Shown here piece by piece: positions 1-64,000 of a stretch of DNA of 64,000 bases. The translations under genes and the position numbers were made by a program. Source of the DNA: an uncultured Rhodothermaceae bacterium. GTDB lineage: Bacteria > Bacteroidota > Rhodothermia > Rhodothermales > Bin80. Under the pieces are notes generated by a model. The model saw only the letters and a program-made list of their open reading frames with translations, was not told the origin of the DNA and did no database searches. The first letter of the stretch is position 1. The number at the start of each line of letters is the position of its first letter. The stretch lies in contig CAZXEU010000121.1 of the NCBI GenBank assembly GCA_964639665.1, forward strand, positions 48,398 to 112,397, read 5' to 3'.

Positions 1-220
1 AATCTTGGCCGCTCTCCGAGGCCGCGCCTGAATACGATCTTTCCGTCCGGCCTCCGCCCGCAACCGCCTGCATGCCGGCGCAAGCCCCTTGGGCCAGCTT
101 GCGCCGCGGCATCCAGTCGCCGAACAGCAGGACCCGGTGAGTATGCCGTCAGTCAGGGCATGGCCCCCTAACCCGTCTAAGGCGAACCCGGAGCCAGGTC
201 AAGGCCTCGGCAATGCCACC

Positions 221-1348
221 TCACATATCCACCGAATACACGACCAGCATCGGGGCCTCCCCTTCGCCCCCGGTATATCCATACGCCCGCCCGGATGCCA
301 GCCGGATGACGACAAGCGTGACGCTCTCCGGCAGCGTGGCTCGGCCTGCGACATCTCCGGACTCAGCCAGAACCAGCCATTCGGCGGTCGAATCCTCCCG
401 CTCCATGCTCTTGAGCCATACCTGCGCGCGGTCATCCACGGCTATTGCCCCGTAAGCCGGCTTGAAGCGGTGAATCGTGTCAAAGTCATCCGGCTGCACA
501 ATGGCGTCCCGTTCCGCGCGTGTTACCGGCACGGGATCATGATTCCGCTGGACGCGACCCAGAACCTTGCCTTGAAGCGATGTCACCAGGAGATCTATGG
601 TCTCGTTCCAGCCGGAATACAGCTTTCCGCTTCGGCTGTAGCGAAAGAAAGAACTGCGTCCAAACGGGACGGTACGGATCCCCGGACTACCGGGATTATC
701 CGAAAAGATCCGCAACTCAATTTGCGGCAAGCGTCGGGCCAACGGCCGCAGGAAAGTGCCATCCCGGCCCGTCTGGGCTACTACAGCATAGCGTTCCTGA
801 TCTGCATTAGATGTCGTGATACCGGGGGCGTATAGCGTGATCGGTCCTACGTCCGTTATTCCGATGACGCTAACGGGACTTCCCAGGGAATCGTGGCTCT
901 CAATGCGCAAGCTCTGATTAAAGCCCCAAGTCGCAGGATCGAAGATGGAAAGGGCCCGCCTTCTAAAGTCGTAGACATACACGGAGTCAGTGCTACCCAC
1001 GAATACATCGGAAATGGCCTGAAATTCCCCGGGACCTTCACCCGGACGACCGAACTGGCCTATCTGGTCACCGTCCGCAGAGAATACCCTGACATCCATG
1101 GACCTGCGGTCACCGACGAAGATTTGACCCGCTGAATTGACCGCCAGGCCGCCGATGCCTCCGAATAGGACGGTGTCTCCTGCGGCTTCATCACCTACTC
1201 GATACAGCTCGGATACGGCAATCTGCGAGGCTTCCTGCCAGGCCAGACCGCCGGCATGGCTGTCGCCGGAGGGTGTGGCGCATAGCAGGAATGGAATGAG
1301 AACGGCGGGAAGCCGCGTGCACTTGGCGCTGGACCTCGGGATGCGCAT
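221..1348 (-). CDS. Secreted 6-bladed beta-propeller (NHL-like repeat) protein
   Basis: The 394-aa ORF is trimmed to the internal ATG at 1348 (MRIPRSSAKCTRLPAVLIPFLLCATPSG looks like a signal peptide). It has repeated G-x-GPGEF / 'VYVYD' style propeller blades (GRPGEGPGEFQAISDVFVG). Confidence 0.6.
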   Translation of the reverse strand: MRIPRSSAKCTRLPAVLIPFLLCATPSGDSHAGGLAWQEASQIAVSELYRVGDEAAGDTVLFGGIGGLAVNSAGQIFVGDRRSMDVRVFSADGDQIGQFGRPGEGPGEFQAISDVFVGSTDSVYVYDFRRRALSIFDPATWGFNQSLRIESHDSLGSPVSVIGITDVGPITLYAPGITTSNADQERYAVVAQTGRDGTFLRPLARRLPQIELRIFSDNPGSPGIRTVPFGRSSFFRYSRSGKLYSGWNETIDLLVTSLQGKVLGRVQRNHDPVPVTRAERDAIVQPDDFDTIHRFKPAYGAIAVDDRAQVWLKSMEREDSTAEWLVLAESGDVAGRATLPESVTLVVIRLASGRAYGYTGGEGEAPMLVVYSVDM

Positions 1349-1585
1349 ATGGCTCGGACCTGACAGGGTTGGTGGTGCGGCGCGTTTGGGATTACATTCG
1401 GGCAACCATGATACAGCCGGCGGGACCCGGATACGTACCTGGCCGATCCGGTGCGCTTCCGCAAGCCCAGGAGTGTCGGGGAGCGTAGCCGTTTCATAAA
1501 TTCCGGTGCCTCGATGGCGGCGCCTCGCGCATTCCGGCGCGCGGCCCGGGTGCTTGCGAAAACGAAATCACGCGCGCTGCGGACC

Positions 1586-4500
1586 ATGTCCGAATTCTGC
1601 CACCTTCACTGCCACACATCCTATTCGCTGCTCGACGGTGCGGCCCGCATCGATGCGCTCGTCAGGCGCGCCGGCGAGCTGGAAATGAAAGCCATCGGCA
1701 TCAGTGACCACGGCAATCTGTTTGGCGTCCCCGAGTTTTTTACCACCGCAAGGAAAGCTGGCCTGCAGCCCGTTATAGGCTGCGAATTCTACCTCACGCC
1801 CGGCAGCCGGCTCGATCGGAAGGACCGCACGCGCTATCATCAGGTGCTTTGGGCCAAGGATGAATCCGGCTATCGCAACCTGGTTCAGCTTTCCTCGCTT
1901 TCATTCCAGGAGGGATTCTACTACAAGCCCCGCATCGACCGCGAGCTTCTCCGGAACCACGCAGACGGACTCGTAGCGACGACCTGCTGCCTGCAGGGCG
2001 AGGTGCCCCAGACGCTGCTTACTCGCGGAGAGGAGGCGGCCCGCACCGCATTTGAAGGCTATCTCGACCTGTTTGGCGAGGACTACTACATTGAGCTGCA
2101 GAACCACGGGATTGCGGACCAGCACAGGCTAAACGCCGTGCTGCTGAAGTGGGCGTCACAGTACGGCGTTAGGACCGTGGCTACCAATGACGTGCACTAC
2201 GTCTCCCGCGCCGACGCCCCGGCGCAGGATATCCTCCTTTGCCTGCAGACAGGGAAGGATCTGGACGATCCTGCCCGAATGCGCTTCGAAGGGGACCAGT
2301 TTTACCTGAAGAGCGCTGATGAAATGCGGCGCTCCATGGAAGATGTTGCGCCCGGTATCGCCGGCAAGGCACTGGCGACCACGGTCGAGATAGCGGACAA
2401 GTGCCGCTTCGAGCTCTCGATGGGGGGGCTTTTGATGCCGCACTTTGCGCTTCCGAGCGACTTCGAGGGTGACGCGGACGCCTACCTTCGCCACCTTGTC
2501 TACACAGGCGCGAGTAAGCGGTATGGGGAGATTTCTGAAGAGGTTACGGGCCGGCTAGACCACGAGCTTGGCATTATTTCCAAGATGGGATACGCCAGCT
2601 ACTTCCTGATCGTGCAGGACTTTACGCGGGCTGCAGGGGATCTGGGCGTAACCGTCGGGCCGGGAAGGGGCTCCGTAGCAGGAAGCGCGGCGGCCTTTTG
2701 CCTAGGCATCACCAACATTGATCCCCTGCAGTACAATCTGCTCTTCGAGCGCTTCCTCAACCCGGAGCGCGTCTCTATGCCCGACATCGATATCGACTTC
2801 GACGACCGGGGAAGGGCTGCGGTCATAGACTACGTCGTACGAAAGTACGGTCGCAACAGCGTCTGCCAGATCATTACGTACGGCACGATGGCTGCACGGA
2901 GTGTAATCCGCGACGTTGCGCGCGTATTGCGCATCCCGCTTGCCGAGGCGGACAGGATTGCCAAGCTGATCCCGGAGGGACCCGGCATGACGCTGGAAAA
3001 GGCCATGGATGAGGTGCCTGATTTCCGGGCCCTGCAGGACGATCCGCGCGATCAGATCCGACAGCTGCTCCAGTATGCCACGGTGCTGGAAGGCTCCGCC
3101 CGCCATACGGGTGTGCATGCTGCGGGCGTGATCATAGCGCCCGGCACGGTCAGCGATTACGTTCCTGTTGCCGTTACCAAGAGCAAGGGCGAACCGGTAC
3201 TCATCACGCAGTACGATGGGACGTGGGTGGAGAGATTCGGATTGCTCAAGATGGACTTCCTGGGCCTTTCCACCCTCACGGTCCTGAATGACGCCATCGC
3301 GCTGATCCGGGAGCACCGTGGCGAGAGTCTGGAACTGGAAGACATCCCGCTGGATGACGCCAGGACATTCGCGCTCTTCCAGCGCGGAGATACGCTGGGC
3401 ATATTCCAGTTCGAATCAGACGGCATGCGCGAGTGGCTGACGAAGCTTGTGCCCACGAGCATGGACGATCTCATCGCCATGAACGCGCTGTACAGGCCCG
3501 GTCCCATGGGCCTGATCCCGGTTTATATCGACCGCAAACACGGGCGGGAGGAGATCTCGTACTGGCATCCGATGCTAGAGCCGATCCTTCGCGAGACGTA
3601 CGGCATTCCCGTCTACCAGGAACAGGTCATGCAGATGGCCCAGGAAATGGCGGGCTACTCGCTGGGCGGCGCCGACCTCCTGCGCAGGGCCATGGGAAAG
3701 AAGAAGCAGGAGGAAATGGATCGCCAGCGAAGCATCTTTGTTCGCGGCGCGGCCCGAAGGAGCGTGGACGAAAGAACCGCCAACGAAGTCTTTGACGCGA
3801 TGGCCAAATTCGCCGGCTACGGCTTCAACAAGTGTCTGTCCGGGTGTACGCAGATCGTTCATGCCGACACGGGATCCAGGCTGAGCCTTGCATCGCTGTT
3901 TCGGCGCGGGTGCAGCGGCTTCATGGTTAGCGCCTTGGGCAATGACGGCAAGCTACATGCTCGAAGGGTAACGGACGTAGTGTGGAATGGCTACCGGAAA
4001 GTGTTTGAACTGGCGACGGCGTCCGGGCACCGCATTCGCGCCACCGCCACGCACCGGTTTCGTACGAGGCAGGGCTGGCGGCGGCTGGCCGAGATTGTCC
4101 CTGGAGAGCTCGTCGCTGCCGCCGATGAGGAACCGTTAGCAGCGCCCGGCAAAGCCGGCTCCGCAACTGCCGTGGCGAGCGCAGCGCAAACGCTGTGCTG
4201 GGATGCCGTGGTATCGATTCGTGACGCGGGACGCGCGGATACGTATGACCTGACCGTGGAAGGCGATCACAACTTCGTGGCCAACAATCTGATTGTACAC
4301 AACAGCCACAGCGCCGCCTATTCGCTCGTGGCGTACCATGCCGCCTACTTCAAGGCCAACTATCCGGCCGAATTCATGGCGGCCGCCATGACCAATATCA
4401 TGTCGGATACCAAGAAGCTGGCCGCGATGCTGGATGAAGCCCGAAAGCTGAAGCTTGAGATCCTGCCTCCGTCCGTCAACAGCAGTCGCGGTCCCTTCTC

Positions 4501-5524
4501 CGTCGACGACGGCAGGATTCGCTTCGGCATGTGCGCCGTAAAGGGCGTGGGGCAGGCAGCGGCCGAAGCCATCGTCGAGGCGCGCAAGACGCACGGCACC
4601 TCCCGGACGCTGTTTGGCTTCACACGCAACCTGGATCTGAAGACGGTTCCCAAAAGCGCCATGGAAGCTCTGGCTCGGGTCGGGGCACTGGATGACCTGA
4701 GCGGTCATCGCGCGGAGCTCGTGGCGGGCATTGGTTCCGCGAGAAAGTATGCCCTCAAGCAGCAGTCGGATGCGGCCATGGGCCAGAGTTCGCTCTTCGG
4801 CGACACCGGCCAGTTCGCGATGGAAGCGGAGCCACGGCTCAAAGCGCAGGAAGAGTGGCCGCGGTTAAGAAAGCTCACGGAAGAGCGTGAATTGATGGGC
4901 CTCTATATATCCGGCCATCCGCTTGATGCTTTTCGGCCGGAGGCCCGTGCATTCTCTACCGCGGCCTTCGCGGACACAGATCTGGAATTGGCCAGCGGAC
5001 CCAACGGGACCAGGCCCCTCCACTCCTTCTGCGCCATCATAACGGGCGTCCAGCGCAGAACCACGCGCAAGGGAGCTCCCATGGCGAGCGTTACGCTGGA
5101 AGACTACAGCGGACAGGCTGAAATGGTGTGCTTCTCGGCCGTCTTCGACAAGGTGCAGCAGTACCTGTCGGAAAACGAAGTCATTCTCGCACGCGGGGAG
5201 GTGGAAACAAGGGGCGGAAGCCTCAGGATTCTGGCGCGGGAAGTGACCCCCATGTGGAAAGTGCGCCGGGACATGGTTCAGAGCATAGTCGTGTGCATCA
5301 ACGCCCGCCGCGTGCAACTGCCCCAAATGGAGGCTTTTCGCAAGCTATGCGAAGACAATCGGGGCTCCTGCCGCCTGTATTTCGACGTCATTGATCCTGC
5401 GCGCCCGGACAGGCGGCAGCGCCTGCGAAGCCGCACATTTGTCGTGGAGCTGACATCGGAACTGATGGCCGGAGTGGCCAGTCTCTTCGGCGCCGACAAC
5501 ATTCACCTGGAAGCCAGGTCCTGA
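1586..5524 (+). CDS. dnaE: DNA polymerase III alpha subunit, carrying an in-frame mini-intein
   Basis: The PHP-domain start is MSEFCHLHCHTSYSLLDGA (ATG at 1586; the ORF's upstream extension is Arg-rich and unlikely). It carries PDIDIDF, GVHAAGVII, LLKMDFLGL and FQFES motifs, and the fingers motif FAGYGFNK...SHSAAYSLVAYHAAYFKANYP. Without the 157-aa insert it is about 1155 aa, a typical DnaE length. Confidence 0.95.
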   Translation: MSEFCHLHCHTSYSLLDGAARIDALVRRAGELEMKAIGISDHGNLFGVPEFFTTARKAGLQPVIGCEFYLTPGSRLDRKDRTRYHQVLWAKDESGYRNLVQLSSLSFQEGFYYKPRIDRELLRNHADGLVATTCCLQGEVPQTLLTRGEEAARTAFEGYLDLFGEDYYIELQNHGIADQHRLNAVLLKWASQYGVRTVATNDVHYVSRADAPAQDILLCLQTGKDLDDPARMRFEGDQFYLKSADEMRRSMEDVAPGIAGKALATTVEIADKCRFELSMGGLLMPHFALPSDFEGDADAYLRHLVYTGASKRYGEISEEVTGRLDHELGIISKMGYASYFLIVQDFTRAAGDLGVTVGPGRGSVAGSAAAFCLGITNIDPLQYNLLFERFLNPERVSMPDIDIDFDDRGRAAVIDYVVRKYGRNSVCQIITYGTMAARSVIRDVARVLRIPLAEADRIAKLIPEGPGMTLEKAMDEVPDFRALQDDPRDQIRQLLQYATVLEGSARHTGVHAAGVIIAPGTVSDYVPVAVTKSKGEPVLITQYDGTWVERFGLLKMDFLGLSTLTVLNDAIALIREHRGESLELEDIPLDDARTFALFQRGDTLGIFQFESDGMREWLTKLVPTSMDDLIAMNALYRPGPMGLIPVYIDRKHGREEISYWHPMLEPILRETYGIPVYQEQVMQMAQEMAGYSLGGADLLRRAMGKKKQEEMDRQRSIFVRGAARRSVDERTANEVFDAMAKFAGYGFNKCLSGCTQIVHADTGSRLSLASLFRRGCSGFMVSALGNDGKLHARRVTDVVWNGYRKVFELATASGHRIRATATHRFRTRQGWRRLAEIVPGELVAAADEEPLAAPGKAGSATAVASAAQTLCWDAVVSIRDAGRADTYDLTVEGDHNFVANNLIVHNSHSAAYSLVAYHAAYFKANYPAEFMAAAMTNIMSDTKKLAAMLDEARKLKLEILPPSVNSSRGPFSVDDGRIRFGMCAVKGVGQAAAEAIVEARKTHGTSRTLFGFTRNLDLKTVPKSAMEALARVGALDDLSGHRAELVAGIGSARKYALKQQSDAAMGQSSLFGDTGQFAMEAEPRLKAQEEWPRLRKLTEERELMGLYISGHPLDAFRPEARAFSTAAFADTDLELASGPNGTRPLHSFCAIITGVQRRTTRKGAPMASVTLEDYSGQAEMVCFSAVFDKVQQYLSENEVILARGEVETRGGSLRILAREVTPMWKVRRDMVQSIVVCINARRVQLPQMEAFRKLCEDNRGSCRLYFDVIDPARPDRRQRLRSRTFVVELTSELMAGVASLFGADNIHLEARS
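3833..4303 (+). mobile_element. Mini-intein (157 codons, no homing endonuclease domain) inside dnaE
   Basis: The DNA reads ggc ttc aac aag | tgt ctg tcc ... gta cac aac | agc cac agc. That is GFNK | CLSGCTQIVHADTG ... NNLIVHN | SHSAAY.
Block A starts at Cys1. Block B is GHRIRATATHRF (TxxH). Block F is TYDLTVEGDHNFVANN. Block G is VHN followed by Ser+1.
Removing it restores the conserved GFNKSHSAAY motif. Confidence 0.85.
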
Positions 5525-5540
5525 TCGACAGCGATGCTCC

Positions 5541-5969
5541 ATGGCGCGTGAAACAGTCCTGTTTGTATGTACGCACAACTCCTCGCGGTCCCAGATGGCG
5601 GAAGGGCTGCTGCGTGCCCGGCATGGGGAGCGGTATGTCGTCTATAGCGCGGGCACGCATCCTGGCGGCGTGAATCCGTTTGCCGTGACGGCCATGGCTG
5701 AGCTAGGGATTGACATAGCGGGACATCGATCGGATCAAGTCGACGCGTTTGCCGCCATGCCTATGGACTACGTGGTTACGGTTTGCGATTCGGCGAGGGA
5801 AAGCTGCCCCTACTTCGCCGCCCGGGTGCAAAACATCCATCACCGCTTCCGCGACCCTTCCGCCGTGCGCGGCAGCGACGAAGAGAGGCTCACCGCATTT
5901 CGCGAGATTCGCGACCAGATTGATGCATGGCTGGGCGAGACCTTCGGCCCGGGCAAGCGGGTTTCCTGA
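5541..5969 (+). CDS. arsC: Arsenate reductase, LMW-PTP / thioredoxin-coupled type
   Basis: It has the CX5R(S) P-loop VLFVCTHNSSRSQMAEG and a downstream Cys pair, VCDSARESCPYF, with the C-x7-C spacing seen in S. aureus-type ArsC. It is 142 aa. Confidence 0.85.
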   Translation: MARETVLFVCTHNSSRSQMAEGLLRARHGERYVVYSAGTHPGGVNPFAVTAMAELGIDIAGHRSDQVDAFAAMPMDYVVTVCDSARESCPYFAARVQNIHHRFRDPSAVRGSDEERLTAFREIRDQIDAWLGETFGPGKRVS

Positions 5970-5978
5970 CCGGCATCC

Positions 5979-6665
5979 ATGGCGGCGCGCATCGGCATAA
6001 CGACTTTGTTCGAATCGGAAGAATACAGGCTTGACCAGCGGTATGTGCGGGCGATAGAGGCTGTCGGCGGCCTGCCCGTGCTGCTGCCAGTCTTGCAAGA
6101 GTCCCGCGGCGTCGCGCAAATGCTGGACGGCCTGCTGATTCCGGGCGGCCCTGCCGTGACGCAGGGCCTTGTCGGCCTGCTTCCGGATGACCTGGAAGCC
6201 GCTCATCCCGGGCACACGGCATCCGCGGTCGCCATCCTGCAGGCTTTCGTGACCGCCGGAAAGCCCGTGCTTGGAATCTGCTACGGCATGCAACTGATGA
6301 GTGCAAATGCCGGGGGCACCATTTTCGGAGACGTGGAACGTGAATTACCGGGGGCTGCTGTCCACAGCCAGGTGCGCGGGGCTTCTTGCCATCCGGTGCA
6401 TGTACGCCGGGACTCGTGGCTTTACCGCATCCTGGGGAATGACAGGTTCTCGGTCAACACGCGCCACATTCAGGCAGTAGCGACACCCGGGGCGGGATTC
6501 GCAGTCTCCGCGACGGCGCCTGACGGCGTGGTGGAGGCCATCGAGAACGCGTCCGGGTCCATGATCGGCGTGCAGTTTCACCCGGAGCGCATGGAAGAGG
6601 TCATGCGCCCGCTCTTTGCACACCTGGTATCCACCGCGGTCAGGCATGGCGAACGGCGTGCATAG
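5979..6665 (+). CDS. Class I glutamine amidotransferase-like hydrolase (gamma-glutamyl-GABA hydrolase / peptidase C26 family)
   Basis: It has the nucleophile elbow GICYGMQLM and the His-Glu motif VQFHPE. It is 228 aa. Confidence 0.75.
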   Translation: MAARIGITTLFESEEYRLDQRYVRAIEAVGGLPVLLPVLQESRGVAQMLDGLLIPGGPAVTQGLVGLLPDDLEAAHPGHTASAVAILQAFVTAGKPVLGICYGMQLMSANAGGTIFGDVERELPGAAVHSQVRGASCHPVHVRRDSWLYRILGNDRFSVNTRHIQAVATPGAGFAVSATAPDGVVEAIENASGSMIGVQFHPERMEEVMRPLFAHLVSTAVRHGERRA

Positions 6666-7077
6666 TCTCTGGACAGAAATAAGAAGCATCGGGACCGGCG
6701 AGCGGGCAATCCGCTCCTTCGGCCTCCTGGTGGGCGGCGTGCTCCTCGTACTCGGAGTCCTGTTGCAGGAACATCGCGGGGCGAGCGTGCCCCTGATCGT
6801 CGCGGGCGCATTGCTACTGGTGCTCGGACCCGTCGCTCCGCGGCTATTGACGGCGCCGTACAGAGTCTGGATGGCACTCGCGCTGGTGCTGGGCTACGTC
6901 ATGACCCGGGTCTTGCTGGCGGCCGTTTATTTCCTGATCGTAACTCCCCTCGGCATCGCGATGCGACTCAGCGGACGTGACCCCATGCAGCGCAAGCGAA
7001 GCGCGGAGCGGACAACGTACTGGAGCCCGCGCGAAGGCGAGGATGATGCCCGCAAGAGACTGGAACGGCTTTACTGA
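6646..7077 (+). CDS. Small membrane protein, SxtJ-like
   Basis: Two long hydrophobic hairpins (LLVGGVLLVLGVLL, LIVAGALLLVLGPV, ALALVLGYVMTRVLLAAVYFLIVTPLG) are followed by RLSGRDPMQRK. This resembles the SxtJ family as I remember it. I chose the ATG at 6646; the start is uncertain. It overlaps the upstream gene's end by 20 nt. Confidence 0.45.
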   Translation: MANGVHSLWTEIRSIGTGERAIRSFGLLVGGVLLVLGVLLQEHRGASVPLIVAGALLLVLGPVAPRLLTAPYRVWMALALVLGYVMTRVLLAAVYFLIVTPLGIAMRLSGRDPMQRKRSAERTTYWSPREGEDDARKRLERLY

Positions 7078-9179
7078 GCAGCCTCTGCCATCAGCCGTTC
7101 TTGCAGTCCAGGCCCCGGCCCTCGCCTGTGCCGGTAGGCGCCGTCCGGGCCAAGCTCCCATGCGAGATGCTGCTCGGTCACGGCACCGGTCAGAAACCTC
7201 GAAAGGCGCCTTCCAAGCGCCCGGCACGACACGGGAACGGCTACCTCCACCCGCTCATCCAGGTGATAGCGGCGCCAGTCAGCGCTACCTATGAAGAGCT
7301 CAGGAGCATCTCCGGCTCCAAAGGAGAAGATCCGGAGGTTCTCGGTATAGCGACCCACAATGCTCACGACGCGAATGTTCTCGCTGTAGCCTGCCAGCCC
7401 CGGGCGCAAGCGGCAGGGACCGCGAACAACCAGGTCAATTCTGGCCCCCGCCGCGGCAGCGCGATACAGCTCCTGAATAATGGCGGCGTCGTCCAGTTCA
7501 TTCATGGCCGCCATGATGTGTCCTGCACGGGCCGCCTCCCGCCGGATCAGGTCGATAAATGCCCGGCGCATCCCGGCCGGTGCCACAAGGACCTTGCGGA
7601 AGTCCTGGACAGGGGCATATCCCGTCAGAAAATTGAATAGATCGGTGATATCTGCGCCGATGTCCGCATCCGCGGTCAGGATCCCAACATCCGAATGGGT
7701 AGAAGCCGATTCGGAGTTGTAGTTGCCGGTACCTATGTGGCAAAATGTCTCGGTGACATCATCTTCGCTGCGAACAACGAGCGTGACCTTGGCATGTGTC
7801 TTGAGTCTGGGCAGCCCGTATGTGACAGAGACGCCGGAATCCTCCAGGCGCCGCCCCCATGCGAGGTTCTGCTCTTCGTCATAGCGGGCTTTTGCCTCGA
7901 CGTGGACGGCAACCTGCTTTCCGGCCTGCGCAGCCCGCATCAGGGCCGCCAGGATCATGGAGTCCTCGGACGTGCGATACAGTGTCTGCTTGATGGCAAG
8001 CACGTACGGATCGTCGGCCGCCTCTTTCACGAATCGCAGTACGGATTCCTGGAAGCTCTCGTACGGATGGTGCAGCAGAATATCCTTGCTGCGAACGACA
8101 TCAAACAAGCTGCGATTACTCGAGAACGCGGGCGGCGCAGCCGCGACAAACGCGGGGCCGGCACACTCCGGCTCTGCCAGGCCTGCCAAGTCCTGCAAGT
8201 CTGACGGGTCCAGCAGCGCTGTCGCCTCGTAGATGTCGTCGGCATCTATGAGCAGGTGCTGCATCAGCAAACGGTGCACTTTCCTAGGCATGGACCGCTC
8301 CACCTCGAGACGCACTACCGGCGCGAAGCGGCGCCTTCGGAGGTGATCACTGACCATGGTCAGCAGATCATCTGCCTCCTCCTCATTGTGGCGCAAGTCT
8401 GCGTTGCGGGTAACCCGGAAGGCATAGGCACCGGTGATGTCCATGCCGCGAAACAGGTCATCCAGATTGTGCCTGACCGCCTCTTGCAGGGAAATAGCGC
8501 CCCCCGTCAGCTTGATCCAGCCACCATGCAGGCGGGGGACCTTGACCCGGGCAAAGTGCCGCGTCCCGCGCTTGGGATGGCGGACCGTGACGGCGAGAGA
8601 CCGGCTCAGGTTGGATATGAAAGGGAACGGATGGCCCGGATCTACCGCAAGAGGCGTGAGCGTCGGCAGGATGTGCTCCACAAATACGCGGCGCAGCTCG
8701 GCTGCCTGGGCGTCTGTCAGCGACCCGTAATTCCAGATAACATGTATGCCGGCCTGCCCAAGGGAGGGCCGAATGTCATCCTGCCACGTCGCACCCATGG
8801 CGTCGTAGAGCGGCACCGCAGCCTGGCGAACCAGACTCAGCTGCTCGCGCACCGTGTAGGCATCAGGGCCGATAGCCGTCACGCTGGACAGGAGTTGCCT
8901 CTTGAGTCCGCCGACGCGCTTGCTGAAGAATTCATCGAGGAAACCCGCCGTTTCCGATAGCGCGCGAAGCCGCTCATGCAAAGGAAGGCGCGTGTCCATC
9001 GCGCGGGCCAGCAGCCGCCACGCGTAGTCCATCCAGCTCAGCTCGCGATTGAAGTACAGGCGGGGGTCGTCCGGGGCGCATCCGGCCGGCACCTTGCGCG
9101 CAGCTGTTGCAACGGCAAGCCGCGGAGCCCCGTCCCATGCACCGACATGGTGCCGGTCGGCTGCCTTTGTCTTCTTCAT
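7071..9179 (-). CDS. ppk: Polyphosphate kinase 1
   Basis: YFNRELSWMDYAWRLL is a typical PPK1 N-terminus. It has two PLD-like halves (HAKVTLV..., GTGNYN) and is 702 aa. Its ATG overlaps the dnaG stop (ATGA at 9176-9179). Confidence 0.95.
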   Translation of the reverse strand: MKKTKAADRHHVGAWDGAPRLAVATAARKVPAGCAPDDPRLYFNRELSWMDYAWRLLARAMDTRLPLHERLRALSETAGFLDEFFSKRVGGLKRQLLSSVTAIGPDAYTVREQLSLVRQAAVPLYDAMGATWQDDIRPSLGQAGIHVIWNYGSLTDAQAAELRRVFVEHILPTLTPLAVDPGHPFPFISNLSRSLAVTVRHPKRGTRHFARVKVPRLHGGWIKLTGGAISLQEAVRHNLDDLFRGMDITGAYAFRVTRNADLRHNEEEADDLLTMVSDHLRRRRFAPVVRLEVERSMPRKVHRLLMQHLLIDADDIYEATALLDPSDLQDLAGLAEPECAGPAFVAAAPPAFSSNRSLFDVVRSKDILLHHPYESFQESVLRFVKEAADDPYVLAIKQTLYRTSEDSMILAALMRAAQAGKQVAVHVEAKARYDEEQNLAWGRRLEDSGVSVTYGLPRLKTHAKVTLVVRSEDDVTETFCHIGTGNYNSESASTHSDVGILTADADIGADITDLFNFLTGYAPVQDFRKVLVAPAGMRRAFIDLIRREAARAGHIMAAMNELDDAAIIQELYRAAAAGARIDLVVRGPCRLRPGLAGYSENIRVVSIVGRYTENLRIFSFGAGDAPELFIGSADWRRYHLDERVEVAVPVSCRALGRRLSRFLTGAVTEQHLAWELGPDGAYRHRRGPGPGLQERLMAEAAQ

Positions 9180-10993
9180 GCCTTTCGCGGCCGAAAATCG
9201 GTCTTTAGTATGCGAACCCTTTCCCGCTGGAGCTGCCTGATCTCCTGCAACACGCGGCTTTGCTCGGCAGGAGCCAGCTTGTGCATTTTCGCCTGCAGTG
9301 CACTCTCCTTCCTGCCCAAACGGTTCCTCTTCAGCTTCTTGATGGCATCGCTGGCCACCAAATCCGGCTGCTCGTTAAGTGCCGGTACCTCGATCCGTTT
9401 CTTCGCCCAATGCGGTGACGGTGCATAGCGATCCATCTGCACCTCCACAGCAAGCTTGCCAGCCATTTCGCTGTCGGCCTCGGCAATTCGGCTGCGGATT
9501 TCCTCTACCGGCCGGTCGCACAGCTGATAAAGCAGCGCAGCTACGTCCCGGGCAGCACCTTCCGAGAATTCGTCCAGCTCCACGTGCTCCAGCACCTGCC
9601 TGATGATTACGCCACCCCCATCCGCCATCAGCCGCAGCAGCATGCGTTCCTCGGGGGCGATGCTGGTCCTGACATCCTGCACGACGGGGGCGCGCCTGCC
9701 GCGCACAGGCTCCAGAGCGCGGCGCAGCTGCGCTTCGGGTAGTCGGAGCAGTTTCCGGGCCCGGCGAACATAGGATTCCTGCAGCAATGGGTCAGGGATG
9801 CGCCGCAGGGCCGCGATGACGTTGCGCATGGTTTCCGCCTCTCCTTCCGGGGTGCCGGCCGCACCGCTCATACGCGCGGTCTCCATCATGAATTCGACAA
9901 AGTCCCGGCGGTGCGTCCGTGCATACTCCTGGAAGGCCGCGCCCCCCTTTTCCCTTACAAAGGAATCCGGATCGAATCCCTCCGGTAGCGTTATCGCGTA
10001 AGCTGACAGGCCACCCGCGAGCACCAGGTCCACACTGCGCATGGCAGCCTTTGCACCTGCTTCGTCTGCGTCGAAGAGCAGCACCATCTGCTTTGCGTAG
10101 CGTCCGACCAGCCGGACCTGCTGCGGCGTCAGCGCCGTGCCGCACGTGGCGACCACGTGTTCCACACCTGCCTGGTGCAGGGAAATTACGTCCGTATATC
10201 CCTCCACCAGTATGGCTTCATCCTGCTTCCGTATGGCGACCCTGCCCTGGAACAGGCCGTAAAGCGCAAGGCTCTTGGAGTACACGAGCGTCTCGGGCGA
10301 GTTTATGTACTTGGGAGCGTCCGGGTCGCCGTTCAGAATCCGCCCGCCAAACCCCACCACCTTGCCCGCCTGGGAAACGATCGGAAACATGATCCGACCA
10401 CGAAAACGGTCATAGTGACCGCTACCTGTCTTCCTGGGCGCCGCCAGCCCTGCTCGCTCCAGTACGTCGGGCGCAATGTGCTGGCGAGATCCCTCCGTGA
10501 GAAGCCCGTCCCAGCCGGCCGGAGCATACCCCAGCCCAAATCGCTTGATGGTCTCCGGAAGCAGTCCGCGATCGCGCAGATAGCGCAATGCCTCCTTGCC
10601 AGGCGGAGTCGTCTGGAGCTGGGAATGGAAGTACTTGGCGGCGAATCGCAGAGCAGCATACAGCGATTCGTGTTCGGCTGCCCGTTGACGATCCTGGTCG
10701 CTTCGGGGCAATTCGATGCCGGCGCGGCCAGCCAGCTTGCGTACCGCCTCCACAAAGGAGAGCGCTTCCACCTGCATCAGGAACTGGAATACGTTGCCAC
10801 CCTTGCCACAGCCGAAGCACTTGAAGATGCCGCGGGACGGACTGACATTGAAGGACGGCGTCTTTTCGTCGTGAAAAGGACACAGTCCTACAAAGTTGCT
10901 GCCGCGCTGCCGGAGCCGTACGTGTTGCCCAACTACGCTGACAATGTCAGATGCCGCACGTACCTCGTCGATCGTGTGTTCGGGTATCCGCAT
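9176..10993 (-). CDS. dnaG: DNA primase
   Basis: It has the zinc ribbon CPFHDEKTPSFNVSPSRGIFKCFGCGKGGNVFQFLM and a TOPRIM region (LVEGYTDVISLHQAG, LLFDADEAG). The start is placed at the ATG at 10993 (MRIPEHTIDEV); the ORF extends to 11032. Confidence 0.95.
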   Translation of the reverse strand: MRIPEHTIDEVRAASDIVSVVGQHVRLRQRGSNFVGLCPFHDEKTPSFNVSPSRGIFKCFGCGKGGNVFQFLMQVEALSFVEAVRKLAGRAGIELPRSDQDRQRAAEHESLYAALRFAAKYFHSQLQTTPPGKEALRYLRDRGLLPETIKRFGLGYAPAGWDGLLTEGSRQHIAPDVLERAGLAAPRKTGSGHYDRFRGRIMFPIVSQAGKVVGFGGRILNGDPDAPKYINSPETLVYSKSLALYGLFQGRVAIRKQDEAILVEGYTDVISLHQAGVEHVVATCGTALTPQQVRLVGRYAKQMVLLFDADEAGAKAAMRSVDLVLAGGLSAYAITLPEGFDPDSFVREKGGAAFQEYARTHRRDFVEFMMETARMSGAAGTPEGEAETMRNVIAALRRIPDPLLQESYVRRARKLLRLPEAQLRRALEPVRGRRAPVVQDVRTSIAPEERMLLRLMADGGGVIIRQVLEHVELDEFSEGAARDVAALLYQLCDRPVEEIRSRIAEADSEMAGKLAVEVQMDRYAPSPHWAKKRIEVPALNEQPDLVASDAIKKLKRNRLGRKESALQAKMHKLAPAEQSRVLQEIRQLQRERVRILKTDFRPRKA

Positions 10994-11185
10994 CCGACTC
11001 CGCAGGCTTCGCTCAAGGCGCTGCCTTCTCAACCGGAGCCCTCTCGGGCTTGTCCGAACATTGGCAAGAACCGATCGTCATGCAGGAGGCGAGGAATATG
11101 GCAACCAAAACGCTCTTCATGGCGGGACCGCTCTACGTTCGCCCAAATATAAGCAACGTCCCGCGCTGCCGACACCGCACGCGCT

Positions 11186-12004
11186 TTGCGAGCCGCTCGC
11201 CTCGTCACTATTTTGTGGTCCATTCTCCACTTTGTGCCTGGGGTTTTGCTCGGCATAGACATCGGCGGCAGTGGCATCAAAGGAGCGCTGGTTGACGCCG
11301 GCACGGGTTCACTGATCGGCGATCGGCGTCGCATCGCTACACCCGAGGCTGCAACGCCTGAACAAGTGGCCGCGGTAGTCCGGGAGCTTGTTCGGCATTT
11401 CAATTGGGAGGGCGCCGTGGGTGTAGCGTTGCCCGCCCGGGTAAAGAACGGCGTTGCGCTGACGGCAGCCAATATCGATGACTCCTGGATCGGTACCGAC
11501 GCCGCCGAGCTCTTCAAGGCGAGCACAGGATGCGAGGCCGTGGTCCTCAACGACGCCGACGCTGCCGGTCTTGCCGAAATGACATTTGGCGCGGGCCGCG
11601 GCGCTGCCGGTGTGGCACTGGTCCTGACCTTCGGAACCGGAATCGGATCGGCGCTCTTCGTGGATGGGCACCTTGTGCCGAACACGGAATTTGGGCACCT
11701 CGAGCTGCGCGGCGGAGTAGCGGAAGCGTATGCCGCCGGAAGTGCAAGAAAGCGGGAGAGTCTGACCTGGGATGAATGGGCAGGCCGCGCGCAGGAATAC
11801 CTGAGTTACGTCGAATTCATCTTCGCGCCCGATCTCATTGTTCTGGGCGGCGGCATCAGCCGCCCGAAGCGGGCCAGGAAGTATCTCCATCTGCTATCCA
11901 CAAGGGCAAGACTGGTGCTGGCCCAGCTCCAAAACGAGGCCGGCATCGTGGGAGCTGCCTGTGCGGCCTCCAGGACCGGCTCTGACGCGAAGCTGCAGCT
12001 GTAA
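11186..12004 (+). CDS. ppgK: ROK-family polyphosphate glucokinase
   Basis: It has the ATP/polyP-binding start [16 protein letters not shown], plus [10 protein letters not shown] and [10 protein letters not shown]. The frame has no ATG: candidate starts are TTG 11186, GTG 11234 and TTG 11246, so the 5' end is uncertain. Confidence 0.8.
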
Positions 12005-12005
12005 C

Positions 12006-12824
12006 GTGGAACTGCGCGAGCGCATCCTCCAACATGCGCGCGCAGGCGCGGATGATCCAGGAGCGGAGGAGGCCGTTCGGGACTTGCTGGAGGCCCTGGG
12101 CAACGGAGAAGTGCGAGCAGCCGAGCGCGACGATTCCGGGGCCTGGTCCGCGAACGCCTGGGTAAAGGAAGGTCTGCTGCTCGGCTTCCGAATCGGGCGC
12201 CTGGAGGACCTCTCCGCCGCCGGCCTGCCCTTTTTTGACAAGCACACCTACCCGCTGAAACAGCTCGGGCCGGGGCATGGCGTGCGACTGGTACCCGGAG
12301 GCTCGGCCATTCGCAGCGGCGCATTTGTGGCCTCCGGCGTGGTTTGCATGCCGCCCATGTACATAAACACCGGTGCCTACGTAGACGGCGGCACCATGAT
12401 TGATTCCCATGCGCTGGTGGGCAGCTGCGCGCAAATCGGAAAGCGCGTACATCTTTCCGCAGCAGCCCAAATCGGCGGCGTTCTGGAACCGGCCGGGGCA
12501 TTGCCTGTCATCATTGAGGACGATGTCTTTGTCGGAGGCGGCTGCGGCCTATATGAGGGCTGTATTGTCCGCCGGGCCGCGGTGCTGGCTCCCGGCGTCG
12601 TGCTTACCGGTTCCACGCGGCTCTTCGATCTGGTATTCGGGCGAATCATTGAGCCTCACCCGAGCTTGGAGATTCCGGAAGGCGCCGTCGTGGTGCCCGG
12701 CACGCGCGCCGCCGGAGGCCCCTTTGCGAAGCAGCACGGCCTGGGACTCTATGCGCCCGTTATCGTGAAGTACCGGGACAGAAAAACTGACGCGGCCGTA
12801 GCACTTGAGTCCGCGCTGCGCTAA
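12006..12824 (+). CDS. dapD: 2,3,4,5-tetrahydropyridine-2,6-dicarboxylate N-succinyltransferase
   Basis: It has WVKEGLLLGFR, FFDKHTYPLK and hexapeptide repeats (GAYVDGGTMIDSHALVGSCAQIGKRVHLSAAAQIGGVLEP...IIEDDVFVGGGCG). The GTG at 12006 lies just after the ppgK stop. The longer ORF from 11838 overlaps ppgK and is rejected. Confidence 0.85.
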   Translation: MELRERILQHARAGADDPGAEEAVRDLLEALGNGEVRAAERDDSGAWSANAWVKEGLLLGFRIGRLEDLSAAGLPFFDKHTYPLKQLGPGHGVRLVPGGSAIRSGAFVASGVVCMPPMYINTGAYVDGGTMIDSHALVGSCAQIGKRVHLSAAAQIGGVLEPAGALPVIIEDDVFVGGGCGLYEGCIVRRAAVLAPGVVLTGSTRLFDLVFGRIIEPHPSLEIPEGAVVVPGTRAAGGPFAKQHGLGLYAPVIVKYRDRKTDAAVALESALR

Positions 12825-13360
12825 GGACGCTGCGCCTCCAGGACGTCTGCCGGGGCAATAAACGCGTCGGCAAAGCGTCTTTCCACAATGTCGAGCATAG
12901 CCTCCGCCTCCGTACGCGTCAGGAAATTGCCCAACCGCACCCGATAGTATGGAGCGCGAAATTCCTGGTAGACCGGAGGCGGCATGACCTCTCTCGGATA
13001 GGCCTGGTCAAGAATACCTGTGTCGCGCAGCGCACGCCACCACGACACGGCCTCCGCAGCCAGCATGTCGGCATTCTCCTTCTCTGTCGTGGAGGCAATC
13101 TCGATCCGGAACCCGGACCGGGTCCTGGGCACCAGTGGGTCCTGCGTCCGTCCACTGAGAAGTGCTTCAGGCACGTCATGCTGCGGATCCGGGAGGGCTG
13201 CGGGAGGCTCCTCCACATAGCGGCTGATGTCGAGCGTTTCGTGTTCGAGCACTTCCTCGCCCGCACCCTCCTCCTCTTCCCGTACAAGCGGCTCCACGCC
13301 CGTACCAGGCCCGGAACAGGCCGCAAGCACGAGCAGCCAGGCCAGCGACCTACGCCTCAT
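12821..13360 (-). CDS. SPOR domain lipoprotein
   Basis: It has the lipobox [17 protein letters not shown] (ATG at 13360) and a C-terminal SPOR-like region ([25 protein letters not shown]...[18 protein letters not shown]). Confidence 0.7.
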
Positions 13361-14198
13361 GCCCGCATCCCTCCACGATGGCCACAGAAGCGCTGGCGCC
13401 AATGCGCGTTGCCCCACTAGCCAGCATCGCCAGCGCGTCGTCATGCGACGTAAGACCTCCGGAGGCCTTGACGCCCAAGGAATCACCGACTACCCGGCGC
13501 ATCAGCGCAACGTCATGGGCAGTGGCCCCTCCGCCGGAAAATCCCGTCGAAGTCTTGACGAAATCCGCACCGGCGTCCTTTGCCAGACGGCAGGCAGTCA
13601 CCTTCTCCTCGTCTGTCAGCAGCGCACACTCAAGAATGACCTTGACCATGGCCATGCTCCCCGCCTCGTCTACGACTGCCGCGATTTCCTTTGCCACGTC
13701 CGAGTACTGGCCGCCCTTCAGCCTTCCGACATTGAGTACCATATCGAGCTCTGTGGCCCCGTCCGCCATGGCCGCTGCCGCTTCTGCCACTTTCGTTTCA
13801 GTCCTGTTGGCACCCAGCGGGAAGCCAACCACCGAACATACCGCCACATCCCCTGTTGACAGCGTCGCCGCGGCGAGCTCCACATTGCAAGGATTCACGC
13901 AGACGGAGGCAAAGCAGTAGTGCTCCGCTTCCGCGCAGAGTCTTCTTACATCCTTTTGCGTTACGTCCGGCTTCAGAGCCGTATGATCGATGAGGCGAGC
14001 CAGGGAACGCGCGAGATCACTCACAGCCTGGAATCGCCCGAGCACACGGTCGCTTCGCATGCCCACGCGGCAAGCACCGGCGTCGACCATGTCATGTAGC
14101 GCCCCGAGAAGGTACCTGTCAGAGTACTCGGGGATGCCGGCCTCCGACACTCGTTCGCGGAGGCGCGCCACGATCTCAGCCTGTTGATCCGCATTCAT
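13350..14198 (-). CDS. deoC: Deoxyribose-phosphate aldolase
   Basis: It has [33 protein letters not shown], and the Schiff-base lysine context DFVKTSTGF. The start is placed at the ATG at 14198 (MNADQQ), which avoids overlap with the divergent btuF-like gene. Confidence 0.85.
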
Positions 14199-14233
14199 AC
14201 CTTTGAAGATACCATCCTGACGCCATTGCTGAT

Positions 14234-15118
14234 ATGCAGCTTCGCTTGCAGCTAGTCGCGCTTCTGGCCGGTCTTGCCGCGTGCGGTCCGTCGTCTGACG
14301 CAACCAATCGCACGGAGATAACGGACGATCTGGACAGAACCGTATACGTACCACGAGAAATCCGGCGTGTGGCAAGCCTTGCACCGAGCGTTACGGAAAT
14401 AGTTTTTGCGGCCGGAGCCGGTCACATGCTTGTCGGCGTGACGGACGCCGATGATTATCCGCCCGCAGTCCACGCGCTTCCGCACTTCAGTGCCCTTCCC
14501 ATCGATTTCGAGGCAGTGCTCGCGCTGGACCCCGATCTGGTCCTGGCATCGGACCAGATCAACAGTCCCCGGGATGCGGCCACGTTTGCGGCAACCGGCA
14601 TACCTACGTATTTCCTGTCCGTCGACCGTGTCGAAGGCATGCTTCGGGCAATCGACAGGATGGCGGGACTACTAGGAACACAAAACTCGGTCACAGATTC
14701 GCTGCGCGCATCACTGCGCCGGCTGCGCCTAGTGACAGAAAGTGCATCCGAGCGTCCTTTGACCCTGTTTCTGATCAGTGACGAGACCCTGTACAGCTTC
14801 GGGCGCGGAAGTTACATTCACGAAGTGATCGAAATCGCCGGTGGACGGAGCATCACGGCGGAGTTTGACAGCAGGGCACCCGTTCTCAGCGACGAATTCG
14901 TGCTAGTGGAAAAGCCCGAGGTTATAGTGGGCTCCTTCGGTCAGTCGTACGATCCCAACCAGCTGGTATTGCTGCATCCCACGTGGGACATCGTGCCTGC
15001 AGTCACGGAGGGCAGGGTTTTCAGCGTGGAAGGGGACCTGTTTCTCCGTCCGGGTCCCAGGCTGGTAACCGGAGCATGGCAACTGGCGAAGCTATTGCAT
15101 CCCGACCTGATTCCATGA
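14234..15118 (+). CDS. ABC transporter periplasmic binding protein, BtuF/FhuD-like (cobalamin or Fe-siderophore)
   Basis: It has the lipobox [38 protein letters not shown] and LDPDLVLAS are typical of class III (helical backbone) binding proteins. Confidence 0.75.
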
Positions 15119-16140
15119 CACGGACATTGGCAGCAGTCGGGATACTGGTTGTGCTTATCGTCTTCACCGTAGGCGTGGCGGCTTCTGTAGGAGAAGACCT
15201 GGGACGGGCCGAAGTATGGCGCGTGCTCCGGTACCGCCTGTTCTTTGGCCACGCGCCCGAGCCATCCATTACCGCGGAGCGAATTGTCTGGCAGCTTCGC
15301 ATGCCGCGCGCCGCTCTGGCCATACTGGTTGGCGGCGGACTCGCCATCGTGGGAGCAGCCATGCAGACTCTCGTGCGCAATCCCCTCGCAGAACCCTATA
15401 TACTGGGAATTTCCAGCGGGGCATCCGCGGGAGCATCCCTCTTCTACCTGGGCTTTCTGCCGCCGATTCTTTCGAAGGGGTTGTCCATGCCTGTAGCTGC
15501 CTTTCTCGGTGGACTTGGCGCGATAACCGTAGTCTATTTTGTTGCCGCGAACGGGAGACGCGTATCCGTGGCGCGGCTGCTGCTGGCGGGCGTGGCCATG
15601 GCCGCACTTATGGGCTCGGTTACCAGCTTCATTACATACTCGTCGCCGGAGCCGGACAAGTTGAGAGCGGTGCTTTTCTGGCTGCTCGGGTCACTTCACC
15701 ACGCCACATGGTCACTCGTGCCGCTGCCGGCCGTGGTCTGCACCGCCGGCCTGGCGGTACTGATGGCCCTGACTCGGCCGCTTGACGCGATGCTGATGGG
15801 CGAGGAAGCCGCACAGTCCCTGGGCGTTTCCGTCGAAGGCACGAAGCGCCTGCTTATTGTTCTCGCTGCCGTTGTAACAGGAACCTTGGTCGCGGTAAGC
15901 GGCGCTATTGGTTTTGTGGGGCTGATAGTGCCGCACGCCGTAAGGTCTGCCGTAGGTGTGGGCCACCGCAGGCTGCTGCCAGTATCCTTCGCAGCCGGGG
16001 CGCTGTTTCTGTTGTGGGCCGACCTTGCCGCGCGGGCCCTGCTGCCGTCGGAGAACCTCCCCGTGGGCATCATTACGGCTCTTTGCGGCGTGCCGTTCTT
16101 CCTTGTTCTGCTTCGCCGAACCGAGTACGCATTCGGCTGA
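15115..16140 (+). CDS. FecCD-family ABC permease (BtuC/FhuB-like)
   Basis: It has RMPRAALAILVGGGLAIVGAAMQTLVRNPLAEPYILGISSGAS and GAIGFVGLIVPH. Its ATG at 15115 overlaps the upstream stop (ATGA). Confidence 0.85.
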   Translation: MTRTLAAVGILVVLIVFTVGVAASVGEDLGRAEVWRVLRYRLFFGHAPEPSITAERIVWQLRMPRAALAILVGGGLAIVGAAMQTLVRNPLAEPYILGISSGASAGASLFYLGFLPPILSKGLSMPVAAFLGGLGAITVVYFVAANGRRVSVARLLLAGVAMAALMGSVTSFITYSSPEPDKLRAVLFWLLGSLHHATWSLVPLPAVVCTAGLAVLMALTRPLDAMLMGEEAAQSLGVSVEGTKRLLIVLAAVVTGTLVAVSGAIGFVGLIVPHAVRSAVGVGHRRLLPVSFAAGALFLLWADLAARALLPSENLPVGIITALCGVPFFLVLLRRTEYAFG

Positions 16141-16203
16141 TTCCTCTGAACTCTTGGTCAGAGGCTTCGTAACAGGCTCGCCTGAATATGCCGCCTAGAC
16201 GGG

Positions 16204-17229
16204 ATGGTTGAGCCTGCTCTTACCGAAAGCGTTCTGCAGGTCGCGCAGCAGCGCGGCAGTTGGACGCTAAAGGAAATCCAGGCGGTTATCGGCGATGAAC
16301 TAGGCGTGTTTCGCCGGTACTTCAGGGAGGAGATCCGGTCGCGCTCGGGCCTCCTGGACAAGGTGCTGCAGTATATACTTCGGCAGAAGGGCAAGCAGAT
16401 CCGGCCTACCCTCGTGCTGCTTTCCGCGAAAGCCTGTGGCGGCGTTACGGAGAAGAGCTATCGAGCTGCCGCACTGGTTGAGCTTCTACACACCGCCACG
16501 CTCGTTCATGACGATGTCGTGGACGAGGCCGAGACGCGAAGAGCCGCCTTTTCGATTAATGCCCTGTGGGGCAACAAGGTTGCCGTGCTCCTGGGTGACT
16601 TTCTCCTTAGCCGGGGCCTGCTGCTTGCCCTGCGCTACCATGACTACGAGATCCTGCATATCCTCTCCGAAGCGGTTCGCCGCATGAGCGAAGGGGAGCT
16701 CCGGCAGGTGGACAAGGCCCGCCGCCTGGACATGGACGAAGAGGCCTACCTCAGAATAATCTCGGACAAGACCGCCTCGCTGCTTTCGGCGTGCACGGCC
16801 TGCGGAGCGCGTAGCGCGGACGCCGACGCGGAATCCGTAGTGCACATGCAGGAGGTCGGAGAGTGCCTGGGGCTAGCCTTCCAGATCCGTGACGATCTCC
16901 TGGACTATTCGTCCGGCGGCATCGGCAAGCCAGTGGGCCGCGACCTGCAGAAGAAGCAGCTAACGCTTCCGCTCATACACGCTCTCCGCATTGCGGAGCC
17001 CGGCCCGCGGAGCCAGATCATGCGTATTGTGCGCAAGCGCAGCAAGAACCGCGATGACCGGCGACGTGTAGTGAGCTTCGCGGAGGAGTTTGGCGGAATC
17101 GCCTATGCCGAGCAGCGCATGAAAGAGTACGCGGACAACGCCCGGTCGCTGCTGCTGCAGCTGGACGCTTCGCCGGCCAGGGATGCGCTCGATGCCCTCG
17201 CCTGCTACATCGTGACGCGCAAGAAGTAA
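16204..17229 (+). CDS. ispB: Polyprenyl diphosphate synthase (IspB-like, long chain)
   Basis: It has the two aspartate-rich motifs LVHDDVVDEAETRR and FQIRDDLLDY. Confidence 0.9.
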   Translation: MVEPALTESVLQVAQQRGSWTLKEIQAVIGDELGVFRRYFREEIRSRSGLLDKVLQYILRQKGKQIRPTLVLLSAKACGGVTEKSYRAAALVELLHTATLVHDDVVDEAETRRAAFSINALWGNKVAVLLGDFLLSRGLLLALRYHDYEILHILSEAVRRMSEGELRQVDKARRLDMDEEAYLRIISDKTASLLSACTACGARSADADAESVVHMQEVGECLGLAFQIRDDLLDYSSGGIGKPVGRDLQKKQLTLPLIHALRIAEPGPRSQIMRIVRKRSKNRDDRRRVVSFAEEFGGIAYAEQRMKEYADNARSLLLQLDASPARDALDALACYIVTRKK

Positions 17230-17237
17230 CGCTGGTC

Positions 17238-17984
17238 ATGGCCAATCTTCACCTGTTGGGCACGGGTGCGGCGCTGTCCGACCTGCCATTGACCACAACC
17301 ATGCTGGCCGTGACCGACGGATCCTCGTCACTGATTATCGACTGCGGCGGCGATCTCATGCAGCGGTTACTGGCCGCTGGCATCGCCCAGGAATCGATAG
17401 ATGCCCTCTTCCTGACCCACGAGCATCCGGACCACATTGGCGGGTTCCCGCTCCTGATGCGAAAGCTGTCCTTGAGTCGACGCCGCGAGCCACTGCCCAT
17501 TTGCGGGCCGCAGCCCACTCTTGATCAGGTCCGCAGAACCTTTGGAACGTACGATACCAGTCGGTGGAAGCACACGTTCGAGTTGTCCTGGCGACCCGTC
17601 CCGCTTGCCAGGCGGCAGCTGGCCTACCGGGACGCAAACTGGGAGGTTCGTACGAGCCCAACCCGTCATTCTGCACCGGGCATTGGCCTGCGCATTACGC
17701 ATGTGCCGTCCGCCGGGGTTGTGGCCTATTCATCCGACACAAGCCGCTCTCCGCTGATTGCGGAGTTGGCGACCGGGGCAGACATTCTGGTCCACGAGGC
17801 CACCGGGCCGTACGCGGGACACGCGACGGCCGCCGAGGGCGCCATTGTGGCCAGGGAGGCCGGAGCTGGGAAGCTGCTACTGGTACACTTCATCCAGCAG
17901 CCCACTGCGCAGGAAATGCAGGACGTACGAAAGATCTTCGAGCATGCGGAGATAGGAAAGGAGCTGGGAGCGTACGATTTCTGA
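17238..17984 (+). CDS. MBL-fold metallo-hydrolase (RNase Z-like)
   Basis: It has the HxHxDH motif LTHEHPDHIGG and an N-terminal LLGTG...IIDCG. Confidence 0.8.
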   Translation: MANLHLLGTGAALSDLPLTTTMLAVTDGSSSLIIDCGGDLMQRLLAAGIAQESIDALFLTHEHPDHIGGFPLLMRKLSLSRRREPLPICGPQPTLDQVRRTFGTYDTSRWKHTFELSWRPVPLARRQLAYRDANWEVRTSPTRHSAPGIGLRITHVPSAGVVAYSSDTSRSPLIAELATGADILVHEATGPYAGHATAAEGAIVAREAGAGKLLLVHFIQQPTAQEMQDVRKIFEHAEIGKELGAYDF

Positions 17985-18114
17985 GCGCCAGTGCCCAGAC
18001 GAACAGCATGGCGCAGATACAGCGGGTGCGACGACACGTGCAGGTTGCCGAATTCAACGAGCGCCAGCGCCGCCGTTGCCGATGCCCAGCCCCCGAAACG
18101 CCTGCATCGGGGAT

Positions 18115-18405
18115 CTAGCAGACAATGCCATTGTCATCGTCGGCTGCTGCGCTTGGCACGCTCCTTCGCGGCGTGTGCGTCCCGGCTATCGTTCAAGCCC
18201 TCGGCTGAATTCGTTGGGTGTTCCACTTTGCGCAACGCCTGCCACGTCACAGGCATATGGAGAGAGCAGCCAAGGGATGCCACGGGCCGCTTGGCAACCT
18301 CCGACGGTGCAGGCTCCATGGTCCGGACGGCAAATACCGCGCATGGCCTGCGCAAAGTGTGCCTGGAATCAACCTAATGCCACAAACCGACTGTTCGTGG
18401 CAGCG
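18115..18405 (-). pseudogene. Possible decayed hepT (DUF86 / HEPN toxin) remnant
   Basis: It lies immediately downstream of mntA, where hepT normally sits. No intact ORF is present. Fragments in three frames resemble DUF86 segments as I remember them:
- HFAQAMRGI, compared with HIRDAIDRI
- VRTMEPAPSEVAKRP, compared with VRNLEIIGEAAKRL
- PVTWQALRKVEH, compared with VPWRRIAGMRDRVIH, with an apparent deletion
- NEFSRGLE, compared with HDYFGVDLE
There is an in-frame TGA and at least two frame changes. This is eye alignment only. Confidence 0.35.
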
Positions 18406-18768
18406 TCACGCCGGGTAAATCACCCTCGCGGATCCCAGTATCGCCTTCCGGCGAATGTAATTCCGGCTCATCTCCACAGCGGTACGGTGAACCAGGTCGA
18501 CCCTCCGGCCTAGTATATCGGCCAGTTCCCACTCCATCCGGACGATTCCGAACAGGCCGGGAGTGTTCTCAGACCTGAAGCGGACGAGTATGTCGATGTC
18601 GCTCTCGCGCCCGAAATCGTCTCGAACTGCGGAACCGAATACAGCAAGCTCCGACGCACCCCAGCGCTCGCATAACGTCTCAATGGAATGCATGCTTGTG
18701 CCGATCCGTAATACCAGGCGCTCCCGGTCGTCACCACCGTCAGAATCCTGCTGCCCTGGCATTGCCAT
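18406..18768 (-). CDS. Nucleotidyltransferase-domain protein (MntA-like type VII antitoxin)
   Basis: It has the GS-x10-D-x-D motif LAVFGSAVRDDFGRESDIDILVRF and the C-terminal GRRVDLVHRTAVEMSRNYIRRKAILGSARVIY. An alternative ATG start lies at 18693. Confidence 0.75.
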   Translation of the reverse strand: MAMPGQQDSDGGDDRERLVLRIGTSMHSIETLCERWGASELAVFGSAVRDDFGRESDIDILVRFRSENTPGLFGIVRMEWELADILGRRVDLVHRTAVEMSRNYIRRKAILGSARVIYPA

Positions 18769-18871
18769 GCATCCATCCCTCTATCTACAGGCCCGTCACG
18801 CCCCGGCCATCCCTGGCACCGTCCATGCATGAATTTGCGGCGCCAACCGAGTGTCCACCGGCAGACCTCGT

Positions 18872-20896
18872 CTACCTGCGCCGGCGAAGCTCCAGGAGCC
18901 GTGATCGCTCCGCCTCGCCGCCGCTTACGGCATCCCGCACGGTGACCACCAGCTCGTAGGACCCCGCGGGTACGTCCGTGACATCGATGGCAACGTACTC
19001 GACGGCAGACCGCTCCAGAGACGCTTGCTCTTCAAAGCTCAGCGTGACGGCATCTTCTTCATCGCGCACTGACCTGATAGAATAAGAGACGTTGTATCTG
19101 CTGCCTCCCGCCTGTTGTGCCAGGTCGTAGATCTCAAAGTAGACGAAAACCGGGTCCGAAGTCAGGAACTCGGCTGACGGGTTCACATGCAGGAACACGT
19201 CGTCTCGCTCCCGACCTAGGCCATTGCTCAGATCCAGCACGCTGTCCGCCAGGAGAATATCGCTCACTTTGATGCCTGCGCCCTCGAACGACCGCGGCAG
19301 GTAGTCAAACCTGTGCGCACCTACGTGCTGCGTTTGCAGCGACCTGACATGGAGCGCAAAGCGAAAAGCTTCCTGAGGCAAGTCCGCCTGAAATCTGCCC
19401 ACATACGGGCCCGCCAGGCGCTTGGTCTGCCGGTAAATGCCCATTCTCTGCCAAGCCTGGTCATGCACCGTCATGCCAGTCTCGACGTGCAGCGTATCCG
19501 CCTCTGCACCGAGCGCGGGGCCCAGTTCATCGACCGGGACCCGGTAGTAGACTTCCACAAGCGTTCGTCCGTCCCGGCCTCGGAAAGATGCAGCCACATG
19601 CGGGATGTCCACGACCGTAGTGCGGTCGGGCCAACGGTGGCGATCCGTCGTAAGGCCGGCTGTCAGGTAAACGGCGCTCTTGCGCTCTGCCTCAAGGGCA
19701 TCACGGCCCACCAGCTTGCTGCTCCAGGTCGGGCCCCGCGGAATGGGGACAAAATGCCGGCTCACACTGCAAATCGCCCGGACGCAGGTCGGCGCGAAAT
19801 GGAAGACCATCAGGGAATCCTGGTAAAGCCAGGACTGGGCCTCGCCGATCGTGTAATCATCCGGCTCGCCGTGCCTCAGGAAGACAATGCCGCGGTCGTC
19901 GAACTCGCTTCCCAGCGCATACGTGGGCGGGAAAAGGCTCGCATCTGCCGTAAACGGACTCCGGTACCAGGTCCGGTACCCGTGGAACAGGTAGTGGCTT
20001 TCGGCCACGCGCAAGCGCCGAAAGTGCTCGGCCGCACGTGCATTGTACGGCGCTGCCGGCATGGGATCACGCCTCGTCCAGAATACTGCAAAGAAATCCC
20101 GGTAGCCGTCCAGGTCGTTGATGCGATCAAATTCAGCGCGCTCTGCCGGACTCACGATGGTCTTGATGTTGTCAAATAGCAGCAGGGCGTCGGCCACGGA
20201 GGATACGGAGGCAATGGCCTCGAGCATAGCAGCCGTGCCCCGCTCCGGGTCTTGCCGCTGAAAATACAGTCGCGCCAGCGCCAGGAGAGCCGGGACCCGT
20301 ACGTGCGGGCTCTCCTGCAGGCCGGTAAAGATCTCCTCTGCCGTCTGGAAGAAGGATTGACGCGCGTACGTTTCTCCGAGGAACAGCTGCGCGAGCGGCC
20401 AGGGCTGATCTCTGAGCCACCTGCGAGCCTCCTCAGGCTCCGTCTGGACGATGTAGCGCCAGTAGAACTGATGCAGGCCCACCCGGGCATGCGCTAGATC
20501 CGGCTTGAGTCTCACCTGGGCTTCCGCCAGCGCGATGGCCGAGCGCAGGTCACCGCTGTAGCGGCGGAGCAGTCCATAGCGATAAAGCACATCGTTATGC
20601 AGCGAGTCATGTGCAAGCACGTACTCGAAGTCTTCAGCAGCGGCACCAAGCGTGTTGGCTAGCCTCGTCTGGAGCGTACGAAACTTGCCCCGTTCCGCAA
20701 AGCTGATGCCCCGCAGATAGTGGGCCTCAAGCGAGCCCCCCCCCTCGTCGATGCGCCTTGTCAGATGCTTGGCCGCATCAGACCATTCCTGATCCTGCAT
20801 CGCCAGTTTGGCGGCGCCCAGATCGTCCATCTGGACGGCGCTCACCTCCGAGTGCAAGAAGAGCAGAGGCAGGAAGAACAGCGCCTTGCGGGCCAT
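18872..20896 (-). CDS. GWxTD domain-containing secreted protein with TPR-like N-terminal region
   Basis: It has the signal peptide MARKALFFLPLLFLHSEVSA (ATG at 20896). The region FFAVFWTRRDPMPAAPYNARAAEHFRRLRVAESHY ... DDRGIVFLRHGEPDD fits the GWxTD family pattern. Confidence 0.7.
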   Translation of the reverse strand: MARKALFFLPLLFLHSEVSAVQMDDLGAAKLAMQDQEWSDAAKHLTRRIDEGGGSLEAHYLRGISFAERGKFRTLQTRLANTLGAAAEDFEYVLAHDSLHNDVLYRYGLLRRYSGDLRSAIALAEAQVRLKPDLAHARVGLHQFYWRYIVQTEPEEARRWLRDQPWPLAQLFLGETYARQSFFQTAEEIFTGLQESPHVRVPALLALARLYFQRQDPERGTAAMLEAIASVSSVADALLLFDNIKTIVSPAERAEFDRINDLDGYRDFFAVFWTRRDPMPAAPYNARAAEHFRRLRVAESHYLFHGYRTWYRSPFTADASLFPPTYALGSEFDDRGIVFLRHGEPDDYTIGEAQSWLYQDSLMVFHFAPTCVRAICSVSRHFVPIPRGPTWSSKLVGRDALEAERKSAVYLTAGLTTDRHRWPDRTTVVDIPHVAASFRGRDGRTLVEVYYRVPVDELGPALGAEADTLHVETGMTVHDQAWQRMGIYRQTKRLAGPYVGRFQADLPQEAFRFALHVRSLQTQHVGAHRFDYLPRSFEGAGIKVSDILLADSVLDLSNGLGRERDDVFLHVNPSAEFLTSDPVFVYFEIYDLAQQAGGSRYNVSYSIRSVRDEEDAVTLSFEEQASLERSAVEYVAIDVTDVPAGSYELVVTVRDAVSGGEAERSRLLELRRRR

Positions 20897-21060
20897 GGCT
20901 ATTGCATAGGCCGGAACCTGTTGCCCCCCGGGGCAGGGACACCTTTGCTGGCCGGGGCTACGGAGCCCCTTCACCGTAAGTTCGGCACGGCGCGAAGCTA
21001 AGGCAAGCTGCACCACCGCCTCCCGGCGCCGACCTACCGCCGGCACCGGGCCATCAGGCC

Positions 21061-21255
21061 CTAAATTATGGCGCTGATTTTCTGGAAGATCTCCTTTTGC
21101 GGCTCACCGGTCTTTTCGTGAATCAGCTTCACCATCTTCCGCATATTGCCACGCGCCTTCTTCAACTCCTTGTCCGGAAACTCAGCATCACTCCAGATAG
21201 ATTCAATTTGGCTCCTCACCTGCATCCAGCTCTCATTCATCCGCTGCGTCGCCAT
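21061..21255 (-). CDS. Small CsbD-like stress protein
   Basis: It is 64 aa and helical, and its charge pattern (WMQVRSQIESIWSD...KELKKARGNMRKMVKLIHEKTGEPQKEI) resembles CsbD. The ATG at 21255 is preceded by AGGGAGG. Confidence 0.45.
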   Translation of the reverse strand: MATQRMNESWMQVRSQIESIWSDAEFPDKELKKARGNMRKMVKLIHEKTGEPQKEIFQKISAII

Positions 21256-21291
21256 GCCAGCCTCCCTGTGATTCAACAATAACCAAATTTT

Positions 21292-21747
21292 CTACAATGC
21301 CTGGGTGAATCGGTTCCAGAACATGAGTACGAGGATAGCGAGCCAGAGCAGGTGTCCTAAGCCCGTAACCATAGCAAGTCGCCGGGCATAACGCGCCCCA
21401 TTGCCGCCGCCTTCCAAGGCGTGGTGCAAGCCCTTCCAGGCCGGACGGATCAGCCACAACTGGAGAACGGTCAGAAGCACAATCAGCAAGGAGGCGACAT
21501 GGTATTGAAGCTGGCCTCCGTATCCTCCGCCCAGTCCCAGAACCAACATGGAAAACAGAAATGTGAGCAGAACGAAAGTGCCCATCAGATTTACCGTGCG
21601 GCCCATATCACGCGAAAGCGCGAGCCCCACCTCGCCCGAGGCATCCAGAGCCGATCGGGCTTGTCCGGCGAGCCTCAATCCCAGGCCGAACCACGCCGCA
21701 GCCGTTAGCACGTGCAAGAATACAAAAATCTGCAGCAACAGGGTCAT
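21292..21747 (-). CDS. Integral membrane protein, four predicted TM helices, unknown function
   Basis: The hydrophobic segments are IFVFLHVLTAAAWFGLGL, LMGTFVLLTFLFSMLVLGLG, VASLLIVLLTVLQLWLI and GLGHLLWLAILVLMFW. Confidence 0.55.
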   Translation of the reverse strand: MTLLLQIFVFLHVLTAAAWFGLGLRLAGQARSALDASGEVGLALSRDMGRTVNLMGTFVLLTFLFSMLVLGLGGGYGGQLQYHVASLLIVLLTVLQLWLIRPAWKGLHHALEGGGNGARYARRLAMVTGLGHLLWLAILVLMFWNRFTQAL

Positions 21748-21789
21748 GGTGTCCGTAATGGTCCTAGTGTGACAATACCGCGCTACGAG

Positions 21790-24243
21790 TTAGACGGCAG
21801 CGGCCTCCATCGGCTGGTGATGTCGGCGGTAGGCGTCAAGGTCGAAGGCGTCCACCTGGATGGCCTCCCAACGGGCCGCCTCGGCGCGCTCCACCAAATC
21901 TCCTTCCTCCGCCGAAATTATGCCGGCACGTACCGCTCTTGGCAATAGATCTGCGCCGCCGCGCAGCTTGCCCTCTTTCACGGCTCGCGAGACGCGTCTC
22001 GCCGCAGGATCGGATTGTGATACCAGCGCGAAGGCCCGCTGCAGCCGCCCCATCGCCTCGTTTTCGCTGCGGGGCACGTAGCATCCACGGGCCAGGCGGT
22101 CCCGCTGCTCGCCCGGCGTCTGCATGAGGAGCGCAACGCGGCGAGCTGTGGCGTCACTTGGGCCCTGTGCAAATGCATTGAGACGCCACCAGAAAAGCAC
22201 GGGCCCGCGCAGGAACCAGCGCAGCCCCTTGACGGGCAGATTCTTCAGCAATCCCTCGAATGCCACTTGCATGCGGGCAAACGCATGGTCCATGGCCCAT
22301 TGGAAGTACGGCATGTCCTCCTTCCTGCGCCCTTCTGCCTCAAACCGGCGTATGGTTGCGGCCGCCAGATACATCCAGGAGAAGATATCGGCGAACCTGC
22401 CTGTGATCGACTCCCGACGCTTCAGCATGCCACCCAGGGACATCATGGCCACGTCAGCCCAGAAGGCAAACGAGGCAGAAACCCATCCGAGCTTGCGCAG
22501 GTACGGGGCCGACGGCCCGCGCGCAGGTACGCGATTCAGCCGGCCTCGCGTCAGTCCAAGAACCAGGCAGCGGAAACCGTTGCGGACTACATGACCGGCG
22601 TATCCCCAGATCGCGTGGTCAAAGGCGCGCCGGTCTCCGGACTGGAGTGCCTCGATGGCCTGGTAGGCAAACGGATGGCAGCGTATCGCGCCCTGGCCAA
22701 AGATGATAAGCGTTCGCGTCAGAATGTTGGCGCCCTCTACCGTGATGGCAATCGGGGTGGCAATAAACGCGCCGGCCAGGAGATTGCGAGGCCCGCCGGA
22801 AATACCGTTGCCGCCCAGGATGTCCATTGCATCCACTACGGCCTGCCGGCCCATCTCAGTCAGATTGTACTTGACAATGGCCGTCACGACGGCCGGTGCC
22901 GCACCTTGGTCAATGGCTCCCACCGTATACGTGCGCGCGGCCTCCGCCAGGTAGGCATAGCCTCCGATGCGCGCCAGCGGCTCCTGCACGCCCTCAAACC
23001 GGCCGATGGGAAGCCCGAACTGCTTCCGGATGGCCGCGTGCGCGCTGGCCACCAGAAAGGCGGTCTTTATGCCGCCGGTGGCCACGGCCGGCAGGGAGAT
23101 CCCCCTGCCGGCGGCCAGCGACTCCATCAGCATCTGCCAGCCCCGGCCGGCCCCGTCCTTGCCGCCAATGATGGCGTCCACAGACACAACCACGCCGTGC
23201 CCCTCGGTGGGACCGTTGGCAAACGGCACGCCCAGCGGATCGTGGCGGTCGCCGGTGACAACACCCGGCGTGTCCGTCTCAATCAGCGCACACGTGATGC
23301 CGGGTCTTACTCCCTTGCCGAGCGCGTTGTCCGGATCGCGAAGCTTGAAGGCCAATCCCAACACGCCGGCCATCGGTGCAAGCGTGATGTAACGCTTGTT
23401 CCAGTCCAGCCGCAATCTCAGCTCCCCGTTCGCATCGGTGAACACGGTTCCGCTCGCCTCCATGGCTCCGGCATCGGAGCCTGCCTGCGCTTCGGTCAGC
23501 GCAAAGGCGGGTATGAGCGATGCGTCGGCCAGCCTCGGCAGATAGTAGTCCCGCTGCTCCTGCGTCCCGTAGTGAATGAGCAGTTCCGCAGGTCCGAGCG
23601 AATTAGGCACCATCACTGTTGTTGCAAGCGGGCCGCACCGGCTGTGAAGCTTCATTACCACGGCACTGTTGGCCCGCGCCGAGAATCCCAGACCGCCGTA
23701 CTCTTTCGGGATGATCATCCCGAACATCTTCTCCCGCGCAATGATATTCCATGCTTCCTGCGGAAGCTCGCGCGTCTTCCACAGCTCCCAGTCCTGCACC
23801 ACGCGGCAAAGCTCTTCCACGGGACCGTCCAGGAATGCCTGCTCCTCGTCGGTCAGCGACGGATAGGATTCCGAGAGTATGCGGGCAAAGTCGGGGCGAC
23901 CGGAAAAGAGCTCTCCCTCCACCCACACGGTCCCCGCCTTGAGAGCGACTTGTTCGGTCTCCGAAATCTTCGGCAGCAGCTGCAGCGCGCGTACCATGCC
24001 CATCATCGGACGCGTGACCAGTGCGCGCCTTACGGGCACCACTGCCAGTATCAATCCCGCCACCAGCGCAATTGCCAGTACGGCAGCCGGCGCTCCCGTG
24101 CCATACAGCAACGCCAATGCTGCCAGCACCCAGATCCAGAGTCTTGCTCCGCGGTAGCCAAGCACCAATACCACCGCCGCCGCCGCGGCGGCCGTCCACC
24201 AGGGAGCGGACGACAATAGGTCAAAAAACGGCCACTCTGACAT
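21790..24243 (-). CDS. fadE: Acyl-CoA dehydrogenase, large FadE type
   Basis: It appears colinear with E. coli FadE as I remember it: an N-terminal TM region, EEQAFLDGPVEELC, MIIPKEYGGLGFS, WNKRYITLAP, TVEGANILTR, and a C-terminal DUF1974-like tail. It is 817 aa. Confidence 0.9.
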   Translation of the reverse strand: MSEWPFFDLLSSAPWWTAAAAAAVVLVLGYRGARLWIWVLAALALLYGTGAPAAVLAIALVAGLILAVVPVRRALVTRPMMGMVRALQLLPKISETEQVALKAGTVWVEGELFSGRPDFARILSESYPSLTDEEQAFLDGPVEELCRVVQDWELWKTRELPQEAWNIIAREKMFGMIIPKEYGGLGFSARANSAVVMKLHSRCGPLATTVMVPNSLGPAELLIHYGTQEQRDYYLPRLADASLIPAFALTEAQAGSDAGAMEASGTVFTDANGELRLRLDWNKRYITLAPMAGVLGLAFKLRDPDNALGKGVRPGITCALIETDTPGVVTGDRHDPLGVPFANGPTEGHGVVVSVDAIIGGKDGAGRGWQMLMESLAAGRGISLPAVATGGIKTAFLVASAHAAIRKQFGLPIGRFEGVQEPLARIGGYAYLAEAARTYTVGAIDQGAAPAVVTAIVKYNLTEMGRQAVVDAMDILGGNGISGGPRNLLAGAFIATPIAITVEGANILTRTLIIFGQGAIRCHPFAYQAIEALQSGDRRAFDHAIWGYAGHVVRNGFRCLVLGLTRGRLNRVPARGPSAPYLRKLGWVSASFAFWADVAMMSLGGMLKRRESITGRFADIFSWMYLAAATIRRFEAEGRRKEDMPYFQWAMDHAFARMQVAFEGLLKNLPVKGLRWFLRGPVLFWWRLNAFAQGPSDATARRVALLMQTPGEQRDRLARGCYVPRSENEAMGRLQRAFALVSQSDPAARRVSRAVKEGKLRGGADLLPRAVRAGIISAEEGDLVERAEAARWEAIQVDAFDLDAYRRHHQPMEAAAV

Positions 24244-24267
24244 GGTCAGTATCGCTCTTCCCGGGCC

Positions 24268-25458
24268 CTAGAGCATCAGGTTCTCGAATACGGCAGCGGC
24301 TCCCATGCCGCCGCCGATGCACATGGTGCAGAGTCCGTAGCGCGTTCCTCGACGCTTCATTTCGTGCAGCAGCGTGGCGGTCAGCTTGGCTCCCGTGCAG
24401 CCGAGCGGATGCCCGAGGGCTACAGCACCGCCGTTTACATTCACGCTGGACTCGTCCAGTCCCGCCTCCCGGATGACAGCCAGCGCCTGGGCGGCAAACG
24501 CCTCGTTGAGCTCTACCAGACCGATGTCCTCAAGCGAGAGCCCGCACTGTCGAAGGACTTTGCTGATGGCATCCACCGGTCCGATGCCCATGATTTCGGG
24601 GGCAACTCCCGCCACGGCATAGCCAGCCATGCGCGCCATCGGTTCCAGGCCCAGCTCGCGAACCATCGAGCTCTCCATTACCACGGTCGCCGCAGCGCCG
24701 TCGGACATCTGCGAGGAATTGCCAGCGGTCACGGTGCCGCCGCTGCGAAATACAGGCCTGAGCTTGGCCAGGGCCTCCAGGGAAGTATCCGGCCTGGGGC
24801 CCTCATCTACGGCCACGGTCTCGGTGGTGGTGCGTGCAGCTCCGTCCACGAACGATGTGGAAGTAACTTCCAGCGGAACGATCTCTTCAGCAAAGCGGCC
24901 CGTGGAGATCGCGTCCATGGCTCTGCGGTGTGACTGGAGCGAAAAGCGGTCCTGCTCCCCACGCGCGATGCTATATTTCTCTGCAAGGTTTTCTGCCGTA
25001 TTGCCCATGGAGATGTACACTTCCGGGCGTGCTTCGGCAGTCTGCGGGTCAGGCTGGAAATAGTAGCCGCTCATGGGCACGAGACTCATCGACTCGGTGC
25101 CGCCGGCCACCACGCACGCGGCATGGCCCGCCGCTATGGCCTGGCAGGCCATTGCAATAGTCTGAAGCCCTGACGAACAGAAACGGTTCACCGTGGCGCC
25201 CGGCACGCTGTCGGGAAGTCCGGCCTGCCCCGCGATTATGCGGGCCACATTCATGCCCTGGGAACCCTCGGGAAACGCGCAACCCATCAGCACGTCGTCG
25301 ACGCGTGCCGGCTCCAAACCAGGCGTGCGGCGCACCGCTTCACGCACAACGGCCGCTCCCATCTGTTCGGGACGCATCTGGCGCAGCTTGCCCCTCCTGG
25401 CCTTGCCAACCGGAGTGCGCACGCTCGTCAGAATATAGGCTGAGTTGTTGGATTCCAT
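24268..25458 (-). CDS. fadA: Acetyl-CoA C-acyltransferase (3-ketoacyl-CoA thiolase)
   Basis: It has the thiolase motifs [10 protein letters not shown] (active Cys), [22 protein letters not shown] and CIGGGMG. Confidence 0.95.
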
Positions 25459-25479
25459 GGTCAGGGTAAGAAGGGCAGG

Positions 25480-27819
25480 TCAGTTTCGCACAGGCTTGTT
25501 GTTGGTAAGCAATCCGCGAATGCGCTCCTGTGTCTTCGGCTGGCCGAGCAGGCCCAGAAACACCTCCCGCTCAAGGTCCAGCATATACTGCTCGGTTACT
25601 TCCTGCGGCCCAGTCAGGTTGCCTCCTGTGAAGACGTGCGCAAGCCGGCCTGCAAGGTAACGGTCGTAGTCCGTGATAAAGCGTCCCTGGTGCATCTGAT
25701 AGATGCCTACCTGCAATACGGCGTATCCGGGCCGTCCTAGTACGCGAAACTCCGTGCCCACAGGCGGCATGTATCCCAGTTCGGAAAGTCGGATAACTTC
25801 CTGCGCTGCAACGTGGAATCGCCGGTCCATGTGCATTACCACAGGCAGGCGCCTGGGTAGAAAGCCCATATCCTGGGCCTGGCGCGCGCTCGTTGCGACG
25901 CGGGCCATCGCGACGGTCTCGAAGTACTTCCGCACAAAGGCCTGCAGGTCGCTATCGTGGCCCGTGCTTTCCCGGGCGGCACGAGCGGCAAGCCGCATTG
26001 AGCCCGTTCCGGCGGGGATGAGTCCCACGCCCAGCTCCACCAGTCCCAGGTAGGTCTCGGCCGCTGCCACAGGGTGGCACGAAGCCATGACCAGTTCGCA
26101 GCCCCCTCCAAGCGCACGCTGGTGCACGGCCACGACAACGGGCTTGGCCGCGTAATAGACCCGCTGCATGGTTTGCTGGAACGTGTCTATATAGCGATCC
26201 AGGAGCCCGAAATCGCCCTGCTGCAGCGCATGCGCCATTTCCATGAGGTTGGCGCCGGCAGAGAAATGCGTGCCGGTATTGCCTATGACAAGGCCTCGGA
26301 GGTCCCTGTCGCCTTCCACGCGGTCTATGGCAGCCAGCATGCCCTCGATAACGCGCCTGCCCATGGTGTTGGCCTTGGAGCGGAATTCGAGCAGCGCGAC
26401 GCCGTCGCCGAGGTCGCGAAGCACGGCTTCGGCGTTGGACCATATCTCCGGCTTGCTTCCGATGATCACTTCGTCGCTGTGGGCCGCCACTTCCTGATAG
26501 GCCTGATCGACCGGCACAAACACGGATTGGCGGTCCGTGCCATAGAACGAATCGTGCCGGTCCCGCTGCATGCCTCGCACCCAGTCCGGGACGGGTATAG
26601 CGCGCGAATCCATGTCCCGCAGCACGCGGTGAAGACCCAGCACATCCCACGTTTCGAAGAGCCCCAGCTGCCAGCCGAATCCCCAGCGGAGCGCCTGGTC
26701 TATGCTGTCCGGGCTGTCCGCAATCTCACCCACGCGGCGGGCCGCGTACGCCATCGTATCCAGCATGGTATCGCGGAAGAAGCTGCCGGCGCGGCCAGCG
26801 TCATCGTAAAGCGCGCGCACCCTCTCTTCGAGCCCGCCACTCTTCTTCCACTGCCGCAGATCTCCCACGTCCATGGGCTCTGCAGGCGTGTATTGCATGG
26901 ACGAAGGATCGAGCGAGAGGATTTCGCCCGCCACCTTGCGGTAGAAGCCTGCCCGCGTCTTGGCGCCCAGCGCGCCTTGCTCCACCAGGGCATCCAGGAT
27001 CGCAGGACTCCGAAAGCGTTCGCGGCTTTCGTCGTGCGGCACGCTCTCGTACAGGTTTTGCGCCACCAGACGCATGACATCCAGACCCACCACGTCCGCC
27101 GTGCGGAATGTGGCCGACTTCGGCCGGCCAACCAGCGGACCGGTCAGCGCATCAATCTCTTCTATCGTGTACTGGCCGCGCGCAAAGTAGGCTATCGCGC
27201 CCATCATGGCATAAATGCCAATCCGGTTGCCTATGAAATACGGCACATCCTTGGCAACGACGATGCCCTTGCCCAGGTGCACGCGAGCAAACTGGGATAC
27301 GCGCCGCACAACGGCAGCATCGGTGTCAGCCGTCGGCACCAGCTCCAGCAGCTTGAGATACCTGGGCGGATTGAAGAAGTGCGTACCGAGCGTACGGCTG
27401 CGCAGATCAGGAGACAGGCCGGCCGTTATATCGCGAACGGGTATGCCGCTCGTATTGGTGGAAACGACCGCGCCGTCGCTCACATGCTCCTGTACGCGCT
27501 GCATGATCCGGCGTTTTATGTCAAGCCGCTCCACAACGGCTTCCACTACCCAGTCCGCGTCCGCAATGCGGGCGAAATCGTCTTCGAAATTGCCAAGCGA
27601 AATGCGCCTCGCCACATCCTTGGCGAAAAACGGATCCGGCTTGATGCGCGTGGACGCCTTGAAGTACTTGTTGACCAGAGCGTTGCGGTCTGCGCCTTCA
27701 CCTGCCGGAAGGTCCAGAAGCAGGACCCGCAAGCCGGCGTTCGCAAGGTGCGCGGCAATCTGGGCTCCCATCGTGCCCGCTCCCAGCACAGCCGCCGACA
27801 GGAATGGTTTTTCCGGCAT
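25480..27819 (-). CDS. fadN: Bifunctional 3-hydroxyacyl-CoA dehydrogenase / enoyl-CoA hydratase (FadN-type domain order)
   Basis: The N-terminal Rossmann fold is AVLGAGTMGAQIAAHLA. HFFNPPRYLKLLE is also present. The C-terminal crotonase region is GNTGTHFSAGANL ... ALGGGCEL. Confidence 0.9.
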   Translation of the reverse strand: MPEKPFLSAAVLGAGTMGAQIAAHLANAGLRVLLLDLPAGEGADRNALVNKYFKASTRIKPDPFFAKDVARRISLGNFEDDFARIADADWVVEAVVERLDIKRRIMQRVQEHVSDGAVVSTNTSGIPVRDITAGLSPDLRSRTLGTHFFNPPRYLKLLELVPTADTDAAVVRRVSQFARVHLGKGIVVAKDVPYFIGNRIGIYAMMGAIAYFARGQYTIEEIDALTGPLVGRPKSATFRTADVVGLDVMRLVAQNLYESVPHDESRERFRSPAILDALVEQGALGAKTRAGFYRKVAGEILSLDPSSMQYTPAEPMDVGDLRQWKKSGGLEERVRALYDDAGRAGSFFRDTMLDTMAYAARRVGEIADSPDSIDQALRWGFGWQLGLFETWDVLGLHRVLRDMDSRAIPVPDWVRGMQRDRHDSFYGTDRQSVFVPVDQAYQEVAAHSDEVIIGSKPEIWSNAEAVLRDLGDGVALLEFRSKANTMGRRVIEGMLAAIDRVEGDRDLRGLVIGNTGTHFSAGANLMEMAHALQQGDFGLLDRYIDTFQQTMQRVYYAAKPVVVAVHQRALGGGCELVMASCHPVAAAETYLGLVELGVGLIPAGTGSMRLAARAARESTGHDSDLQAFVRKYFETVAMARVATSARQAQDMGFLPRRLPVVMHMDRRFHVAAQEVIRLSELGYMPPVGTEFRVLGRPGYAVLQVGIYQMHQGRFITDYDRYLAGRLAHVFTGGNLTGPQEVTEQYMLDLEREVFLGLLGQPKTQERIRGLLTNNKPVRN

Positions 27820-28009
27820 CGTATTGAATGCTTCCGTGAAGGACTACGTCTGGTCGCTAAACACGCCAGCCCGCACCAGGAAGATCGAGCGCCCTTCTAA
27901 AATAGTAACGTTCACCGGCCTCTTCCACCGCGACCAATTCGTGAATTTGGCCGGCGGTGGCGACGCAACCGGTGGCTTCAAATCGGGACCCGGCGCCGCG
28001 AATTCCTCG

Positions 28010-28903
28010 CTATAGCCGCTTCAGCGTGACGTTTCCGACACCTGCGTGCATCTTCAGCTGGGGACCTCCCTCGTTGATCTTTCCGGAGAATGATTTCTTG
28101 AGCAGTTTGCCTGTCACCTCAATCGGGAATTCGCAGTCCGCCGATCCGAAGGAAGCCGTACCGACCACGTCAACATCCAGATCGTCAGCAAGCTCAACCG
28201 TGACATTTCCTGCACCAGTGCGAAGTTCGGAATCGTCCTGGGGTTGGTGCGTTATTTGAGCATAAACATTGCCCGCGCCTGATGTCACATCCAGCGCGCC
28301 CAGCTGGCCGCTCAGATCAATGTTTCCGGCTCCCGTCCGGATGGACGCGGACGAAATATCGCCGGAAATATCCAGATTGCCGGCGCCGCTGGCAATCTCC
28401 ACCGTACCAGTGAGCTTCTCGATAACGACATTCCCCGCACCCGTCGCACCCGTGACGTTCCCGCTGAGCTTCGCGATGTTCACATTGCCGACGCCGTTTT
28501 CAAACTCCACGTTGAATTCCTCGGGAACTCGCACTTCGAGATGCACCCGCAGCCCCGAGCGTCTGCGCCACCTCATCCCCCTGCCCTCGCCTTCAAATCT
28601 TGAATGTACCGTGATGTCATTGCCGTCCTTGTTGAACGAGTATTCGTGGTGCTCAAGCAGATCCTCGAACGACTCACGGCCATCGCCCCGGGCCATGCGG
28701 CCAAGCGCAATGGTCACCACGTTCTCCCGAACCACTTCCACCTCAATATTGCCGTGGTCCAGATCAAAGTGCACCGTGCCGCCAGGGCGCACGTCAAATT
28801 CCTCCCGTACAACATTTCGCTGCTGGCCCGGGGCAACCTGCGCATAGAGCGGAAGTAGCACGCCTAGCAGCCACGGCGTAAGGTCACGGCTATTCTGTCG
28901 CAT
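28010..28903 (-). CDS. DUF4097-family beta-helical repeat protein (putative adhesin)
   Basis: It has the repeats TGAGNVVIEKL / SGAGNLDISG / TGAGNIDLSG / SGAGNVYAQI / TGAGNVTVEL. The start is the ATG at 28903 (MRQNSRDLTPWLLGVLLPLYA signal). Confidence 0.7.
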   Translation of the reverse strand: MRQNSRDLTPWLLGVLLPLYAQVAPGQQRNVVREEFDVRPGGTVHFDLDHGNIEVEVVRENVVTIALGRMARGDGRESFEDLLEHHEYSFNKDGNDITVHSRFEGEGRGMRWRRRSGLRVHLEVRVPEEFNVEFENGVGNVNIAKLSGNVTGATGAGNVVIEKLTGTVEIASGAGNLDISGDISSASIRTGAGNIDLSGQLGALDVTSGAGNVYAQITHQPQDDSELRTGAGNVTVELADDLDVDVVGTASFGSADCEFPIEVTGKLLKKSFSGKINEGGPQLKMHAGVGNVTLKRL

Positions 28904-29064
28904 GGGTATACCTCTTTCGGTACGGGTGGCACTTCCCTTTATTTCGTTACGTGAAAGCGCTTGTCGGGTTGCAAATCCAAGGTATTCAAGCCGAATTGGC
29001 ACCTGAGCCTGATACTGAGCAGGCGGAATCCGGGCCGGCCCCCTTGCGTTGAAGGGGGGCCTCA

Positions 29065-29541
29065 ATGCAAAGTTCTGCCTCCATGCAAATCAAGCTGCGG
29101 CGCCTGGATGACGCCTTTCATTTCCTGGCCGCTAATGAAGCGGGCAACGAGGTACACCTGGACACGGGTCCCGAAGAAGGCGGCAGCGGCCAGGGAGCGG
29201 GTCCCATGCAGGCCGTCATAATGGCGCTGGGGGGCTGCAGCGGCATTGACATCGTGCTTATCCTAAAGAAGGGGCGCCAGCGGATCGACAGCTTCGATAT
29301 CGATATCAGTTACGAGCGGGCAGCGGGCCCACCACCTGCCCTGTTTTCCCAAATCCACGTGCACTACAAACTGCAAGGCCGTTTGCAGCCCGAGAAAGTG
29401 CGGCGTGCCGTAGACCTCAGCATCAACAAGTACTGCTCCGTTGCCCGGATCCTGGAAAAGACGGCATCCATTGCGGCTTCCTATTCGGTAAACGGTACAC
29501 GCTATGAGCTTGATGCCGCCCCGCTAGCGGCCCATCCCTAA
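29065..29541 (+). CDS. OsmC/Ohr-family protein (YhfA-like)
   Basis: It has GPMQAVIMALGGCSGIDIVLIL and NKYCSVARIL, the two conserved Cys contexts. An alternative ATG start lies at 29083. Confidence 0.7.
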   Translation: MQSSASMQIKLRRLDDAFHFLAANEAGNEVHLDTGPEEGGSGQGAGPMQAVIMALGGCSGIDIVLILKKGRQRIDSFDIDISYERAAGPPPALFSQIHVHYKLQGRLQPEKVRRAVDLSINKYCSVARILEKTASIAASYSVNGTRYELDAAPLAAHP

Positions 29542-29563
29542 TCAATCGAACCCCACAGAACTC

Positions 29564-29995
29564 ATGGTAATCCGTCAATCTGAAGCATCCTGGGAAGGCG
29601 ATCTTCGCTCCGGGCACGGCAGCATCAAAACGGGCCGCAGCGGCCAGGAACAGGGTTTCTCCTTTGCCTCGCGCCTGGAAAGCGGGGAAGGAACAAGCCC
29701 GGAAGAGCTTGTGGCTGCGGCGCATGCAGGCTGTTACGCCATGGCCCTGTCAAACGAGCTCGCGAGCAGCGGGCACACGCCCGAGCGAGTGGACGCTTCT
29801 GCGGTCGTGCAATTCGGTCCTGACCCGGCTGGCGGGTTTCATATCCCCCGGATCGACCTGACGGTGCGCGCCAGGGTGCCGGGACTGGATGCGGAGACGT
29901 TTCAAGAATTTGCTGAAGGAGCAAGGGTCGGGTGCCCGATCTCCAAGCTCTATGCCGGAACGACCATCGGGCTCGACGCCGAGCTGACCGATTAG
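29564..29995 (+). CDS. osmC: OsmC-type peroxiredoxin
   Basis: It has [33 protein letters not shown] and VGCPISKL. Confidence 0.8.
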
Positions 29996-30055
29996 GCCGG
30001 GCAGTCCACGTCCTGTTTCAGGGCTCGGTACCAGGATGCGTTGCAGCGGCCGTCG

Positions 30056-31912
30056 CTAGCGGCGTATCCATACCTGCGCTGTCCGGGGCGCCAATGTCAG
30101 CCCCCCTTCCCCGGCGATTGCAGTACCCGGGAATGCGTTGTCGTACCCGTTCAGGTCAACGGCGAGACTTTGTTCCGCATCCGAGGCGTTGAAGGCGACG
30201 ACGGCACGCCGGTCTCCTAGTGCCCGTGCATATGCCAGCACCCGGGCACTGTCGTCTACCACAAGGTAATCGAGTCTCCCGTCTGCAAACAGGCGCGCAT
30301 GCTGCCGCCGCATCGCGATGAGTTGCCGGTAGACTTCCAGCAGCGCCGTGTCGGGGCTGACAACATCACGCCGCCGGGCCAGACCCATTGGGTGCGCCGA
30401 CTCGTCTTCGTAAGCAAGGTCAGGCCAGACGAGCGGCTTGCGCGTATCCGGATCATCTGCGCCCCACATCCCCATTTCGTCCCCGTTCCAGATCTGGGGA
30501 GCACCCGGATACGTGAACTGCTGCACCAGAATCATGTGCTGGACGCTGCGCGTGCGAGCGTCCGGACGCTCGAGTTTGTATTCGGGATTCTGCCGCGGAT
30601 TGACCCCGTACTTGTAGGGTACCGGATTGTATATGGAAGTGGAGATTCTGGGCGTGTCGTGGCTGGCCGCTAGATTCATCATGGCCTTCTGAAACTGCTC
30701 GGGTATGCCGCGGGAAACCGAGTCCAGGTGCGCCACATACTGCGAGGCGGCAAGATGCGGCGGCGCCTCGGCAAAAAAGCTTCTGGTCGGCATGTACCAC
30801 CGGTAATTCATGACCGCGTCGAATACGTCACCTTGAAGCCACGCCGTCGGATCCTGCATGTGATCAGGCCAGGACTCCCACCACACTTCGCCCACAAGGT
30901 AGGCTTCCGGATTGATGCTGCGTACGAATCGCCGGTAGTCGCGCCAGAATCCGAGGGGAACCATCTCCGCCACATCCAGCCGGAATCCGTCAATGCCGTC
31001 CGACGGATCGCCGTCCCCGTCAGGGTCAAGCCACCGCCGGGTGACATTCAGGATGTGTACCTTGACTTCGGGGTGCATGTCACCTTCATGAGCGCCCCGC
31101 GTGGTGTCCCGTCCCACTTTTGCCAGCTCGGGCAGCTGCTTTACGCCGCTCCAGCCATGGTAGAAGAACTCATTGGTGTCGGCAGTAGCCGGATCGTCAA
31201 ACGAAACGATGTCATACCAGTCGGCAAAACGTGAATCAGCCTGGTGCTCCACAAGGTCGAGCCACGCCCAAAACCTGATACCGGTATGATTCCAGGAGAA
31301 GTCCAGGATGATGCGCATGCCGCGCGCATGCAATTCGCGGACGAGCTCCAGGAAGAGGCTGTCCGCCGCCGTCCACTGCCACGTTTCGGGGTCCAGCGGA
31401 TCCTCCGAGGCCATGATCGCCGCGTCGCCCTCCGGATCAGGGCCGAAGTTGCGATCAATGTGCCGGTAGTTGCGTGCATCAAACTTGTGCAGGGACGGCG
31501 CGTCGTTGACGGGATTGAGGTAAAGCGCCGTCACTCCCAGGTCCTCAAGGTAGTCCAGCTTATCCAATAGACCCTGAAGGTCACCACCGTAGCGGCGGGC
31601 CTGAGCGGCATAGTAGAATCCCCTACCCAGCTCCTCGGCCCAGGGCTCCTGCCTGTACCAGTCCTGTGTCCAGGGCGTCGGATGCCAGTCCACGGACGAG
31701 ATGTCCGGCCGTGCCCCGACCATGTCCGCAGCCGTGGGATCGTTCGACGGGTCGCCGTTGCGAAACCGCTCCACGAAAACCTGATACCAGATGGCATCGT
31801 GTGACCATGCGGGAGCGCCGAGGTGTACGTTGCCGGTATCGCTCCGGGAGCACGACAGCAGTCCCAGCGCAAGAAGCGCAAGAAGTGCCGGGCCGCTAGC
31901 GCAAGTAGTCAT
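30056..31912 (-). CDS. Glycoside hydrolase family 13 (alpha-amylase/neopullulanase-like) lipoprotein
   Basis: The GH13 regions are IWYQVFVERFRNGDPSNDP, GVTALYLNPV, RIILDFSWNHTG (I), DGFRLDVA (II), GEVW (III) and LAASHDT (IV). The lipobox LALGLLSCS follows the ATG at 31912. Confidence 0.85.
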   Translation of the reverse strand: MTTCASGPALLALLALGLLSCSRSDTGNVHLGAPAWSHDAIWYQVFVERFRNGDPSNDPTAADMVGARPDISSVDWHPTPWTQDWYRQEPWAEELGRGFYYAAQARRYGGDLQGLLDKLDYLEDLGVTALYLNPVNDAPSLHKFDARNYRHIDRNFGPDPEGDAAIMASEDPLDPETWQWTAADSLFLELVRELHARGMRIILDFSWNHTGIRFWAWLDLVEHQADSRFADWYDIVSFDDPATADTNEFFYHGWSGVKQLPELAKVGRDTTRGAHEGDMHPEVKVHILNVTRRWLDPDGDGDPSDGIDGFRLDVAEMVPLGFWRDYRRFVRSINPEAYLVGEVWWESWPDHMQDPTAWLQGDVFDAVMNYRWYMPTRSFFAEAPPHLAASQYVAHLDSVSRGIPEQFQKAMMNLAASHDTPRISTSIYNPVPYKYGVNPRQNPEYKLERPDARTRSVQHMILVQQFTYPGAPQIWNGDEMGMWGADDPDTRKPLVWPDLAYEDESAHPMGLARRRDVVSPDTALLEVYRQLIAMRRQHARLFADGRLDYLVVDDSARVLAYARALGDRRAVVAFNASDAEQSLAVDLNGYDNAFPGTAIAGEGGLTLAPRTAQVWIRR

Positions 31913-32267
31913 CGGTCTTGTCCAGCCAGTCCTGCCGGGGCGGACAGAATATGTCCACATCCAGCGTGTCCTCCAGTGCTACGGCCTTGTGCGGCAGGTT
32001 GGAAGGGATAACCAGCACCTCACCTTCGTGCACCACGACCTCCTGCCCCCCCTCGTCTCCCAGCCAGAACCGCATCGAACCCTTGAGCACGTACGTCAAC
32101 TGCTCGTTGTCATGCTGATGCCACGGCACCACGCAATCCTTCTCCAGGTATACGTGAGCGATCATCATGCGCTCTCCGGTGATCAGGCGCCTGCCCAGGA
32201 GCGGCTTGACGGACTCAATGGGCATGTCATCCCAACGGTACAGCGTAGCGAGTGAACGATCCGGCAT
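31896..32267 (-). CDS. Cupin domain protein
   Basis: It has the cupin motifs VPWHQHDNEQLTYVLKG and GEVLVIPSNLPHKA. It is 123 aa. Its 3' end overlaps the GH13 start by 17 nt. Confidence 0.7.
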   Translation of the reverse strand: MPDRSLATLYRWDDMPIESVKPLLGRRLITGERMMIAHVYLEKDCVVPWHQHDNEQLTYVLKGSMRFWLGDEGGQEVVVHEGEVLVIPSNLPHKAVALEDTLDVDIFCPPRQDWLDKTDDYLR

Positions 32268-32358
32268 TTTAATAGATTGTCTGTTCAGTGACGCTGCAAG
32301 ATCCGAAAACTACGGGTGGCCTGCAGTAGAGCGCGACACTACCGATCGGAGGCAAGTC

Positions 32359-34077
32359 ATGGACAAGTCTTGTTGTACACTCCTGGCGGCCGCCGGCATA
32401 GCGGCCGTCCTGACAGGCTGCTACGCCCCCGACGAGTCTGCTACGCTTGTACTGACGAACGGCCACGTCGTGACCGTTGACGGCCTGGTGCCCGAGGCCG
32501 AGGCACTTGCTGTGGCCGGCGACACCATCATGGCCGTCGGCAGCAGCCAGGAGATGGAGGCATACATCGGAGAAAACACGCGGGTCCTGGATCTTGGCGG
32601 CATGCTGGCCATCCCGGGCTTCATCGAGGGCCACGGCCACTACATGGGCATGGGCGAGGCTAGAATGATTCTTGACCTTACGACGGCCTCCAGCTGGCAG
32701 GACATCGTCGACATGGTGGAAGAAGCTGTCGGAGATGCCGAGCCCGGAAGCTGGATCACGGGCCGCGGCTGGCACCAGGAAAAGTGGGACCCGGTGCCGG
32801 AAGGCGTGGTGGACGGCGTACCGACACACCATGACCTGAGTGCCGTTTCGCCCGAGAACCCGGTCTATCTGAGGCATGCAAGCGGGCACGCGGGATTCGC
32901 CAACGAGGCAGCCATGCGCGCCGCGGGTGTCAGCCCCGAGACGCCCAATCCTCCGGGAGGAGAGATCATCCGCGACGCGCGCGGACAGCTGACCGGTCTC
33001 TTCCGCGAAACGGCGGCCGGAGTCATCGGCGCGGCCCTGGCGCGGGCCAGGGAGTCCATGACGCCCGAAGAGCTCGAAGCGGAAGCACGCGAGCAGGCCC
33101 GGCTTGCCGCCGAAGAGAATCTGGCCAACGGCATCACTTCCTTCCAGGATGCAGGCTCCAGCTTCGCCACCATCGATGTGCTGAAGCGCCTGGCAGACGA
33201 GGGCCAGCTGCCCGTGCGGCTCTACGTAATGATTCGCAGCGACAACGAGAGCCTGGCGGAAAAAATGGAGCAGTATCGCATGGTGGGCTATGCCAATAAC
33301 ACGCTCACCGTGAGATCCATCAAGTGGTCCATTGACGGAGCCCTCGGCTCGCACGGCGCGTGGCTGCTGGAGCCGTATGCCGACATGCCTTCCAGCGAAG
33401 GCCTCAATACCGTTGATCCTGCAGCCGTCGTTCGCACCACGGAGCTGGCACTCGAGCACGGCTTCCAGGTAAATGTGCATGCCATCGGTGACCGGGCAAA
33501 TCGCGAGGTGCTCGACATCTTCGAAGGGGCCTATGCCGGCGCGCCGGCGCCGGAAAACCTGCGCTGGCGCATTGAGCATGCCCAGCACCTGCATCCCGAC
33601 GACATTCCGCGCTTTGGCGAATTGGGTGTGATCGCATCCATGCAGGGCGTGCACTGCATTTCCGACGCGCCCTGGGTCATTCGGCGCCTTGGAGAAGCGA
33701 GGGCACGGCAGGGAGCATACGTCTGGCAGGATCTGTGGCAGACCGGTGCCGTGGTAACCAACGGCAGCGACGCCCCCGTGGAAGATGTCGATCCCATCGC
33801 CAGCTTCTACGCCACGGTCAGCCGCAAGCTGGCCGATGGCAGCGTCTTCTACGAAGGCCAGCGCCTCTCCCGGCAGCAGGCTCTGCAGTCCTACACGCTA
33901 AACAATGCCTACGCGGCCTTTGAGGAGGATATCAAGGGTTCCCTGACGGTCGGCAAGCTGGCCGACATCACCGTCCTGTCGAAGGATATCATGACGATAG
34001 AAGAGGACGAGATACCGACGGCCGAAGTGGTCTTCACCATCGTAGGCGGAAGGGTGCTCTACGAGCGAGATGCCTAG
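32359..34077 (+). CDS. Amidohydrolase-3 family metal-dependent hydrolase (YtcJ-like) lipoprotein
   Basis: The start is the ATG at 32359 (MDKSCCTLLAAAGIAAVLTGC). It has GFIEGHGH, VHAIGDRANREVLD, IEHAQH and TNGSDAPVE. Confidence 0.8.
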   Translation: MDKSCCTLLAAAGIAAVLTGCYAPDESATLVLTNGHVVTVDGLVPEAEALAVAGDTIMAVGSSQEMEAYIGENTRVLDLGGMLAIPGFIEGHGHYMGMGEARMILDLTTASSWQDIVDMVEEAVGDAEPGSWITGRGWHQEKWDPVPEGVVDGVPTHHDLSAVSPENPVYLRHASGHAGFANEAAMRAAGVSPETPNPPGGEIIRDARGQLTGLFRETAAGVIGAALARARESMTPEELEAEAREQARLAAEENLANGITSFQDAGSSFATIDVLKRLADEGQLPVRLYVMIRSDNESLAEKMEQYRMVGYANNTLTVRSIKWSIDGALGSHGAWLLEPYADMPSSEGLNTVDPAAVVRTTELALEHGFQVNVHAIGDRANREVLDIFEGAYAGAPAPENLRWRIEHAQHLHPDDIPRFGELGVIASMQGVHCISDAPWVIRRLGEARARQGAYVWQDLWQTGAVVTNGSDAPVEDVDPIASFYATVSRKLADGSVFYEGQRLSRQQALQSYTLNNAYAAFEEDIKGSLTVGKLADITVLSKDIMTIEEDEIPTAEVVFTIVGGRVLYERDA

Positions 34078-34412
34078 GCCTGCCGCCGCCGTGTGAGCAG
34101 CACCAGGAATCCCATGTAGAGCGCGATGAGAAAGGACCCCATCATCTCGCGCCCTTCCTCGTCAAAGAAGTACTGCTGCTCGGACACCACGCGCCAGGCA
34201 TACACTAGACCCGTGACCAATGCGACGGCCCCAAAGGCCGCTGCCGCCGTGGCCGGTAGACGCCGAAAGTGATACAGCACTCCCGCGGTTGCCGCAAGAA
34301 GATAAAGGCCCCACCATATCACCATGTCCGGGTCGTTGTGCTGCCACGCGGCGCACAGGAGAAAGAATCCTGCGGCAGAAAGGTTGACCAGACCGAGAAT
34401 CCTGCCTTTCAT
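34074..34412 (-). CDS. Small membrane protein (112 aa), unknown function
   Basis: Only the C-terminal third of the 359-aa ORF looks protein-like: four hydrophobic helices (LSAAGFFLLCAAW, VIWWGLYLLAATAGVLY, AAFGAVALVTGLVYAW, MGSFLIALYMGFLVLL). The start is the ATG at 34412. Confidence 0.5.
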   Translation of the reverse strand: MKGRILGLVNLSAAGFFLLCAAWQHNDPDMVIWWGLYLLAATAGVLYHFRRLPATAAAAFGAVALVTGLVYAWRVVSEQQYFFDEEGREMMGSFLIALYMGFLVLLTRRRQA

Positions 34413-34651
34413 CGGCTGGAGGTCGCAGCGTCCGGACGCAGCCAGGGGGCACGGCCGCACGAAGAGAAGTATGCCCTGTACCCGGAATTCATGGCAGGAA
34501 GTACAAGCGGGCATTGCAGTACCCGGGCACAGGGGGCGCGTTCCGCACCAGGTCAGCGCTGCCATGGCGGCGGCGCGCAGAGCCTGCCAGCACGCGCCGC
34601 CTCGCAAGGGCGAAGCTGCTGCCACCTGCGTGTGGCGGGGCGGGGGTCCCT

Positions 34652-35995
34652 TTACTCGACTGATGCCACGGCGTCTCTTATGGAGCTGGCCAGCGCCTGG
34701 CGGCGCTCCACCAAGTGGGCCACAAGGCTCGTCTTGCGGCCACGCAGCCAGATGTACCGAACGGCCCTGCGGACACTTCGCGCCTCCTCCGCCCACCGCA
34801 TCGCGACAAAGGCGCAAGGCGGTGCCAGCGCAGCGAGCGCGATCCCCCACAGCGGCGCAGCGAATGCGCCAACGGCTATCGCCAGAGCCATCCACTCGCC
34901 GATCATCAGGGCGGTGCCGCCGAGCAGCTTGATCATGCCCGCCTGGGTGCGGTTGTCCGGCCATGCCGTGCGTGCCAGCGTTCCGGACAGCCGATAAGGG
35001 ATAACCGACAGCAGGAATCCGGCCAGCGCCGGGATGGCAAAAGCGGCGAGAACCAGTACCCTGAACGCCTGCGGCCACCAGCGCAGCCTCGGGGCCTCCA
35101 ACTGCCAGGGATTGGCAACGCCGACGCTGCGCAACAAGCCGGCAAAGCTCCACGCCTCGCCTGCGATATGTTCCAGCAGATCCGGGTCTCGCTTCTGGAG
35201 CGCACGATAGGCATCAAGCAGTCGAGAAGCCCACTCATGCTGGGCCGCCAGATCAGGCTCCACGTCCTCCGGCGCCGTCCAGGCCGCGACGACCGGAATT
35301 GCCTTGACCAGCTGGCTGTTTTCGGCCTCGAGCACCACCCGGCGAAGTCCTTCCTCAATCCGACCGGTCACCGCATGCACAGCCGAGTGCGCATCCGTTT
35401 CATACTGATGGGCGTAATCGGTCACAACAAAGGGTTTTCCTACCGCGACGAGCACGGCGGTCCTGAACCGTGTGTTGTTCTCGTACCACAGTCCAACCGG
35501 GACGACGCGGATCGGGCGATCCCAGCCGCTTTCTTTCGCGGCCCGCAAGGCCATGCGCGCCGCGCCCGTCCTCATGGGCAAAAGACGGGGTTCCGAGTGC
35601 GTCAAGCCCTCGGGAAACAGTGCCATGGCGCCCCCTGAGCGGAGAACTGCTCTGCACCGTGCAAAGGTGGCTTCGTTGCGTTGTCCCATGTCCTCCGCGT
35701 CAGCGGCGCCGCCGCGCAGGCCTACATCCGCCTTTCGAAAGATCGGCACAGCACCAAACGTCGAGGCAATCCTTCCCACGACCGGATTGGCAAAGAGGGT
35801 GCTCTTGGACCAGAACATCACGGGCCGGCGGACAATCGCCATCAGCACGACCGGATCAAGGATCCCGTTTGGATGATTCAGCACGAATATGGCCGGGCCG
35901 TGCTTAAGAAGGTGTTCCTGCCCGCGCACTTCTATCCGCGAATAGAAGAGGCGGACAAGCCGCGTCGCACAGAAATGCAGCAGTCCTTGCACCAT
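34652..35995 (-). CDS. 1-acyl-sn-glycerol-3-phosphate acyltransferase family protein with a C-terminal membrane domain
   Basis: It has the HX4D motif VLNHPNGILDP, FPEGLTHSE, and C-terminal TM helices. The ATG at 35995 lies 5 nt after the upstream stop. Confidence 0.75.
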   Translation of the reverse strand: MVQGLLHFCATRLVRLFYSRIEVRGQEHLLKHGPAIFVLNHPNGILDPVVLMAIVRRPVMFWSKSTLFANPVVGRIASTFGAVPIFRKADVGLRGGAADAEDMGQRNEATFARCRAVLRSGGAMALFPEGLTHSEPRLLPMRTGAARMALRAAKESGWDRPIRVVPVGLWYENNTRFRTAVLVAVGKPFVVTDYAHQYETDAHSAVHAVTGRIEEGLRRVVLEAENSQLVKAIPVVAAWTAPEDVEPDLAAQHEWASRLLDAYRALQKRDPDLLEHIAGEAWSFAGLLRSVGVANPWQLEAPRLRWWPQAFRVLVLAAFAIPALAGFLLSVIPYRLSGTLARTAWPDNRTQAGMIKLLGGTALMIGEWMALAIAVGAFAAPLWGIALAALAPPCAFVAMRWAEEARSVRRAVRYIWLRGRKTSLVAHLVERRQALASSIRDAVASVE

Positions 35996-36000
35996 TCCCG

Positions 36001-36987
36001 CTAGTGGTACGGCAGCGCGCCCAAGATATCCGCGTGGATCTTTCCGTTGGTTGCAACCACGCCCCTGTTGCCGAAAAGGCGGGCGCCGACGGAGAAATCC
36101 AGAGGGTGGCCTGACACGTCCGTTACCGCGCCTCCGGCCTCGGTCAGAATGAGTGAGCCGGCGGCGTGGTCCCAAATCTTTTCTACATAGCCGGAGCGCG
36201 ACGGCAGACGAAGGTAGACGTCCGCGTCGCCGCGGGCCACCACCGCGTACTTGGCCTGGCTGTCCATGCGCACGGGTGGCAGCGAAATACCCAGCTTCTT
36301 TGCCACCCGCGAAGAAATATCAAACGAGGTATGGGCCGCCTCGAACGATTCGCAAAAGCGGGCTTGCGCTACGTTCCTCGTGCGGCTTACGCGAATCGTC
36401 CGGCGAATAGTGCTGCCTCGCAGCGCCACCCTAAGCGCCCCGCCGCCTTCGTGGGCCGCATAAATGCTGCCGCCTTCCGGGTCGGTCCGGTCCGGGCAGG
36501 CCAATGCGGCCGCCCGGACGCTCCCACCAACCACGAGTGCCAGCGCTACCGCGTAATTACGTCCGCCCAGGAATCCCTTGGTCCCGTCCACGGGGTCAAG
36601 GGTCCAGAAGCGTTCAGCATACGCGCGGGTCGAGCCGTAATCGATCCACGCGAGCACATCTTGGACGGAAGACTCCGGATATACCTCCAAGACCAGCCTT
36701 ACCACCTCGTGGAACAGCACGGATCGCGGAGCAGCACGCAGCTCAGAGGCATCCTCCTCCGCCACCACGGGATCGTCCGGGTAGCCGTCCGCAAGCATCC
36801 TGCAGATCACCGCCTGGCTGCCGAAATCCGCCACGGTTACCGGGCTGCGGTCGCCCTTCTGCGCGCTTCCGCTGCCCGGCTGCACACGCTGGCACAGCTT
36901 TGCCGCTTCGCGAACGGCTTCGATGGCGGCTTCCATCTCCCGGCTGTACGTGGCGTTAGCTTGTTGGGCTGATTTTCCCATGAGCAT
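36001..36987 (-). CDS. 3'(2'),5'-bisphosphate nucleotidase / inositol monophosphatase family (CysQ/HAL2-like)
   Basis: It has SPVTVADFGSQ, WTLDPVDGTKGF and WDHAAGSLILTEAGG. The ATG at 36987 overlaps the upstream stop (TAATG). The longer ORF to 37329 is rejected. Confidence 0.75.
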   Translation of the reverse strand: MLMGKSAQQANATYSREMEAAIEAVREAAKLCQRVQPGSGSAQKGDRSPVTVADFGSQAVICRMLADGYPDDPVVAEEDASELRAAPRSVLFHEVVRLVLEVYPESSVQDVLAWIDYGSTRAYAERFWTLDPVDGTKGFLGGRNYAVALALVVGGSVRAAALACPDRTDPEGGSIYAAHEGGGALRVALRGSTIRRTIRVSRTRNVAQARFCESFEAAHTSFDISSRVAKKLGISLPPVRMDSQAKYAVVARGDADVYLRLPSRSGYVEKIWDHAAGSLILTEAGGAVTDVSGHPLDFSVGARLFGNRGVVATNGKIHADILGALPYH

Positions 36988-37439
36988 TAACCGAGGGAAT
37001 GAAAGGCGGGAATGTCCTGCAGGAATGTATACGTTCGCGAGCGAAAATCCACACGGCAGCTGTAATGCTCCAGGCCATTGGTTACCAGGAGGTAGCGGGC
37101 CCGAACCACCAGATTGTACCTGCCAATCTGGTCGAACGCGGTCTGGGCAACAGGCACATCCGGCGCCTTGCATTCCGCCATGAGCACGACCTCGGCCCGG
37201 CGATTGTGTATCACGACATCGGCCCGGCGTCGAAGCCCTTCGTACTCGAATCCCATCTCCACGGCAACCAGGGACGGCGGCACACGTTTTTCCGAGACCA
37301 GGTACCTGACCAGGTGCTGGCGCACCCACTCCTCGGGTGTAAGCCGCACAAACTTCTGCCGTACCGTATCCAGAATCATGGCCTTCCCCTCCGCATGCCT
37401 GATCACAAAGTCGAACGAAGGAAAATCAAGGGGCTGCAT
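36987..37439 (-). CDS. Type I restriction enzyme HsdR N-terminal domain-containing protein (stand-alone)
   Basis: EEWVRQHLVRYLV...RADVVIHNRRAEVVLMAECKAPDV...QIGRYN...YLLVTNG fits the small HsdR_N (PD-(D/E)xK-like) family common in Bacteroidota. Confidence 0.7.
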   Translation of the reverse strand: MQPLDFPSFDFVIRHAEGKAMILDTVRQKFVRLTPEEWVRQHLVRYLVSEKRVPPSLVAVEMGFEYEGLRRRADVVIHNRRAEVVLMAECKAPDVPVAQTAFDQIGRYNLVVRARYLLVTNGLEHYSCRVDFRSRTYTFLQDIPAFHSLG

Positions 37440-37512
37440 GGCTCCGCTGCCTCGCCGTAGCACGGATTGTCGGTCTGGATCACCGCCTTATGGCTGGAGT
37501 ATACGGCGCATT

Positions 37513-37586
<74 letters not shown>

Positions 37587-37816
37587 CACGGTCAGCAGCA
37601 AAGCGAGCCTGATTCGGCATTCGGGTTTGGTACGGCGCGCTCCCGAGATTTCGCGCGACGATCAGTCTTTTCAGGCGGTATGCTCCCGGGTGTCTGGCCG
37701 CTTGAGGCGTGGTCGCGCATTCGAATTCCGAGAATCCCGGGCCGTCGCTATGGGCACCGGGTCCGGATGCGGATCCGGGGCCTTCCGATCGAACCAAAGC
37801 ACTGCCCTGCAGCCCC

Positions 37817-38623
37817 ATGCGCGCTCACTTTGTTCATAGCGTCCTGAGCAAGATGCTGCACGCATCCATGCTGCGAAGGGACGAATCGGTCCTTGCCGTG
37901 TGCGCGGGACCTGCAGAACGGGATGTGTTCCAGGGCCTTGGCTTTACGGACGTAACACTTACCAATCTGGATACCCGGATGACGGCGGCCGAAGTCGCGC
38001 CGTTTTCGTGGGGCATCGAAGATGCGCAGCGCCTGTCATTTGGCGACCAGACCTTTGATATCGTCTTCGTCGCAGACGGTCTTCACCACTGCGGCTCTCC
38101 GCACGCGGGGCTGCTCGAAATGTATCGCGTGGCAAGGCGTGGCATCGTAGTCATCGAGTCCCGGGACAGCCTGATCATGCGACTGGCCAACCGGCTCGGC
38201 CTCTCCCCTGAATACGAACTCGAGGCGGTTTTCGACCACGACGGCAGCGCCGGCGGTCTGAACAATTCCGCCATTCCGAACTTCGTTTACCGCTGGACCG
38301 AGCGAGAATTCTGCAAGGTAGTAAGTAGCTACAACCCGCGCGGAAAGCACGTCTTCCGCTTCCATTATGGCCTCAACCTTCCCAGGGAGACAGCCGAGTT
38401 TCGGAAAAACCCGGCGAAATCCATCACAATCTCCCTCGTCGCGCCTCTGGTCGGTCTGATCACCCGGGTGCTACCCAGACAGTGCAACTCCTTCGCGATG
38501 GTGGCGCTCAAGCCAGAGCTGCCCAGCGGTCTCTGGCCGTGGCTCCGACTGCGAGACGGTGAAGCTGCCCTCGACATGGACTATGCAAGACGGCACCTGA
38601 AGCGGCCTGGCAGCCTGTCCTAG
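37817..38623 (+). CDS. Class I SAM-dependent methyltransferase
   Basis: It has VLAVCAGPAERD (a degenerate motif I), FDIVFVADGLHH and LLEMYRVARRGIVVIE. The start is the ATG at 37817. Confidence 0.65.
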   Translation: MRAHFVHSVLSKMLHASMLRRDESVLAVCAGPAERDVFQGLGFTDVTLTNLDTRMTAAEVAPFSWGIEDAQRLSFGDQTFDIVFVADGLHHCGSPHAGLLEMYRVARRGIVVIESRDSLIMRLANRLGLSPEYELEAVFDHDGSAGGLNNSAIPNFVYRWTEREFCKVVSSYNPRGKHVFRFHYGLNLPRETAEFRKNPAKSITISLVAPLVGLITRVLPRQCNSFAMVALKPELPSGLWPWLRLRDGEAALDMDYARRHLKRPGSLS

Positions 38624-39285
38624 GATGAACGACTATGGGCCTCCAGCTTGAGCGCGCGGGCATTCAGCGCAAGTAGCTGCTTACCCGGCGGATCCGCCGA
38701 CCCGCCATAGGCGACGATCCCGTCCCGGTGCCCGCCCATGGCAAAGACCCCGGAAGCGTGCTTTCCCATATCGGTCGCGAGGCGGCGGACTTCGCGGGCC
38801 ATCGCCGGCGAGCCATACGGTACATCCGCGCCCGTTACCGCCAAACCCAGAGCCGACGCCATGCGCCAGAGCGCGGGTGCGTGCACGTGCATGACCACCC
38901 GAATGTGCGCATCATGGGAATAGAGGGCCGCATGCGTCAGGCTCTCGGATGACGGACGCACCGGTCCCTCCGCCACCAACAGGTTCCGGGCCGGATGCGC
39001 TTCCACCACCAGCGCGTAATGCTCAGGTCCCAAGTCGGCAACGCCGCCGGTCTGCGACCCGGTAATGACGAATCTGCGCTGGTGCGGCAAGGCATTCCAG
39101 GGACCGACCCGCTGGCTTATGTTACCAAAGCCGAAGCCGCCGTAGCGCTGCGGATCGCATCCTATAAGCTGCGCATCATGCAGCCGCTTGCGCCACCGGT
39201 TTACGCTCCCGATGACAGACTCCGGAGGCGGAGACCGCCGGACAAACTGCAGCCTGAACTTAATGATGCCCTCCTCCTGTGCCAT
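38620..39285 (-). CDS. Class II aldolase/adducin-domain protein (221 aa)
   Basis: It has GNISQRV, FVITGSQTG, SSESLTHAALY and VVMHVHAP (a metal-binding His cluster). Confidence 0.75.
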   Translation of the reverse strand: MAQEEGIIKFRLQFVRRSPPPESVIGSVNRWRKRLHDAQLIGCDPQRYGGFGFGNISQRVGPWNALPHQRRFVITGSQTGGVADLGPEHYALVVEAHPARNLLVAEGPVRPSSESLTHAALYSHDAHIRVVMHVHAPALWRMASALGLAVTGADVPYGSPAMAREVRRLATDMGKHASGVFAMGGHRDGIVAYGGSADPPGKQLLALNARALKLEAHSRSS

Positions 39286-39409
39286 GTGCCCTGCTACGGG
39301 GTATTGCAGGCGTGAACTCCGGCCCTGGCCCTCTACACCCGAGCGCCGCCTGCCAATTGCACTGTGGATTTCGTCTTACGCGCCTGCGCCGGCCACGACC
39401 CGATACCAA

Positions 39410-41590
39410 CTAGCGCAAAAAGGCTTCCGTCAGTCCCCCGTCGACGTTGAGAATCTGCCCCGTCGTCTTCGCGAGGCGCCTTCCCACCAGCAAGAAAATG
39501 GCTTCCGCCTGGTCAGCAGGTGAGATGGCCTGCTTGAGGAGGGTCCTTTCCGCGTAGAAGTCCGCAAGACGCTGCTGCAGCGTCGCGAGGTCCTCTGCTT
39601 CCTCGTACGGCAGTGCGTACCTGGCCAGCGAAGCCCGGACACGCTCCAGCGAAAACATGCCGCTGCCCTCAATCATGGTAGCCGGTGCCAGGCCGTTTAC
39701 GCGGACGTGCGGCGCCAGCGCCATTGCCAGCTCGCGAACGAGGTGGTTGGCGGCAGCCTTGCTCGCATCATAGGCGAGACTGCCCTTCTTGGGGACCGTG
39801 GCGTTGACGCTGGTCGTGACGACGAGACTGCCGGGAAGAGCCTGCTCCTGCCAGATGCGCCGCGCTTCGTCCGCGACCAGATAGGGTCCTGTCGCATTCA
39901 CCGCAAAGGAGTCGGCCCACGCCCTGTCGGGAACTTCGCCGCTGGGATCCGGGCTGACGTAAAGCCCCGACGTGATGACCAGATGGTCCAGTCCACCGTA
40001 GGCGAGCAGCAATTTGCGCAACGCCTCCCTGATGGAGTCCCGGTCCGTTACATCACAGGCCAGTCCTATGACCGCGCCGCTTCCCGAAATACCTGATCCT
40101 GCTACGCCAATGCCCATCCCGATCGCGCGAAGATTCTCTTCCGCGACCTCCCGCGCAGCGTCTTCCCGCAGGTCCATGGCTGCCACAGTCGCGCCTTCCG
40201 CCACAAGCCGGCCCACCGCAGCACGGCCGATGCCGCTGCCCGCACCGACCACCGCCACAATCTGGCGCGACAGCTCCATTTCCGGGGGCATGCGCTGCAG
40301 CTTTGCCTCTTCCAGGCTCCAATACTCGATGTCAAAGGCTTCCTGGCGGTCAAGTGCCGTGTACTTCGACACGGCTTCGGCTCCGCGCATGACGGCAACC
40401 GCCGCCTTGTAGAATTCTGCCGTTACCCGGCTTTCGCTCTTGGTCTTGCCCCAGGTGATCATGCCCACTCCGGGCACCAGCACTACCGTAGGATCCGCTA
40501 CGCGCATGGCAGGCGAATCCACCCGGCAATGTGCGCTGTAGTAGGCCGCGTAGTCGTCGCGGTAGCGGGCAATTCCTGCGTCCAGTTTCTTCCTGAGCGC
40601 CCGGACATCCTCCTTGCCGGGCTGCCAGTCTACGTACAGCGGCTTGATCTTCGTTCGCAGGAAATGATCCGGGCAGGAGGTCCCAAGCTCCGCCAGACGC
40701 TCCGCGTCCACGGAGTTCGCAAAGCGCAGGATCTCCTCGTCGTCCTCAAAGGTACCGATGAAGCGGCGAGTCGTGCTGACGCTCCCTCGAAGCCATGGCA
40801 GAATTGCGGCAAGCACGTCAGCCCTGTCCCCTTCGGATAGCGCCGTGCAGCGTGCTCCACCGAAGTCGTACGCGCCTGCGCCTGCGCTCTCCAGATATTG
40901 CGCCGCCCGCTCGATGAGCGCCAGGCTGAGCAGGTAGCATTCCCTGTCATCATCAGCCCAGTTGATGAGGCCGTGCCCGCCCAGCATCACTCCCTGTGCC
41001 TCCGGATATTCCCTGCAGACATTCTGCAGCTTCAGTCCGAGCTCGAAACCGGGCCTCTGCCAGTCTACCCATATCACGCTATCACCATAAATCTCCCTCG
41101 TGAGGGCCTCGCCGTGCGCGGCAGTGGCAAGCGCGATACAGGCCGTGGGGTGGGTATGGTCAACGTGCCGGTAGGGCACGAACGCATGAAGAGGCGTATC
41201 TATGGAGGGCGCGCGCGGATTCAGGTTGAAGGTGCACTGGCGGAAGAAGCCCACCATCCGGTCCTCGGCTTCGGTCTTGGGGCCCCGCTCCGGCATGCCC
41301 GCATAGACCTGCTGCAATGCCATCAGCCTGTCCAGATAAAGCGAGGCAAAATTTGCCTTCACCGACGTGCGCAAGTCGCCTCCCGAGCCCTTGACCCAGA
41401 GCACGGTTGTCGCTTCCCCGGTCAGTGGATCCGCTTCGACAAGCTTGGAGGAAGTATTGCCGCCGCCGGTATTTACAATTCGCCAGTCTGCGCCCAGGAG
41501 ATTGGACCGATATACGAGCCGCTCCACAGCGTCCAGCTCCCGGGCCTTTTCCGTGTCCCAGAGATCCTGCACGTGCCTGAACTCTTGCAT
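39410..41590 (-). CDS. Bifunctional class II aldolase / short-chain dehydrogenase (RhaEW / YuxG-like rhamnulose-1-phosphate aldolase-lactaldehyde dehydrogenase)
   Basis: The N-terminal aldolase domain has GGGNTSSK, VKGSGGDL and VDHTHP. The C-terminal SDR domain has VVGAGSGIGRA, the TSVNATVPKKGSLAYDASKAA (YxxxK) motif, and NVDGG. It is 726 aa. Confidence 0.85.
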   Translation of the reverse strand: MQEFRHVQDLWDTEKARELDAVERLVYRSNLLGADWRIVNTGGGNTSSKLVEADPLTGEATTVLWVKGSGGDLRTSVKANFASLYLDRLMALQQVYAGMPERGPKTEAEDRMVGFFRQCTFNLNPRAPSIDTPLHAFVPYRHVDHTHPTACIALATAAHGEALTREIYGDSVIWVDWQRPGFELGLKLQNVCREYPEAQGVMLGGHGLINWADDDRECYLLSLALIERAAQYLESAGAGAYDFGGARCTALSEGDRADVLAAILPWLRGSVSTTRRFIGTFEDDEEILRFANSVDAERLAELGTSCPDHFLRTKIKPLYVDWQPGKEDVRALRKKLDAGIARYRDDYAAYYSAHCRVDSPAMRVADPTVVLVPGVGMITWGKTKSESRVTAEFYKAAVAVMRGAEAVSKYTALDRQEAFDIEYWSLEEAKLQRMPPEMELSRQIVAVVGAGSGIGRAAVGRLVAEGATVAAMDLREDAAREVAEENLRAIGMGIGVAGSGISGSGAVIGLACDVTDRDSIREALRKLLLAYGGLDHLVITSGLYVSPDPSGEVPDRAWADSFAVNATGPYLVADEARRIWQEQALPGSLVVTTSVNATVPKKGSLAYDASKAAANHLVRELAMALAPHVRVNGLAPATMIEGSGMFSLERVRASLARYALPYEEAEDLATLQQRLADFYAERTLLKQAISPADQAEAIFLLVGRRLAKTTGQILNVDGGLTEAFLR

Positions 41591-41672
41591 GATTGATTCC
41601 GTCGTGTTAAGTGATTGACAACGGGGTACTGGAGAATGGGCCGTGCAGGCGCACCTGTCCCCGGGATTGGGC

Positions 41673-42974
41673 CTACGCGGACACCGTCACGGGTTGCGCT
41701 TCCCTGTAGCCCTTGAGGCCGTAGTGCAGAATGACCAGGAAACACACCAGGGGTACAAGGTACGCCATATGAATCCCGAACAAGTCGGATATCTGCCCCT
41801 GAATGGCCGTCAGCACAGCTCCTCCCAGAATGGCCATGATGAGGCCGGAAGCCCCGATCTTTGTGTCTTCGCCCAGGCCCTTGATGGCAAGCCCGTAGAT
41901 GGTCGGGAACATGAGCGACATGCATCCCGAAATGCCCACGAGCGCAAACGCGCCCACATATCCTCCCGCCATTACGACTACGCAGGTAAGGCCGGACGCC
42001 ATCGCCGCCATGGCCCACAACAACACGTGTGGACCGATGTATTTCATAAGACCCGTGCAGGCAAACCGAGCGGTTGAAAACAGCACGATGGAGGCGAGGT
42101 AATAGCTCGCCGCCGCCTCCTCATTCAGTTCCAGGTTCGACATGATGTAGCGAATCGTGAACGACCAAACGCCGATTTGCGCTCCCACGTAAAAGAACTG
42201 GGCCACGACCCCTTTCGTGTAGTGCTTCTGCCTGAGCAGGCGCCGGATGGTAGAGCCGATTCGCAGGGACTTGTCGCTTTCGCTGCCCTGGGGGAACCGG
42301 GTAACCGCGAATAGGACCCAAATCACGCCGATAACCAGCGCGACCACCACGTAGGGCCCCATGACGGCGGCCAGCTCACCCTGCTGCACCTGGCGGAGCT
42401 GATCAGCCGCCATCTGCGCCCGTTCCGCTTCCGTAGCCTGGTGCAGGCCCGAAAGGATGAAAAACTTGCCGATCAACACACCGGTGATGGAGCCGAGCGG
42501 ATTGAATGACTGGGCCAGGTTGAGCCTGCGCGTTGCCGTCTCCTCGGGCCCCATGACGATGGCATACGGATTCGCGCTCGTCTCCAGAATGGACAACCCG
42601 CCTGCCAGGATGAAGAGCGCCACAAGGAAGTGGCCGTAGACCATGGTCTGACTGGCAGGATAGAACAGCAGCGCGCCTGCGGCAAAAAGCCCCAGCCCCA
42701 ACAGCACACCGGCCTTGTAGGTGAACTTCCGGATGAATATTGCCGCCGGCAGAGCAAGGCAGAAATACGAACCGTAGAAGGCGACCTGGATCCAGGCAGT
42801 CTGGAAATCCGACATGCTCATGATCCGCTTGAAGGTCGCCAGGAGCACGTCCGTCATGTTGTTCGCCACGCCCCAGAGAGCGAACAGACTCGTCAGCAGT
42901 ATGAACGGAAACAGGTACTGGCGCGGCACTATGGGTATGCCGCGACGCGGTGTCGTGCTAGCTTCCTGGCTCAT
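41673..42974 (-). CDS. fucP: L-fucose:H+ symporter family MFS permease
   Basis: LFALWGVANNMTDVLLATFKRIMSMSDFQTAWIQVAFYGSYFCLALPAAIFIRKF is the characteristic FucP N-terminus. It has 12 TM helices. Confidence 0.9.
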   Translation of the reverse strand: MSQEASTTPRRGIPIVPRQYLFPFILLTSLFALWGVANNMTDVLLATFKRIMSMSDFQTAWIQVAFYGSYFCLALPAAIFIRKFTYKAGVLLGLGLFAAGALLFYPASQTMVYGHFLVALFILAGGLSILETSANPYAIVMGPEETATRRLNLAQSFNPLGSITGVLIGKFFILSGLHQATEAERAQMAADQLRQVQQGELAAVMGPYVVVALVIGVIWVLFAVTRFPQGSESDKSLRIGSTIRRLLRQKHYTKGVVAQFFYVGAQIGVWSFTIRYIMSNLELNEEAAASYYLASIVLFSTARFACTGLMKYIGPHVLLWAMAAMASGLTCVVVMAGGYVGAFALVGISGCMSLMFPTIYGLAIKGLGEDTKIGASGLIMAILGGAVLTAIQGQISDLFGIHMAYLVPLVCFLVILHYGLKGYREAQPVTVSA

Positions 42975-43082
42975 GGTACGGGTATGGACTTGAGGATGGA
43001 CATCGCCTGTCGTGCACGGATCTGTACGGGCAGTATGCAGGGGTTTTCTCGGAAGAGGCGGTATTGTCGTGAGAATCGCACA

Positions 43083-43868
43083 TCAAGGGGCGCTTGCACC
43101 GGCGCCGTGCCTGGCCAACATGCGCTGGCGATAGTGCTCATCGCTTCGGCCGGAAATGCGCTGCACATGATCCGCTTCCATGAAGATGGGCCCTCCGAGC
43201 CCGGCGGCGCCTACAAATATGCGAGCCGCCTTTTCGGCCATGGCCAAAGCCGCAGACACTTCTCCCGGATGTGAACCGACGGCAATAATGCCGTGGTTCT
43301 CCAGAAGAATGGTCTTGGGAATCATGCCGGTTTCGGTTCTGAAGGCTTCGACATCATCGCGTATCCGCCGGGCCAATTCCAACCCCGGATCCACATAGGG
43401 GACCAGTACGGAGGCCGGGCCGCAGTACACGACCTGATCGGGGATTACGCGCTCCTCGGCAAACTGCCGCTTCCACGGCGAGCAAAGAATCTGGTTTACG
43501 CAAATGGCGTGGACATGGCCCACGCACGCCACACCGGGAAGCCTCAGAAGCCACGCGTGGAAGAGCGTCTCTACCGATGGCTTGAGTGCGTGCTGATCGG
43601 TGCGGGAATCGAGCAGCAAGGCTTCGATCCCGGAGTCCGACATTCCATTCTCCGATTCGACGGCGGCCAGTACCGGCTCGCTGTCCACCTTAACCAGCTC
43701 GTTCGGTCGCAGCGTGCCCAGTCGCGTCCCGCTGGCTTTCACCAGGAAAAATCGCGCATCAATGCGGCCCGAAACATTGCCCTCGCCCAGGATGGACATG
43801 TGCCGTCCATCACCGAGTTCGTGGGCCAGCGAAACCAGATTGCTCCGGATGTCGGCCGAGCGCGCCAT
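43083..43868 (-). CDS. Class II aldolase/adducin-domain protein (261 aa), FucA-like candidate
   Basis: It has GEGNVSGRI, FLVKASGT, PSVETLFH, VGHVHA and ENHGIIAVG. Confidence 0.75.
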   Translation of the reverse strand: MARSADIRSNLVSLAHELGDGRHMSILGEGNVSGRIDARFFLVKASGTRLGTLRPNELVKVDSEPVLAAVESENGMSDSGIEALLLDSRTDQHALKPSVETLFHAWLLRLPGVACVGHVHAICVNQILCSPWKRQFAEERVIPDQVVYCGPASVLVPYVDPGLELARRIRDDVEAFRTETGMIPKTILLENHGIIAVGSHPGEVSAALAMAEKAARIFVGAAGLGGPIFMEADHVQRISGRSDEHYRQRMLARHGAGASAP

Positions 43869-43921
43869 GCAGACTGCAGATTATGGATGGCTGGACATGA
43901 GCACCAGACCGAGGCGGACCA

Positions 43922-45535
43922 TCAGCCGGTCTCTTGTTCGAGGCCGCTCTCTGTCCCGCAGACAAAGGTCTCTATGCCCAGGCTCTCGAACGTGGCAACC
44001 TTGGTCGCCAGCGCCTTGCGTGCTGCTGCCGCATCCGGCGCGTACGCTACCTGTATGTGATTGGCCTTGTGGCGCGCCATCATCTGGTCTCGCGAAACAC
44101 CGCAAGTCACTGCGTGCATGATCGGCCACTGAGGCGTGGTGAGCTGCCACCTGCGCTCTGTTTCCTCCCGCGGCAATTCCACCGCCCGGGCCATGCCCAC
44201 GTCTGCCTTGAGACACCCGTCTTCTACAAAAATGCGGCTCCAGACCACGTCGCCCGGCTTGCTGATGCCCTTAACGGTGCCACCGCCCAGGCGAAAGTAC
44301 ATATACGGCTGCCGCTCGCTGCTTGCGCCGGCGTATTCACCGTCAAAATGCGCAGGCGGCACAGCACCTGAAATCTCGAAGACCCATACAAATTGCCCGT
44401 TAAACGCCTCACCCCAGCGAAGGTCATGCAGCGTCGTCTCCGGAGCATAGCCCAGTTCGCGCCAGATGCGGTTGGTCACAAGCGCATCCAGGCCTGCACA
44501 CTCATCCACTTCGTTGAAGTGCGGAAGGGGCTCTCCCGCATACAGCTCCCGCGAGCCGTCCCGAGACAGGACGGGCGGCCGGTTCGTATTGTTCAGCAGG
44601 CCTTCCGCCAGATCTGATGCCGGAAGCAGGTCCTTGAGTCCCTGCTGATACTGGATGCCGATGGCGTCGCAGCCGAAGTCGTCCGCGATTCGAAGCGCGG
44701 CTATGTACATCTTGCACTGCAGAAGTACCTGGCGCTCGGTGAGATCCTCCGCTTCATTGGAGCCGAACTGAAACGTCATACCGCGGGCGGTGAGCCAGCC
44801 GAGGCAGGCCGCCGCCTCGGCATCCGGCACCTGCATAGCCTCGTAGTAGAGCGCGCTTTGGCTCAGGCGCTCCTTGAATACTCCCGTGCGGTTAAGCAGA
44901 TGGTCCGGGATGATGGCATTGAACATGCCCATACATCCCTCGTCGAAGACGCCCATGATGGCCTTGTCGCGCCTTAGGGCCGCGGCAAGCCTGGCACCGA
45001 GCTGCTCGGCCTCGGACGGCAACCGGAGTCCGGCTGCCGCACGTGCATGACCTACGTCGTGCGCAACCGTCCCGGTTTCCAGCCACGAGCGAAGACCTCT
45101 CTTGAAAAAGTCGTCCGAGAAGTCCTCGCTCCATAACGAGCTGTAGGATACGCCAGCAGTCGTCATGGAGCCGTTAAGATTGAGCATTCCAACGAGACCC
45201 GGCCATGTTCCGCTCCAGTTTGCGACCGTGAGGATGGGGCCTCGGTGTGTGGCGAGCCCAAGGAGTACATGGTGCGAATACTGCCAGGCAGCGCAAACCA
45301 CGACGAGCGGACTGTCAGTGTCAATGCTCCGAAACACGTCGCGACCATAGGTCTGGCTGTCTATGAACCCGTGTCCCGCGTCAGAATGGACCGCATGTCC
45401 TCGCTCCGCGCTGTACCCTTCCGCCTCTATGGCTCGCCGGACGGCACGCTCCACATTCGCCTGCTCAGGCCAGCACTTGCGGTTCGCGGACAGCCGCAAG
45501 TCGCCGCTTGCTATCAGGGTAACGGTCCTGGACAT
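43922..45535 (-). CDS. L-fucose isomerase family sugar isomerase
   Basis: Several segments align by eye with E. coli FucI as I remember it:
- [12 protein letters not shown], compared with ENDSLNGVAML
- LHDLRW, compared with FADVRTYW
- [13 protein letters not shown], compared with HEYFRGGGYSSRF
- [24 protein letters not shown], compared with [24 protein letters not shown]
- [11 protein letters not shown], compared with WGANHGVLTIGH. Confidence 0.75.
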
Positions 45536-45612
45536 CTCGAATTAGCGTCTGGCCCTTTGCATGCGCGACTCCTCCGGCGGGAATGTAACGCACACATTGG
45601 AAACGCAAAAGG

Positions 45613-45628
45613 ATGTTAAGCTTAACAT
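45613..45628. promoter_or_regulatory. Perfect 16-bp palindrome ATGTTAAGCTTAACAT, candidate LacI-family operator
   Basis: I read it directly and it is exactly self-complementary. It lies 78-93 nt upstream of the fucI-like ATG and 215 nt upstream of the divergent lacI-family gene. Its size and symmetry are typical of LacI/GalR operators. Confidence 0.5.
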
Positions 45629-45772
45629 GTACCTTGCAACATACTCTATTGGCCTGTTCCTGTCAAGCGTGTCCGCCAGCCCTCAGGCCAGATTCTGGCC
45701 CAACATTTCGTTCAACCCCGGATGTGGGCAACTGCGGCCTGTCTTGCGAACAATTTAATGCCGCGTGCCCTA

Positions 45773-45780
45773 TAATTTTG
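45773..45780 (+). promoter_or_regulatory. TAATTTTG, a match to the Bacteroidota sigma-A -7 element (TAnnTTTG) upstream of the lacI-family gene
   Basis: It matches the consensus exactly, within an AT-rich patch, 63 nt upstream of the ATG at 45843. I found no well-spaced -33 TTTG. Confidence 0.3.
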
Positions 45781-45842
45781 CAGAATCCGGGACGATACCG
45801 AGCTGAACGAAAACTGCCTCCTGTCAGACGGCCGCCCAAGCC

Positions 45843-46847
45843 ATGAGCACTATTCTTGACGTTGCCAGGGAGGCAGGCGTGAGCGCGATGACGGTATCGC
45901 GCTATTTCAACCAGCCGGAAATGCTTGCTCCGGCCACGACCGAGCGCGTGAAGGCTGCAATACAGCGATTGCAGTACGTGCCAAACGCAGCCGCGCGAAG
46001 CCTGATCAGCGGCCGCTCCAAGACGGTTGCCCTGATACTGGCGGACGTTGCCAATCCATTCTACACCACGATTGCGCGCGGAGTAGAAGATGTGGCCCAG
46101 GAGCACGACTACACGCTCATTCTCGGAAATACCGACGAATCGCGAGAAAAGGAGCGGCGCTACATCGACATCATCATTTCCAGACGCGTAGACGGCGTCA
46201 TCATCTCCTCCTCCCCGGGCAATGACCATCACTTCGGACTGCTGTTTCAGAAAGGCATTCCGGTCGTCCTGATTGACCGAATAGTCAGAGACATCGAAGC
46301 TGATGCCGTACGCGGGGACACATATACCGGCGGCCAGAAGCTTACAGACCATCTCATTGAACAGGGATTCAAGGATATTGCGCTCATTGGCGGATGGACG
46401 GGCGTCTCGTCCCTGGAAGAGCGAATGGCGGGCTATCGCCTGGCCATGGAGACGGCGGGACTTGTCCCCAAGGTGTATCCCGGTCGGACGGACCGGGAAA
46501 GCGGCGAGGAGATCACCCGACAGCTCCATGCATCCGGAAGCATGCCTGAGGCTGTCATCGCCGCCAACAACTATGTGGCAGTGGGCGCGCTGGTTGCCCT
46601 CCGGAAGCTTGGACTGCGTGTTCCGGAAGACGTGGCGTTGGCCACCTTTGACGACATCGAAAGCGCCGCACTGATATACCCGTTCCTTACAGTCGTCGCG
46701 CAACCGGCTTACGAGATGGGCGTCATGGCGATGCAGCTGCTTCTTGATCGCATGCACGGCTACTCGGGGCCTCCCCGGAGTCGCCTCCTACCCACAGAAA
46801 TGATTATTCGCAGTTCATCGCTCGCCCGGGCGGTGACACTGCACTGA
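45843..46847 (+). CDS. LacI-family transcriptional regulator
   Basis: It has the HTH ILDVAREAGVSAMTVSRYFN and YVPNAAARSL, followed by a periplasmic-binding-protein-like sugar domain. Confidence 0.9.
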   Translation: MSTILDVAREAGVSAMTVSRYFNQPEMLAPATTERVKAAIQRLQYVPNAAARSLISGRSKTVALILADVANPFYTTIARGVEDVAQEHDYTLILGNTDESREKERRYIDIIISRRVDGVIISSSPGNDHHFGLLFQKGIPVVLIDRIVRDIEADAVRGDTYTGGQKLTDHLIEQGFKDIALIGGWTGVSSLEERMAGYRLAMETAGLVPKVYPGRTDRESGEEITRQLHASGSMPEAVIAANNYVAVGALVALRKLGLRVPEDVALATFDDIESAALIYPFLTVVAQPAYEMGVMAMQLLLDRMHGYSGPPRSRLLPTEMIIRSSSLARAVTLH

Positions 46848-46893
46848 GAACCGGCGCTCGCGCGAACGGCAGATTCCGCAAGCTTTCGCGGAC

Positions 46894-49503
46894 CTAACTG
46901 CCGGCAGCTTCGACCACAAAAGTCGTGGCCTCGCCCTGCGGGAACACCATACCTCCTTCGAATTCCCGCTGCCCGAACCCGTTCAGGTCAAAACCGTCCA
47001 GCGTCAGGCTCCCGTTCAGAGGCTCTAGCGTCACCGTCCTCCGCCGGCCGCCGCCGGAAATCCCCACGATTCCATACTCCCTGCCATTGGACCAGAAGTA
47101 CTCGCCAGAGTGTGGATTGAAGCCCATGCGCGCATCTACTGCGGAGTATTGGAACCCCGTGTATGCCAAAATGCCTGCCCACGCCGCCATGGCTCTGGAA
47201 TACCGGTGACCGTATTCTCCCTCATTGAACGGGTTTCTCTTGTGTCCGTCATAGCGGTCCCGAATAGCTCTGAATACCTTCAGTCCTGAATCTACCTCGC
47301 CCTCGTAGATAAGGTGCGCGGCCGTGCTGTACTCAAACCCCGTCATGATCTCCGTGTAGTACGGAAACGGGAAATCCAGCAACTCGCCCCTCGGGTAGCT
47401 CGCCATGAGCAATCCGGCCTCGCTGCCCAGCCCGAAGCTTCGGAAGGTATTGAAGTGCTCGTTGAAGTCCTCGATGTAATTGTATTTCATGATGCTGCGG
47501 AGCGTCGTCTTAACGTGCTCCGGATCAAGCAGATACCCGAGCCCTGCGGTATGGGCCAGGTACTGGCCGACCAGTTGGTCCACCAGACACCCCTTGCCCA
47601 GCTGCGCCACCTTGCTGGTTCCCTCCGGGATATGGTGCTCGTAGTATTCCCCGTTGAAGATATTGTCGTCTATCCAGGCGCGGCCCCGCTCGAACAGGTC
47701 TCTCGTTTCGTCCGCGAAGGCATCGTCTCCCAGGTGCCTTGCCATTTCCTCGGAGGCACGCAGCGCGCCTAGGTACCAGCCAGCCATCTGGGGATTGGGG
47801 CCCAGATAATTGATGTCCATGGTGTTGTGCTGGCTGCCCTCCATCACGCCGTCCTTGTCCTGGTCCCAAACGCCTGTCCATGCGAAGCTCATGGCCTTGC
47901 GAATATTGGGCCAGAGATTTTCGAGCATTTCGTCATCGCCCGAAAGCTGCCAGTCACGGTACATCTTGATAAGCGTGCCCATCTGGCCGTCCGCCGCCCG
48001 GTTCTGGAAGCTTCTTGCACGGCTATCGATCGGGAGCCCGACGCGATAGCTCATGCCACCGTCGTCATTTACCGAGTGACGGAATTCCACTTCCCGAAAC
48101 TTGAGTGCCAGATCGCCAAACAGGAAGGGAGTAGTCGACTCGTAATTCCACACGTGGAAGCACGTGCCAAAGCCCCATCCGGAGCTTTTGGAAGCACCAA
48201 TCGTGGTTCCCTGGATGCTGCCGGTTCCCTCGAATCCGAATGGAAGCCCATCGGCCGTTCGGAAGACCGTTTGGCTGCGCAGGTTGTTTAGATTGAACAG
48301 ACCCGCCTCTTTCAAGACGTCTGGCGCATCGCTCTCGACTAGCGCGCGAACAAACTGCACCGTCTCGGCTTCCAGCTCTTCCAGTTGGGCCCCCATCTGC
48401 TCGGCCACGGCCCAGGCATCGTCGTAGAGCGTCGTGTAGTAGTTACCGACAATTTCGGTCCCCCCGTATGCTCCCGCATGGTGGACGCCGTGATCCCAGG
48501 CGCGGCGATTCGGGAAATGCCAGGTCAGAAGAAACGTGACCTCTCTGGTCTGGCCGGGCTCAAGGTCAACCTTAACGGCCAGGGTCGCAGGCGGAGTCTG
48601 AATGGCGCGCGCCGTGTCCGGATGGTCGGTCAACTCACCGTCTGCGATGAAGTCATCCCAGAATTCACGGAAGGTCCAATTCCAGCCCAGCGGCGCCCAG
48701 GATGTTCTGTGCGAGACCATACCCGGGCTATTGGTTGCCAGGGCCATGGTGCCCCAATTCACATCGAGTGAATCGACGCCTTCTGACGTCATGAATATGC
48801 CCGCAAGGCCACCCGCGACTCTATACTCATTAACGTTGTTGTTCGGTGCGCCCGTCCATCCATCCGCCCCGATATAATTTGGCACCATGCCCACAACTGC
48901 CGCCTCCAGTGCCTCGGCGGATTGGTTGGTAAGGACGTACCGCAGTACGGCGACCGGGATGCCGCTCTTGTCGGCGTCGCCTACGATGAGCGGGTTAAAC
49001 GCTTCGAGCCGCACGTCCACGGGTACGTCGGAGTGCTCGAACTGCACCTGGGCCAGCGGATAGGCTGCCGCAAACTTTGTGCTCTGAAAGCGCGGAAAAC
49101 CTGAATTGACCGCATCGGCGCCCCAGTCCCCGCTGTGCTCCCGCGCAGGCACCGGGCCTTCCAGTACACGGACCTCGCCCGACGTGTCGCTTTGGCTGTA
49201 GTAAAGGGCAAAGAAAGGGCCGTTGGCAATGGTCGGTAGCACAAGCTTGAACGCGGGCAGATAGCCAAGTGCCCCCCTGTTCATCAATTCCCAGTCGCGA
49301 AGATCCCCCCGGCCGCCAACCGAAACCGTGCCTGTGCCAATGCCTCCGAGTGGCATCGCGACTTCGTCCAGATACTGCCCCGAATACGTCCGGAGGACCG
49401 GCCAATCGGCATTCCACTTGGGTGACGTTGTTGGCTGGACGCACGACGATACTGCCAGAAGCAAGGCCCCGGCCAGAAGCTGTTGGAACCGCGAGTTCAT
49501 CAT
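46894..49503 (-). CDS. GH116-family (GBA2/DUF608-type) glycoside hydrolase, secreted
   Basis: It has the N-terminal [28 protein letters not shown] signature and a C-terminal (alpha/alpha)6 catalytic region. The lipoprotein-like signal [13 protein letters not shown] follows the ATG at 49503. Confidence 0.8.
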
Positions 49504-49609
49504 CTGCAGGGCCGTGCGGTTTTTGACAGTCTGGTCCCGAGTGTGCGTGCGGCCAGCCCCGGCGTGACACAAACCCGGGCAAGGGAGACGCTCGCGACCA
49601 ACAGTTTAT

Positions 49610-51160
49610 CTAGTGTCCGGGATTCTGCGTTACAACGCCTCCGGAGATATCGATTTCCAACTGCGGAATAGGATACACTAGGCGTTCCGGCGTCAGAGAG
49701 AAGCTGGTCGGGCCGCCATAATTGGAAATCCTCTGGAAGGTGCTTTGCTGCGCGTTCAATTGCGCGTTCATGATGGCGATCGTCTGCGCCTCGGGCAGCC
49801 GCAGTAGATCAAACCACCGGTGTGCCTCAAAGGCAAATTCCAATCTGCGCTCCTTCATCAGCTTCTCCATGAACGTGCCTGCCGTGCTCGCTTCGATATC
49901 CGGGAGCCCGGCTCGCCTTCGAACCTGGTTGATGAGGGAATACGATTCAGCCCCCTCTCCCACGGCCTCCGCCAGTGACAACAGCACATCGGCATACCGC
50001 AGCAAGACGAGATTCACGTCAGCGCCGTCCGACTCCGCACTCGTATCGATGAACTTGGTGATGTATCCGCCTGGTTCGCGGCCCGGGATGGTACCGAACG
50101 TATACGGAATTCTAAGATCGTTCGGGTCGTCGAAGGCATTGATCAAGTCCTGCGTGGCAAACGGAAAAAGGATCGCCCGTGTGGAGCCTCCGGCTACGAT
50201 ACCCAGGTCGTTGGCAACGCTCTGCGGAATAAAATGCTGCCGGAAGAGTCCGGTCTGATTCGCGGGGTTAAAGCTGACCTCGAAGATGGACTCTGCCGTA
50301 TTGTTGTTGCCGGGGCCGTGTATCATACCATAGTCGCTGAGCAGAGAGTATTCGCCGAGCACCGGGCGCAGGGCGGAAACCGCCGCTCCCGCATTGTCGC
50401 GCTGCAATTCCACCTTCCCGAGCAATGTCAGGGCAGCAAAGCGGGTGGCCCTGCCTACTTCGTTGCCGGCACTGCCGTCGTAGGTTCCGGGAAGCGCCGC
50501 CGCGGCTTCCGTGAGATCCTGCACGATCTGATCGTAGACCTGGGCCGCCGTGGAACGCTCCACTACAGTTTGCTCAAAATCATCGGTTGGCGTGATTCTA
50601 AGCGGTACGCCTCCCCAGAGATTGACCATGTGGTAGTAGGTAAACGCTCGAACGAATTTGGCTTCGCCTACGATGCGCCCGATAAGGCCCGCGTTTCCCT
50701 CGGCCTCCGGGCCTCGAACGATTACCGTGTTGGCCAGATTAATGCAGTTGTACATGGAGGCCCAAGTGATATCCAGCAGCAGGTTTCCGGGCACCTCCGC
50801 AAATATGTCCGTTGCCACACGCTCGGCCTGGTCCGTGTGGTCCAGGCCGGCATTGTCGGACCGTCCCTCCATAATGTTATAGATGGTCCCGCTCCCGTAA
50901 ATTGATCTTTGCGCGCCGTACACGCCGGTCATCCCGATCAGGAGCTCCTGATCGGTAGAAAAGAACGATGGAGCATCGATCCTGTCGACCGGCTCCACGT
51001 CCAGGAAGCTGTCACACGATGGCCCGGCCAAGAGAGCCAGGAGCGCAATAGCCAAGGCCCTCAGGCCGCGTACTGGAAAGTGTTGCCGATCATGCTGCAG
51101 TGAGGTTGGACCTCCATGCGCGGGCCCCGACGGCACTCTCGCGTTATTCCACGATTTCAT
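49610..51160 (-). CDS. susD: SusD/RagB-family nutrient-binding outer membrane lipoprotein
   Basis: It lies directly after susC. It has the lipobox LLAGPSC followed by DSFLDVEPVDRI, TPR-like helices, and RRLEFAFEAHRWFDLLR. Confidence 0.9.
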   Translation of the reverse strand: MKSWNNARVPSGPAHGGPTSLQHDRQHFPVRGLRALAIALLALLAGPSCDSFLDVEPVDRIDAPSFFSTDQELLIGMTGVYGAQRSIYGSGTIYNIMEGRSDNAGLDHTDQAERVATDIFAEVPGNLLLDITWASMYNCINLANTVIVRGPEAEGNAGLIGRIVGEAKFVRAFTYYHMVNLWGGVPLRITPTDDFEQTVVERSTAAQVYDQIVQDLTEAAAALPGTYDGSAGNEVGRATRFAALTLLGKVELQRDNAGAAVSALRPVLGEYSLLSDYGMIHGPGNNNTAESIFEVSFNPANQTGLFRQHFIPQSVANDLGIVAGGSTRAILFPFATQDLINAFDDPNDLRIPYTFGTIPGREPGGYITKFIDTSAESDGADVNLVLLRYADVLLSLAEAVGEGAESYSLINQVRRRAGLPDIEASTAGTFMEKLMKERRLEFAFEAHRWFDLLRLPEAQTIAIMNAQLNAQQSTFQRISNYGGPTSFSLTPERLVYPIPQLEIDISGGVVTQNPGH

Positions 51161-51179
51161 GGTCGCCTGGTTATAAGGG

Positions 51180-54100
51180 TTAATACGTTAAGTGGATGCC
51201 GGCCGTCCACACTCGCGGCAGTGGCAAGTGAGGAGGACTCGTCAATCCGATTTCCCTTCCGTCTCCTACACCGGGAATCCGGGATCCGCCGAAGAGGGAG
51301 GGGCCGCCCGCCGAATTCCGTCTACCTTCGGGATTGCCTCCAATGAAGCTTGTCCACATATGGACATTCTCCATAGACGTGTAGATTCTTCCACGGACGC
51401 CTCCGACGCCGAGTCCGCGAAGCAGACTTTGGGGCAGCGTGTAAGTCAACGTGACGTTGCGGAGTCGGAGAAAGTCTGTGTCCTGGATGCCAAGGCTCGA
51501 AACGGCACCAATACCGGTATCGAATCCCGAGGCGCTGGGCGTCTTGCCGTCGCCGGGCTGACTTTCCGATATGTACCGGCCATCGTACCAGAATTTCTTG
51601 GAAAGATTGACCCGGCGGAAAGGCGCACCGATTTGGATTATGTAGAGATCCAGGACGGAGGCACCCGCCTGGCCGTTGAATCGAACACTGAGGTCGAAAT
51701 TCTTGTACCGGACGTTGGTGTGGAATCCGTAGATATAGTCCAGATTCGTGCCTTCCAGATTCACGCCGTCCGGCCCCAGGAAGTTACTGATCGAACCGTC
51801 ACCGTCGGCATCTCTGTAGACCATCGTGCCGGGCTGCGCACCTGGCTGCGCCGGATGCGAGTCCCCTTCCCGCACGATGCCCACGTGCTCAACGACGTGG
51901 ATGTTCTGCAACTCACCTCCGACCGTGCGTCTTAGTGCACCGAAAAAGTTTCGGATCTCGTCATCCCCGCCCAAGTCCAGGATTTCCTGGTTGTTGTTGG
52001 TCACGTTGCCGCCCACTGTCCAGCCGAAATCACGGGTGTCCAATACGGAAACGGTGGCTGCCAGCTCGATGCCGTCGTTGCGCATGCTTCCGATATTGGT
52101 AAGAAAGCCGCCGTAGCCGGACGAGGCTACGATATTGCGAGACAGGAGTAGACTGGTGGTCACATTGTTGTAGTAATCCAGCACCATGCTGTAGCGGCCG
52201 TCCATGAGCGTCAGGTCGAGCCCGATGTCCAGCTGCTCCGACGTCTCCCAGGTCAGGCCAGGGTTGCCCGGGTCAGCGATGGCTACCCCGGTCAATTGCG
52301 TGGCCCCGAGCGCGTGATTGACTGGTCTTAGACTGGGTCGCGCAATGAAGTCCGGAATGGCGTTGCTGCCCGTGGAGCCGTACGACACACGCAATTTCGC
52401 GTCGTTGACAAAACCCAGCGCCTTGATGAATTCCTCCTCCGAGAGCCGCCACCCTAGTGCAAATGAGCCAAAGGTCTGGTAGCGATTATTGGCCCCGAAT
52501 CTAGAGCTCCCGTCCCGCCGTACCGTGGCTGTCAGCAGGTACCTGTCCCTGAATGAATAGTTGAGCCGCCCGAGAGCAGAGGCGATGGCGTTTTCGCCGA
52601 AGCCGTTGCTGGATGTGAGGGTCTCCGAATCGCCAATCGACAAGATCCGCGCACCCGGAATCTGCAGTCCTGCCACATTCGAGGAAACGAATTCCAATCG
52701 GTCTTGCTGCAAGGTGAAGCCAGCCAGCACGTCGAAGAAGTGATCCCGTCCGACCTGCCTGCGGAAATTGACCGTGTTTTCGTTCAGCCACCCCCTTTGC
52801 CACACCTGCCCCACGTTCAGCGTACTTACCGCCGGAAAGCTGAATCGGGGGGTGCCGGGAGGAGCGTCATACAGCGTTTCATTCTTGTTGGACCCGATAT
52901 TGGTGGACAAGATTGACTTGAGAATAATGCCGGCAACAGGCTCCACCTCCAGGCTTACGCCTCCCAGCATCCTGAACAGGTCGTGCGTGCGCTTGAAGCG
53001 CTCAATGGTCTGCAAGGGGTTGCCGATCGGGAAATTGCCCGGCACGTAGCTGCCGATGGCGTAAGATCCGTCGGGATTGTGGATGGGAATGATAGGGGGC
53101 AGCAGTATGGCCTGAGCCCACGCGGACCTCCAGTCGCTTCCATCCTCGCTGGGCGGACTGGACTTCAGGATCCTGGACACACTTGGTGCCACATTCAGCC
53201 CGAAGGTTATCCTGTCGTTGGGACGATAGTCCAGTTTGAGGCGAGCCCCGACCTTGTTATACCCCTCCTCAGGTATGACTCCGGCTTCTTCCGTATAGTT
53301 GCTTGAGAGCAGATAGGAGACTTTTTCGGTTCCTCCGTGCGCAGAGAGGGACCAGTTTTGAAACGGCGCCGATCGGTAGAGTTCATCCTGCCAGTCCGTA
53401 TCTGTGGCGCCGTCCCACACGCTCGAAATCCAGTCTGGTGTCACGCCGCCGTTTTTTTCCGTATGAAATTGCACGTATTCCGCGGCATTGAGCATTTCGA
53501 AACGCGAGCTAGTCGGGATACTCGACACGCCCGTGTTCATGTCAAAGTTGATTTGCGCCGTTCCGATGCGGCCCGACTTCGTGGTAACAATGATGACGCC
53601 ATTGGCCCCTCGAGAACCGTAGATGGCCGTTGCAGACGCATCCTTCAGCACGTCGATCGATTCGATATCCGCGGGATTGAGCATCTGGGCATTCCGCTGG
53701 TCAGTCGGAAACCCGTCGATTACCCACAAGGGCTCGTAGCCCGCCGAGAGGGTTCCGATGGCGCGGATCGAGATCTGAGCCAGATCACCCGGATTGGCAC
53801 TCCGGTCGGCCACGTTGAGGCCGGGTACAAGGCCTTGCAGGGCCTTCTCTACCGACGCGACGGGACGGGACTCAAAATCCGTAGCCGAAATAGAGACTAT
53901 TGACCCGGTGACGTCCCTGCGCAGCTGCGTGCCATAACCCGTGACGACAACCTCCTCGAGCCTCGCCACATCTTCCTCCATGACTACATCAATGGTGGTC
54001 CGTCCGTCTATGGCCACATCCTGCGTGACGAAGCCGATAAACGAGAATACCAGCGTGGTCGCGTCGTCGGGTACGGTAATCACATACTCTCCATCTATGT

Positions 54101-54314
54101 TGGTAGCCGTCCCGATATTGGTTTCCGCAAGGCGCACAGTCGCACCGCTCAGGGGATCTCCGTCGGTGTCTGTCACCGTGCCCGAAATGGTCACATCCGG
54201 GCTCGGCGCCAACGAGTCCCGCGACTCGCCGTAGGCCGGCGGCATTGCCAGGCCGATGCACAGCACGAGGAGAGCCGGCAGTCCGGATATCTTGCAGTGG
54301 CGTTCAGCATCCAT
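51180..54314 (-). CDS. susC: SusC/RagA-family TonB-dependent outer membrane transporter
   Basis: It has the carboxypeptidase-regulatory-like domain ISGTVTDTDGDPLSGATVRL..TNIGTATNIDGEY, the plug VVVTGYGTQLRRDVTGSI, and ATAIYGSRGANGVIIVTTK. It is 1044 aa. Confidence 0.95.
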   Translation of the reverse strand: MDAERHCKISGLPALLVLCIGLAMPPAYGESRDSLAPSPDVTISGTVTDTDGDPLSGATVRLAETNIGTATNIDGEYVITVPDDATTLVFSFIGFVTQDVAIDGRTTIDVVMEEDVARLEEVVVTGYGTQLRRDVTGSIVSISATDFESRPVASVEKALQGLVPGLNVADRSANPGDLAQISIRAIGTLSAGYEPLWVIDGFPTDQRNAQMLNPADIESIDVLKDASATAIYGSRGANGVIIVTTKSGRIGTAQINFDMNTGVSSIPTSSRFEMLNAAEYVQFHTEKNGGVTPDWISSVWDGATDTDWQDELYRSAPFQNWSLSAHGGTEKVSYLLSSNYTEEAGVIPEEGYNKVGARLKLDYRPNDRITFGLNVAPSVSRILKSSPPSEDGSDWRSAWAQAILLPPIIPIHNPDGSYAIGSYVPGNFPIGNPLQTIERFKRTHDLFRMLGGVSLEVEPVAGIILKSILSTNIGSNKNETLYDAPPGTPRFSFPAVSTLNVGQVWQRGWLNENTVNFRRQVGRDHFFDVLAGFTLQQDRLEFVSSNVAGLQIPGARILSIGDSETLTSSNGFGENAIASALGRLNYSFRDRYLLTATVRRDGSSRFGANNRYQTFGSFALGWRLSEEEFIKALGFVNDAKLRVSYGSTGSNAIPDFIARPSLRPVNHALGATQLTGVAIADPGNPGLTWETSEQLDIGLDLTLMDGRYSMVLDYYNNVTTSLLLSRNIVASSGYGGFLTNIGSMRNDGIELAATVSVLDTRDFGWTVGGNVTNNNQEILDLGGDDEIRNFFGALRRTVGGELQNIHVVEHVGIVREGDSHPAQPGAQPGTMVYRDADGDGSISNFLGPDGVNLEGTNLDYIYGFHTNVRYKNFDLSVRFNGQAGASVLDLYIIQIGAPFRRVNLSKKFWYDGRYISESQPGDGKTPSASGFDTGIGAVSSLGIQDTDFLRLRNVTLTYTLPQSLLRGLGVGGVRGRIYTSMENVHMWTSFIGGNPEGRRNSAGGPSLFGGSRIPGVGDGREIGLTSPPHLPLPRVWTAGIHLTY

Positions 54315-54416
54315 ATCTACATCTCCGTGTATCTGGATTGGTTCGTACCCGATTCGGGCGATTGGCAGATGGGGCCGTCATCATGGCGCATGCACTACCA
54401 TCAACGTTGCACCCTT

Positions 54417-54430
54417 TGTTAACGATAACA
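54417..54430. promoter_or_regulatory. TGTTAACGATAACA, an imperfect palindrome of the same family as the 45613 operator, in the susC leader
   Basis: It has the same TGTTAA-NN-(T/A)TAACA architecture, with one arm mismatch. It lies 103-116 nt upstream of the susC ATG, in an AT-rich patch. Confidence 0.4.
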
Positions 54431-54439
54431 TTCTATCTT

Positions 54440-54453
54440 GACTTGCGCAAGTC
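54440..54453. promoter_or_regulatory. Perfect 14-bp palindrome GACTTGCGCAAGTC upstream of susC
   Basis: It is exactly self-complementary and lies 126-139 nt upstream of the susC ATG. Its motif differs from the TGTTAA family. Its function is unknown. Confidence 0.3.
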
Positions 54454-55003
54454 TTTCGCATATCAATGCAAAAAAATGGAGACACACGTTGGCGACGCGC
54501 AGCGGCCAAACGGATTTCAGTGGGCTTGAGCGGTTCTCCTCGGAGCGGATTTGGTGGTGTGCCTCATTGGATAACGGAGCCGCCACGCTGACCCGGGGCA
54601 GGAATGGCAGCACCCGGTCCAGGATCGAATACCATCGCGAAAACGGAGGATGCTGCCCTTCTTGGACCGCGGATCCTGAATGGCAGGCATGACAACAGAG
54701 TGTCGATGGCTGGACCACAGGCCAACGACGGAGCCCTTTGGGCTCTTGGGCCTTCGAGCAGGCATGAGTTTTTGAAGGCAGATTGCTCCTGCATCCGCAA
54801 CCGGACGATGCAGATCTATTCACTTCAGGCCCGTTCCAGCCGCCCGCAGGGCTCCCGGCTGCGGTGCCCGGGCGCGGTCCACGTCAGGTAGGATGCCGCC
54901 ACCTGGCCAACTCTGCGCCGGAGGCCAACCGCAATTTCAGGTACTCGCCGACCTTGCCCCTCAAGACTGGCGCATCACCCAGACCACAGGGCGCCGCCGC
55001 GCA

Positions 55004-56248
55004 CTAGTTGTCAAGCGCAGACGCAATTTCCTCCAGCGACTTGCCCAGCGTCGCTAGCGCTATTTGGTCCAACGCTTCCGCCGGTCCCTGCAGGTGGATG
55101 GTCCTGTGCAAGTGCATGTACGAATGGCCGGGCGCGAGCGCCATTGCGGGCGACGATGTTTCAAGTTCGTAGGACGGGCCCAGGGGCGGCACGCCGGGCG
55201 CCGGCGGACCATCGTTGTAGCTGTTGATCACATCGCCCGAGAAGGGATCATCCTGCAATTCCCACATGGAATTGACATAATCTGTGGCTTCTTCCGGCAA
55301 GTTGAACTGAACCAGGGTCAGAACGCCGCTGGCGCTGTCGAAGCTGCCAAAAGTGGGTACACTTCGCGCCTTCGACATTCCGATCTTGCTGCGGTATTCA
55401 CCATCTCCGCTGAAGTACACTACATCCTCGTCCATTGCGAGCCTGTCAGCAGGCACTTCGCCGAAATAGGCCGCATTCACAATGGGCCCCAGTGCCTCCT
55501 CGCTGCCTGGCCGATAGGGAATCACCACGGTTGTCGACGGCGAGGGATTGTACATCCCCAGAATCCAGATCGAAAGCAGACCCCCCTCTTTCGTCCAGGC
55601 TTCGCTTCCCGTGTTTGTAACCGTATTTGCTGTTTCGAACGCAACGGCGTCTACCGCAGGGGCAACCTCCAGACCCATGTGCTGCGCAATGGTTGGCCTG
55701 TCAAGCAGCCGCACTTCACGGTCAACGCGCAAATCAAATTGAGTACCCGAGTAGTTCGTCAGCTGTATGTCCTTCTCGAAGGAAACCCGGTCCGGCTCCT
55801 GTTCCACTACGGAATAGGGGTCCCAGTCAATGGCAGCCGGAACGTACCAGTGGTCTAGATCAAACGGATCTCCCGCCTTGAAATAGATGGAGAATTGCCC
55901 ACCTTCCGGTCCCAGCCAGAAGCGATCTTCGCCGCCAAACACATTGATGTGCTCTTGCCGCTCTCCGGAAGCGATGATCTCGCGGTTGATCCAGCCGAAG
56001 CTTGGCCCGTCGTCGCCTGATGCCGTACTTGTCAGCACACGTCCCTGCATCGCCGGGCTTACCGCGACTTTCGCAAGTCCGGCCGAGTCCGAGAGCATCA
56101 CCAGATCCGTGTGAGCAGCCAAAAATGCTGCGTCGTCTCCAAAGGTAGACATGCCGACATCCGGGTTGTCTGGCATCACATTCTCAGATTGGTCGCAGGC
56201 CCAAAGGAGGACCAGCAGCAGCAGGGTGAGTATGTAGCGGTAGCGCAT
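55004..56248 (-). CDS. Uncharacterized PUL-encoded lipoprotein (414 aa)
   Basis: It has the lipobox MRYRYILTLLLLVLLWAC (ATG at 56248). The body looks beta-rich (FGGEDRFWLGPEGGQFSIYF, DLRVDREVRLL, SYELETSSP). I recognised no catalytic motif. A mutarotase-like beta-sandwich is a guess only. Confidence 0.6.
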   Translation of the reverse strand: MRYRYILTLLLLVLLWACDQSENVMPDNPDVGMSTFGDDAAFLAAHTDLVMLSDSAGLAKVAVSPAMQGRVLTSTASGDDGPSFGWINREIIASGERQEHINVFGGEDRFWLGPEGGQFSIYFKAGDPFDLDHWYVPAAIDWDPYSVVEQEPDRVSFEKDIQLTNYSGTQFDLRVDREVRLLDRPTIAQHMGLEVAPAVDAVAFETANTVTNTGSEAWTKEGGLLSIWILGMYNPSPSTTVVIPYRPGSEEALGPIVNAAYFGEVPADRLAMDEDVVYFSGDGEYRSKIGMSKARSVPTFGSFDSASGVLTLVQFNLPEEATDYVNSMWELQDDPFSGDVINSYNDGPPAPGVPPLGPSYELETSSPAMALAPGHSYMHLHRTIHLQGPAEALDQIALATLGKSLEEIASALDN

Positions 56249-56416
56249 GGCTTCCTCCATCGATTTCATATTCGAAAATAGCACAGATCTCAAACTCTGC
56301 AGATTCCGGCAAACACTCCTGTACGTGACAGCCACGGACAGAGCCTCCGCGGCCTGCGGGGAATCCACCCGTGCAATCGGGATGATCGTGGCGCCGGGGA
56401 GACAGCGACAGGAGCT

Positions 56417-59134
56417 TCATGGCCGGATCGTGATCGGGAAGGCCGCCAGCTGGGCCCTTGTCAGAGCAACGGGAGCCTCATTTCCGATTACGAGGTTGAA
56501 TGAACCCTCGTCCGGCAGCCCGTCAACCCGTAGAAGCGCACTGTAAGAGGCGTCGTGAGGCACGGGCAGGGCGGCAAGCAGCCGGGAGAGCTGAATGCGC
56601 AGCGTACGGCCTTCCAGCGCGTACCCGGCGACAGCCAATCCGTCCACGCCCACGGCCAGGTCCCGCTCGACATCCACATGAATGCCTCCCAGCTGCCGCA
56701 GCACATCAGCCGCAGCTACAAGTCCTCCCACCTCGGCCCAACTCGGGCCGGAGCGAAGCGGAGTCTGAGGGAATCCTTCATGGTCAATATTCTCCGGACC
56801 CAGCCCCAGCGGGAACGTGGGAGCGTTGTAGATGCCGTTTTCGACGTGCCGGGGATGCGTGACAAGCGCCAGCGAGGATCGGGCCGCCGCTACACCTCGC
56901 TCCATGAGATCCTGGCGTCCGGTCAATAGGCCCAGTTGCACCAGGATGCCGGCGAACCGGTGGTCCCGCTGATCAAGCCATTCCGCGTCACCAATCTGCG
57001 AGGTAAAGCCGCCAAAGGGGTAGGCCGTTATTATGAAATGAGGCGCCCAGACGGCCTGCATTAGACTGGCATAGTCCGCCACCTCCTCGGCTGCCTCCAG
57101 ATACCGGCGCTCACCTGTGGTTTCGTACATTGAAACAAACCCCTGGAGCGCCCAGGACATGGACATGGCGTTTCGCGGCGGCTGCCCGGTCCGCGTGTCA
57201 AAGAACGTCTCCGGCTTGACCGCGCACGAATAGAGCGCCTCGAAGTCAATCCAGCGGTGTGTGGGCAGGACTTCGTCCAGCAAGAACTCTGCGGCTCGCA
57301 CGGCAGCCTGCCTGAAGCGGTCCTCACCCGTGGCGCGAAACAGTTCGCTCAAGACCCAGGCGTGTGCGCCGCCGTCCGCATTCCACCGCATGCTCAGACG
57401 CGGCTCGAGGTTCTCGTCAAACCACGCGGGCACGCTCCCGTCGGGCGCCATACGCTCAATCAGGAAGTCGCCGAATCGCCTGACATACGCGACAATGCGC
57501 GGATCCTGGTCATACAGCCGATGCACCTGCATGAGATAGCCCGCCGTCACGCTTGCCGAGGCGGTCTGGTAGTCGCCGTCTTCCCAGTTCCAATACGTCC
57601 GCGTCTCGTCCGGATCGTACTCCGGCCCGGGAAATCTCCACATGCTGCGTTTCCAATGACGCTCCTGGAGGTCGTAAAGCGAGGGGAAGAGTCCATCGGC
57701 TTGCGGCGCCGACAGTGTCAGGTTCACAATCCGCCGCGCCTTGTCGACAAGCGAGTCGTCGCCCAGCTGGCGTCCCCAGAAATAAAGTCCCGTCGCGTCC
57801 GCCACGTTGTTCCACCACGCCGTGTTGTAAGCCAAGTGAAACCACTGGGGCGCCGTAAGGCGCAATGCCCCCATCGGCTCGCCTCCTTCTTCCCACTGCT
57901 GCCACGTTTCCCAGGCTGCCGGACCGGCGGGATCCCGGTGTACCATTTCCGGCATGCCCCCCGGATGCTCAACGGTGTAGCCCTTGTATTCGAATGAGGC
58001 GGGGTATAGTATCCTGGCATAGTCGGCAAATGGCATGGCCTGCGGACGCGGCTGCCGGACATAGTGTCTTCCGTAGCGCTCCCAAAGGAAGGCTGCCGTC
58101 TGCCGGTAACCCCATGTGGGCACCGCATCGGCGCCCAAAAGAAGGTCCATTCCGTACTGTACAACATTGTCGGAAAGCGTACGGACCAGCGTACCTCCTG
58201 CGTTCTCGTGGCGCCAGTAGACGTGCTGCTCTGCGATGACATCCATCATGCCATAGGCCAAAAGCGGAGCACTGGTCATGCCGGAGGACAGCTCCAGGTC
58301 CAGCACAGCCGGCAGGGATATCCGTGACGAGTCAATGGGAACTCCGAATATCCAGCGGTGCTTCTGCGGCCGGGCGCCCTCTGCATACACAACCTTGTCG
58401 TTAATCTGGTCAAGATCCGGCACTACTGCGGCATAGACCGAATCCGTCTGCACGATGGCGGCGGGAGAAAAGAATACCCGGTCTGCTACCACATCGCCGG
58501 GCGAGCGCTTGTATGCCGGGAGGTGGCTGAAATCCGGCGTGCCAGACTCGGAGAATTCGAACGGGGACAGCAGGTACTCAAGGCGCGGCGGATCACCTCG
58601 CAGCTCGCCCTGCACGTCTATGTGCACGGAGCGCTCGCCGGCGCGCAGCACAATAGTCTGCGAAACGTGCGCAATTTCGGTCTCGCCGGACAGCACGACC
58701 CGGGCTTCGTCGGGCCCTCGCGTGATTACTACCAGCTTGGTCAGCACTTCCGGCACGATGATTCGATACGGCTCTGCTACGCGCAGTGCACGCCCGTGCT
58801 CATTGGAGCGGTCAAGATATAGCTCTGTCGTATTGGTGGGCCGGGGACTCGGCGGGTGAAATGCCCTCGCGACCGGCACCCACTGCCCGTTTCTTGCCGC
58901 AAGAAAGGCTTGCCTAATCCCCTCGGAGCCCGGCTCGAGAACGACCTTTACGAACTCATTCGCCATCTCGACCCTCCCGTCCGCCTCCACCACCGCTACC
59001 TGTCCCGCAGCCTGTCCGGCCACAGTCATGCAAACGGCACTGCACAGGCTAAGGCGCAGCAGGATAATCGCCGTGCGTCCCGGTACGTGATCTGCTACCC
59101 GACGCGACACTCTCTTGCACTTGGTTTCATACAT
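56417..59134 (-). CDS. Uncharacterized large secreted protein (905 aa) with a probable (alpha/alpha)6-toroid core flanked by beta-sandwich regions
   Basis: It has a signal-like N-terminus (AIILLRLSLCSAVCMTVAGQAAG). The central region is rich in W/Y-capped helical hairpins (ASVTAGYLMQVHRLY, GGAHAWVLSELFRATGE, MSMSWALQGFVSMYETTGE, RFAGILVQLGLLTG). I recognised no CAZy family signature. Confidence 0.6.
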   Translation of the reverse strand: MYETKCKRVSRRVADHVPGRTAIILLRLSLCSAVCMTVAGQAAGQVAVVEADGRVEMANEFVKVVLEPGSEGIRQAFLAARNGQWVPVARAFHPPSPRPTNTTELYLDRSNEHGRALRVAEPYRIIVPEVLTKLVVITRGPDEARVVLSGETEIAHVSQTIVLRAGERSVHIDVQGELRGDPPRLEYLLSPFEFSESGTPDFSHLPAYKRSPGDVVADRVFFSPAAIVQTDSVYAAVVPDLDQINDKVVYAEGARPQKHRWIFGVPIDSSRISLPAVLDLELSSGMTSAPLLAYGMMDVIAEQHVYWRHENAGGTLVRTLSDNVVQYGMDLLLGADAVPTWGYRQTAAFLWERYGRHYVRQPRPQAMPFADYARILYPASFEYKGYTVEHPGGMPEMVHRDPAGPAAWETWQQWEEGGEPMGALRLTAPQWFHLAYNTAWWNNVADATGLYFWGRQLGDDSLVDKARRIVNLTLSAPQADGLFPSLYDLQERHWKRSMWRFPGPEYDPDETRTYWNWEDGDYQTASASVTAGYLMQVHRLYDQDPRIVAYVRRFGDFLIERMAPDGSVPAWFDENLEPRLSMRWNADGGAHAWVLSELFRATGEDRFRQAAVRAAEFLLDEVLPTHRWIDFEALYSCAVKPETFFDTRTGQPPRNAMSMSWALQGFVSMYETTGERRYLEAAEEVADYASLMQAVWAPHFIITAYPFGGFTSQIGDAEWLDQRDHRFAGILVQLGLLTGRQDLMERGVAAARSSLALVTHPRHVENGIYNAPTFPLGLGPENIDHEGFPQTPLRSGPSWAEVGGLVAAADVLRQLGGIHVDVERDLAVGVDGLAVAGYALEGRTLRIQLSRLLAALPVPHDASYSALLRVDGLPDEGSFNLVIGNEAPVALTRAQLAAFPITIRP

Positions 59135-59211
59135 CGAACCGCTCCTGTTCTTTCTGGTCAATTCCGGTTGCTCATACTGCCTACCCGGCAAGCTTCCGCC
59201 CTGGCCGCGCG

Positions 59212-60720
59212 TCACCGGGGAGCGACATCACGGCCCAGGTCTTGGTGATTCTGCTGCGTGCGCAAATGCCGAAGGCTTCTGCGGTCGTCCATCATGTGCT
59301 CGATGGGGTGCTGGTCCGAGCCAGTGCTGTTCCACGAGCCCAACTCGGCTCGCGCGCGGTCTGCCTCGGCCAGCAGCCGGCCTACAATGTCGGGGTGCCG
59401 TGCAGCCACATCCTCGGTCTCGCCCGGATCCTCCTGCAAATCAAAGAGCAAGGGGGAATCAAGTTCGCGCATGCCCGAATCCCACCAGACCAGCATTTCT
59501 TCCGTTCGCGGGAGGTGCAGTTTCCATCGTCCTTCTCGCACCGCCTGGAGATTCAACCCGTTATAGTAGTAGAGAATGCGAGGTTCTGCCTCTGCAGTCG
59601 CGTGCCCAAACAGCTCCGGGCTCAGGTCCATGCCATCAATAACACGGCCACGCGGCAGCGCTGCGCCTGTTATCGCCGCAATGGTCGGCAGTATATCCAT
59701 CGCGCTAGCCATGGCTTCGATCGTTATTCCAGAGGAAAGGCGAGCGGGCCAGCGCATCAGGCACGGCACGCGCATGCCACCTTCGAAGGTGCTGCCCTTT
59801 CCAGCACGCAACACACCGTTGGAGCCGTACGCTCTGGATGCAGCGGATCCGTTGTCCGAAGTAAAGATTACCAGCGTGTCTGCTGCTTTGTCCGACTCGT
59901 CGAGCCAGCGCAGTATTTCGCCGGTGCTCCAGTCCAGCTCTTCCACCATGTCGCCGTAGACACCGCCGGGTGACCTTCCCGCAAACCTCGGATTGGGCAT
60001 CCAGGGCGCGTGCGAACGCGTGTGTGGAAAATACAGGAAGAACGGTCGCCCGGAATCAGTTCCCATGAAGTCCAGTGAGCGGCGCGTGAAGTGCTCCGTG
60101 ATCGTAGTGACGTGCGCATCAGGATCGACGATGCCGTTGTTTTCCAGCAGCGCCGTCGAGCCGTCGGGATGGGTGTTTCCCACCATGCCGTGAAACAGGT
60201 CAAACCCGTGCCTTACAGGATGGAACTGCGAATCGGACGTAAATCCGGAATGCGTCTTGAAATCGAACCCCTGGGGAAAGCCCAGATGCCATTTGCCGAT
60301 GCAGGCCGTCCTGTAGCCGGCCTGCTTCAGGAGTCGGGCGATGGAAATCTCGCTCTCCTCCAGTCCGAGATCCGTATAGACGCCGCCCACGGCGAACGGC
60401 ATTCCGCACCGCGACGGGTAGCGGCCCGTGAGCAGTGACGCCCGCGAGGGGCTGCACACCGAACACGCGGACTGGTAATCCGTGAACCGAATCCCTTCCT
60501 CCGCCAGACGGTCCAGGTTGGGCGTCCGGATAGTTCGGGATCCGTAGCTGCCCAGATCGCCGTATCCGAGGTCATCGGCCAGGATAAGGACTATGTTGGG
60601 GCCCGCTCGCCGCGGTGCTCCGCCCCAGCAGCCGGCGGCGGTTGCCGCAGCCGCAAATGCAGCCGATCGCAAGAAACTTCGCCGGCTTACTCGCGAGGTG
60701 ATGCCGTTCCAGCTAATCAT
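59212..60720 (-). CDS. Sulfatase (S1, Cys-type formylglycine), Tat signal
   Basis: It has the twin-arginine signal SRRSFLRSAAF, ILADDLGYGDLG, and the CSVCSPSRASLLTGRYPSR (C-x-P-x-R) motif. The ATG at 60720 lies inside the ankyrin gene's 3' end (8-nt overlap). Confidence 0.9.
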   Translation of the reverse strand: MISWNGITSRVSRRSFLRSAAFAAAATAAGCWGGAPRRAGPNIVLILADDLGYGDLGSYGSRTIRTPNLDRLAEEGIRFTDYQSACSVCSPSRASLLTGRYPSRCGMPFAVGGVYTDLGLEESEISIARLLKQAGYRTACIGKWHLGFPQGFDFKTHSGFTSDSQFHPVRHGFDLFHGMVGNTHPDGSTALLENNGIVDPDAHVTTITEHFTRRSLDFMGTDSGRPFFLYFPHTRSHAPWMPNPRFAGRSPGGVYGDMVEELDWSTGEILRWLDESDKAADTLVIFTSDNGSAASRAYGSNGVLRAGKGSTFEGGMRVPCLMRWPARLSSGITIEAMASAMDILPTIAAITGAALPRGRVIDGMDLSPELFGHATAEAEPRILYYYNGLNLQAVREGRWKLHLPRTEEMLVWWDSGMRELDSPLLFDLQEDPGETEDVAARHPDIVGRLLAEADRARAELGSWNSTGSDQHPIEHMMDDRRSLRHLRTQQNHQDLGRDVAPR

Positions 60721-61333
60721 TTTGGGCCTCCGTCTGTGCGCCACGCCCATGCCTGCGCAGCAAATCGGCGACATGGTCATGACCGTAATGCGTTGCCAGT
60801 CCCAAGGGCGTTGCCCCGCTGCCTGTCGCGGAGCTCTCCAGCGCCCCTGCAGCGATGAGTTCGCGTGCCAGTTCAAGGCTTCCGCTGAAGGCTGCCCAGT
60901 GTAGCGGGGTCCAGTCCTGCGCAGCGCTACGGGCCGTGATCTCGGCACCGGCGGCCATAAGCAAGCGCGCCGTGCCTGCCTGTCCCGCCATGGCGGCGCG
61001 CAAGAGCGGAGTCCAGCCATCGATGCCCCGCGCATTTACATCGGCACCGCGATCCAGAAGCAGGGCCGTCATCTCTTCATGGCCCAGCTTTGCCGCCCGG
61101 TGCAGGGGTGTCCAGCCGCCGGCTCCCGCCTCATCGATGCTCGCCTCCGCCTCCAACAGAGCACGGGCGACGGCTACATGACCCCGAGCCGCAGCGCGGT
61201 GCAGCGGAGTCCAGTCTCCCTCGAATTCGTTGACTTCCGCTCCAGCCGCCACGAGAGAATTGACCTCCTCAAGGTCACCCGTATCCGCCGCCCGATGGAG
61301 CGCGTCCACAGCCTGATCACGTCTACTTGCCAT
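60713..61333 (-). CDS. Ankyrin-repeat protein (about 5 repeats), no signal peptide seen
   Basis: It has repeated G-WTPLHRAA-x-GH-x4-LL-x2-GA-x-VN units: DWTPLHRAAARGHVAVARALLEAEASID, GWTPLHRAAKLGHEEMTALLLDRGADVN, GWTPLLRAAMAGQAGTARLLMAAGAEI, and DWTPLHWAAFSG. Confidence 0.85.
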   Translation of the reverse strand: MASRRDQAVDALHRAADTGDLEEVNSLVAAGAEVNEFEGDWTPLHRAAARGHVAVARALLEAEASIDEAGAGGWTPLHRAAKLGHEEMTALLLDRGADVNARGIDGWTPLLRAAMAGQAGTARLLMAAGAEITARSAAQDWTPLHWAAFSGSLELARELIAAGALESSATGSGATPLGLATHYGHDHVADLLRRHGRGAQTEAQND

Positions 61334-61372
61334 CTTGCTGATTGTAAGAAATGAACATTCCCGGTTTGCAGA

Positions 61373-62977
61373 TCAAGGAAATACCTGATCATAGTGGTCG
61401 TTATACCACTGCAGTTCAAGCCGCTCCCGCGCGTCCAGGCCAGTCTGGCGGTTCAGTACCTGGTACCGGTACTGACGGAAAAGACGCAGGTCATCCTGCA
61501 TACTGCGGCTGGCTTCCCGCCAGTGATCACTCCCGTGCCATGCCTTTGGATCTGGGTAATCCGGATGGGAGAATCCGGTTGGCCTGACCGCGGACCCGCG
61601 TACGCCGTAATCGCCCAGCTCCGCCCTTGCCAGGTCGGCCAGCGCCTCCAGGCGCGCAACTACCTCGGGATGCTGCGCTGCCACGTCCCGCTGCTCTCCA
61701 ATATCCTCCCGCAGGTTATAGAGCTGCGGCGAATCGATCAGGGTCGTATTCACGGCAAGCCAGCCGGCGCACTCGCCGTAGATACCCTCGCGCGGCTCGG
61801 GCCGTGCGAGATGCAGCTTCCACGGGCCAGCCCTCACGGCCTGAAGCCATGTACCCGCGTAGTAATAGTAAACATCGTGTGGGCTGGCGCCATTGGCACT
61901 GCCCGTTATCAGCGGCCAGAGATTCTTGCCGTCGATAGTCCGATCCTGCGGCACCTGGGCACCGGCCAGGTGCGCAACCGTGGGCAGGATGTCCATGATT
62001 GTTGCCAGTTCCGTGCAGACGGTGCCAGCTGGAATACGCCCGGGCCACCGCATTACGCACGGGACCCTTACGCCTCCTTCCCACGTGGTGAGCTTGGCAC
62101 CGCGCAGAGGGGCGGCCGAGCCCGACTGATCGTCAAATCCCAGCCAAGGCCCGTTGTCAGACGTAAAGATGACGAGCGTGCGGTCATCCATCCCGAGGTC
62201 TCGCAGGCAGTCCAGGATCAGTCCGGTGCACCAGTCGATTTCCTCGATGGAATCCCCGTACAGACCCGCCGCCGAAGTGCCCGAAAATTCCTTTCCGGGA
62301 TAGATCGGCACGTGCGGCATGGGGTGCGCCAGGTACAGGAAGAACGGCCGCTCTCTGCTGCGCTCGATAAAGCGAATGGACTCTTCGGTGTAGTCCTGGG
62401 TAAATCGAAAGAAATCCGGCCTCTCCGTCAGCTTCCTGTCATTGTAGAAAAGCGGAACCGCGAAGTTTTCAAAAGGCTGCGTGCCCGTAACCATGCGAGT
62501 CCCGTAGAAGAAGTCGAAACCCTGTCTGTTGGGCGCAAAGACATCGTCCTGACCCAGATGCCATTTGCCAATACAGGCTGTAGCGTATCCCTCCTGCTTC
62601 AGCATGTCGGCTATTGTTACCTCGTCTGGACTCATGCCGAAAGGAGCGCCGTAGAGATGCACATCGGGCACTCCGGCCCTTACCGGATAGCTACCGGTCA
62701 GAAGAGCGGCCCGCGAAGGCGAGCATATCGGGCTGACGTAAAAGTCTGTAAACCGGATGCCTTCCGACGCCATTTGATCTATTCGCGGCGTGCGGATGTT
62801 TGGTGACCCGTACACACCCAGGTCGTTGTAGCCCTGGTCATCCGTGAAGATGACTACAAAGTTGGGCGGCTCTCCAGAAGCTGGCCGGCAAGCCTTTAGC
62901 AAACCGGCCAGCGCCAGTGAGGCACTTCCGGCAACAGCAGTGCGAATAAACTCGCGCCGGCTCGTTATAGTGGGCAT
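61373..62977 (-). CDS. Sulfatase (S1, Cys-type), Tat signal
   Basis: It has SRREFIRTAVAG, IFTDDQGYNDLG, and the PICSPSRAALLTGSYPVR motif. The ORF-track start at 62983 is TTG. The first ATG is at 62977, 2 nt after the upstream stop. Confidence 0.9.
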   Translation of the reverse strand: MPTITSRREFIRTAVAGSASLALAGLLKACRPASGEPPNFVVIFTDDQGYNDLGVYGSPNIRTPRIDQMASEGIRFTDFYVSPICSPSRAALLTGSYPVRAGVPDVHLYGAPFGMSPDEVTIADMLKQEGYATACIGKWHLGQDDVFAPNRQGFDFFYGTRMVTGTQPFENFAVPLFYNDRKLTERPDFFRFTQDYTEESIRFIERSRERPFFLYLAHPMPHVPIYPGKEFSGTSAAGLYGDSIEEIDWCTGLILDCLRDLGMDDRTLVIFTSDNGPWLGFDDQSGSAAPLRGAKLTTWEGGVRVPCVMRWPGRIPAGTVCTELATIMDILPTVAHLAGAQVPQDRTIDGKNLWPLITGSANGASPHDVYYYYAGTWLQAVRAGPWKLHLARPEPREGIYGECAGWLAVNTTLIDSPQLYNLREDIGEQRDVAAQHPEVVARLEALADLARAELGDYGVRGSAVRPTGFSHPDYPDPKAWHGSDHWREASRSMQDDLRLFRQYRYQVLNRQTGLDARERLELQWYNDHYDQVFP

Positions 62978-62979
62978 TC

Positions 62980-64000
62980 TCAATTTTCGCCTCGGATTAG
63001 TCGGTGGTCAAGCCGCCCGGTACGGTGGCTCGCTTCGGAAGGCCAGGCAGCGGAGCCCAAAGGACGCGTATTTCGCCCGCGCGTGCCGGTTGCCGCGTCG
63101 CCAAACATCTCCCGTGCCCGCTGCGCTTCGGACTTGAGCTTGTCCACCAGATCAGGGTGCTGGGCGGCCACATTCTGACTCTCGCCTGGATCCTCATCCA
63201 AGTTGTAGAGCCGGGCGGAAGAAAACGGCTCCCTGTGGGCTTCCTTGACCACAAGCTTCCAGGGACCAGAACGGACGGCGTGCAATTCGTCCATCCACAG
63301 ATAATAGAATACGTCGTATGGCGTGTGCGCCGTCGCCGGATAGGACATCAATGGCCAGATGTCCTTTCCGTCTGGAGGGTGCTCGCGCGGCAGGGTGACC
63401 CCTGCCAACCCTGCCAATGTCGGCAACAGGTCCATGGTAGTGGCCAGCGCGTCGCAGCGGCTGCCAGCCGGTATGCGCCCCGGCCACCGCATGAGGCACG
63501 GCACGCGCATGCCTCCTTCCCACGTATTGCCCTTCCCTGCGCGTAGCACGCCGTTGCTGCCCCTTCCCTCGGTTGCCGCATTTCCGTGATCAGACGTAAA
63601 TATGATAAGCGTACTTCGATCAAGACCGGACGCCGAGACTGCGTCCAGCAGCAGCCCCGTGCAGTGATCAATGAGTTCTACGCAAGCGCCGTATGCGCCA
63701 TTGCGGCTGTGGTCAAGAAACGATGGCGGAACCAGATGCGGACCGTGCGGCAGCGTATGAGCAAAGTAGAGAAAGAAAGGGCTCGCGCGGTGCTCTCGCA
63801 CGAAGTCTATGGATTCAGACGTAAATCGCTGCGTCAACAAGCTGCGATCAGGATTCAACTCGACTACATTCTCGTCCCGGTAAAGCGGCAGAGGAGGAAA
63901 GTTGAACCGCGCGCTATTGGGGTGGTCCGGCGCGATGTCGTGGCTGTACGGAAGACCAAGGAAGCTGTCGAAGCCCTGCCGGGTCGGCAAAAAGGAAGGA
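62980..64000 (-). CDS. Sulfatase, 5'-truncated by the window edge
   Basis: The C-terminal two-thirds of a sulfatase fold is present (FTSDHGNAA, GKGNTWEGGMRVPCLMRWPGRIPAG, LYNLDEDPGESQNVAAQHP). It is paralogous to the two downstream sulfatases. The N-terminus and CxPxR motif lie beyond position 64000. Confidence 0.85.
   Translation of the reverse strand, partial: PSFLPTRQGFDSFLGLPYSHDIAPDHPNSARFNFPPLPLYRDENVVELNPDRSLLTQRFTSESIDFVREHRASPFFLYFAHTLPHGPHLVPPSFLDHSRNGAYGACVELIDHCTGLLLDAVSASGLDRSTLIIFTSDHGNAATEGRGSNGVLRAGKGNTWEGGMRVPCLMRWPGRIPAGSRCDALATTMDLLPTLAGLAGVTLPREHPPDGKDIWPLMSYPATAHTPYDVFYYLWMDELHAVRSGPWKLVVKEAHREPFSSARLYNLDEDPGESQNVAAQHPDLVDKLKSEAQRAREMFGDAATGTRGRNTRPLGSAAWPSEASHRTGRLDHRLIRGEN

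Follow-up and report, generated by a model that had tools for sequence, protein, structure and literature searches.

The window, i.e. the whole stretch of 64,000 nucleotides of DNA that was analysed, from an uncultured member of the Rhodothermaceae, carries on its + strand a gene for the alpha subunit of DNA polymerase III (dnaE), whose 1312 codons run without interruption to a stop codon at 5522-5524 in the ORF listing. The longest ORF call for this gene starts at a GTG (1451); we placed the start at the ATG at 1586 because the homologue P0014 begins with MSEFCHLH, which matches the translation from 1586. The encoded protein was identified as DnaE by NCBIfam PRK05673 (1316.8 bits), and Pfam found the PHP, DNA_pol3_alpha, DNA_pol3_finger, HHH_6 and OB fold domains in it. 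The features of the locus are given below; in peptide motifs a slash outside brackets marks the splice junction, and L001 is the nearest locus found in other genomes.

1586 to 5524, + strand: dnaE gene, DNA polymerase III alpha precursor, 1312 aa plus stop
1586 to 3832, + strand: N-extein, 749 aa, with FAGYGFNK as its C-terminal end; dN/dS 0.09 against L001
3833 to 4303, + strand: predicted class 1 mini-intein, 157 aa (CLSG...IVHN), without a homing endonuclease; PF14890
3833 to 3874, + strand: block A, with the nucleophile Cys1 at 3833-3835 and the clade-specific Cys5 at 3845-3847
4043 to 4054, + strand: block B, T71-x-x-H74 (TATH, within ATATHRF); T71 and H74 invariant in alignment A4
4118 to 4192, + strand: Ala/Pro-rich linker, intein residues 96-120, at the endonuclease position of related alleles
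4241 to 4282, + strand: block F, TYDLTVEGDHNFVA, intein residues 137-150; D139, D145, H146 and N147 invariant
4283 to 4303, + strand: block G, NNLIVHN, including the last two intein residues, His156 and Asn157; TIGR01443 match
4304 to 5521, + strand: C-extein, 406 aa, beginning with SHSAAY; dN/dS 0.085 against L001

Translation of 3833-4303 (+) gives exactly 157 codons, CLSGCTQIVHADTG...DHNFVANNLIVHN, with FAGYGFNK before them and SHSAAY after them. The conserved fingers motif of the polymerase is thus cut as GYGFNK/SHSAAY within the 1312-residue frame that begins at the ATG at 1586, as the original prediction had stated, and the clean gap of 157 residues that it expected at K/S was also found: the intein-free DnaE proteins P0138 and P0125 read GYGFNKSHSAAY uninterrupted, and their alignment with the window DnaE (71-76% identity over the aligned extein stretch) leaves a gap of exactly that length. 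The spliced DnaE is predicted to have 1155 residues. The exact DnaE protein of the window is absent from the protein cluster collection. A profile built from alignment A4 matched 3833-4303 alone, i.e. no second intein of the same family was found within the window. An antisense ORF at 4136-4708 was considered as a gene and judged a likely artefact of the high GC content.

The insert was matched by Pfam Intein_splicing (PF14890, E = 7.6e-19), by the NCBIfam model of the intein N-terminal region (TIGR01445, 31.2 against a cut-off of 24.5) and by that of the C-terminal region (TIGR01443, 28.7 against a cut-off of 15.6). Judged by these sequence matches, the 157-residue insert in DnaE is an intein, well beyond chance. 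[quoted passage not shown] The claim that no LAGLIDADG or HNH endonuclease is present was likewise borne out, Pfam finding only the splicing domain in the 157-residue insert. An AlphaFold2 model of the intein, for which 16 aligned sequences were used, shows an all-beta HINT domain (mean pLDDT 90.5, pTM 0.83) in which pLDDT falls below 50 only at residues 107-115, within the Ala/Pro-rich linker. When the model was compared with the PDB by Foldseek, its best matches were intein structures, with TM scores of 0.8-0.94 and E values down to 2e-14. We are confident, from this model, that the insert would fold as a HINT domain with a disordered linker.

We determined how widely the junction occurs by scanning genomes, one per species, with an alignment of the C-terminal junction (A1) as the query. 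A ...VHN/SHS junction is encoded in the genomes of 221 species. Among the 80 best of these loci, 66 have FNK/C in frame with HN/SH(S/A) and eight have GYGFNR/C in place of FNK/C, again in frame with HN/SH(S/A); in one (L032) the N-terminal junction lies in a different frame, and five are truncated at a contig end or could not be assigned for other reasons. The alleles at the FNK/SH site in these 80 loci share the pattern CxxGxT...DHNFVA(N/D)GL(I/V)VHN. The hosts include Rhodothermales, other Bacteroidota, Eisenbacteria, Planctomycetota (with Neorhodopirellula pilleata, Rubripirellula obstinata and Stieleria sedimenti as named strains), cable bacteria, Competibacter, Burkholderiales, Acidobacteriota, Myxococcota and others. 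When 1.84 billion cluster representatives were searched exhaustively with HMMER, a 277-aa query across the junction gave 254 matches at E <= 1e-30, and GYGFNK/C is found in about 90 of the best 150 of these. A search for homologous proteins with the intein and 20-aa flanks gave 12 matches, mostly fragments, which were informative for the C-terminal junction. Over the splicing domain, the window intein is 38-89% identical to the alleles in 24 compared loci; for an allele from a Gemmataceae MAG the value is 47.7%.

The site is also an established one in the intein literature. Table S1 of PMC3359363 gives the contents of InBase in June 2009, and its DnaE entries include Tth-HB27 DnaE-2 (residues 1239-1661 followed by S1662, cassette FNKSHAA, i.e. 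FNK/SHAA) and Gob DnaE (residues 762-1207 followed by S1208, cassette FNKSHTA, i.e. FNK/SHTA); one further FNK match, the third, agrees with the row for Tth-HB8 DnaE-2. Other DnaE sites in these entries are LRR/(S/C)MGK (Tth DnaE-1 and Ter DnaE-2) and GVL/CYQE (Ter DnaE-1). The FNK/SH insertion site has therefore been catalogued since at least 2009, with Ser+1, and the suggestion that the allele in the window might be uncatalogued has to be given up on the evidence of these entries. The inteins of Thermus thermophilus (Tth-HB27 and Tth-HB8 DnaE-2) and Gemmata obscuriglobus (Gob DnaE) share the host protein, the insertion point and Ser+1 with the window intein, the likeness being drawn from the junction cassettes FNK/SHAA and FNK/SHTA as compared with FNK/SHSA. 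They differ from it in size, the catalogued Tth DnaE-2 and Gob DnaE inteins having 423-446 residues, in the size range of alleles with an endonuclease, whereas the window intein has 157 residues and no endonuclease, and in origin, the window intein coming from an uncultured Rhodothermales lineage. An 'Rma DnaE split intein' with X/Ser split points appears in a 2026 preprint, under a name that may refer either to a Rhodothermus DnaE intein or to the Rma DnaB intein.

We consider it very likely that the insert in DnaE is a class 1 mini-intein that splices in cis and belongs to the known FNK/SH allele represented in InBase by Tth DnaE-2 and Gob DnaE. Because the site is catalogued and was found in more than 200 species' genomes, the window intein is an unremarkable addition to a known family. 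With the allele catalogued and its junction present in the genomes of 221 species, the novelty of the insertion and the interest in it as a case of site migration fall away, and as one more natural mini-intein in a well-populated DnaE allele it has little significance beyond annotation.

Comparison of the alleles at this site indicates how the window intein may have reached its present size. Most FNK/SH alleles have 430-466 residues, and LAGLIDADG_3 was found by Pfam in all six of the full-length alleles of this size class that were scanned. Intermediates of 206-303 residues have lost LAGLIDADG_3 or retain a faint remnant of it (Pfam), and natural mini-inteins of 144-168 residues occur in several lineages (L001, L002, L003, L045, L052 and L069). 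The original prediction had placed the Ala/Pro-rich linker where an endonuclease usually lies, and this proved to be so, since the endonuclease of P0016 aligns exactly into it; the two-piece matches in the HMMER search of representatives break at intein residues ~97-103 and resume at ~115-125. In the alignment of mini alleles, the linker differs in both length and sequence. The linker is probably a deletion scar, because it occupies the position of the LAGLIDADG endonuclease in related alleles. The simplest history is that the window intein is what remains of a homing intein after a decayed endonuclease was deleted.

A different origin had been proposed for the insert, namely that it is a cis-splicing relative of the split DnaE intein of Npu and Ssp that migrated four residues downstream and exchanged Cys+1 for Ser+1. 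The C-extein of the Npu and Ssp split inteins begins with Cys-Phe-Asn (PMC3585056), and the split intein is therefore inserted at Y/CFNK, four residues upstream of the junction in the window and with Cys+1, just as the original prediction had stated. The two kinds of intein share a host protein and a conserved motif, both belong to the class 1 HINT inteins and resemble each other in blocks B, F and G, and the structures of Ssp and Npu DnaE are among the significant Foldseek matches of the window model, all of which would fit a shift of the insertion point. The split inteins, however, are naturally split, before Cys-Phe-Asn and with Cys+1, and are encoded by two separate genes, whereas the window intein is contiguous within a single 1312-codon ORF and joined to its exteins at K/S with Ser+1. 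Nor are the split DnaE inteins its nearest relatives, DnaB and RecA inteins giving much better scores. In a phmmer search of the PDB, the window intein matched Ssp DnaB at 9.4e-22 and Npu DnaB at 1.1e-21, as against 4e-6 for Npu DnaE and 5e-3 for Ssp DnaE, and the Foldseek order was the Ssp and Npu DnaB inteins (35-37% identity), the Mtu RecA intein (~30%) and then Ssp DnaE (23%) and Npu DnaE (25%). The Npu DnaE sequence, entered by hand, aligned to the profile of the FNK/SH family over 81 columns only, with 29.6% identity.

The fingers of PolIII alpha are described as an intein hot spot by Novikova et al. 2016 (PMC4760082), sites a-d and g lying within 75 residues of each other and site a being that of the split cyanobacterial intein. 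The FNK/SH family includes LAGLIDADG-bearing members of its own in many phyla, a sign that it homed independently into a neighbouring site of this hot spot, which would account for the closeness of FNK/SH to the split-intein site. Descent from the split intein by a four-residue migration is thus extremely unlikely, and the data lean towards the window intein not being a shifted derivative of it. Of the earlier proposal of a cis-splicing relative at a shifted junction, the contiguous arrangement and the native Ser+1 stand, but the phmmer and Foldseek comparisons place the DnaB inteins closer to the window intein than the split DnaE inteins.

Outside DnaE, the profile of the FNK/SH inteins matched DnaB inteins, with 37-40% identity over their full length, and also ThyX inteins. 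Because Ser+1 is used by the DnaB inteins and by most of the ThyX inteins found in this way, it is the norm of a DnaB-like clade and not an adaptation. The closest solved relatives are the Ssp DnaB mini-intein (1MI8) and the Npu DnaB intein (4O1R), with TM scores of 0.8-0.9. Cys1 and Ser+1 are common to the DnaB inteins and the window intein, as is the block G motif HNFVAN(D/G)xIVHN/S, and the DnaB mini-inteins, like the window intein, have a short linker where the endonuclease would lie. They differ in location: they sit in the helicase at RESG/SIEQD (junction RESG/C...HN/SIEQD), whereas the window intein sits in the polymerase fingers. Unlike the window intein, which is a natural mini-intein, the Ssp DnaB mini-intein is a product of engineering, in which its endonuclease was deleted. 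The Mtu RecA mini-intein (2IMZ and 3IFJ; TM 0.84-0.94 and ~30% identity to the window model) has a different host and uses Cys+1. As a part for protein engineering, the window intein is predicted to be a compact Cys1/Ser+1 cis-splicing intein, for which the Ssp and Npu DnaB mini-inteins are existing equivalents.

We used the nearest locus, L001, to examine how the intein has evolved in its present host. This locus, in a Rhodothermales MAG (CBDBLZ010000021.1), is syntenic with the window at 90% DNA identity over 10.4 kb, and its intein has 159 residues, with a 2-aa indel in the linker relative to the window. By the Nei-Gojobori method, dN/dS between the window and L001 was 0.09 for the exteins and 0.16 for the whole intein; within the intein it was 0.20 for the N-terminal splicing part, 0.26 for the linker, which also had the highest dN (0.18), and 0.03 for the C-terminal splicing part, i.e. 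blocks F and G. In an approximate NJ tree that carries no support values, the inteins of the window, L001, L002 and L003 form a single Rhodothermales mini-intein clade, and the GC content of the intein equals that of the host gene. Low dN/dS on the splicing blocks is a sign of purifying selection and suggests that the intein still splices. Taken together, the GC match, the synteny with L001, the mini-intein clade and the dN/dS values point to an intein that has been resident for a long time and inherited vertically, with its splicing function maintained.

The loss of the endonuclease and the fast evolution of the linker could also be read as signs of decay, in which case the insert would be a relic that no longer splices, either tolerated as an insertion in the fingers domain or carried by a dnaE copy that is a pseudogene. 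Such a relic is hardly to be expected to keep all of its catalytic residues intact, to have a dN/dS of 0.16 for the whole intein and 0.03 in blocks F and G, or to lie in a dnaE frame that is open over 1312 codons, and relatives still carry mini alleles, with 55-89% identity. An unspliced DnaE is, moreover, unlikely to work because the insert splits the conserved GYGFNKSHS motif. We therefore regard a non-splicing relic as most improbable, and a mini-intein that continues to splice remains the preferred reading.

We inferred the steps of splicing from known intein chemistry and the residues that are conserved, and the history of the element by comparison with its relatives. An N-S acyl shift at Cys1, aided by T71 and H74, would produce a thioester, which Ser+1 would then attack to give a branched intermediate. 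Cyclisation of Asn157, aided by His156 and block F, would release the intein, and an O-N shift would restore the GYGFNK-SHSAAY peptide bond, yielding an active polymerase of 1155 residues. Historically, an ancestor of ~450 residues with a LAGLIDADG homing endonuclease would have invaded dnaE and become fixed in the Rhodothermales lineage of the window; decay and deletion of the endonuclease would then have left the disordered Ala/Pro linker, the splicing domain being retained, we propose, because the host needs a spliced polymerase. The window intein would in this way show, within the Rhodothermales, the usual course of an intein's life, from invasion through fixation to loss of the endonuclease.

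The members of the Rhodothermales mini-intein clade also share a second cysteine close to the nucleophile. The inteins of the window, L001, L002 and L003 begin with CLSGC or CLAGC (C1-x-x-x-C5), and Cys5 was found in none of the other alleles among the matches listed, i.e. the best 150 of the 254 cluster representatives and the best 80 of the 221 loci. Inteins that are controlled by disulfide formation have been described in the literature, and the confinement of CLSGC/CLAGC to these four among the alleles listed would fit a redox-gated intein in which, under oxidising conditions, Cys1 is tied up in a disulfide with Cys5, Cys27 or Cys122, so that maturation of the polymerase is delayed. Against this, Cys5 occurs in four related sequences only and could be neutral, and we regard redox gating as a long shot. 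The more specific proposal, that throughout the Rhodothermales mini clade a reversible disulfide between Cys1 and Cys5 acts as a redox switch and makes the element a domesticated regulatory intein and not a mere relic, is very improbable; if it were true, this disulfide would gate the maturation of a replicative polymerase. Redox gating can hold alongside the explanation of the insert as a mini-intein. The intein would have special appeal for engineering only if Cys5 made its splicing redox-dependent.

The longest open reading frame called for the dnaE gene that carries the intein starts at a GTG codon (window position 1451), which places 45 extra codons (1451-1585) before the ATG at 1586. The homologous protein P0014 begins MSEFCHLH, matching the ATG at 1586, and the 45 upstream codons are therefore probably not translated. 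The neighbours of dnaE across positions 221-11032 are ordinary chromosomal genes:

221-1405, minus strand, beta-propeller protein
5541-5969, LMW phosphatase or ArsC-like gene
5979-6665, peptidase C26 or GATase gene
7071-9179, minus strand, polyphosphate kinase
9176-11032, minus strand, DnaG primase

A search with a profile of the window's DnaE intein family found no intein of that family in the DnaG primase.

The N-terminus of the window's intein and of three other Rhodothermales mini alleles (L001, L002 and L003) reads CLSGC or CLAGC, i.e. C1-x-x-x-C5. In the window the second of these cysteines is encoded at:

3845-3847, plus strand, codon for intein Cys5 (from translation)

No cysteine was present at position 5 in any of the other alleles among the best 80 of 221 loci and the top 150 of 254 cluster representatives. 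Cys5 could possibly form a redox-sensitive pair with the catalytic Cys1. Two further cysteines, Cys27 and Cys122, are common to the window's intein and the L001 allele.

The Rma DnaB intein is well known. A preprint (bioRxiv 10.64898/2026.04.13.718054) employs what it calls an 'Rma DnaE split intein', split at points that precede Ser; this name may refer either to a Rhodothermus DnaE intein of the FNK|SH allele or to the Rma DnaB intein renamed.

The N-junction itself varies among the 80 best of the 221 loci: eight intein-bearing DnaE genes (L006, L008, L009, L013, L028, L042, L064 and L079) read GYGFNR|C instead of GYGFNK|C, placing Arg at the -1 position, where Lys is otherwise conserved. 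At L032:341-1645, from an Eisenbacteria MAG, the intein N-junction and C-junction do not share a reading frame; this could reflect a frameshift within the endonuclease region, faulty assembly or a gene in the process of breaking down.

Two further proteins, P0011 and P0113, have the same junction (...VVHN|SHSSSFAL). Since P0011 is called an error-prone DNA polymerase (DnaE2-type) in one source, the DnaE2 paralogue may be a further host of the FNK|SH allele. In the DnaE fragment P0012 an upstream intein ends at ...VVHN|CTGQG. The sequence that comes next, GYGFNK|SLYFLQ...TWDHKF, has the look of a second intein, at the FNK site, starting with Ser instead of Cys. In another DnaE, P0124, GYGFNKSHSAAY is intact and an intein of LAGLIDADG size lies elsewhere, at LRR|C...HN|CMGKK, the InBase site of Tth DnaE-1 and Ter DnaE-2.

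P0164 and P0165 carry 136-aa inteins of the same clade as the window's intein, to which they are 40-46% identical, at the junction SSITK|C...HN|SING; the two host proteins are small and contain HTH domains (GerE or sigma-70 region 4), which makes them unusual hosts for an intein.

What the first reader, a model, noticed from the sequence alone, without database searches (positions are those of the whole stretch)
54402..54453. Palindrome cluster in the susC leader shares the TGTTAA/TTAACA motif, suggesting one LacI regulon links the PUL and the catabolic operon
Three palindromes lie within 52 nt of an AT-rich patch about 90-140 nt upstream of susC:
- CAACGTTG (54402-54409)
- TGTTAACGATAACA (54417-54430)
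- GACTTGCGCAAGTC (54440-54453)

The middle one has the same half-site and spacing as the perfect palindrome at 45613 (TGTTAA-GC-TTAACA), with a single arm mismatch. In this GC-rich sequence such AT-rich hexamers are rare.

I saw no hybrid two-component sensor, SusR, or ECF sigma/anti-sigma pair (the usual PUL regulators) in the window. Control of a SusC/D locus by the neighbouring LacI-family repressor would therefore be the simplest reading. It would tie glycan import to monosaccharide catabolism.
Basis: partly seen in the sequence, partly recalled or inferred. Interest (0 to 1): 0.55.

Follow-up and report, generated by a model that had tools for sequence, protein, structure and literature searches.

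The report
LacI operator upstream of susC
A 14-base palindrome about 100 bases upstream of a SusC/SusD glycan-import operon is very probably a binding site for the neighbouring LacI-type repressor, which also has a site at a deoxy-sugar catabolic operon, so import and breakdown share one switch; this kind of wiring is already known.

Summary
The three palindromes are present as described. The reference palindrome starts at 45614, not 45613.

Only the middle palindrome, TGTTAACGATAACA at 54417-54430, is meaningful.
- It fits a core motif, TGTTA-N4-TAACA.
- That core occurs exactly twice in the 64-kb window against about 0.005 expected. One copy lies upstream of susC. The other lies just downstream of a clear TTGACA-N17-TATGTTG promoter of the fucI-like operon.
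- A matrix built only from sites in other genomes scores these two sites at 25 bits. The next best position in the window scores 9.6.

The same motif accompanies orthologues of the neighbouring LacI-family protein (54-95% identical, with invariant HTH and hinge) in at least ten other lineages.
- It almost always lies at the fucI-like gene.
- In five lineages it also lies upstream of SusC-like genes, including non-orthologous ones.

No HTCS, SusR or ECF/anti-sigma gene is in the window, and SusC has no STN domain.

CAACGTTG is at chance level. GACTTGCGCAAGTC is conserved only in the closest relative and may carry a weak -35.

It is a new member of a known kind (LacI-controlled PULs and TonB-dependent receptor loci) and of moderate-to-low interest.

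The parts
54417..54430 (.). Predicted LacI-family operator upstream of susC: TGTTAACGATAACA, an exact match to the core TGTTA-N4-TAACA with a central CG. It ends 102 nt before the susC ATG.
   Evidence: It scores 25.0 bits with a matrix trained only on other genomes. It is identical in L001, and equivalent sites lie upstream of SusC in L082, L012, L083 and L091.
45614..45627 (.). Predicted LacI-family operator of the fucI-like operon: the perfect palindrome TGTTAAGCTTAACA. It lies 78 nt upstream of the fucI-like start and 215 nt upstream of lacI.
   Evidence: 24.9 bits. The same position is conserved in L001, L002, L003, L081, L082, L083, L090 and L091.
45637..45666 (-). Promoter of the fucI-like operon: TTGACA (45666-45661), 17-nt spacer, TATGTTG (45643-45637). 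The operator starts 9 nt downstream of the -10 box.
   Evidence: Read from the sequence. The same TTGAC(A/T)-N17-TAnnTTG-then-operator layout is seen in nine lineages. TAnnTTG and TTGACA are enriched on the sense strand of Rhodothermales upstream regions.
45843..46847 (+). LacI-family transcription factor (334 aa), the predicted repressor of both operators.
   Evidence: Pfam LacI HTH plus Peripla_BP_1/3/4. It falls below every NCBIfam equivalog cut-off. The HTH VSAMTVSRYFN and hinge YVPNAAARSL are near-invariant in orthologues down to 54% identity.
51180..54314 (-). SusC/RagA-type TonB-dependent transporter, first gene of the susC-susD-GH116 operon. It has no STN domain.
   Evidence: Pfam. NCBIfam TIGR04056 scores 758 bits against a cut-off of 368.
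49610..51160 (-). SusD-family lipoprotein. It starts 19 nt after the susC stop.
   Evidence: Pfam SusD_RagB and SusD-like_3.
46894..49572 (-). GH116 glycoside hydrolase. It starts 37 nt after susD and is convergent with lacI.
   Evidence: Pfam Glyco_hydr_116N plus the GH116 catalytic domain.
43922..45535 (-). fucI-like sugar isomerase (537 aa), first gene of the catabolic operon and the constant companion of this LacI subfamily.
   Evidence: Weak Pfam Fucose_iso_C match. It is 62-95% identical next to LacI orthologues in L001-L003, L081-L083, L088 and L090-L092.
43083..43868 (-). Class II aldolase-family protein.
   Evidence: Pfam Aldolase_II.
41673..42974 (-). FucP-type L-fucose:H+ symporter (MFS).
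   Evidence: NCBIfam TIGR00885 scores 470 bits against a cut-off of 280.
39410..41590 (-). Bifunctional rhamnulose-1-phosphate aldolase / short-chain dehydrogenase (RhaEW type).
   Evidence: NCBIfam NF006189 scores 1042 bits against a cut-off of 634. Pfam Aldolase_II plus adh_short. The enzyme family was characterised in PMC3870299.
54440..54453 (.). Perfect 14-bp palindrome GACTTGCGCAAGTC. It is a conserved island and a candidate weak -35 (TTGCGC, 54450-54445, minus strand), 17 nt from TATCGT (54427-54422) inside the operator. Its function is not established.
   Evidence: one of two intergenic 14-bp perfect palindromes. (conserved in L001 with one change that breaks the symmetry). Absent in L082 and L012.
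54402..54409 (.). 8-bp palindrome CAACGTTG, at chance level and probably just part of the conserved 5' leader.
   Evidence: 5.5 such palindromes per kb, equal to simulation. Not conserved in L082 or L012.

Best explanation
The window comes from an uncultured Rhodothermales bacterium. TGTTAACGATAACA at 54417-54430 is an operator for the LacI-family regulator encoded 7.6 kb away at 45843-46847.

The same protein is predicted to bind the perfect palindrome at 45614-45627. That site sits 9 nt downstream of the -10 box of the fucI-like / aldolase / FucP / RhaEW operon.

Proposed mechanism:
- Without its sugar effector, the dimeric repressor occupies both operators. It blocks RNA polymerase at or just after the promoter.
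- This shuts off the catabolic operon and the susC-susD-GH116 operon together.
- When a cytoplasmic sugar or pathway intermediate accumulates (identity unknown, probably of the fucose, rhamnose or arabinose type), the repressor leaves both sites.
- Outer-membrane glycan capture and monosaccharide catabolism are therefore induced together, by the end product and not by a periplasmic oligosaccharide sensor.

Shown here:
- The motif, its rarity, and its positions.
- Its co-occurrence with the LacI orthologue group and with SusC-like genes across genomes.
- The fucI-like promoter architecture.

Inferred:
- That this LacI protein is the binder.
- Repression as the mode of action.
- The effector.
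- The susC promoter.
For: 1. Rarity. The exact core occurs twice in the window against 0.005 expected. Across 1.68 Mb of window plus fetched loci it occurs 18 times against 1.4 expected. All 18 are in true intergenic DNA, and none is in about 60 non-Rhodothermales GH116 loci.

2. Independent matrix. A matrix trained without the window's sites gives 25.0 and 24.9 bits for the two sites. The third-best position scores 9.6.

3. Linkage to the transcription factor. Loci fetched through LacI orthologues carry the motif.
- L081 (79% identical), L082 (75%), L083 (61%), L090 (61%), L091 (58%, three sites), L086 (55%) and L088/L092 (54-55%, tandem sites beside lacI) all have it.
- L001-L003, fetched through GH116, have it as well.
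- The HTH and hinge residues are near-invariant across these orthologues.

4. SusC targets. Sites lie upstream of SusC in window/L001, L082, L012, L083 and L091. The last two SusC proteins are only 30-33% identical to this one.

5. Geometry.
- In nine lineages the operator lies 0-10 nt downstream of TTGAC(A/T)-N17-TAnnTTG, or overlaps it.
- Both window sites lie 78-116 nt from the start codons. More than 75% of predicted LacI-family sites fall between -140 and -30 (PMC4052901).

6. Footprint. Between the window and L001 the distal spacer has diverged to about 60-70% identity. The operator and leader are nearly identical.

7. No competing regulator. Pfam found no other PUL regulator in the window, and SusC has no STN domain.
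Against: - There is no binding or expression data. The organism is uncultured.
- L004-L006 keep the LacI orthologue beside GH116 but have no motif within the fetched 22 kb.
- L084/L085 (57% orthologue) also lack the motif.
- A Rhodothermales clade with the order GH116 then SusC/D (L009, L013-15, L043, L049) has neither LacI nor the motif nearby. Control of this SusC is therefore evolutionarily labile.
- L007, L008, L010, L012 and L039 have the motif but no LacI gene inside the fetched stretch, so linkage there is unverified.
- No good sigma-70-like promoter was found for susC in the window. The best candidate, TTGCGC-N17-TATCGT, is weak.
- The central dinucleotide differs between the two sites (CG versus GC), so affinities may differ.
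- A second regulator acting in trans, or one encoded beyond position 64000, cannot be excluded.
Confidence: 0.8

Rival explanations
1. Chance resemblance. The susC-leader palindrome is just one of many imperfect palindromes in an AT-rich promoter patch and has no relation to the 45614 site.
For: 150 14-mers with at most one unpaired position exist in the window. Promoter regions are AT-rich, which favours AT-rich matches. 3 to 5 of 100 shuffles gave at least 2 loose matches.
Against: The exact core is expected 0.005 times per window. An external matrix gives 25 bits against 9.6 for the next best. The motif recurs upstream of SusC-like genes in four further lineages and is absent from AT-richer control loci.
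Confidence: 0.03
2. The motif is a real operator, but it is bound by a different transcription factor and not by the adjacent gene. That factor could be another LacI paralogue or another dimeric HTH protein encoded elsewhere.
For: Five Rhodothermales loci (L007, L008, L010, L012, L039) have the motif without a LacI gene in the fetched 22 kb. L004-L006 have the LacI gene without the motif. L090 carries two LacI paralogues side by side.
Against: Nine of the eleven lineages fetched or recognised through the LacI orthologue have the motif within 10 kb, often in the lacI-proximal intergenic region (L088/L092 have tandem sites 71-89 nt from lacI). The DNA-reading residues are invariant. The motif has the typical LacI-family even-palindrome form (PMC4052901).
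Confidence: 0.1
3. Dual control. The LacI operator gives only part of the regulation. The conserved GACTTGCGCAAGTC block binds a second factor (an activator or a global carbon regulator), or an HTCS or ECF system encoded elsewhere supplies the glycan-specific signal.
For: The -35 candidate is weak, which is typical of activator-dependent promoters. The 14-bp perfect palindrome is one of only two intergenic ones in the window and is a conserved island in an otherwise diverged spacer. Layered control by a sensor plus a monosaccharide repressor is known for the B. thetaiotaomicron arabinan system (cited in PMC7641319).
Against: The single substitution in L001 breaks the symmetry instead of preserving it. 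The block is absent from L082 and L012. No candidate second regulator is in the window or in syntenic relatives.
Confidence: 0.2
4. The site is mainly a promoter element (a -10-like TATCGT/TAACA box), and its palindromic look is incidental.
For: TATCGT inside the site lies 17 nt from TTGCGC. In L090 and L088 the operator overlaps the TAnnTTG box.
Against: At the fucI-like promoters the motif is clearly separate from TTGACA-N17-TAnnTTG and downstream of it. Both half-sites are conserved symmetrically in 23 sites, which a -10 box would not require.
Confidence: 0.05

Closest known systems
SuxR, the LacI/GalR-family repressor of the sux sucrose CUT locus in Xanthomonas campestris (PMC1790865)
   Same: A cytoplasmic LacI-family repressor encoded in the locus controls a TonB-dependent outer-membrane transporter operon (suxAB) together with an MFS inner-membrane transporter. 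The imported sugar induces the locus.
   Different: It is a proteobacterial TBDR without a SusD partner, and its substrate is a disaccharide. Here the target is a SusC/SusD pair with GH116 in Rhodothermales. The second target is a deoxy-sugar catabolic operon. Nothing here has been tested experimentally.
LacI-family genes embedded in Bacteroidota PULs, such as the alpha-glucan PUL of Gramella forsetii (PMC4069401). LacI is listed among PUL regulator families (PMC7641319, introduction).
   Same: A lacI gene lies adjacent to susC/susD and glycoside hydrolases, in place of SusR, an HTCS or an ECF system.
   Different: In those cases the operators are generally not defined. Here an operator motif is defined by comparative genomics and links the PUL to a separate catabolic operon.
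AusR, the GntR-family repressor of the alginate PUL in Zobellia galactanivorans (PMC7641319)
   Same: A one-component cytoplasmic repressor has operators at both PUL and catabolic genes and is relieved by a degradation product.
   Different: It belongs to a different transcription-factor family with a different operator type, and it has been validated experimentally.
Monosaccharide regulons of Bacteroides thetaiotaomicron: LacI-family KdgR, UxaR, UxmR and UxuR, and GntR-family FucR (PMC3878776)
   Same: Local sugar-responsive transcription factors control monosaccharide catabolism in a SusC/D-rich organism.
   Different: In B. thetaiotaomicron fucose is controlled by a GntR-family FucR. The regulator here is an unnamed LacI subfamily that falls below all NCBIfam equivalog cut-offs. 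Its closest solved relatives are RbsR, CcpA and PurR.
Canonical LacI-family operators (PMC4052901)
   Same: An even palindrome, 78-116 nt upstream of the start codon, with symmetric half-sites.
   Different: The central pair is degenerate: CG 7, GC 5, GG 5, CC 4, TA 1 and CA 1 among 23 sites. In that survey 1173 of 1303 LacI-family motifs have a consensus central CG, and only 29 are degenerate.

Membership tests
LacI/GalR-family repressor-operator system | N-terminal LacI-type HTH DNA-binding domain | tested here: met
   Pfam PF00356 at residues 3-48, E = 2.4e-17. The public record's shorter start (P0001, 322 aa) cuts off helix 1. The 334-aa start matches all orthologues.
LacI/GalR-family repressor-operator system | C-terminal periplasmic-binding-protein-like effector domain | tested here: met
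   Peripla_BP_3, Peripla_BP_1 and Peripla_BP_4. Full-length matches to RbsR, CcpA and PurR structures.
LacI/GalR-family repressor-operator system | Hinge helix with a conserved Leu that inserts at the operator centre | tested here: met
   YVPNAAARSL is conserved in all 12 orthologues aligned. That this Leu corresponds to Leu54 of PurR is from general knowledge and was not modelled here.
LacI/GalR-family repressor-operator system | Even palindromic operator, usually with a central CG | tested here: inconclusive
   The operator is an even palindrome, aTGTTAaSSTTAACAt. The susC site has a central CG and the fucI-like site has GC. The centre is degenerate across sites, which is a minority class in PMC4052901.
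LacI/GalR-family repressor-operator system | Operator in the promoter-proximal zone (about -140 to -30 from the start codon) | tested here: met
   The gap from operator to start codon is 78 nt for the fucI-like gene and 102 nt for susC.
LacI/GalR-family repressor-operator system | Specific DNA binding that is relieved by a small-molecule effector | not testable with these tools
   This needs EMSA or footprinting with purified protein and candidate sugars.
SusC/SusD polysaccharide utilization locus | Adjacent susC-like TBDR and susD-like genes | tested here: met
   TIGR04056 for SusC and Pfam SusD_RagB for SusD, with a 19-nt gap between them.
SusC/SusD polysaccharide utilization locus | Co-located carbohydrate-active enzymes | tested here: met
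   GH116 lies immediately downstream. Three sulfatases, DUF6786 and a conserved 932-aa unknown protein lie upstream.
PUL controlled by HTCS, SusR or ECF-sigma/anti-sigma | A gene for such a regulator in or next to the locus | tested here: not met
   None was found among the ORFs scanned across the window. None was found in syntenic relatives that extend past the window edge.
PUL controlled by HTCS, SusR or ECF-sigma/anti-sigma | N-terminal STN signalling domain on SusC (for trans-envelope signalling) | tested here: not met
   The SusC domains are CarboxypepD_reg, Plug and barrel only.

The most novel reading that the evidence does not exclude
This unnamed LacI subfamily, with operator aTGTTAaSSTTAACAt, may define a widespread and undescribed regulon. 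Its constant core would be a fucI-like isomerase, usually with DUF6786, GH172 or GH116, sulfatases and sugar transporters.

The regulon would have repeatedly captured unrelated SusC/SusD pairs. In some Rhodothermales it would also have captured PSCyt/DUF1549/DUF1553-DUF1501 operons.

In these apparently sponge-associated bacteria, whole sulfated-glycan foraging systems would then be switched by a cytoplasmic end-product sensor and not by the periplasmic HTCS, SusR or ECF sensors that dominate the PUL paradigm. The adjacent GACTTGCGCAAGTC element might add a second input.
Probability: 0.4. Interest if true: 0.5.

Novelty: new member of a known kind. Interest (0 to 1): 0.33.

Why it matters
- It gives a concrete, testable operator and regulon for an uncharacterised LacI subfamily in uncultured Rhodothermales.
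- It ties poorly known genes (the fucI-like isomerase, DUF6786, a 932-aa protein with no family match, and GH116) to a single inducible pathway.
- It adds a defined operator to the so far mostly annotation-level statement that LacI-type regulators can control SusC/D loci.
- It does not change the general picture of PUL regulation.

Tried and rejected
- **DNA beyond position 64000.** I tried to fetch it through the window's own proteins. The sulfatase with two alternative starts and the exact LacI record P0001 were all 'not on record'. The region past the window is judged only from relatives (L002-L006, L081).
- **Promoter scan.** The sigma-70 consensus scan of 54200-55100 found nothing, and only one weak terminator-like hairpin.
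- **Rfam.** A search of the 690-bp spacer found no RNA family at E <= 1. The 134-aa ORF at 54419-54823 has no Pfam match and is taken as spurious.
- **L004-L006.** A search for the motif or any shared palindrome upstream of lacI found none.
- **Other SusC clade.** Aligning the susC upstream region with the GH116-then-SusC clade showed no homology, only a TTGTTAACAA-like patch that does not fit the motif.
- **Bacteroidetes-type promoter.** A TAnnTTTG -7 box as the susC promoter was not supported. TAnnTTG with TTGACA fits these genomes better.
- **Half-site at 41605.** A TGTTAA half-site upstream of RhaEW has no partner half-site.
- **Literature.** Searches for Rhodothermus promoter consensus and for sponge Rhodothermales sulfatases returned nothing useful.

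Full report
**Observation**

- CAACGTTG at 54402-54409.
- TGTTAACGATAACA at 54417-54430.
- GACTTGCGCAAGTC at 54440-54453.

SusC is on the minus strand (51180-54314), so the cluster lies 88-139 nt upstream of its ATG. It sits in a 37%-GC patch of a 61.5%-GC window.

**Gene map**

Pfam and NCBIfam scans give this order on the minus strand:
- three sulfatases, with an ankyrin-repeat gene among them;
- a 932-aa protein with no family match;
- DUF6786;
- a 690-bp spacer;
- SusC, SusD and GH116.

The LacI-family gene follows on the plus strand (45843-46847), convergent with GH116. It is divergent from a minus-strand operon:
- a fucI-like isomerase;
- a class II aldolase;
- FucP, above the NCBIfam cut-off;
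- RhaEW-type rhamnulose-1-P aldolase/dehydrogenase, also above the cut-off.

No HTCS, SusR or ECF/anti-sigma gene appears anywhere in the window. SusC has no STN domain.

**Chance**

- Eight-base perfect palindromes occur 5.5 times per kb, as in simulated sequence. CAACGTTG therefore means nothing on its own.
- Twelve 14-bp perfect palindromes occur, against 6.5 +/- 2.9 expected. Only 45614 and 54440 are intergenic.
- The middle site is one of 150 near-palindromes, so palindromy alone is not the argument. The argument is sequence identity.
- TGTTAANNTTAACA with up to 2 mismatches hits only these two places (expected 0.29).
- The core TGTTA-N4-TAACA is matched exactly by both. A first-order Markov model expects 0.005 such matches per window.

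**Relatives**

A scan with GH116 returned 80 loci. The window is from a Rhodothermales MAG lineage. L001 is 95-98% identical in protein and has the same gene order. Gene order is fluid among the other loci:
- L002-L006 lack SusC/D between DUF6786 and GH116.
- L009, L013-15, L043 and L049 have GH116 followed by SusC/D, with no LacI gene.

The core motif recurs in intergenic DNA of many Rhodothermales loci:
- L002 and L003: at the fucI-like gene.
- L012: upstream of SusC.
- L008: upstream of GH116.
- L007, L010 and L039: 98 nt upstream of a PSCyt/DUF1549/DUF1553-DUF1501-SDR-sugar-SBP operon.

**Linking motif to regulator**

I searched the LacI protein and fetched the contexts of orthologues from 79% down to 54% identity. 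Motif hits:

| Locus | LacI identity | Motif sites |
|---|---|---|
| L081 | 79% | fucI-like / lacI spacer |
| L082 | 75% | fucI-like gene; SusC 5' region (1 mismatch each) |
| L083 | 61% | fucI-like gene; SusC |
| L090 | 61% | 33 nt before the fucI-like gene |
| L091 | 58% | three exact sites: fucI-like gene, GH172, SusC-like gene |
| L086 | 55% | divergent promoter region of a non-phosphorylative fucose-type pathway beside an alpha-L-fucosidase |
| L088, L092 | 54-55% (70% GC) | tandem sites between a sugar ABC operon and lacI-fucU |
| L084, L085 | 57% | none |
| L004-L006 | 75-77% | none |

Further points:
- The SusC-like proteins of L083 and L091 are only 30-33% identical to this SusC. Different SusC/D pairs have therefore been drawn into the same regulon.
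- The recognition helix (VSAMTVSRYFN) and the hinge (YVPNAAARSL) are near-invariant across the orthologues. This fits a shared operator.
- Across 1.68 Mb of window plus loci there are 18 exact core matches against 1.4 expected. All are truly intergenic, and none is in the roughly 60 non-Rhodothermales GH116 loci.
- A matrix built only from other genomes' sites scores the window's two sites at 25.0 and 24.9 bits. The next best position scores 9.6.
- The symmetrised logo from 23 sites is aTGTTAaSSTTAACAt, with a degenerate G/C centre.

**Mechanism**

At the fucI-like genes of nine lineages the layout is the same. TTGAC(A/T), 17 nt and TAnnTTG are followed by the operator, which lies 0-10 nt downstream or overlaps the -10 box.

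In the window this is TTGACA (45666-45661), a 17-nt spacer and TATGTTG (45643-45637), then the operator 9 nt later. That is a classical repressor position.

TAnnTTG (56 sense against 16 antisense) and TTGACA (25 against 6) are enriched on the sense strand of Rhodothermales upstream regions. The counts are inflated by related loci.

For susC the promoter is not clear:
- The consensus scan finds none.
- The best fit is TTGCGC-N17-TATCGT, which puts the -10 inside the operator and the -35 inside the GACTTGCGCAAGTC palindrome.
- Comparison with L001 supports a functional block. The distal spacer has diverged, and L001's spacer is 1078 bp against 690 bp here.
- Conservation resumes at GAAGACTTGCG(C/G)AAGTC, and is almost complete from the operator to the ATG.
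- The one substitution in the palindrome breaks its symmetry.
- Neither flanking palindrome exists in L082 or L012.

I therefore treat only 54417-54430 as the operator. The 14-bp palindrome is a possible promoter element or second-factor site. CAACGTTG is incidental.

**Comparison with what is known**

- LacI-family motifs are typically even palindromes, mostly with a central CG, and more than 75% lie between -140 and -30 (PMC4052901). The sites here fit, apart from the degenerate centre.
- LacI is listed among PUL regulator families (PMC7641319).
- The alpha-glucan PUL of G. forsetii has lacI next to susC/D (PMC4069401).
- SuxR is a proven LacI/GalR repressor of a TonB-dependent receptor locus (PMC1790865).
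- AusR is a proven one-component repressor that couples an alginate PUL to catabolism (PMC7641319).
- In B. thetaiotaomicron, LacI-family factors control monosaccharide pathways, and fucose is under a GntR-family FucR (PMC3878776).
- The regulator here falls below all named NCBIfam equivalogs.

This is therefore a new member of a known kind of regulation, not a new mechanism.

**Limits**

- Nothing was tested experimentally.
- I could not read beyond position 64000.
- Some orthologue loci lack the motif, and some motif-bearing loci lack a LacI gene within the fetched stretch.
- The effector is unknown. The FucP, RhaEW and fucI-like genes here, and the GH172, FGGY-kinase and FucU genes in relatives, point to a fucose-, rhamnose- or arabinose-type sugar.

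**Verdict**

Confidence is about 0.8 that 54417-54430 is an operator shared with the fucI-like operon and bound by the neighbouring LacI-family protein. Interest is about 0.33.

Noticed in passing
window 1451-5524 (+): The DNA polymerase III alpha subunit (DnaE, 1357 aa) carries an intein. Pfam Intein_splicing matches residues 831-951, between the finger and HHH domains.
   Followed up: no
window 60713-61333 (-): A 206-aa ankyrin-repeat protein (Ank_2, E = 8e-52) is embedded between two sulfatase genes of the PUL-linked operon. The 607-aa 'sulfatase' ORF at 59212-61035 therefore probably starts later, near the twin-arginine-like SRRSFL motif. Several related MAGs have sponge-style isolate names, which suggests a host-associated lifestyle.
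   Followed up: partly
window 45637-45666; L002, L003, L081-L083, L086, L088, L090: The promoters in these Rhodothermales look like a hybrid: a sigma-70-type -35 (TTGACA), a 17-nt spacer, and a Bacteroidetes-like TAnnTTG box. TAnnTTG is 56 sense against 16 antisense in upstream regions. I found no description of this in the held literature.
   Followed up: partly
L007 13141, L010 15533, L039 14198: The same operator motif sits 98 nt upstream of a planctomycete-type PSCyt1/DUF1549/DUF1553 plus DUF1501 gene pair, followed by an SDR and a sugar-binding protein. This suggests that these poorly understood proteins belong to a sugar-responsive regulon in some Rhodothermales.
   Followed up: partly
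window 56417-59215 (-) and 55004-56368 (-): A 932-aa protein with no Pfam or NCBIfam match and a DUF6786 protein travel together with GH116, SusC/D and sulfatases across Rhodothermales and many Bacteroidota loci. DUF6786 also accompanies the LacI orthologue in L082, L083, L090 and L091.
   Followed up: partly
window 45843-46847 versus public protein P0001: The public record's version of this LacI protein is 322 aa and starts at MSAMTVSRY. This removes the first helix of the HTH. All orthologues support the 334-aa start, MSTILDVA....
   Followed up: yes
L082 16799-19916 (-): The SusC orthologue (76% identical) is called as two genes of 315 and 661 aa. This is either a frameshift in a long-read assembly or a pseudogene. 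The called start at 19916 overlaps the predicted operator, so the true start is probably the ATG about 134 nt downstream.
   Followed up: no
L010 12827-14068 (+): A Mutator-family transposase is inserted between GH116 and the downstream operon. It is absent at the same place in the near-identical arrangements of L007 and L039.
   Followed up: no
window 54315-55003 versus L001 4108-5184: The spacer between DUF6786 and susC is 690 bp here but 1078 bp in the 95-98% identical relative. It is far more diverged than the flanking genes. It has no ORF with a family match and no Rfam hit. Its origin is unexplained.
   Followed up: partly
window 38620-39285, 43083-43868, 39410-41590 (-): There are three class II aldolase-domain genes in or next to the catabolic operon, but no sugar kinase is visible in the window. 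Relatives carry an FGGY kinase next to the LacI gene.
   Followed up: no

Follow-up and report, generated by a model that had tools for sequence, protein, structure and literature searches.

An ankyrin-repeat protein encoded with a Tat-type sulfatase in Rhodothermales: a candidate co-exported partner of the enzyme

Our analysis points to a small ankyrin-repeat protein, Ank, that is probably a dedicated partner of the S1 sulfatase SulfB in Rhodothermales-like bacteria. From its gene anatomy, its conserved pairing with sulfB, the purifying selection acting on it, its association with a Tat-type sulfatase clade and the export signals present in two orthologue lineages, we infer that Ank could bind SulfB physically, be co-exported with it via the Tat pathway as a hitchhiker and then reside in the periplasm, where it may affect the enzyme. 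We assign to this reading a probability of roughly 0.38.

S1 sulfatases are central in the breakdown of sulfated glycans, and their active expression is difficult. To our knowledge, no sulfatase accessory proteins are known besides the formylglycine maturases, and our literature search found no published ankyrin-sulfatase pairing.

The ank-sulfB locus

The stretch of DNA analysed here, hereafter the window, comprises 64,000 nt. Within it, ank is embedded in a SusC/SusD glycan-utilization locus of a Rhodothermales bacterium (Table 1), defined as a polysaccharide-utilization locus by its SusC-like receptor, SusD-like protein and GH116; its cognate sulfated glycan probably contains rhamnose. A homologue of the p932 product (45% identity) is found in a Bacteroidales locus (L099). 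Just as the original prediction had described, ank lies between two sulfatase genes and ends 8 nt inside the downstream one, across its ATG. The sulfC and sulfA genes overlap too, by 4 nt, and a complete copy of sulfC in another lineage (L007) begins with the Tat-like MLRRDFIQ.

Table 1. Features of the ank-sulfB locus in the window.
Feature	Coordinates	Strand	Description
GH116	46894-49572	-	Part of block 46894..54314
SusD-like protein	49610-51160	-	Part of block 46894..54314
SusC-like TonB-dependent receptor	51180-54314	-	Part of block 46894..54314
DUF6786 protein	55004..56368	-	Conserved locus member
p932	56417..59215	-	Conserved locus protein without family assignment; co-directional with and 3' of sulfB
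sulfB	59212..60720	-	502-aa S1 sulfatase, conserved partner gene of ank
8-nt overlap	60713..60720	-	ATGATTAG, common to ank and sulfB; ank TAG within the first sulfB codons
ank	60713..61333	-	206-aa ankyrin-repeat protein, six helix-pair repeats, no signal peptide
Shine-Dalgarno-like element for sulfB	60728..60732	-	GGAGG inside the ank CDS, 7 nt before the ATG
sulfA	61373..62983	-	536-aa S1 sulfatase, Tat motif SRREFIR (62942-62962), CSPSR
sulfC	62980..64000	-	Third sulfatase, cut by the window end

The two sulfatases flanking ank match PF00884 (E=3e-57 and 5e-61; 194.7 and 207.1 bits) and carry the C/S-x-P-x-R motif that, together with this domain, characterizes S1 formylglycine sulfatases; the motif reads CSPSR in both SulfA and SulfB, which are therefore Cys-type. 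In SulfB, the formylglycine residue would derive from Cys89 (60454-60456), and a twin-arginine motif, SRRSFLR (aa 12-18; 60667-60687), precedes a hydrophobic region, so that a Tat signal is predicted from the motif. Cys31, located after the hydrophobic region, is lipobox-like. The start of sulfB was set at 60720 by conservation and by its Shine-Dalgarno-like element, the mechanical open reading frame reaching 61035. The Tat-type and Cys-type character originally attributed to both sulfatases is thus in agreement with their SRRSFLR and SRREFIR motifs and with CSPSR.

The expectation that the window holds no maturase gene was also confirmed. Pfam detected neither a formylglycine-generating enzyme (FGE, PF03781) nor a radical-SAM/SPASM protein among 42 open reading frames of at least 200 aa, hand-picked as likely genes with 26 overlapping or shadow frames of that size left out, and tblastn with the anSME of the L020 lineage gave no match in the window. 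Ank itself did not match any maturase family in Pfam. In L020, the ank-sulfB operon includes an anSME (NF010308, 533.8 bits; cut-off 484), which adjoins the pair only there.

The sulfB ATG occupies 60720-60718. A GGAGG or AGGAGG is found at most orthologous ank-sulfB junctions and the ATGNNTAR overlap is kept in 9 of 10 orthologous loci. In the lineages whose Ank lacks a signal, the spacing between both genes is -8, -4, -1 or +3 nt, and it is +15 and +62 nt in the signal-bearing lineages described below. Since overlapping genes are common in the operon, the 8-nt overlap is in itself weak evidence. A promoter and terminator scan of the operon gave counts at chance level.

Structure and conservation of Ank

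The ank reading frame runs from an ATG at 61333 to a TAG at 60715-60713. Its product scores well above the Pfam cut-offs for Ank_2 (PF12796, E=8e-52, 174.2 bits; cut-off 27.3) and Ank (PF00023, E=2.3e-39, 131.6 bits; cut-off 21.1) and is predicted to adopt the helix-turn-helix solenoid fold of the ankyrin-repeat family. Its AlphaFold2 model (pLDDT 92.2, pTM 0.87) has 12 helices, arranged as six helix-pair repeats, and Foldseek superposes it on six-repeat DARPins with TM 0.88-0.94 and an rmsd of 1.2 A. Four repeats carry the canonical xWTPL[HL] motif and are flanked by an N-cap and a C-cap, so the earlier count of about five repeats was close to the six helix pairs of the predicted model. The Trp before TPLH in four repeats, considered as a special "tryptophan ladder" of Ank, was rejected as such, given that 36% of related generic ankyrin repeats have Trp at this position.

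The N-terminus of Ank, MASRRDQAVDALHRAADTGD, is hydrophilic (top 12-residue Kyte-Doolittle window, -0.73). An in-frame TGA (61375-61373, the sulfA stop) lies 13 codons 5' of the ank start and no ATG, GTG or TTG occurs among these codons, leaving no room for a signal peptide; the lack of one claimed originally for the window protein is therefore upheld. Pfam and NCBIfam scans of Ank returned ankyrin models only, and neither the TorD/DmsD nor the NapD chaperone families were matched.

Orthologues of Ank share 52-94% identity across 14 lineages. Purifying selection acts on ank to a similar degree as on sulfB (dN/dS 0.145-0.247 on unsaturated pairs, and 0.12-0.16 for SulfB), with Ank evolving somewhat faster: its identity is 62-75%, that of SulfB 73-83% and that of SulfA about 80%. 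In 18 of 18 orthologues, whether or not they bear a signal, W41, W74, W107 and W141, as well as K82, M115, F149, H182, S150 and Y183, are invariant or nearly so. Invariant positions account for 8 of 30 residues on the binding face and 0 of 30 on the back face. Signal-bearing and signal-less forms have the same conserved groove residues and would accordingly share a putative binding surface.

Conservation of the gene pair

The survey of ankyrin-sulfatase adjacency suggested by the original prediction was strongly positive: ank lies directly 5' of sulfB in all 14 SulfB-orthologue lineages examined (SulfB identity 61-94%), and in three different contexts, namely sulfA-ank-sulfB-p932-DUF6786 in the Rhodothermales locus, ank-sulfB-anSME bordered by DUF1295 in L020 and L006, and SASA esterase-ank-sulfB in L018, a lineage of 40% GC. 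The pair persists across these contexts, which span 40-64% GC, while its surroundings change, and SulfB is the only gene that always adjoins ank. In this regard, sulfA is found 5' of ank only in lineages with a signal-less Ank; in L018 and L020 it does not occur at that position. Among 80 ankyrin loci of metagenomes, only 5 have a sulfatase neighbour, all of them orthologous, as against none of the approximately 75 generic loci. The same scan gave dozens of bacterial ankyrin proteins, many of which carry a Sec or lipoprotein signal, and the premise that such proteins are uncommon in bacteria was overstated.

The RRxF[LIM] motif occurs in all SulfB orthologues of at least 61% identity. Tat-like signals are present in 57 of the 120 closest SulfB homologues, a list in which the 17 orthologues are all Tat-type, and an ankyrin neighbour was found only for the orthologue clade, the contexts read being those of orthologues and of one homologue outside the clade. 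The latter (P0139, 56% identity) is a Sec/SPII-type protein located in a homologous Bacteroidales locus with GH116, DUF6786 and a p932-like protein; in this locus, the only Sec-type context read, tblastn detected no ankyrin at E<=10. These contexts support the idea that ank tracks the Tat-type SulfB clade. Comparison of the Tat and Sec-type clades found no clade-specific insertion in the catalytic core that could serve as a docking site, their sole difference being that the Sec-type proteins extend about 25 aa further at the C-terminus. The clades with and without an associated ankyrin have the same formylglycine motif, CSPSRASLLTGRY.

An exhaustive profile search with the orthologue alignment against 1.84 billion representatives retrieved no family members, the matches being swamped by giant multi-repeat ankyrin proteins, and a word-indexed search with a broader alignment including L018 and L020 yielded no new Ank orthologues. 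The orthologue protein lists are a lower bound; the word index misses known members such as L007, L015 and L018.

Export signals in Ank orthologues

Cytoplasmic location does not hold across the Ank family, with two forms predicted to be exported. The Ank of L018 begins with MKMKLQFISIVLITFLMTAC followed by GSQ, a lipoprotein-type signal, and those of L020, L006 and P0008 begin M(K/E)K..RIRE(V/I)R-F/YVAAMLVTCMLLAALTIQ-DRPDE, a long hydrophobic anchor whose flanking charges predict an N-in, C-out topology. The best 12-residue hydropathy of these signal-bearing proteins is 2.55 and 2.65, and does not exceed 1.0 in the 15 signal-less loci. As judged from these N-termini, the ankyrin domain should be periplasmic in the two deep-branching lineages. 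A signal peptide, originally taken as the mark of an unrelated secreted protein, is thus found in orthologues and not in the window Ank.

The start codons are uncertain in both cases: in L018, an internal ATG at the lipobox would yield a signal-less protein, and in L020 internal ATGs occur at codons 16 and 21. The DNA of L020 and L006 is about 95% identical even 5' of ank, a similarity that leaves a coding test of the N-terminal extension without power.

In a neighbour-joining tree of SulfB, the signal-less clade has 68% bootstrap and the placement of L018 and P0137 is unstable (20-58%); in that of Ank, L004 groups with L020 (57%). We favour ancestral export of Ank followed by loss of the signal. 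Alternatively, the ancestor may have been cytoplasmic and a signal gained twice independently, given that phylogenetic polarity is weak and that the lipoprotein signal of L018 and the hydrophobic anchor of L020 are not homologous to each other.

Discussion

The window Ank is made without an export signal and the ank stop overlaps the sulfB start, which suggests that Ank meets the SulfB precursor in the cytoplasm. There, Ank may dock via its conserved concave groove on SulfB already folded and modified to formylglycine, and the complex would cross the inner membrane by the Tat translocase, the twin-arginine signal of SulfB serving both proteins and making Ank a "hitchhiker". Once in the periplasm, where the signal-bearing orthologues must act, Ank could be an accessory or stabilizing subunit of the sulfatase. 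Export of a folded complex with SulfB would explain how a protein without a signal acts in this compartment. Tat hitchhiking by signal-less partners is established (PMC10924467, PMC4273604), and the present pair shows the corresponding features, as the window Ank itself lacks an export signal and the adjoining, overlapping gene encodes a partner with a twin-arginine motif, a prediction made at motif level. As for the history of the family, we tentatively propose that the ankyrin protein was once exported by its own Sec or lipoprotein signal, lost it, and is now a Tat hitchhiker on a sulfatase without redox cofactor, with extant lineages preserving both states.

An escort restricted to the cytoplasm would account for some of the same observations, although we consider it less likely. 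Here, Ank would hold or stabilize pre-SulfB during formylglycine formation and folding, or shield the Tat signal as a form of proofreading, and would be released at the translocon and stay inside, in the manner of TorD or DmsD. TorD, DmsD and NapD are cytoplasmic, signal-less, substrate-specific proteins encoded with their cognate Tat substrate. The window Ank resembles them in being signal-less and encoded with a Tat-type SulfB, but its fold is unrelated, with no Pfam match, SulfB has no inserted metal cofactor and export is predicted for some Ank orthologues. In line with an escort, Ank lacks a signal peptide, and room for one, in the window and in 15 loci in all, ank is immediately 5' of sulfB and overlaps it, and it occurs only with the Tat-type SulfB clade, being absent from the homologous Sec-type locus; additionally, the ank-sulfB-anSME operon of one lineage ties the pair to maturation, and the window is devoid of a maturase gene. 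A purely cytoplasmic chaperone role fits poorly, however, with the export signals of two deep-branching orthologues, which could not act there as pre-export chaperones and yet keep both the groove and the adjacency to sulfB. Moreover, the formylglycine motif is the same with and without an associated ankyrin, Ank is unlike any known Tat chaperone family, and, as a weak point, Tat-type proteins make up 57 of the 120 nearest sulfatase homologues and ank was found beside the SulfB orthologue clade only, with one context outside it read. Of the dedicated cytoplasmic partner originally envisaged, the dedicated companion stands (14 of 14 lineages, none of about 75 generic loci) and the purely cytoplasmic role finds no support in the form first given, in view of the signals in two orthologue lineages.

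It is unlikely that ank is a passenger in the transcript whose product acts on something else, be it another protein of the locus, a glycan or a regulator, its adjacency to sulfB stemming from inherited synteny or block transfer. Most orthologous loci do come from a single Rhodothermales group in which the whole block is syntenic, and Ank diverges somewhat more rapidly than its neighbours; nevertheless, the pair outlasts its surroundings in three contexts of 40-64% GC, SulfB alone always adjoins ank, and ank is under purifying selection comparable to that on SulfB. A role of Ank as a regulator or inhibitor, masking the site of the folded, active enzyme until it reaches its destination, or as a membrane tether or positioner, seems to us improbable. 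Tat substrates, which fold in the cytoplasm, could be active there (PMC6708511), the Ank groove is conserved, and a tether is conceivable with an Ank that is a predicted lipoprotein in L018 and predicted to be membrane-anchored in L020. Exported orthologues would, however, block SulfB where it is needed, an inhibitor has no precedent for a catabolic sulfatase, and SulfB should need no tether, having a lipobox-like Cys of its own. Finally, we rejected the reading of Ank as a host- or prey-targeted effector delivered by a specialized secretion system, which we regard as hardly credible: the repeat-driven NCBIfam matches to Legionella Dot/Icm Ank effectors are weak (AnkH, 70.8 bits), scores of about 70 bits lying far under the family cut-offs of 450-1400 (600 for AnkH), ank sits inside a glycan-utilization operon of an environmental Rhodothermales, and secretion-system genes were not found in the window.

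Among known systems, the MelC1-MelC2 "caddie" pair of Streptomyces tyrosinase forms a complex in the cytoplasm that exits together by Tat. There, the helper bears the Tat signal and loads copper, whereas here the signal is on SulfB and nothing points to cofactor loading. The candidate hitchhiker Ank is like those of HybO-HybC hydrogenase-2, FdnGH formate dehydrogenase and PaoABC in being a signal-less protein encoded beside a twin-arginine partner (PMC10924467, PMC4273604); in those cases the proteins are subunits of redox-cofactor enzymes, and in ours the carrier is a hydrolase without redox cofactor and the candidate passenger a repeat-protein scaffold. That known hitchhikers are mostly redox-cofactor enzymes is an observation that speaks against hitchhiking.

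The ankyrin accessories of catalases offer a further comparison. These comprise AnkB-KatB in Pseudomonas aeruginosa, AnkB-CatB in Xanthomonas, Cj1386-KatA in Campylobacter and ank-katE in Leptospira, and such proteins are reported to bind the enzyme encoded in their operon and promote its activity, AnkB being described as periplasmic (as cited in PMC10294975). Like these, Ank is a small stand-alone ankyrin protein in the operon of one enzyme, and a periplasmic AnkB matches the location predicted for Ank in L018 and L020. The partner here, however, is a formylglycine sulfatase and not a haem catalase, so that the proposed haem-trafficking role cannot apply to Ank, and the window Ank has no signal peptide. 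Pfam scans found no catalase in the window, and the resemblance to AnkB and Cj1386 is one of logic only.

A conserved, lineage-specific ankyrin partner would, if true, constitute a novel kind of accessory factor for sulfatases and may be relevant to producing these enzymes in heterologous hosts. Were Ank co-exported, hitchhiking would reach past redox-cofactor enzymes, and a single protein family with and without a signal would provide a natural test of signal loss in a partner protein. Should Ank prove to be a cytoplasmic escort, it would represent a structurally new class of substrate-specific Tat chaperones. On either reading, Ank would add to the few ankyrin proteins of bacteria that have a housekeeping and not a host-directed role.

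Results

The ankyrin identity assigned to Ank in the original prediction is borne out by its Pfam matches and by a confident AlphaFold2 model from a ten-orthologue input (pLDDT 92.2, pTM 0.87), which comprises six helix pairs (12 helices) and superposes on designed ankyrin binders of six repeats (TM 0.88-0.94, rmsd 1.2 Å). The protein begins with MASRRDQAVDALHRAADTGD, devoid of any hydrophobic stretch, and the upstream sulfatase gene ends on a stop (TGA, 61375-61373) that is in frame with ank, 13 codons 5' of its ATG, with no possible start among the intervening codons; this rules out a cryptic N-terminal signal for the window protein, in line with the original prediction of no signal peptide. 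The dN/dS values of ank (0.145 for the window vs L007, 0.233 for L001 vs L010, and 0.21-0.25 for L003 vs the window and L007, all homologous loci) indicate a functional gene under purifying selection; SulfB, the sulfatase encoded directly downstream, gives 0.12-0.16 on the same pairs.

Both SulfB and SulfA, the sulfatase encoded upstream of ank, are S1 sulfatases (PF00884) with the CSPSR motif, hence Cys-type, and bear the twin-arginine motifs SRRSFLR and SRREFIR, respectively, in agreement with the predicted placement of ank between two Tat substrates. The predicted overlap of the ank stop with the sulfB ATG is likewise confirmed (Table). A mechanical call extends sulfB by 105 codons, but junction conservation, the position of the Tat motif and the GGAGG element rule out that start in favor of 60720. 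Overlap between neighboring genes is a common trait of the operon; sulfC (a third sulfatase gene, further upstream) and sulfA, for example, share 4 nt. As to the maturase gene said to be missing from the window, neither FGE nor a radical-SAM maturase was detected by Pfam in 42 ORFs of at least 200 aa hand-picked as likely genes (the other 26 being overlapping or shadow frames, left out), and tblastn with an anSME query found nothing.

In all three operon sulfatases, the twin-arginine motif is accompanied by a Cys that ends the hydrophobic region (AAGC, LKAC, LSAC; 60628-60720 and 62890-62983 on the minus strand, and L007:6801-8354). Judging from these signals, the enzymes may be lipoproteins that depend on Tat, which would be an uncommon trait among utilization-locus enzymes of the Bacteroidota type.

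Positions of features in and around the ank operon
Feature	Position	Strand	Description
ank	60713-61333	-	206-aa ankyrin-repeat protein; Pfam Ank_2 E=8e-52, Ank E=2.3e-39
ank stop TAG	60715-60713	-	inside ATGATTAG, whose ATG (60720) is the sulfB start
GGAGG element	within ank, 7 nt upstream of sulfB ATG	-	
mechanical sulfB ORF	59212-61035	-	105 extra codons to ATG 61035, crossing ank in another frame
p932	56417-59215	-	932 aa; utilization locus
DUF6786 protein	55004-56368		utilization locus
SusC-like receptor	51180-54314		utilization locus
SusD-like protein	49610-51160		utilization locus
GH116	46894-49572		utilization locus
rhamnose or fucose catabolism cluster	38620-45535	-	adjoins utilization locus

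The three sulfatases and ank belong to a polysaccharide-utilization locus (Table), and a Rhodothermales-labelled GTDB metagenome-assembled genome has the same gene block at 94-97% protein identity, the window itself being from a member of the Rhodothermales. The adjoining catabolism cluster encodes an isomerase-like protein, class II aldolases, an MFS permease and RhaD, a bifunctional rhamnulose-1-phosphate aldolase/dehydrogenase (1041 bits); together with the GH106 rhamnosidase of the Bacteroidales counterpart locus, this points to a sulfated, rhamnose-containing glycan as the likely substrate. The protein p932 belongs to no Pfam or NCBIfam family, the only hits, all weak (E 0.015-0.06), being Pec_lyase, GH127 and GH88. 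Found alongside SulfB and DUF6786 in Rhodothermales as well as Bacteroidales loci (45% identity; L099:12056-13584), it is a candidate for a new family of glycan-active enzymes. Elsewhere in the window, the replication gene dnaE (DNA polymerase III alpha, 1357 aa; 1451-5524, plus strand) hosts a mini-intein, whose splicing domain (aa 831-951, Intein_splicing E=4.6e-17) separates the finger from the HHH domain.

The Ank orthologue group is sharply bounded, its members sharing 52-94% identity and all other matches being generic ankyrins at 48% or less. Gene contexts drawn from three independent sources (protein look-ups, a GTDB genome scan and a metagenome scan) place ank immediately upstream of sulfB in 14/14 distinct SulfB-orthologue lineages, so that the adjacency on which the original prediction was built is kept across differing wider contexts. 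Most Rhodothermales-type loci show the order sulfA-ank-sulfB-p932-DUF6786; in L020 and L006, DUF1295 precedes ank-sulfB-anSME, with extra sulfatases ahead of ank in L006, and in L018 (40% GC) a GH172 and a SASA esterase precede ank-sulfB. SulfB is the sole invariant neighbor. Among 80 ankyrin loci recovered with family-specific motifs, sulfB lies downstream in all 5 orthologous ones and no sulfatase was found near the remaining generic ones (about 75). At 9 of 10 ank/sulfB junctions, an ATGNNTAR overlap is preceded by a GGAGG-like element. The metagenome scan also gave dozens of bacterial ankyrin proteins, many with lipoprotein or Sec signals, which contradicts the notion that such proteins are uncommon.

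Two deep-branching lineages have an Ank with a hydrophobic N-terminus. That of L018 opens with a textbook lipoprotein signal, MKMKLQFISIVLITFLMTAC|GSQKN, and those of L020, L006 and P0008 read MKKMHRIREVR-FVAAMLVTCMLLAALTI-QDRPDE, where the strongly positive N-flank and the acidic C-flank predict an N-in, C-out topology with a periplasmic ankyrin domain. The best 12-residue hydropathy is 2.55-2.65 in these lineages, as against at most 1.0 in all 15 signal-less loci; in each of the latter, an in-frame stop lies 1-16 codons from the earliest possible ank start. Junctions with sulfB differ as well, overlapping or abutting in signal-less loci (-8 to +3 nt) and separated by +15 and +62 nt in signal-bearing ones. 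Alternative internal starts exist in the L018 and L020 genes; translation of the extensions is nonetheless favored, given their protein-level conservation across L020, L006 and P0008 and the open frame of 42 codons in the 40%-GC DNA of L018. The gene after sulfB in L020 (7412-8869, plus strand) is a genuine anSME, which passes the NF010308 cut-off of 484 with 533.8 bits, matches TIGR03942 at 517.6 bits and has an unusual C-terminal SEC-C motif (PF02810, E=2.3e-9).

With or without a signal, repeat groove positions 5, 13 and 14 are invariant or nearly so in 18/18 orthologues, the residues concerned being W41, W74, W107 and W141; K82, M115, F149 and H182; and S150 and Y183. Invariant positions fall on the predicted binding face (8/30) and not on the back face (0/30). 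Conservation of the groove in both forms argues for the same ligand across the family.

Every SulfB orthologue of at least 61% identity shows RRxF[LIM] ahead of a hydrophobic region and a Cys, whereas next-tier homologues (51-57%, mostly Bacteroidales) have classical Sec or lipoprotein signals. The locus of one of the latter, P0139 (56% identity, Sec-type), is clearly homologous (GH116, DUF6786 at 53%, a p932-like protein at 45%, GH106 rhamnosidase), and tblastn at E<=10 found no ankyrin in it. The two clades do not differ in their formylglycine motif, CSPSRASLLTGRY. Ank thus tracks the Tat-type SulfB clade and not sulfatase chemistry, with P0139 as the single context on the Sec side and the only one read outside the orthologue clade; of the 120 nearest sulfatase homologues, as many as 57 have a Tat-like signal.

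Sec-type homologues P0138-P0151 also carry some 25-30 additional C-terminal residues (e.g., TTPEINLYYWEIAKENRRKKLEELS), a segment lacking in the ankyrin-associated clade (compared at window 59212-59300). The annotated start of P0142, a close SulfB relative from Acidobacteria bacterium AH-259-O06, is MKAIGLSAATLVMAG, which resembles a Tat signal that has kept its hydrophobic region and lost the RR part to the gene call.

Discussion

Our comparative data make a well-supported case for Ank as a dedicated partner of SulfB, and a physical interaction between the two appears quite probable. The dedicated partnership foreseen in the original prediction, though not the cytoplasmic role in folding, maturation or export proofreading given to it there, is supported by the 14/14 adjacency. 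A signal peptide, named there as a mark of an unrelated secreted protein, is absent from the window Ank and predicted in the L018 and L020/L006/P0008 orthologues; if these are exported, a purely cytoplasmic chaperone cannot be the family-wide function, and an escort of SulfB confined to the cytoplasm seems rather doubtful. A partner acting in the periplasm in both states is possible only if SulfB carries the signal-less form out. In this regard, the Tat pathway permits export of a signal-less partner by a hitchhiker mechanism (PMC10924467, PMC4273604). Given this precedent and the orthologues predicted to be exported, we favor co-export over the cytoplasmic escort, at a probability of roughly 0.38: signal-less Ank would leave the cytoplasm with SulfB through Tat and would then act on it in the periplasm. 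Candidate roles are stabilizing an enzyme folded in the Ca2+-poor cytoplasm, positioning it or modulating it; Ank could possibly also substitute for the extra C-terminal segment of the Sec-type homologues.

An inhibitor or tether of SulfB is an improbable role, and we consider it unlikely, though less so, that Ank is an unrelated passenger of the operon. A host-targeted effector can be practically dismissed, as NCBIfam effector matches reach about 70 bits against cut-offs of at least 450.

Neighbor-joining trees place L018 as most divergent, with L020 and L004 branching next, at moderate support: bootstrap values in the SulfB tree are 68% for the signal-less clade and 92% for the crown clade, the L018/P0137 position is unstable there, and L004 joins L020 at 57% in the Ank tree. 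A single loss of an ancestral Ank signal would be most parsimonious on these trees, and accords with the nearest generic relatives too, many of which are lipoprotein-type ankyrins; two independent gains are possible, the L018 and L020-type signals being of different types.

In function, the closest analogues are four catalase-ankyrin pairs, AnkB-KatB, AnkB-CatB, Cj1386-KatA and Leptospira ank-katE, in which, according to PMC10294975, a small operon-encoded ankyrin assists a single enzyme and can reside in the periplasm. Ank-SulfB follows the same logic, with another enzyme and another cofactor logic. Pfam placed Ank in no Tat chaperone family, and a full-text literature search found no paper joining ankyrin and sulfatase with either polysaccharide utilization or twin-arginine. 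Ank probably represents an enzyme-specific bacterial ankyrin accessory, a known kind of protein, and is possibly at the same time a Tat hitchhiker.
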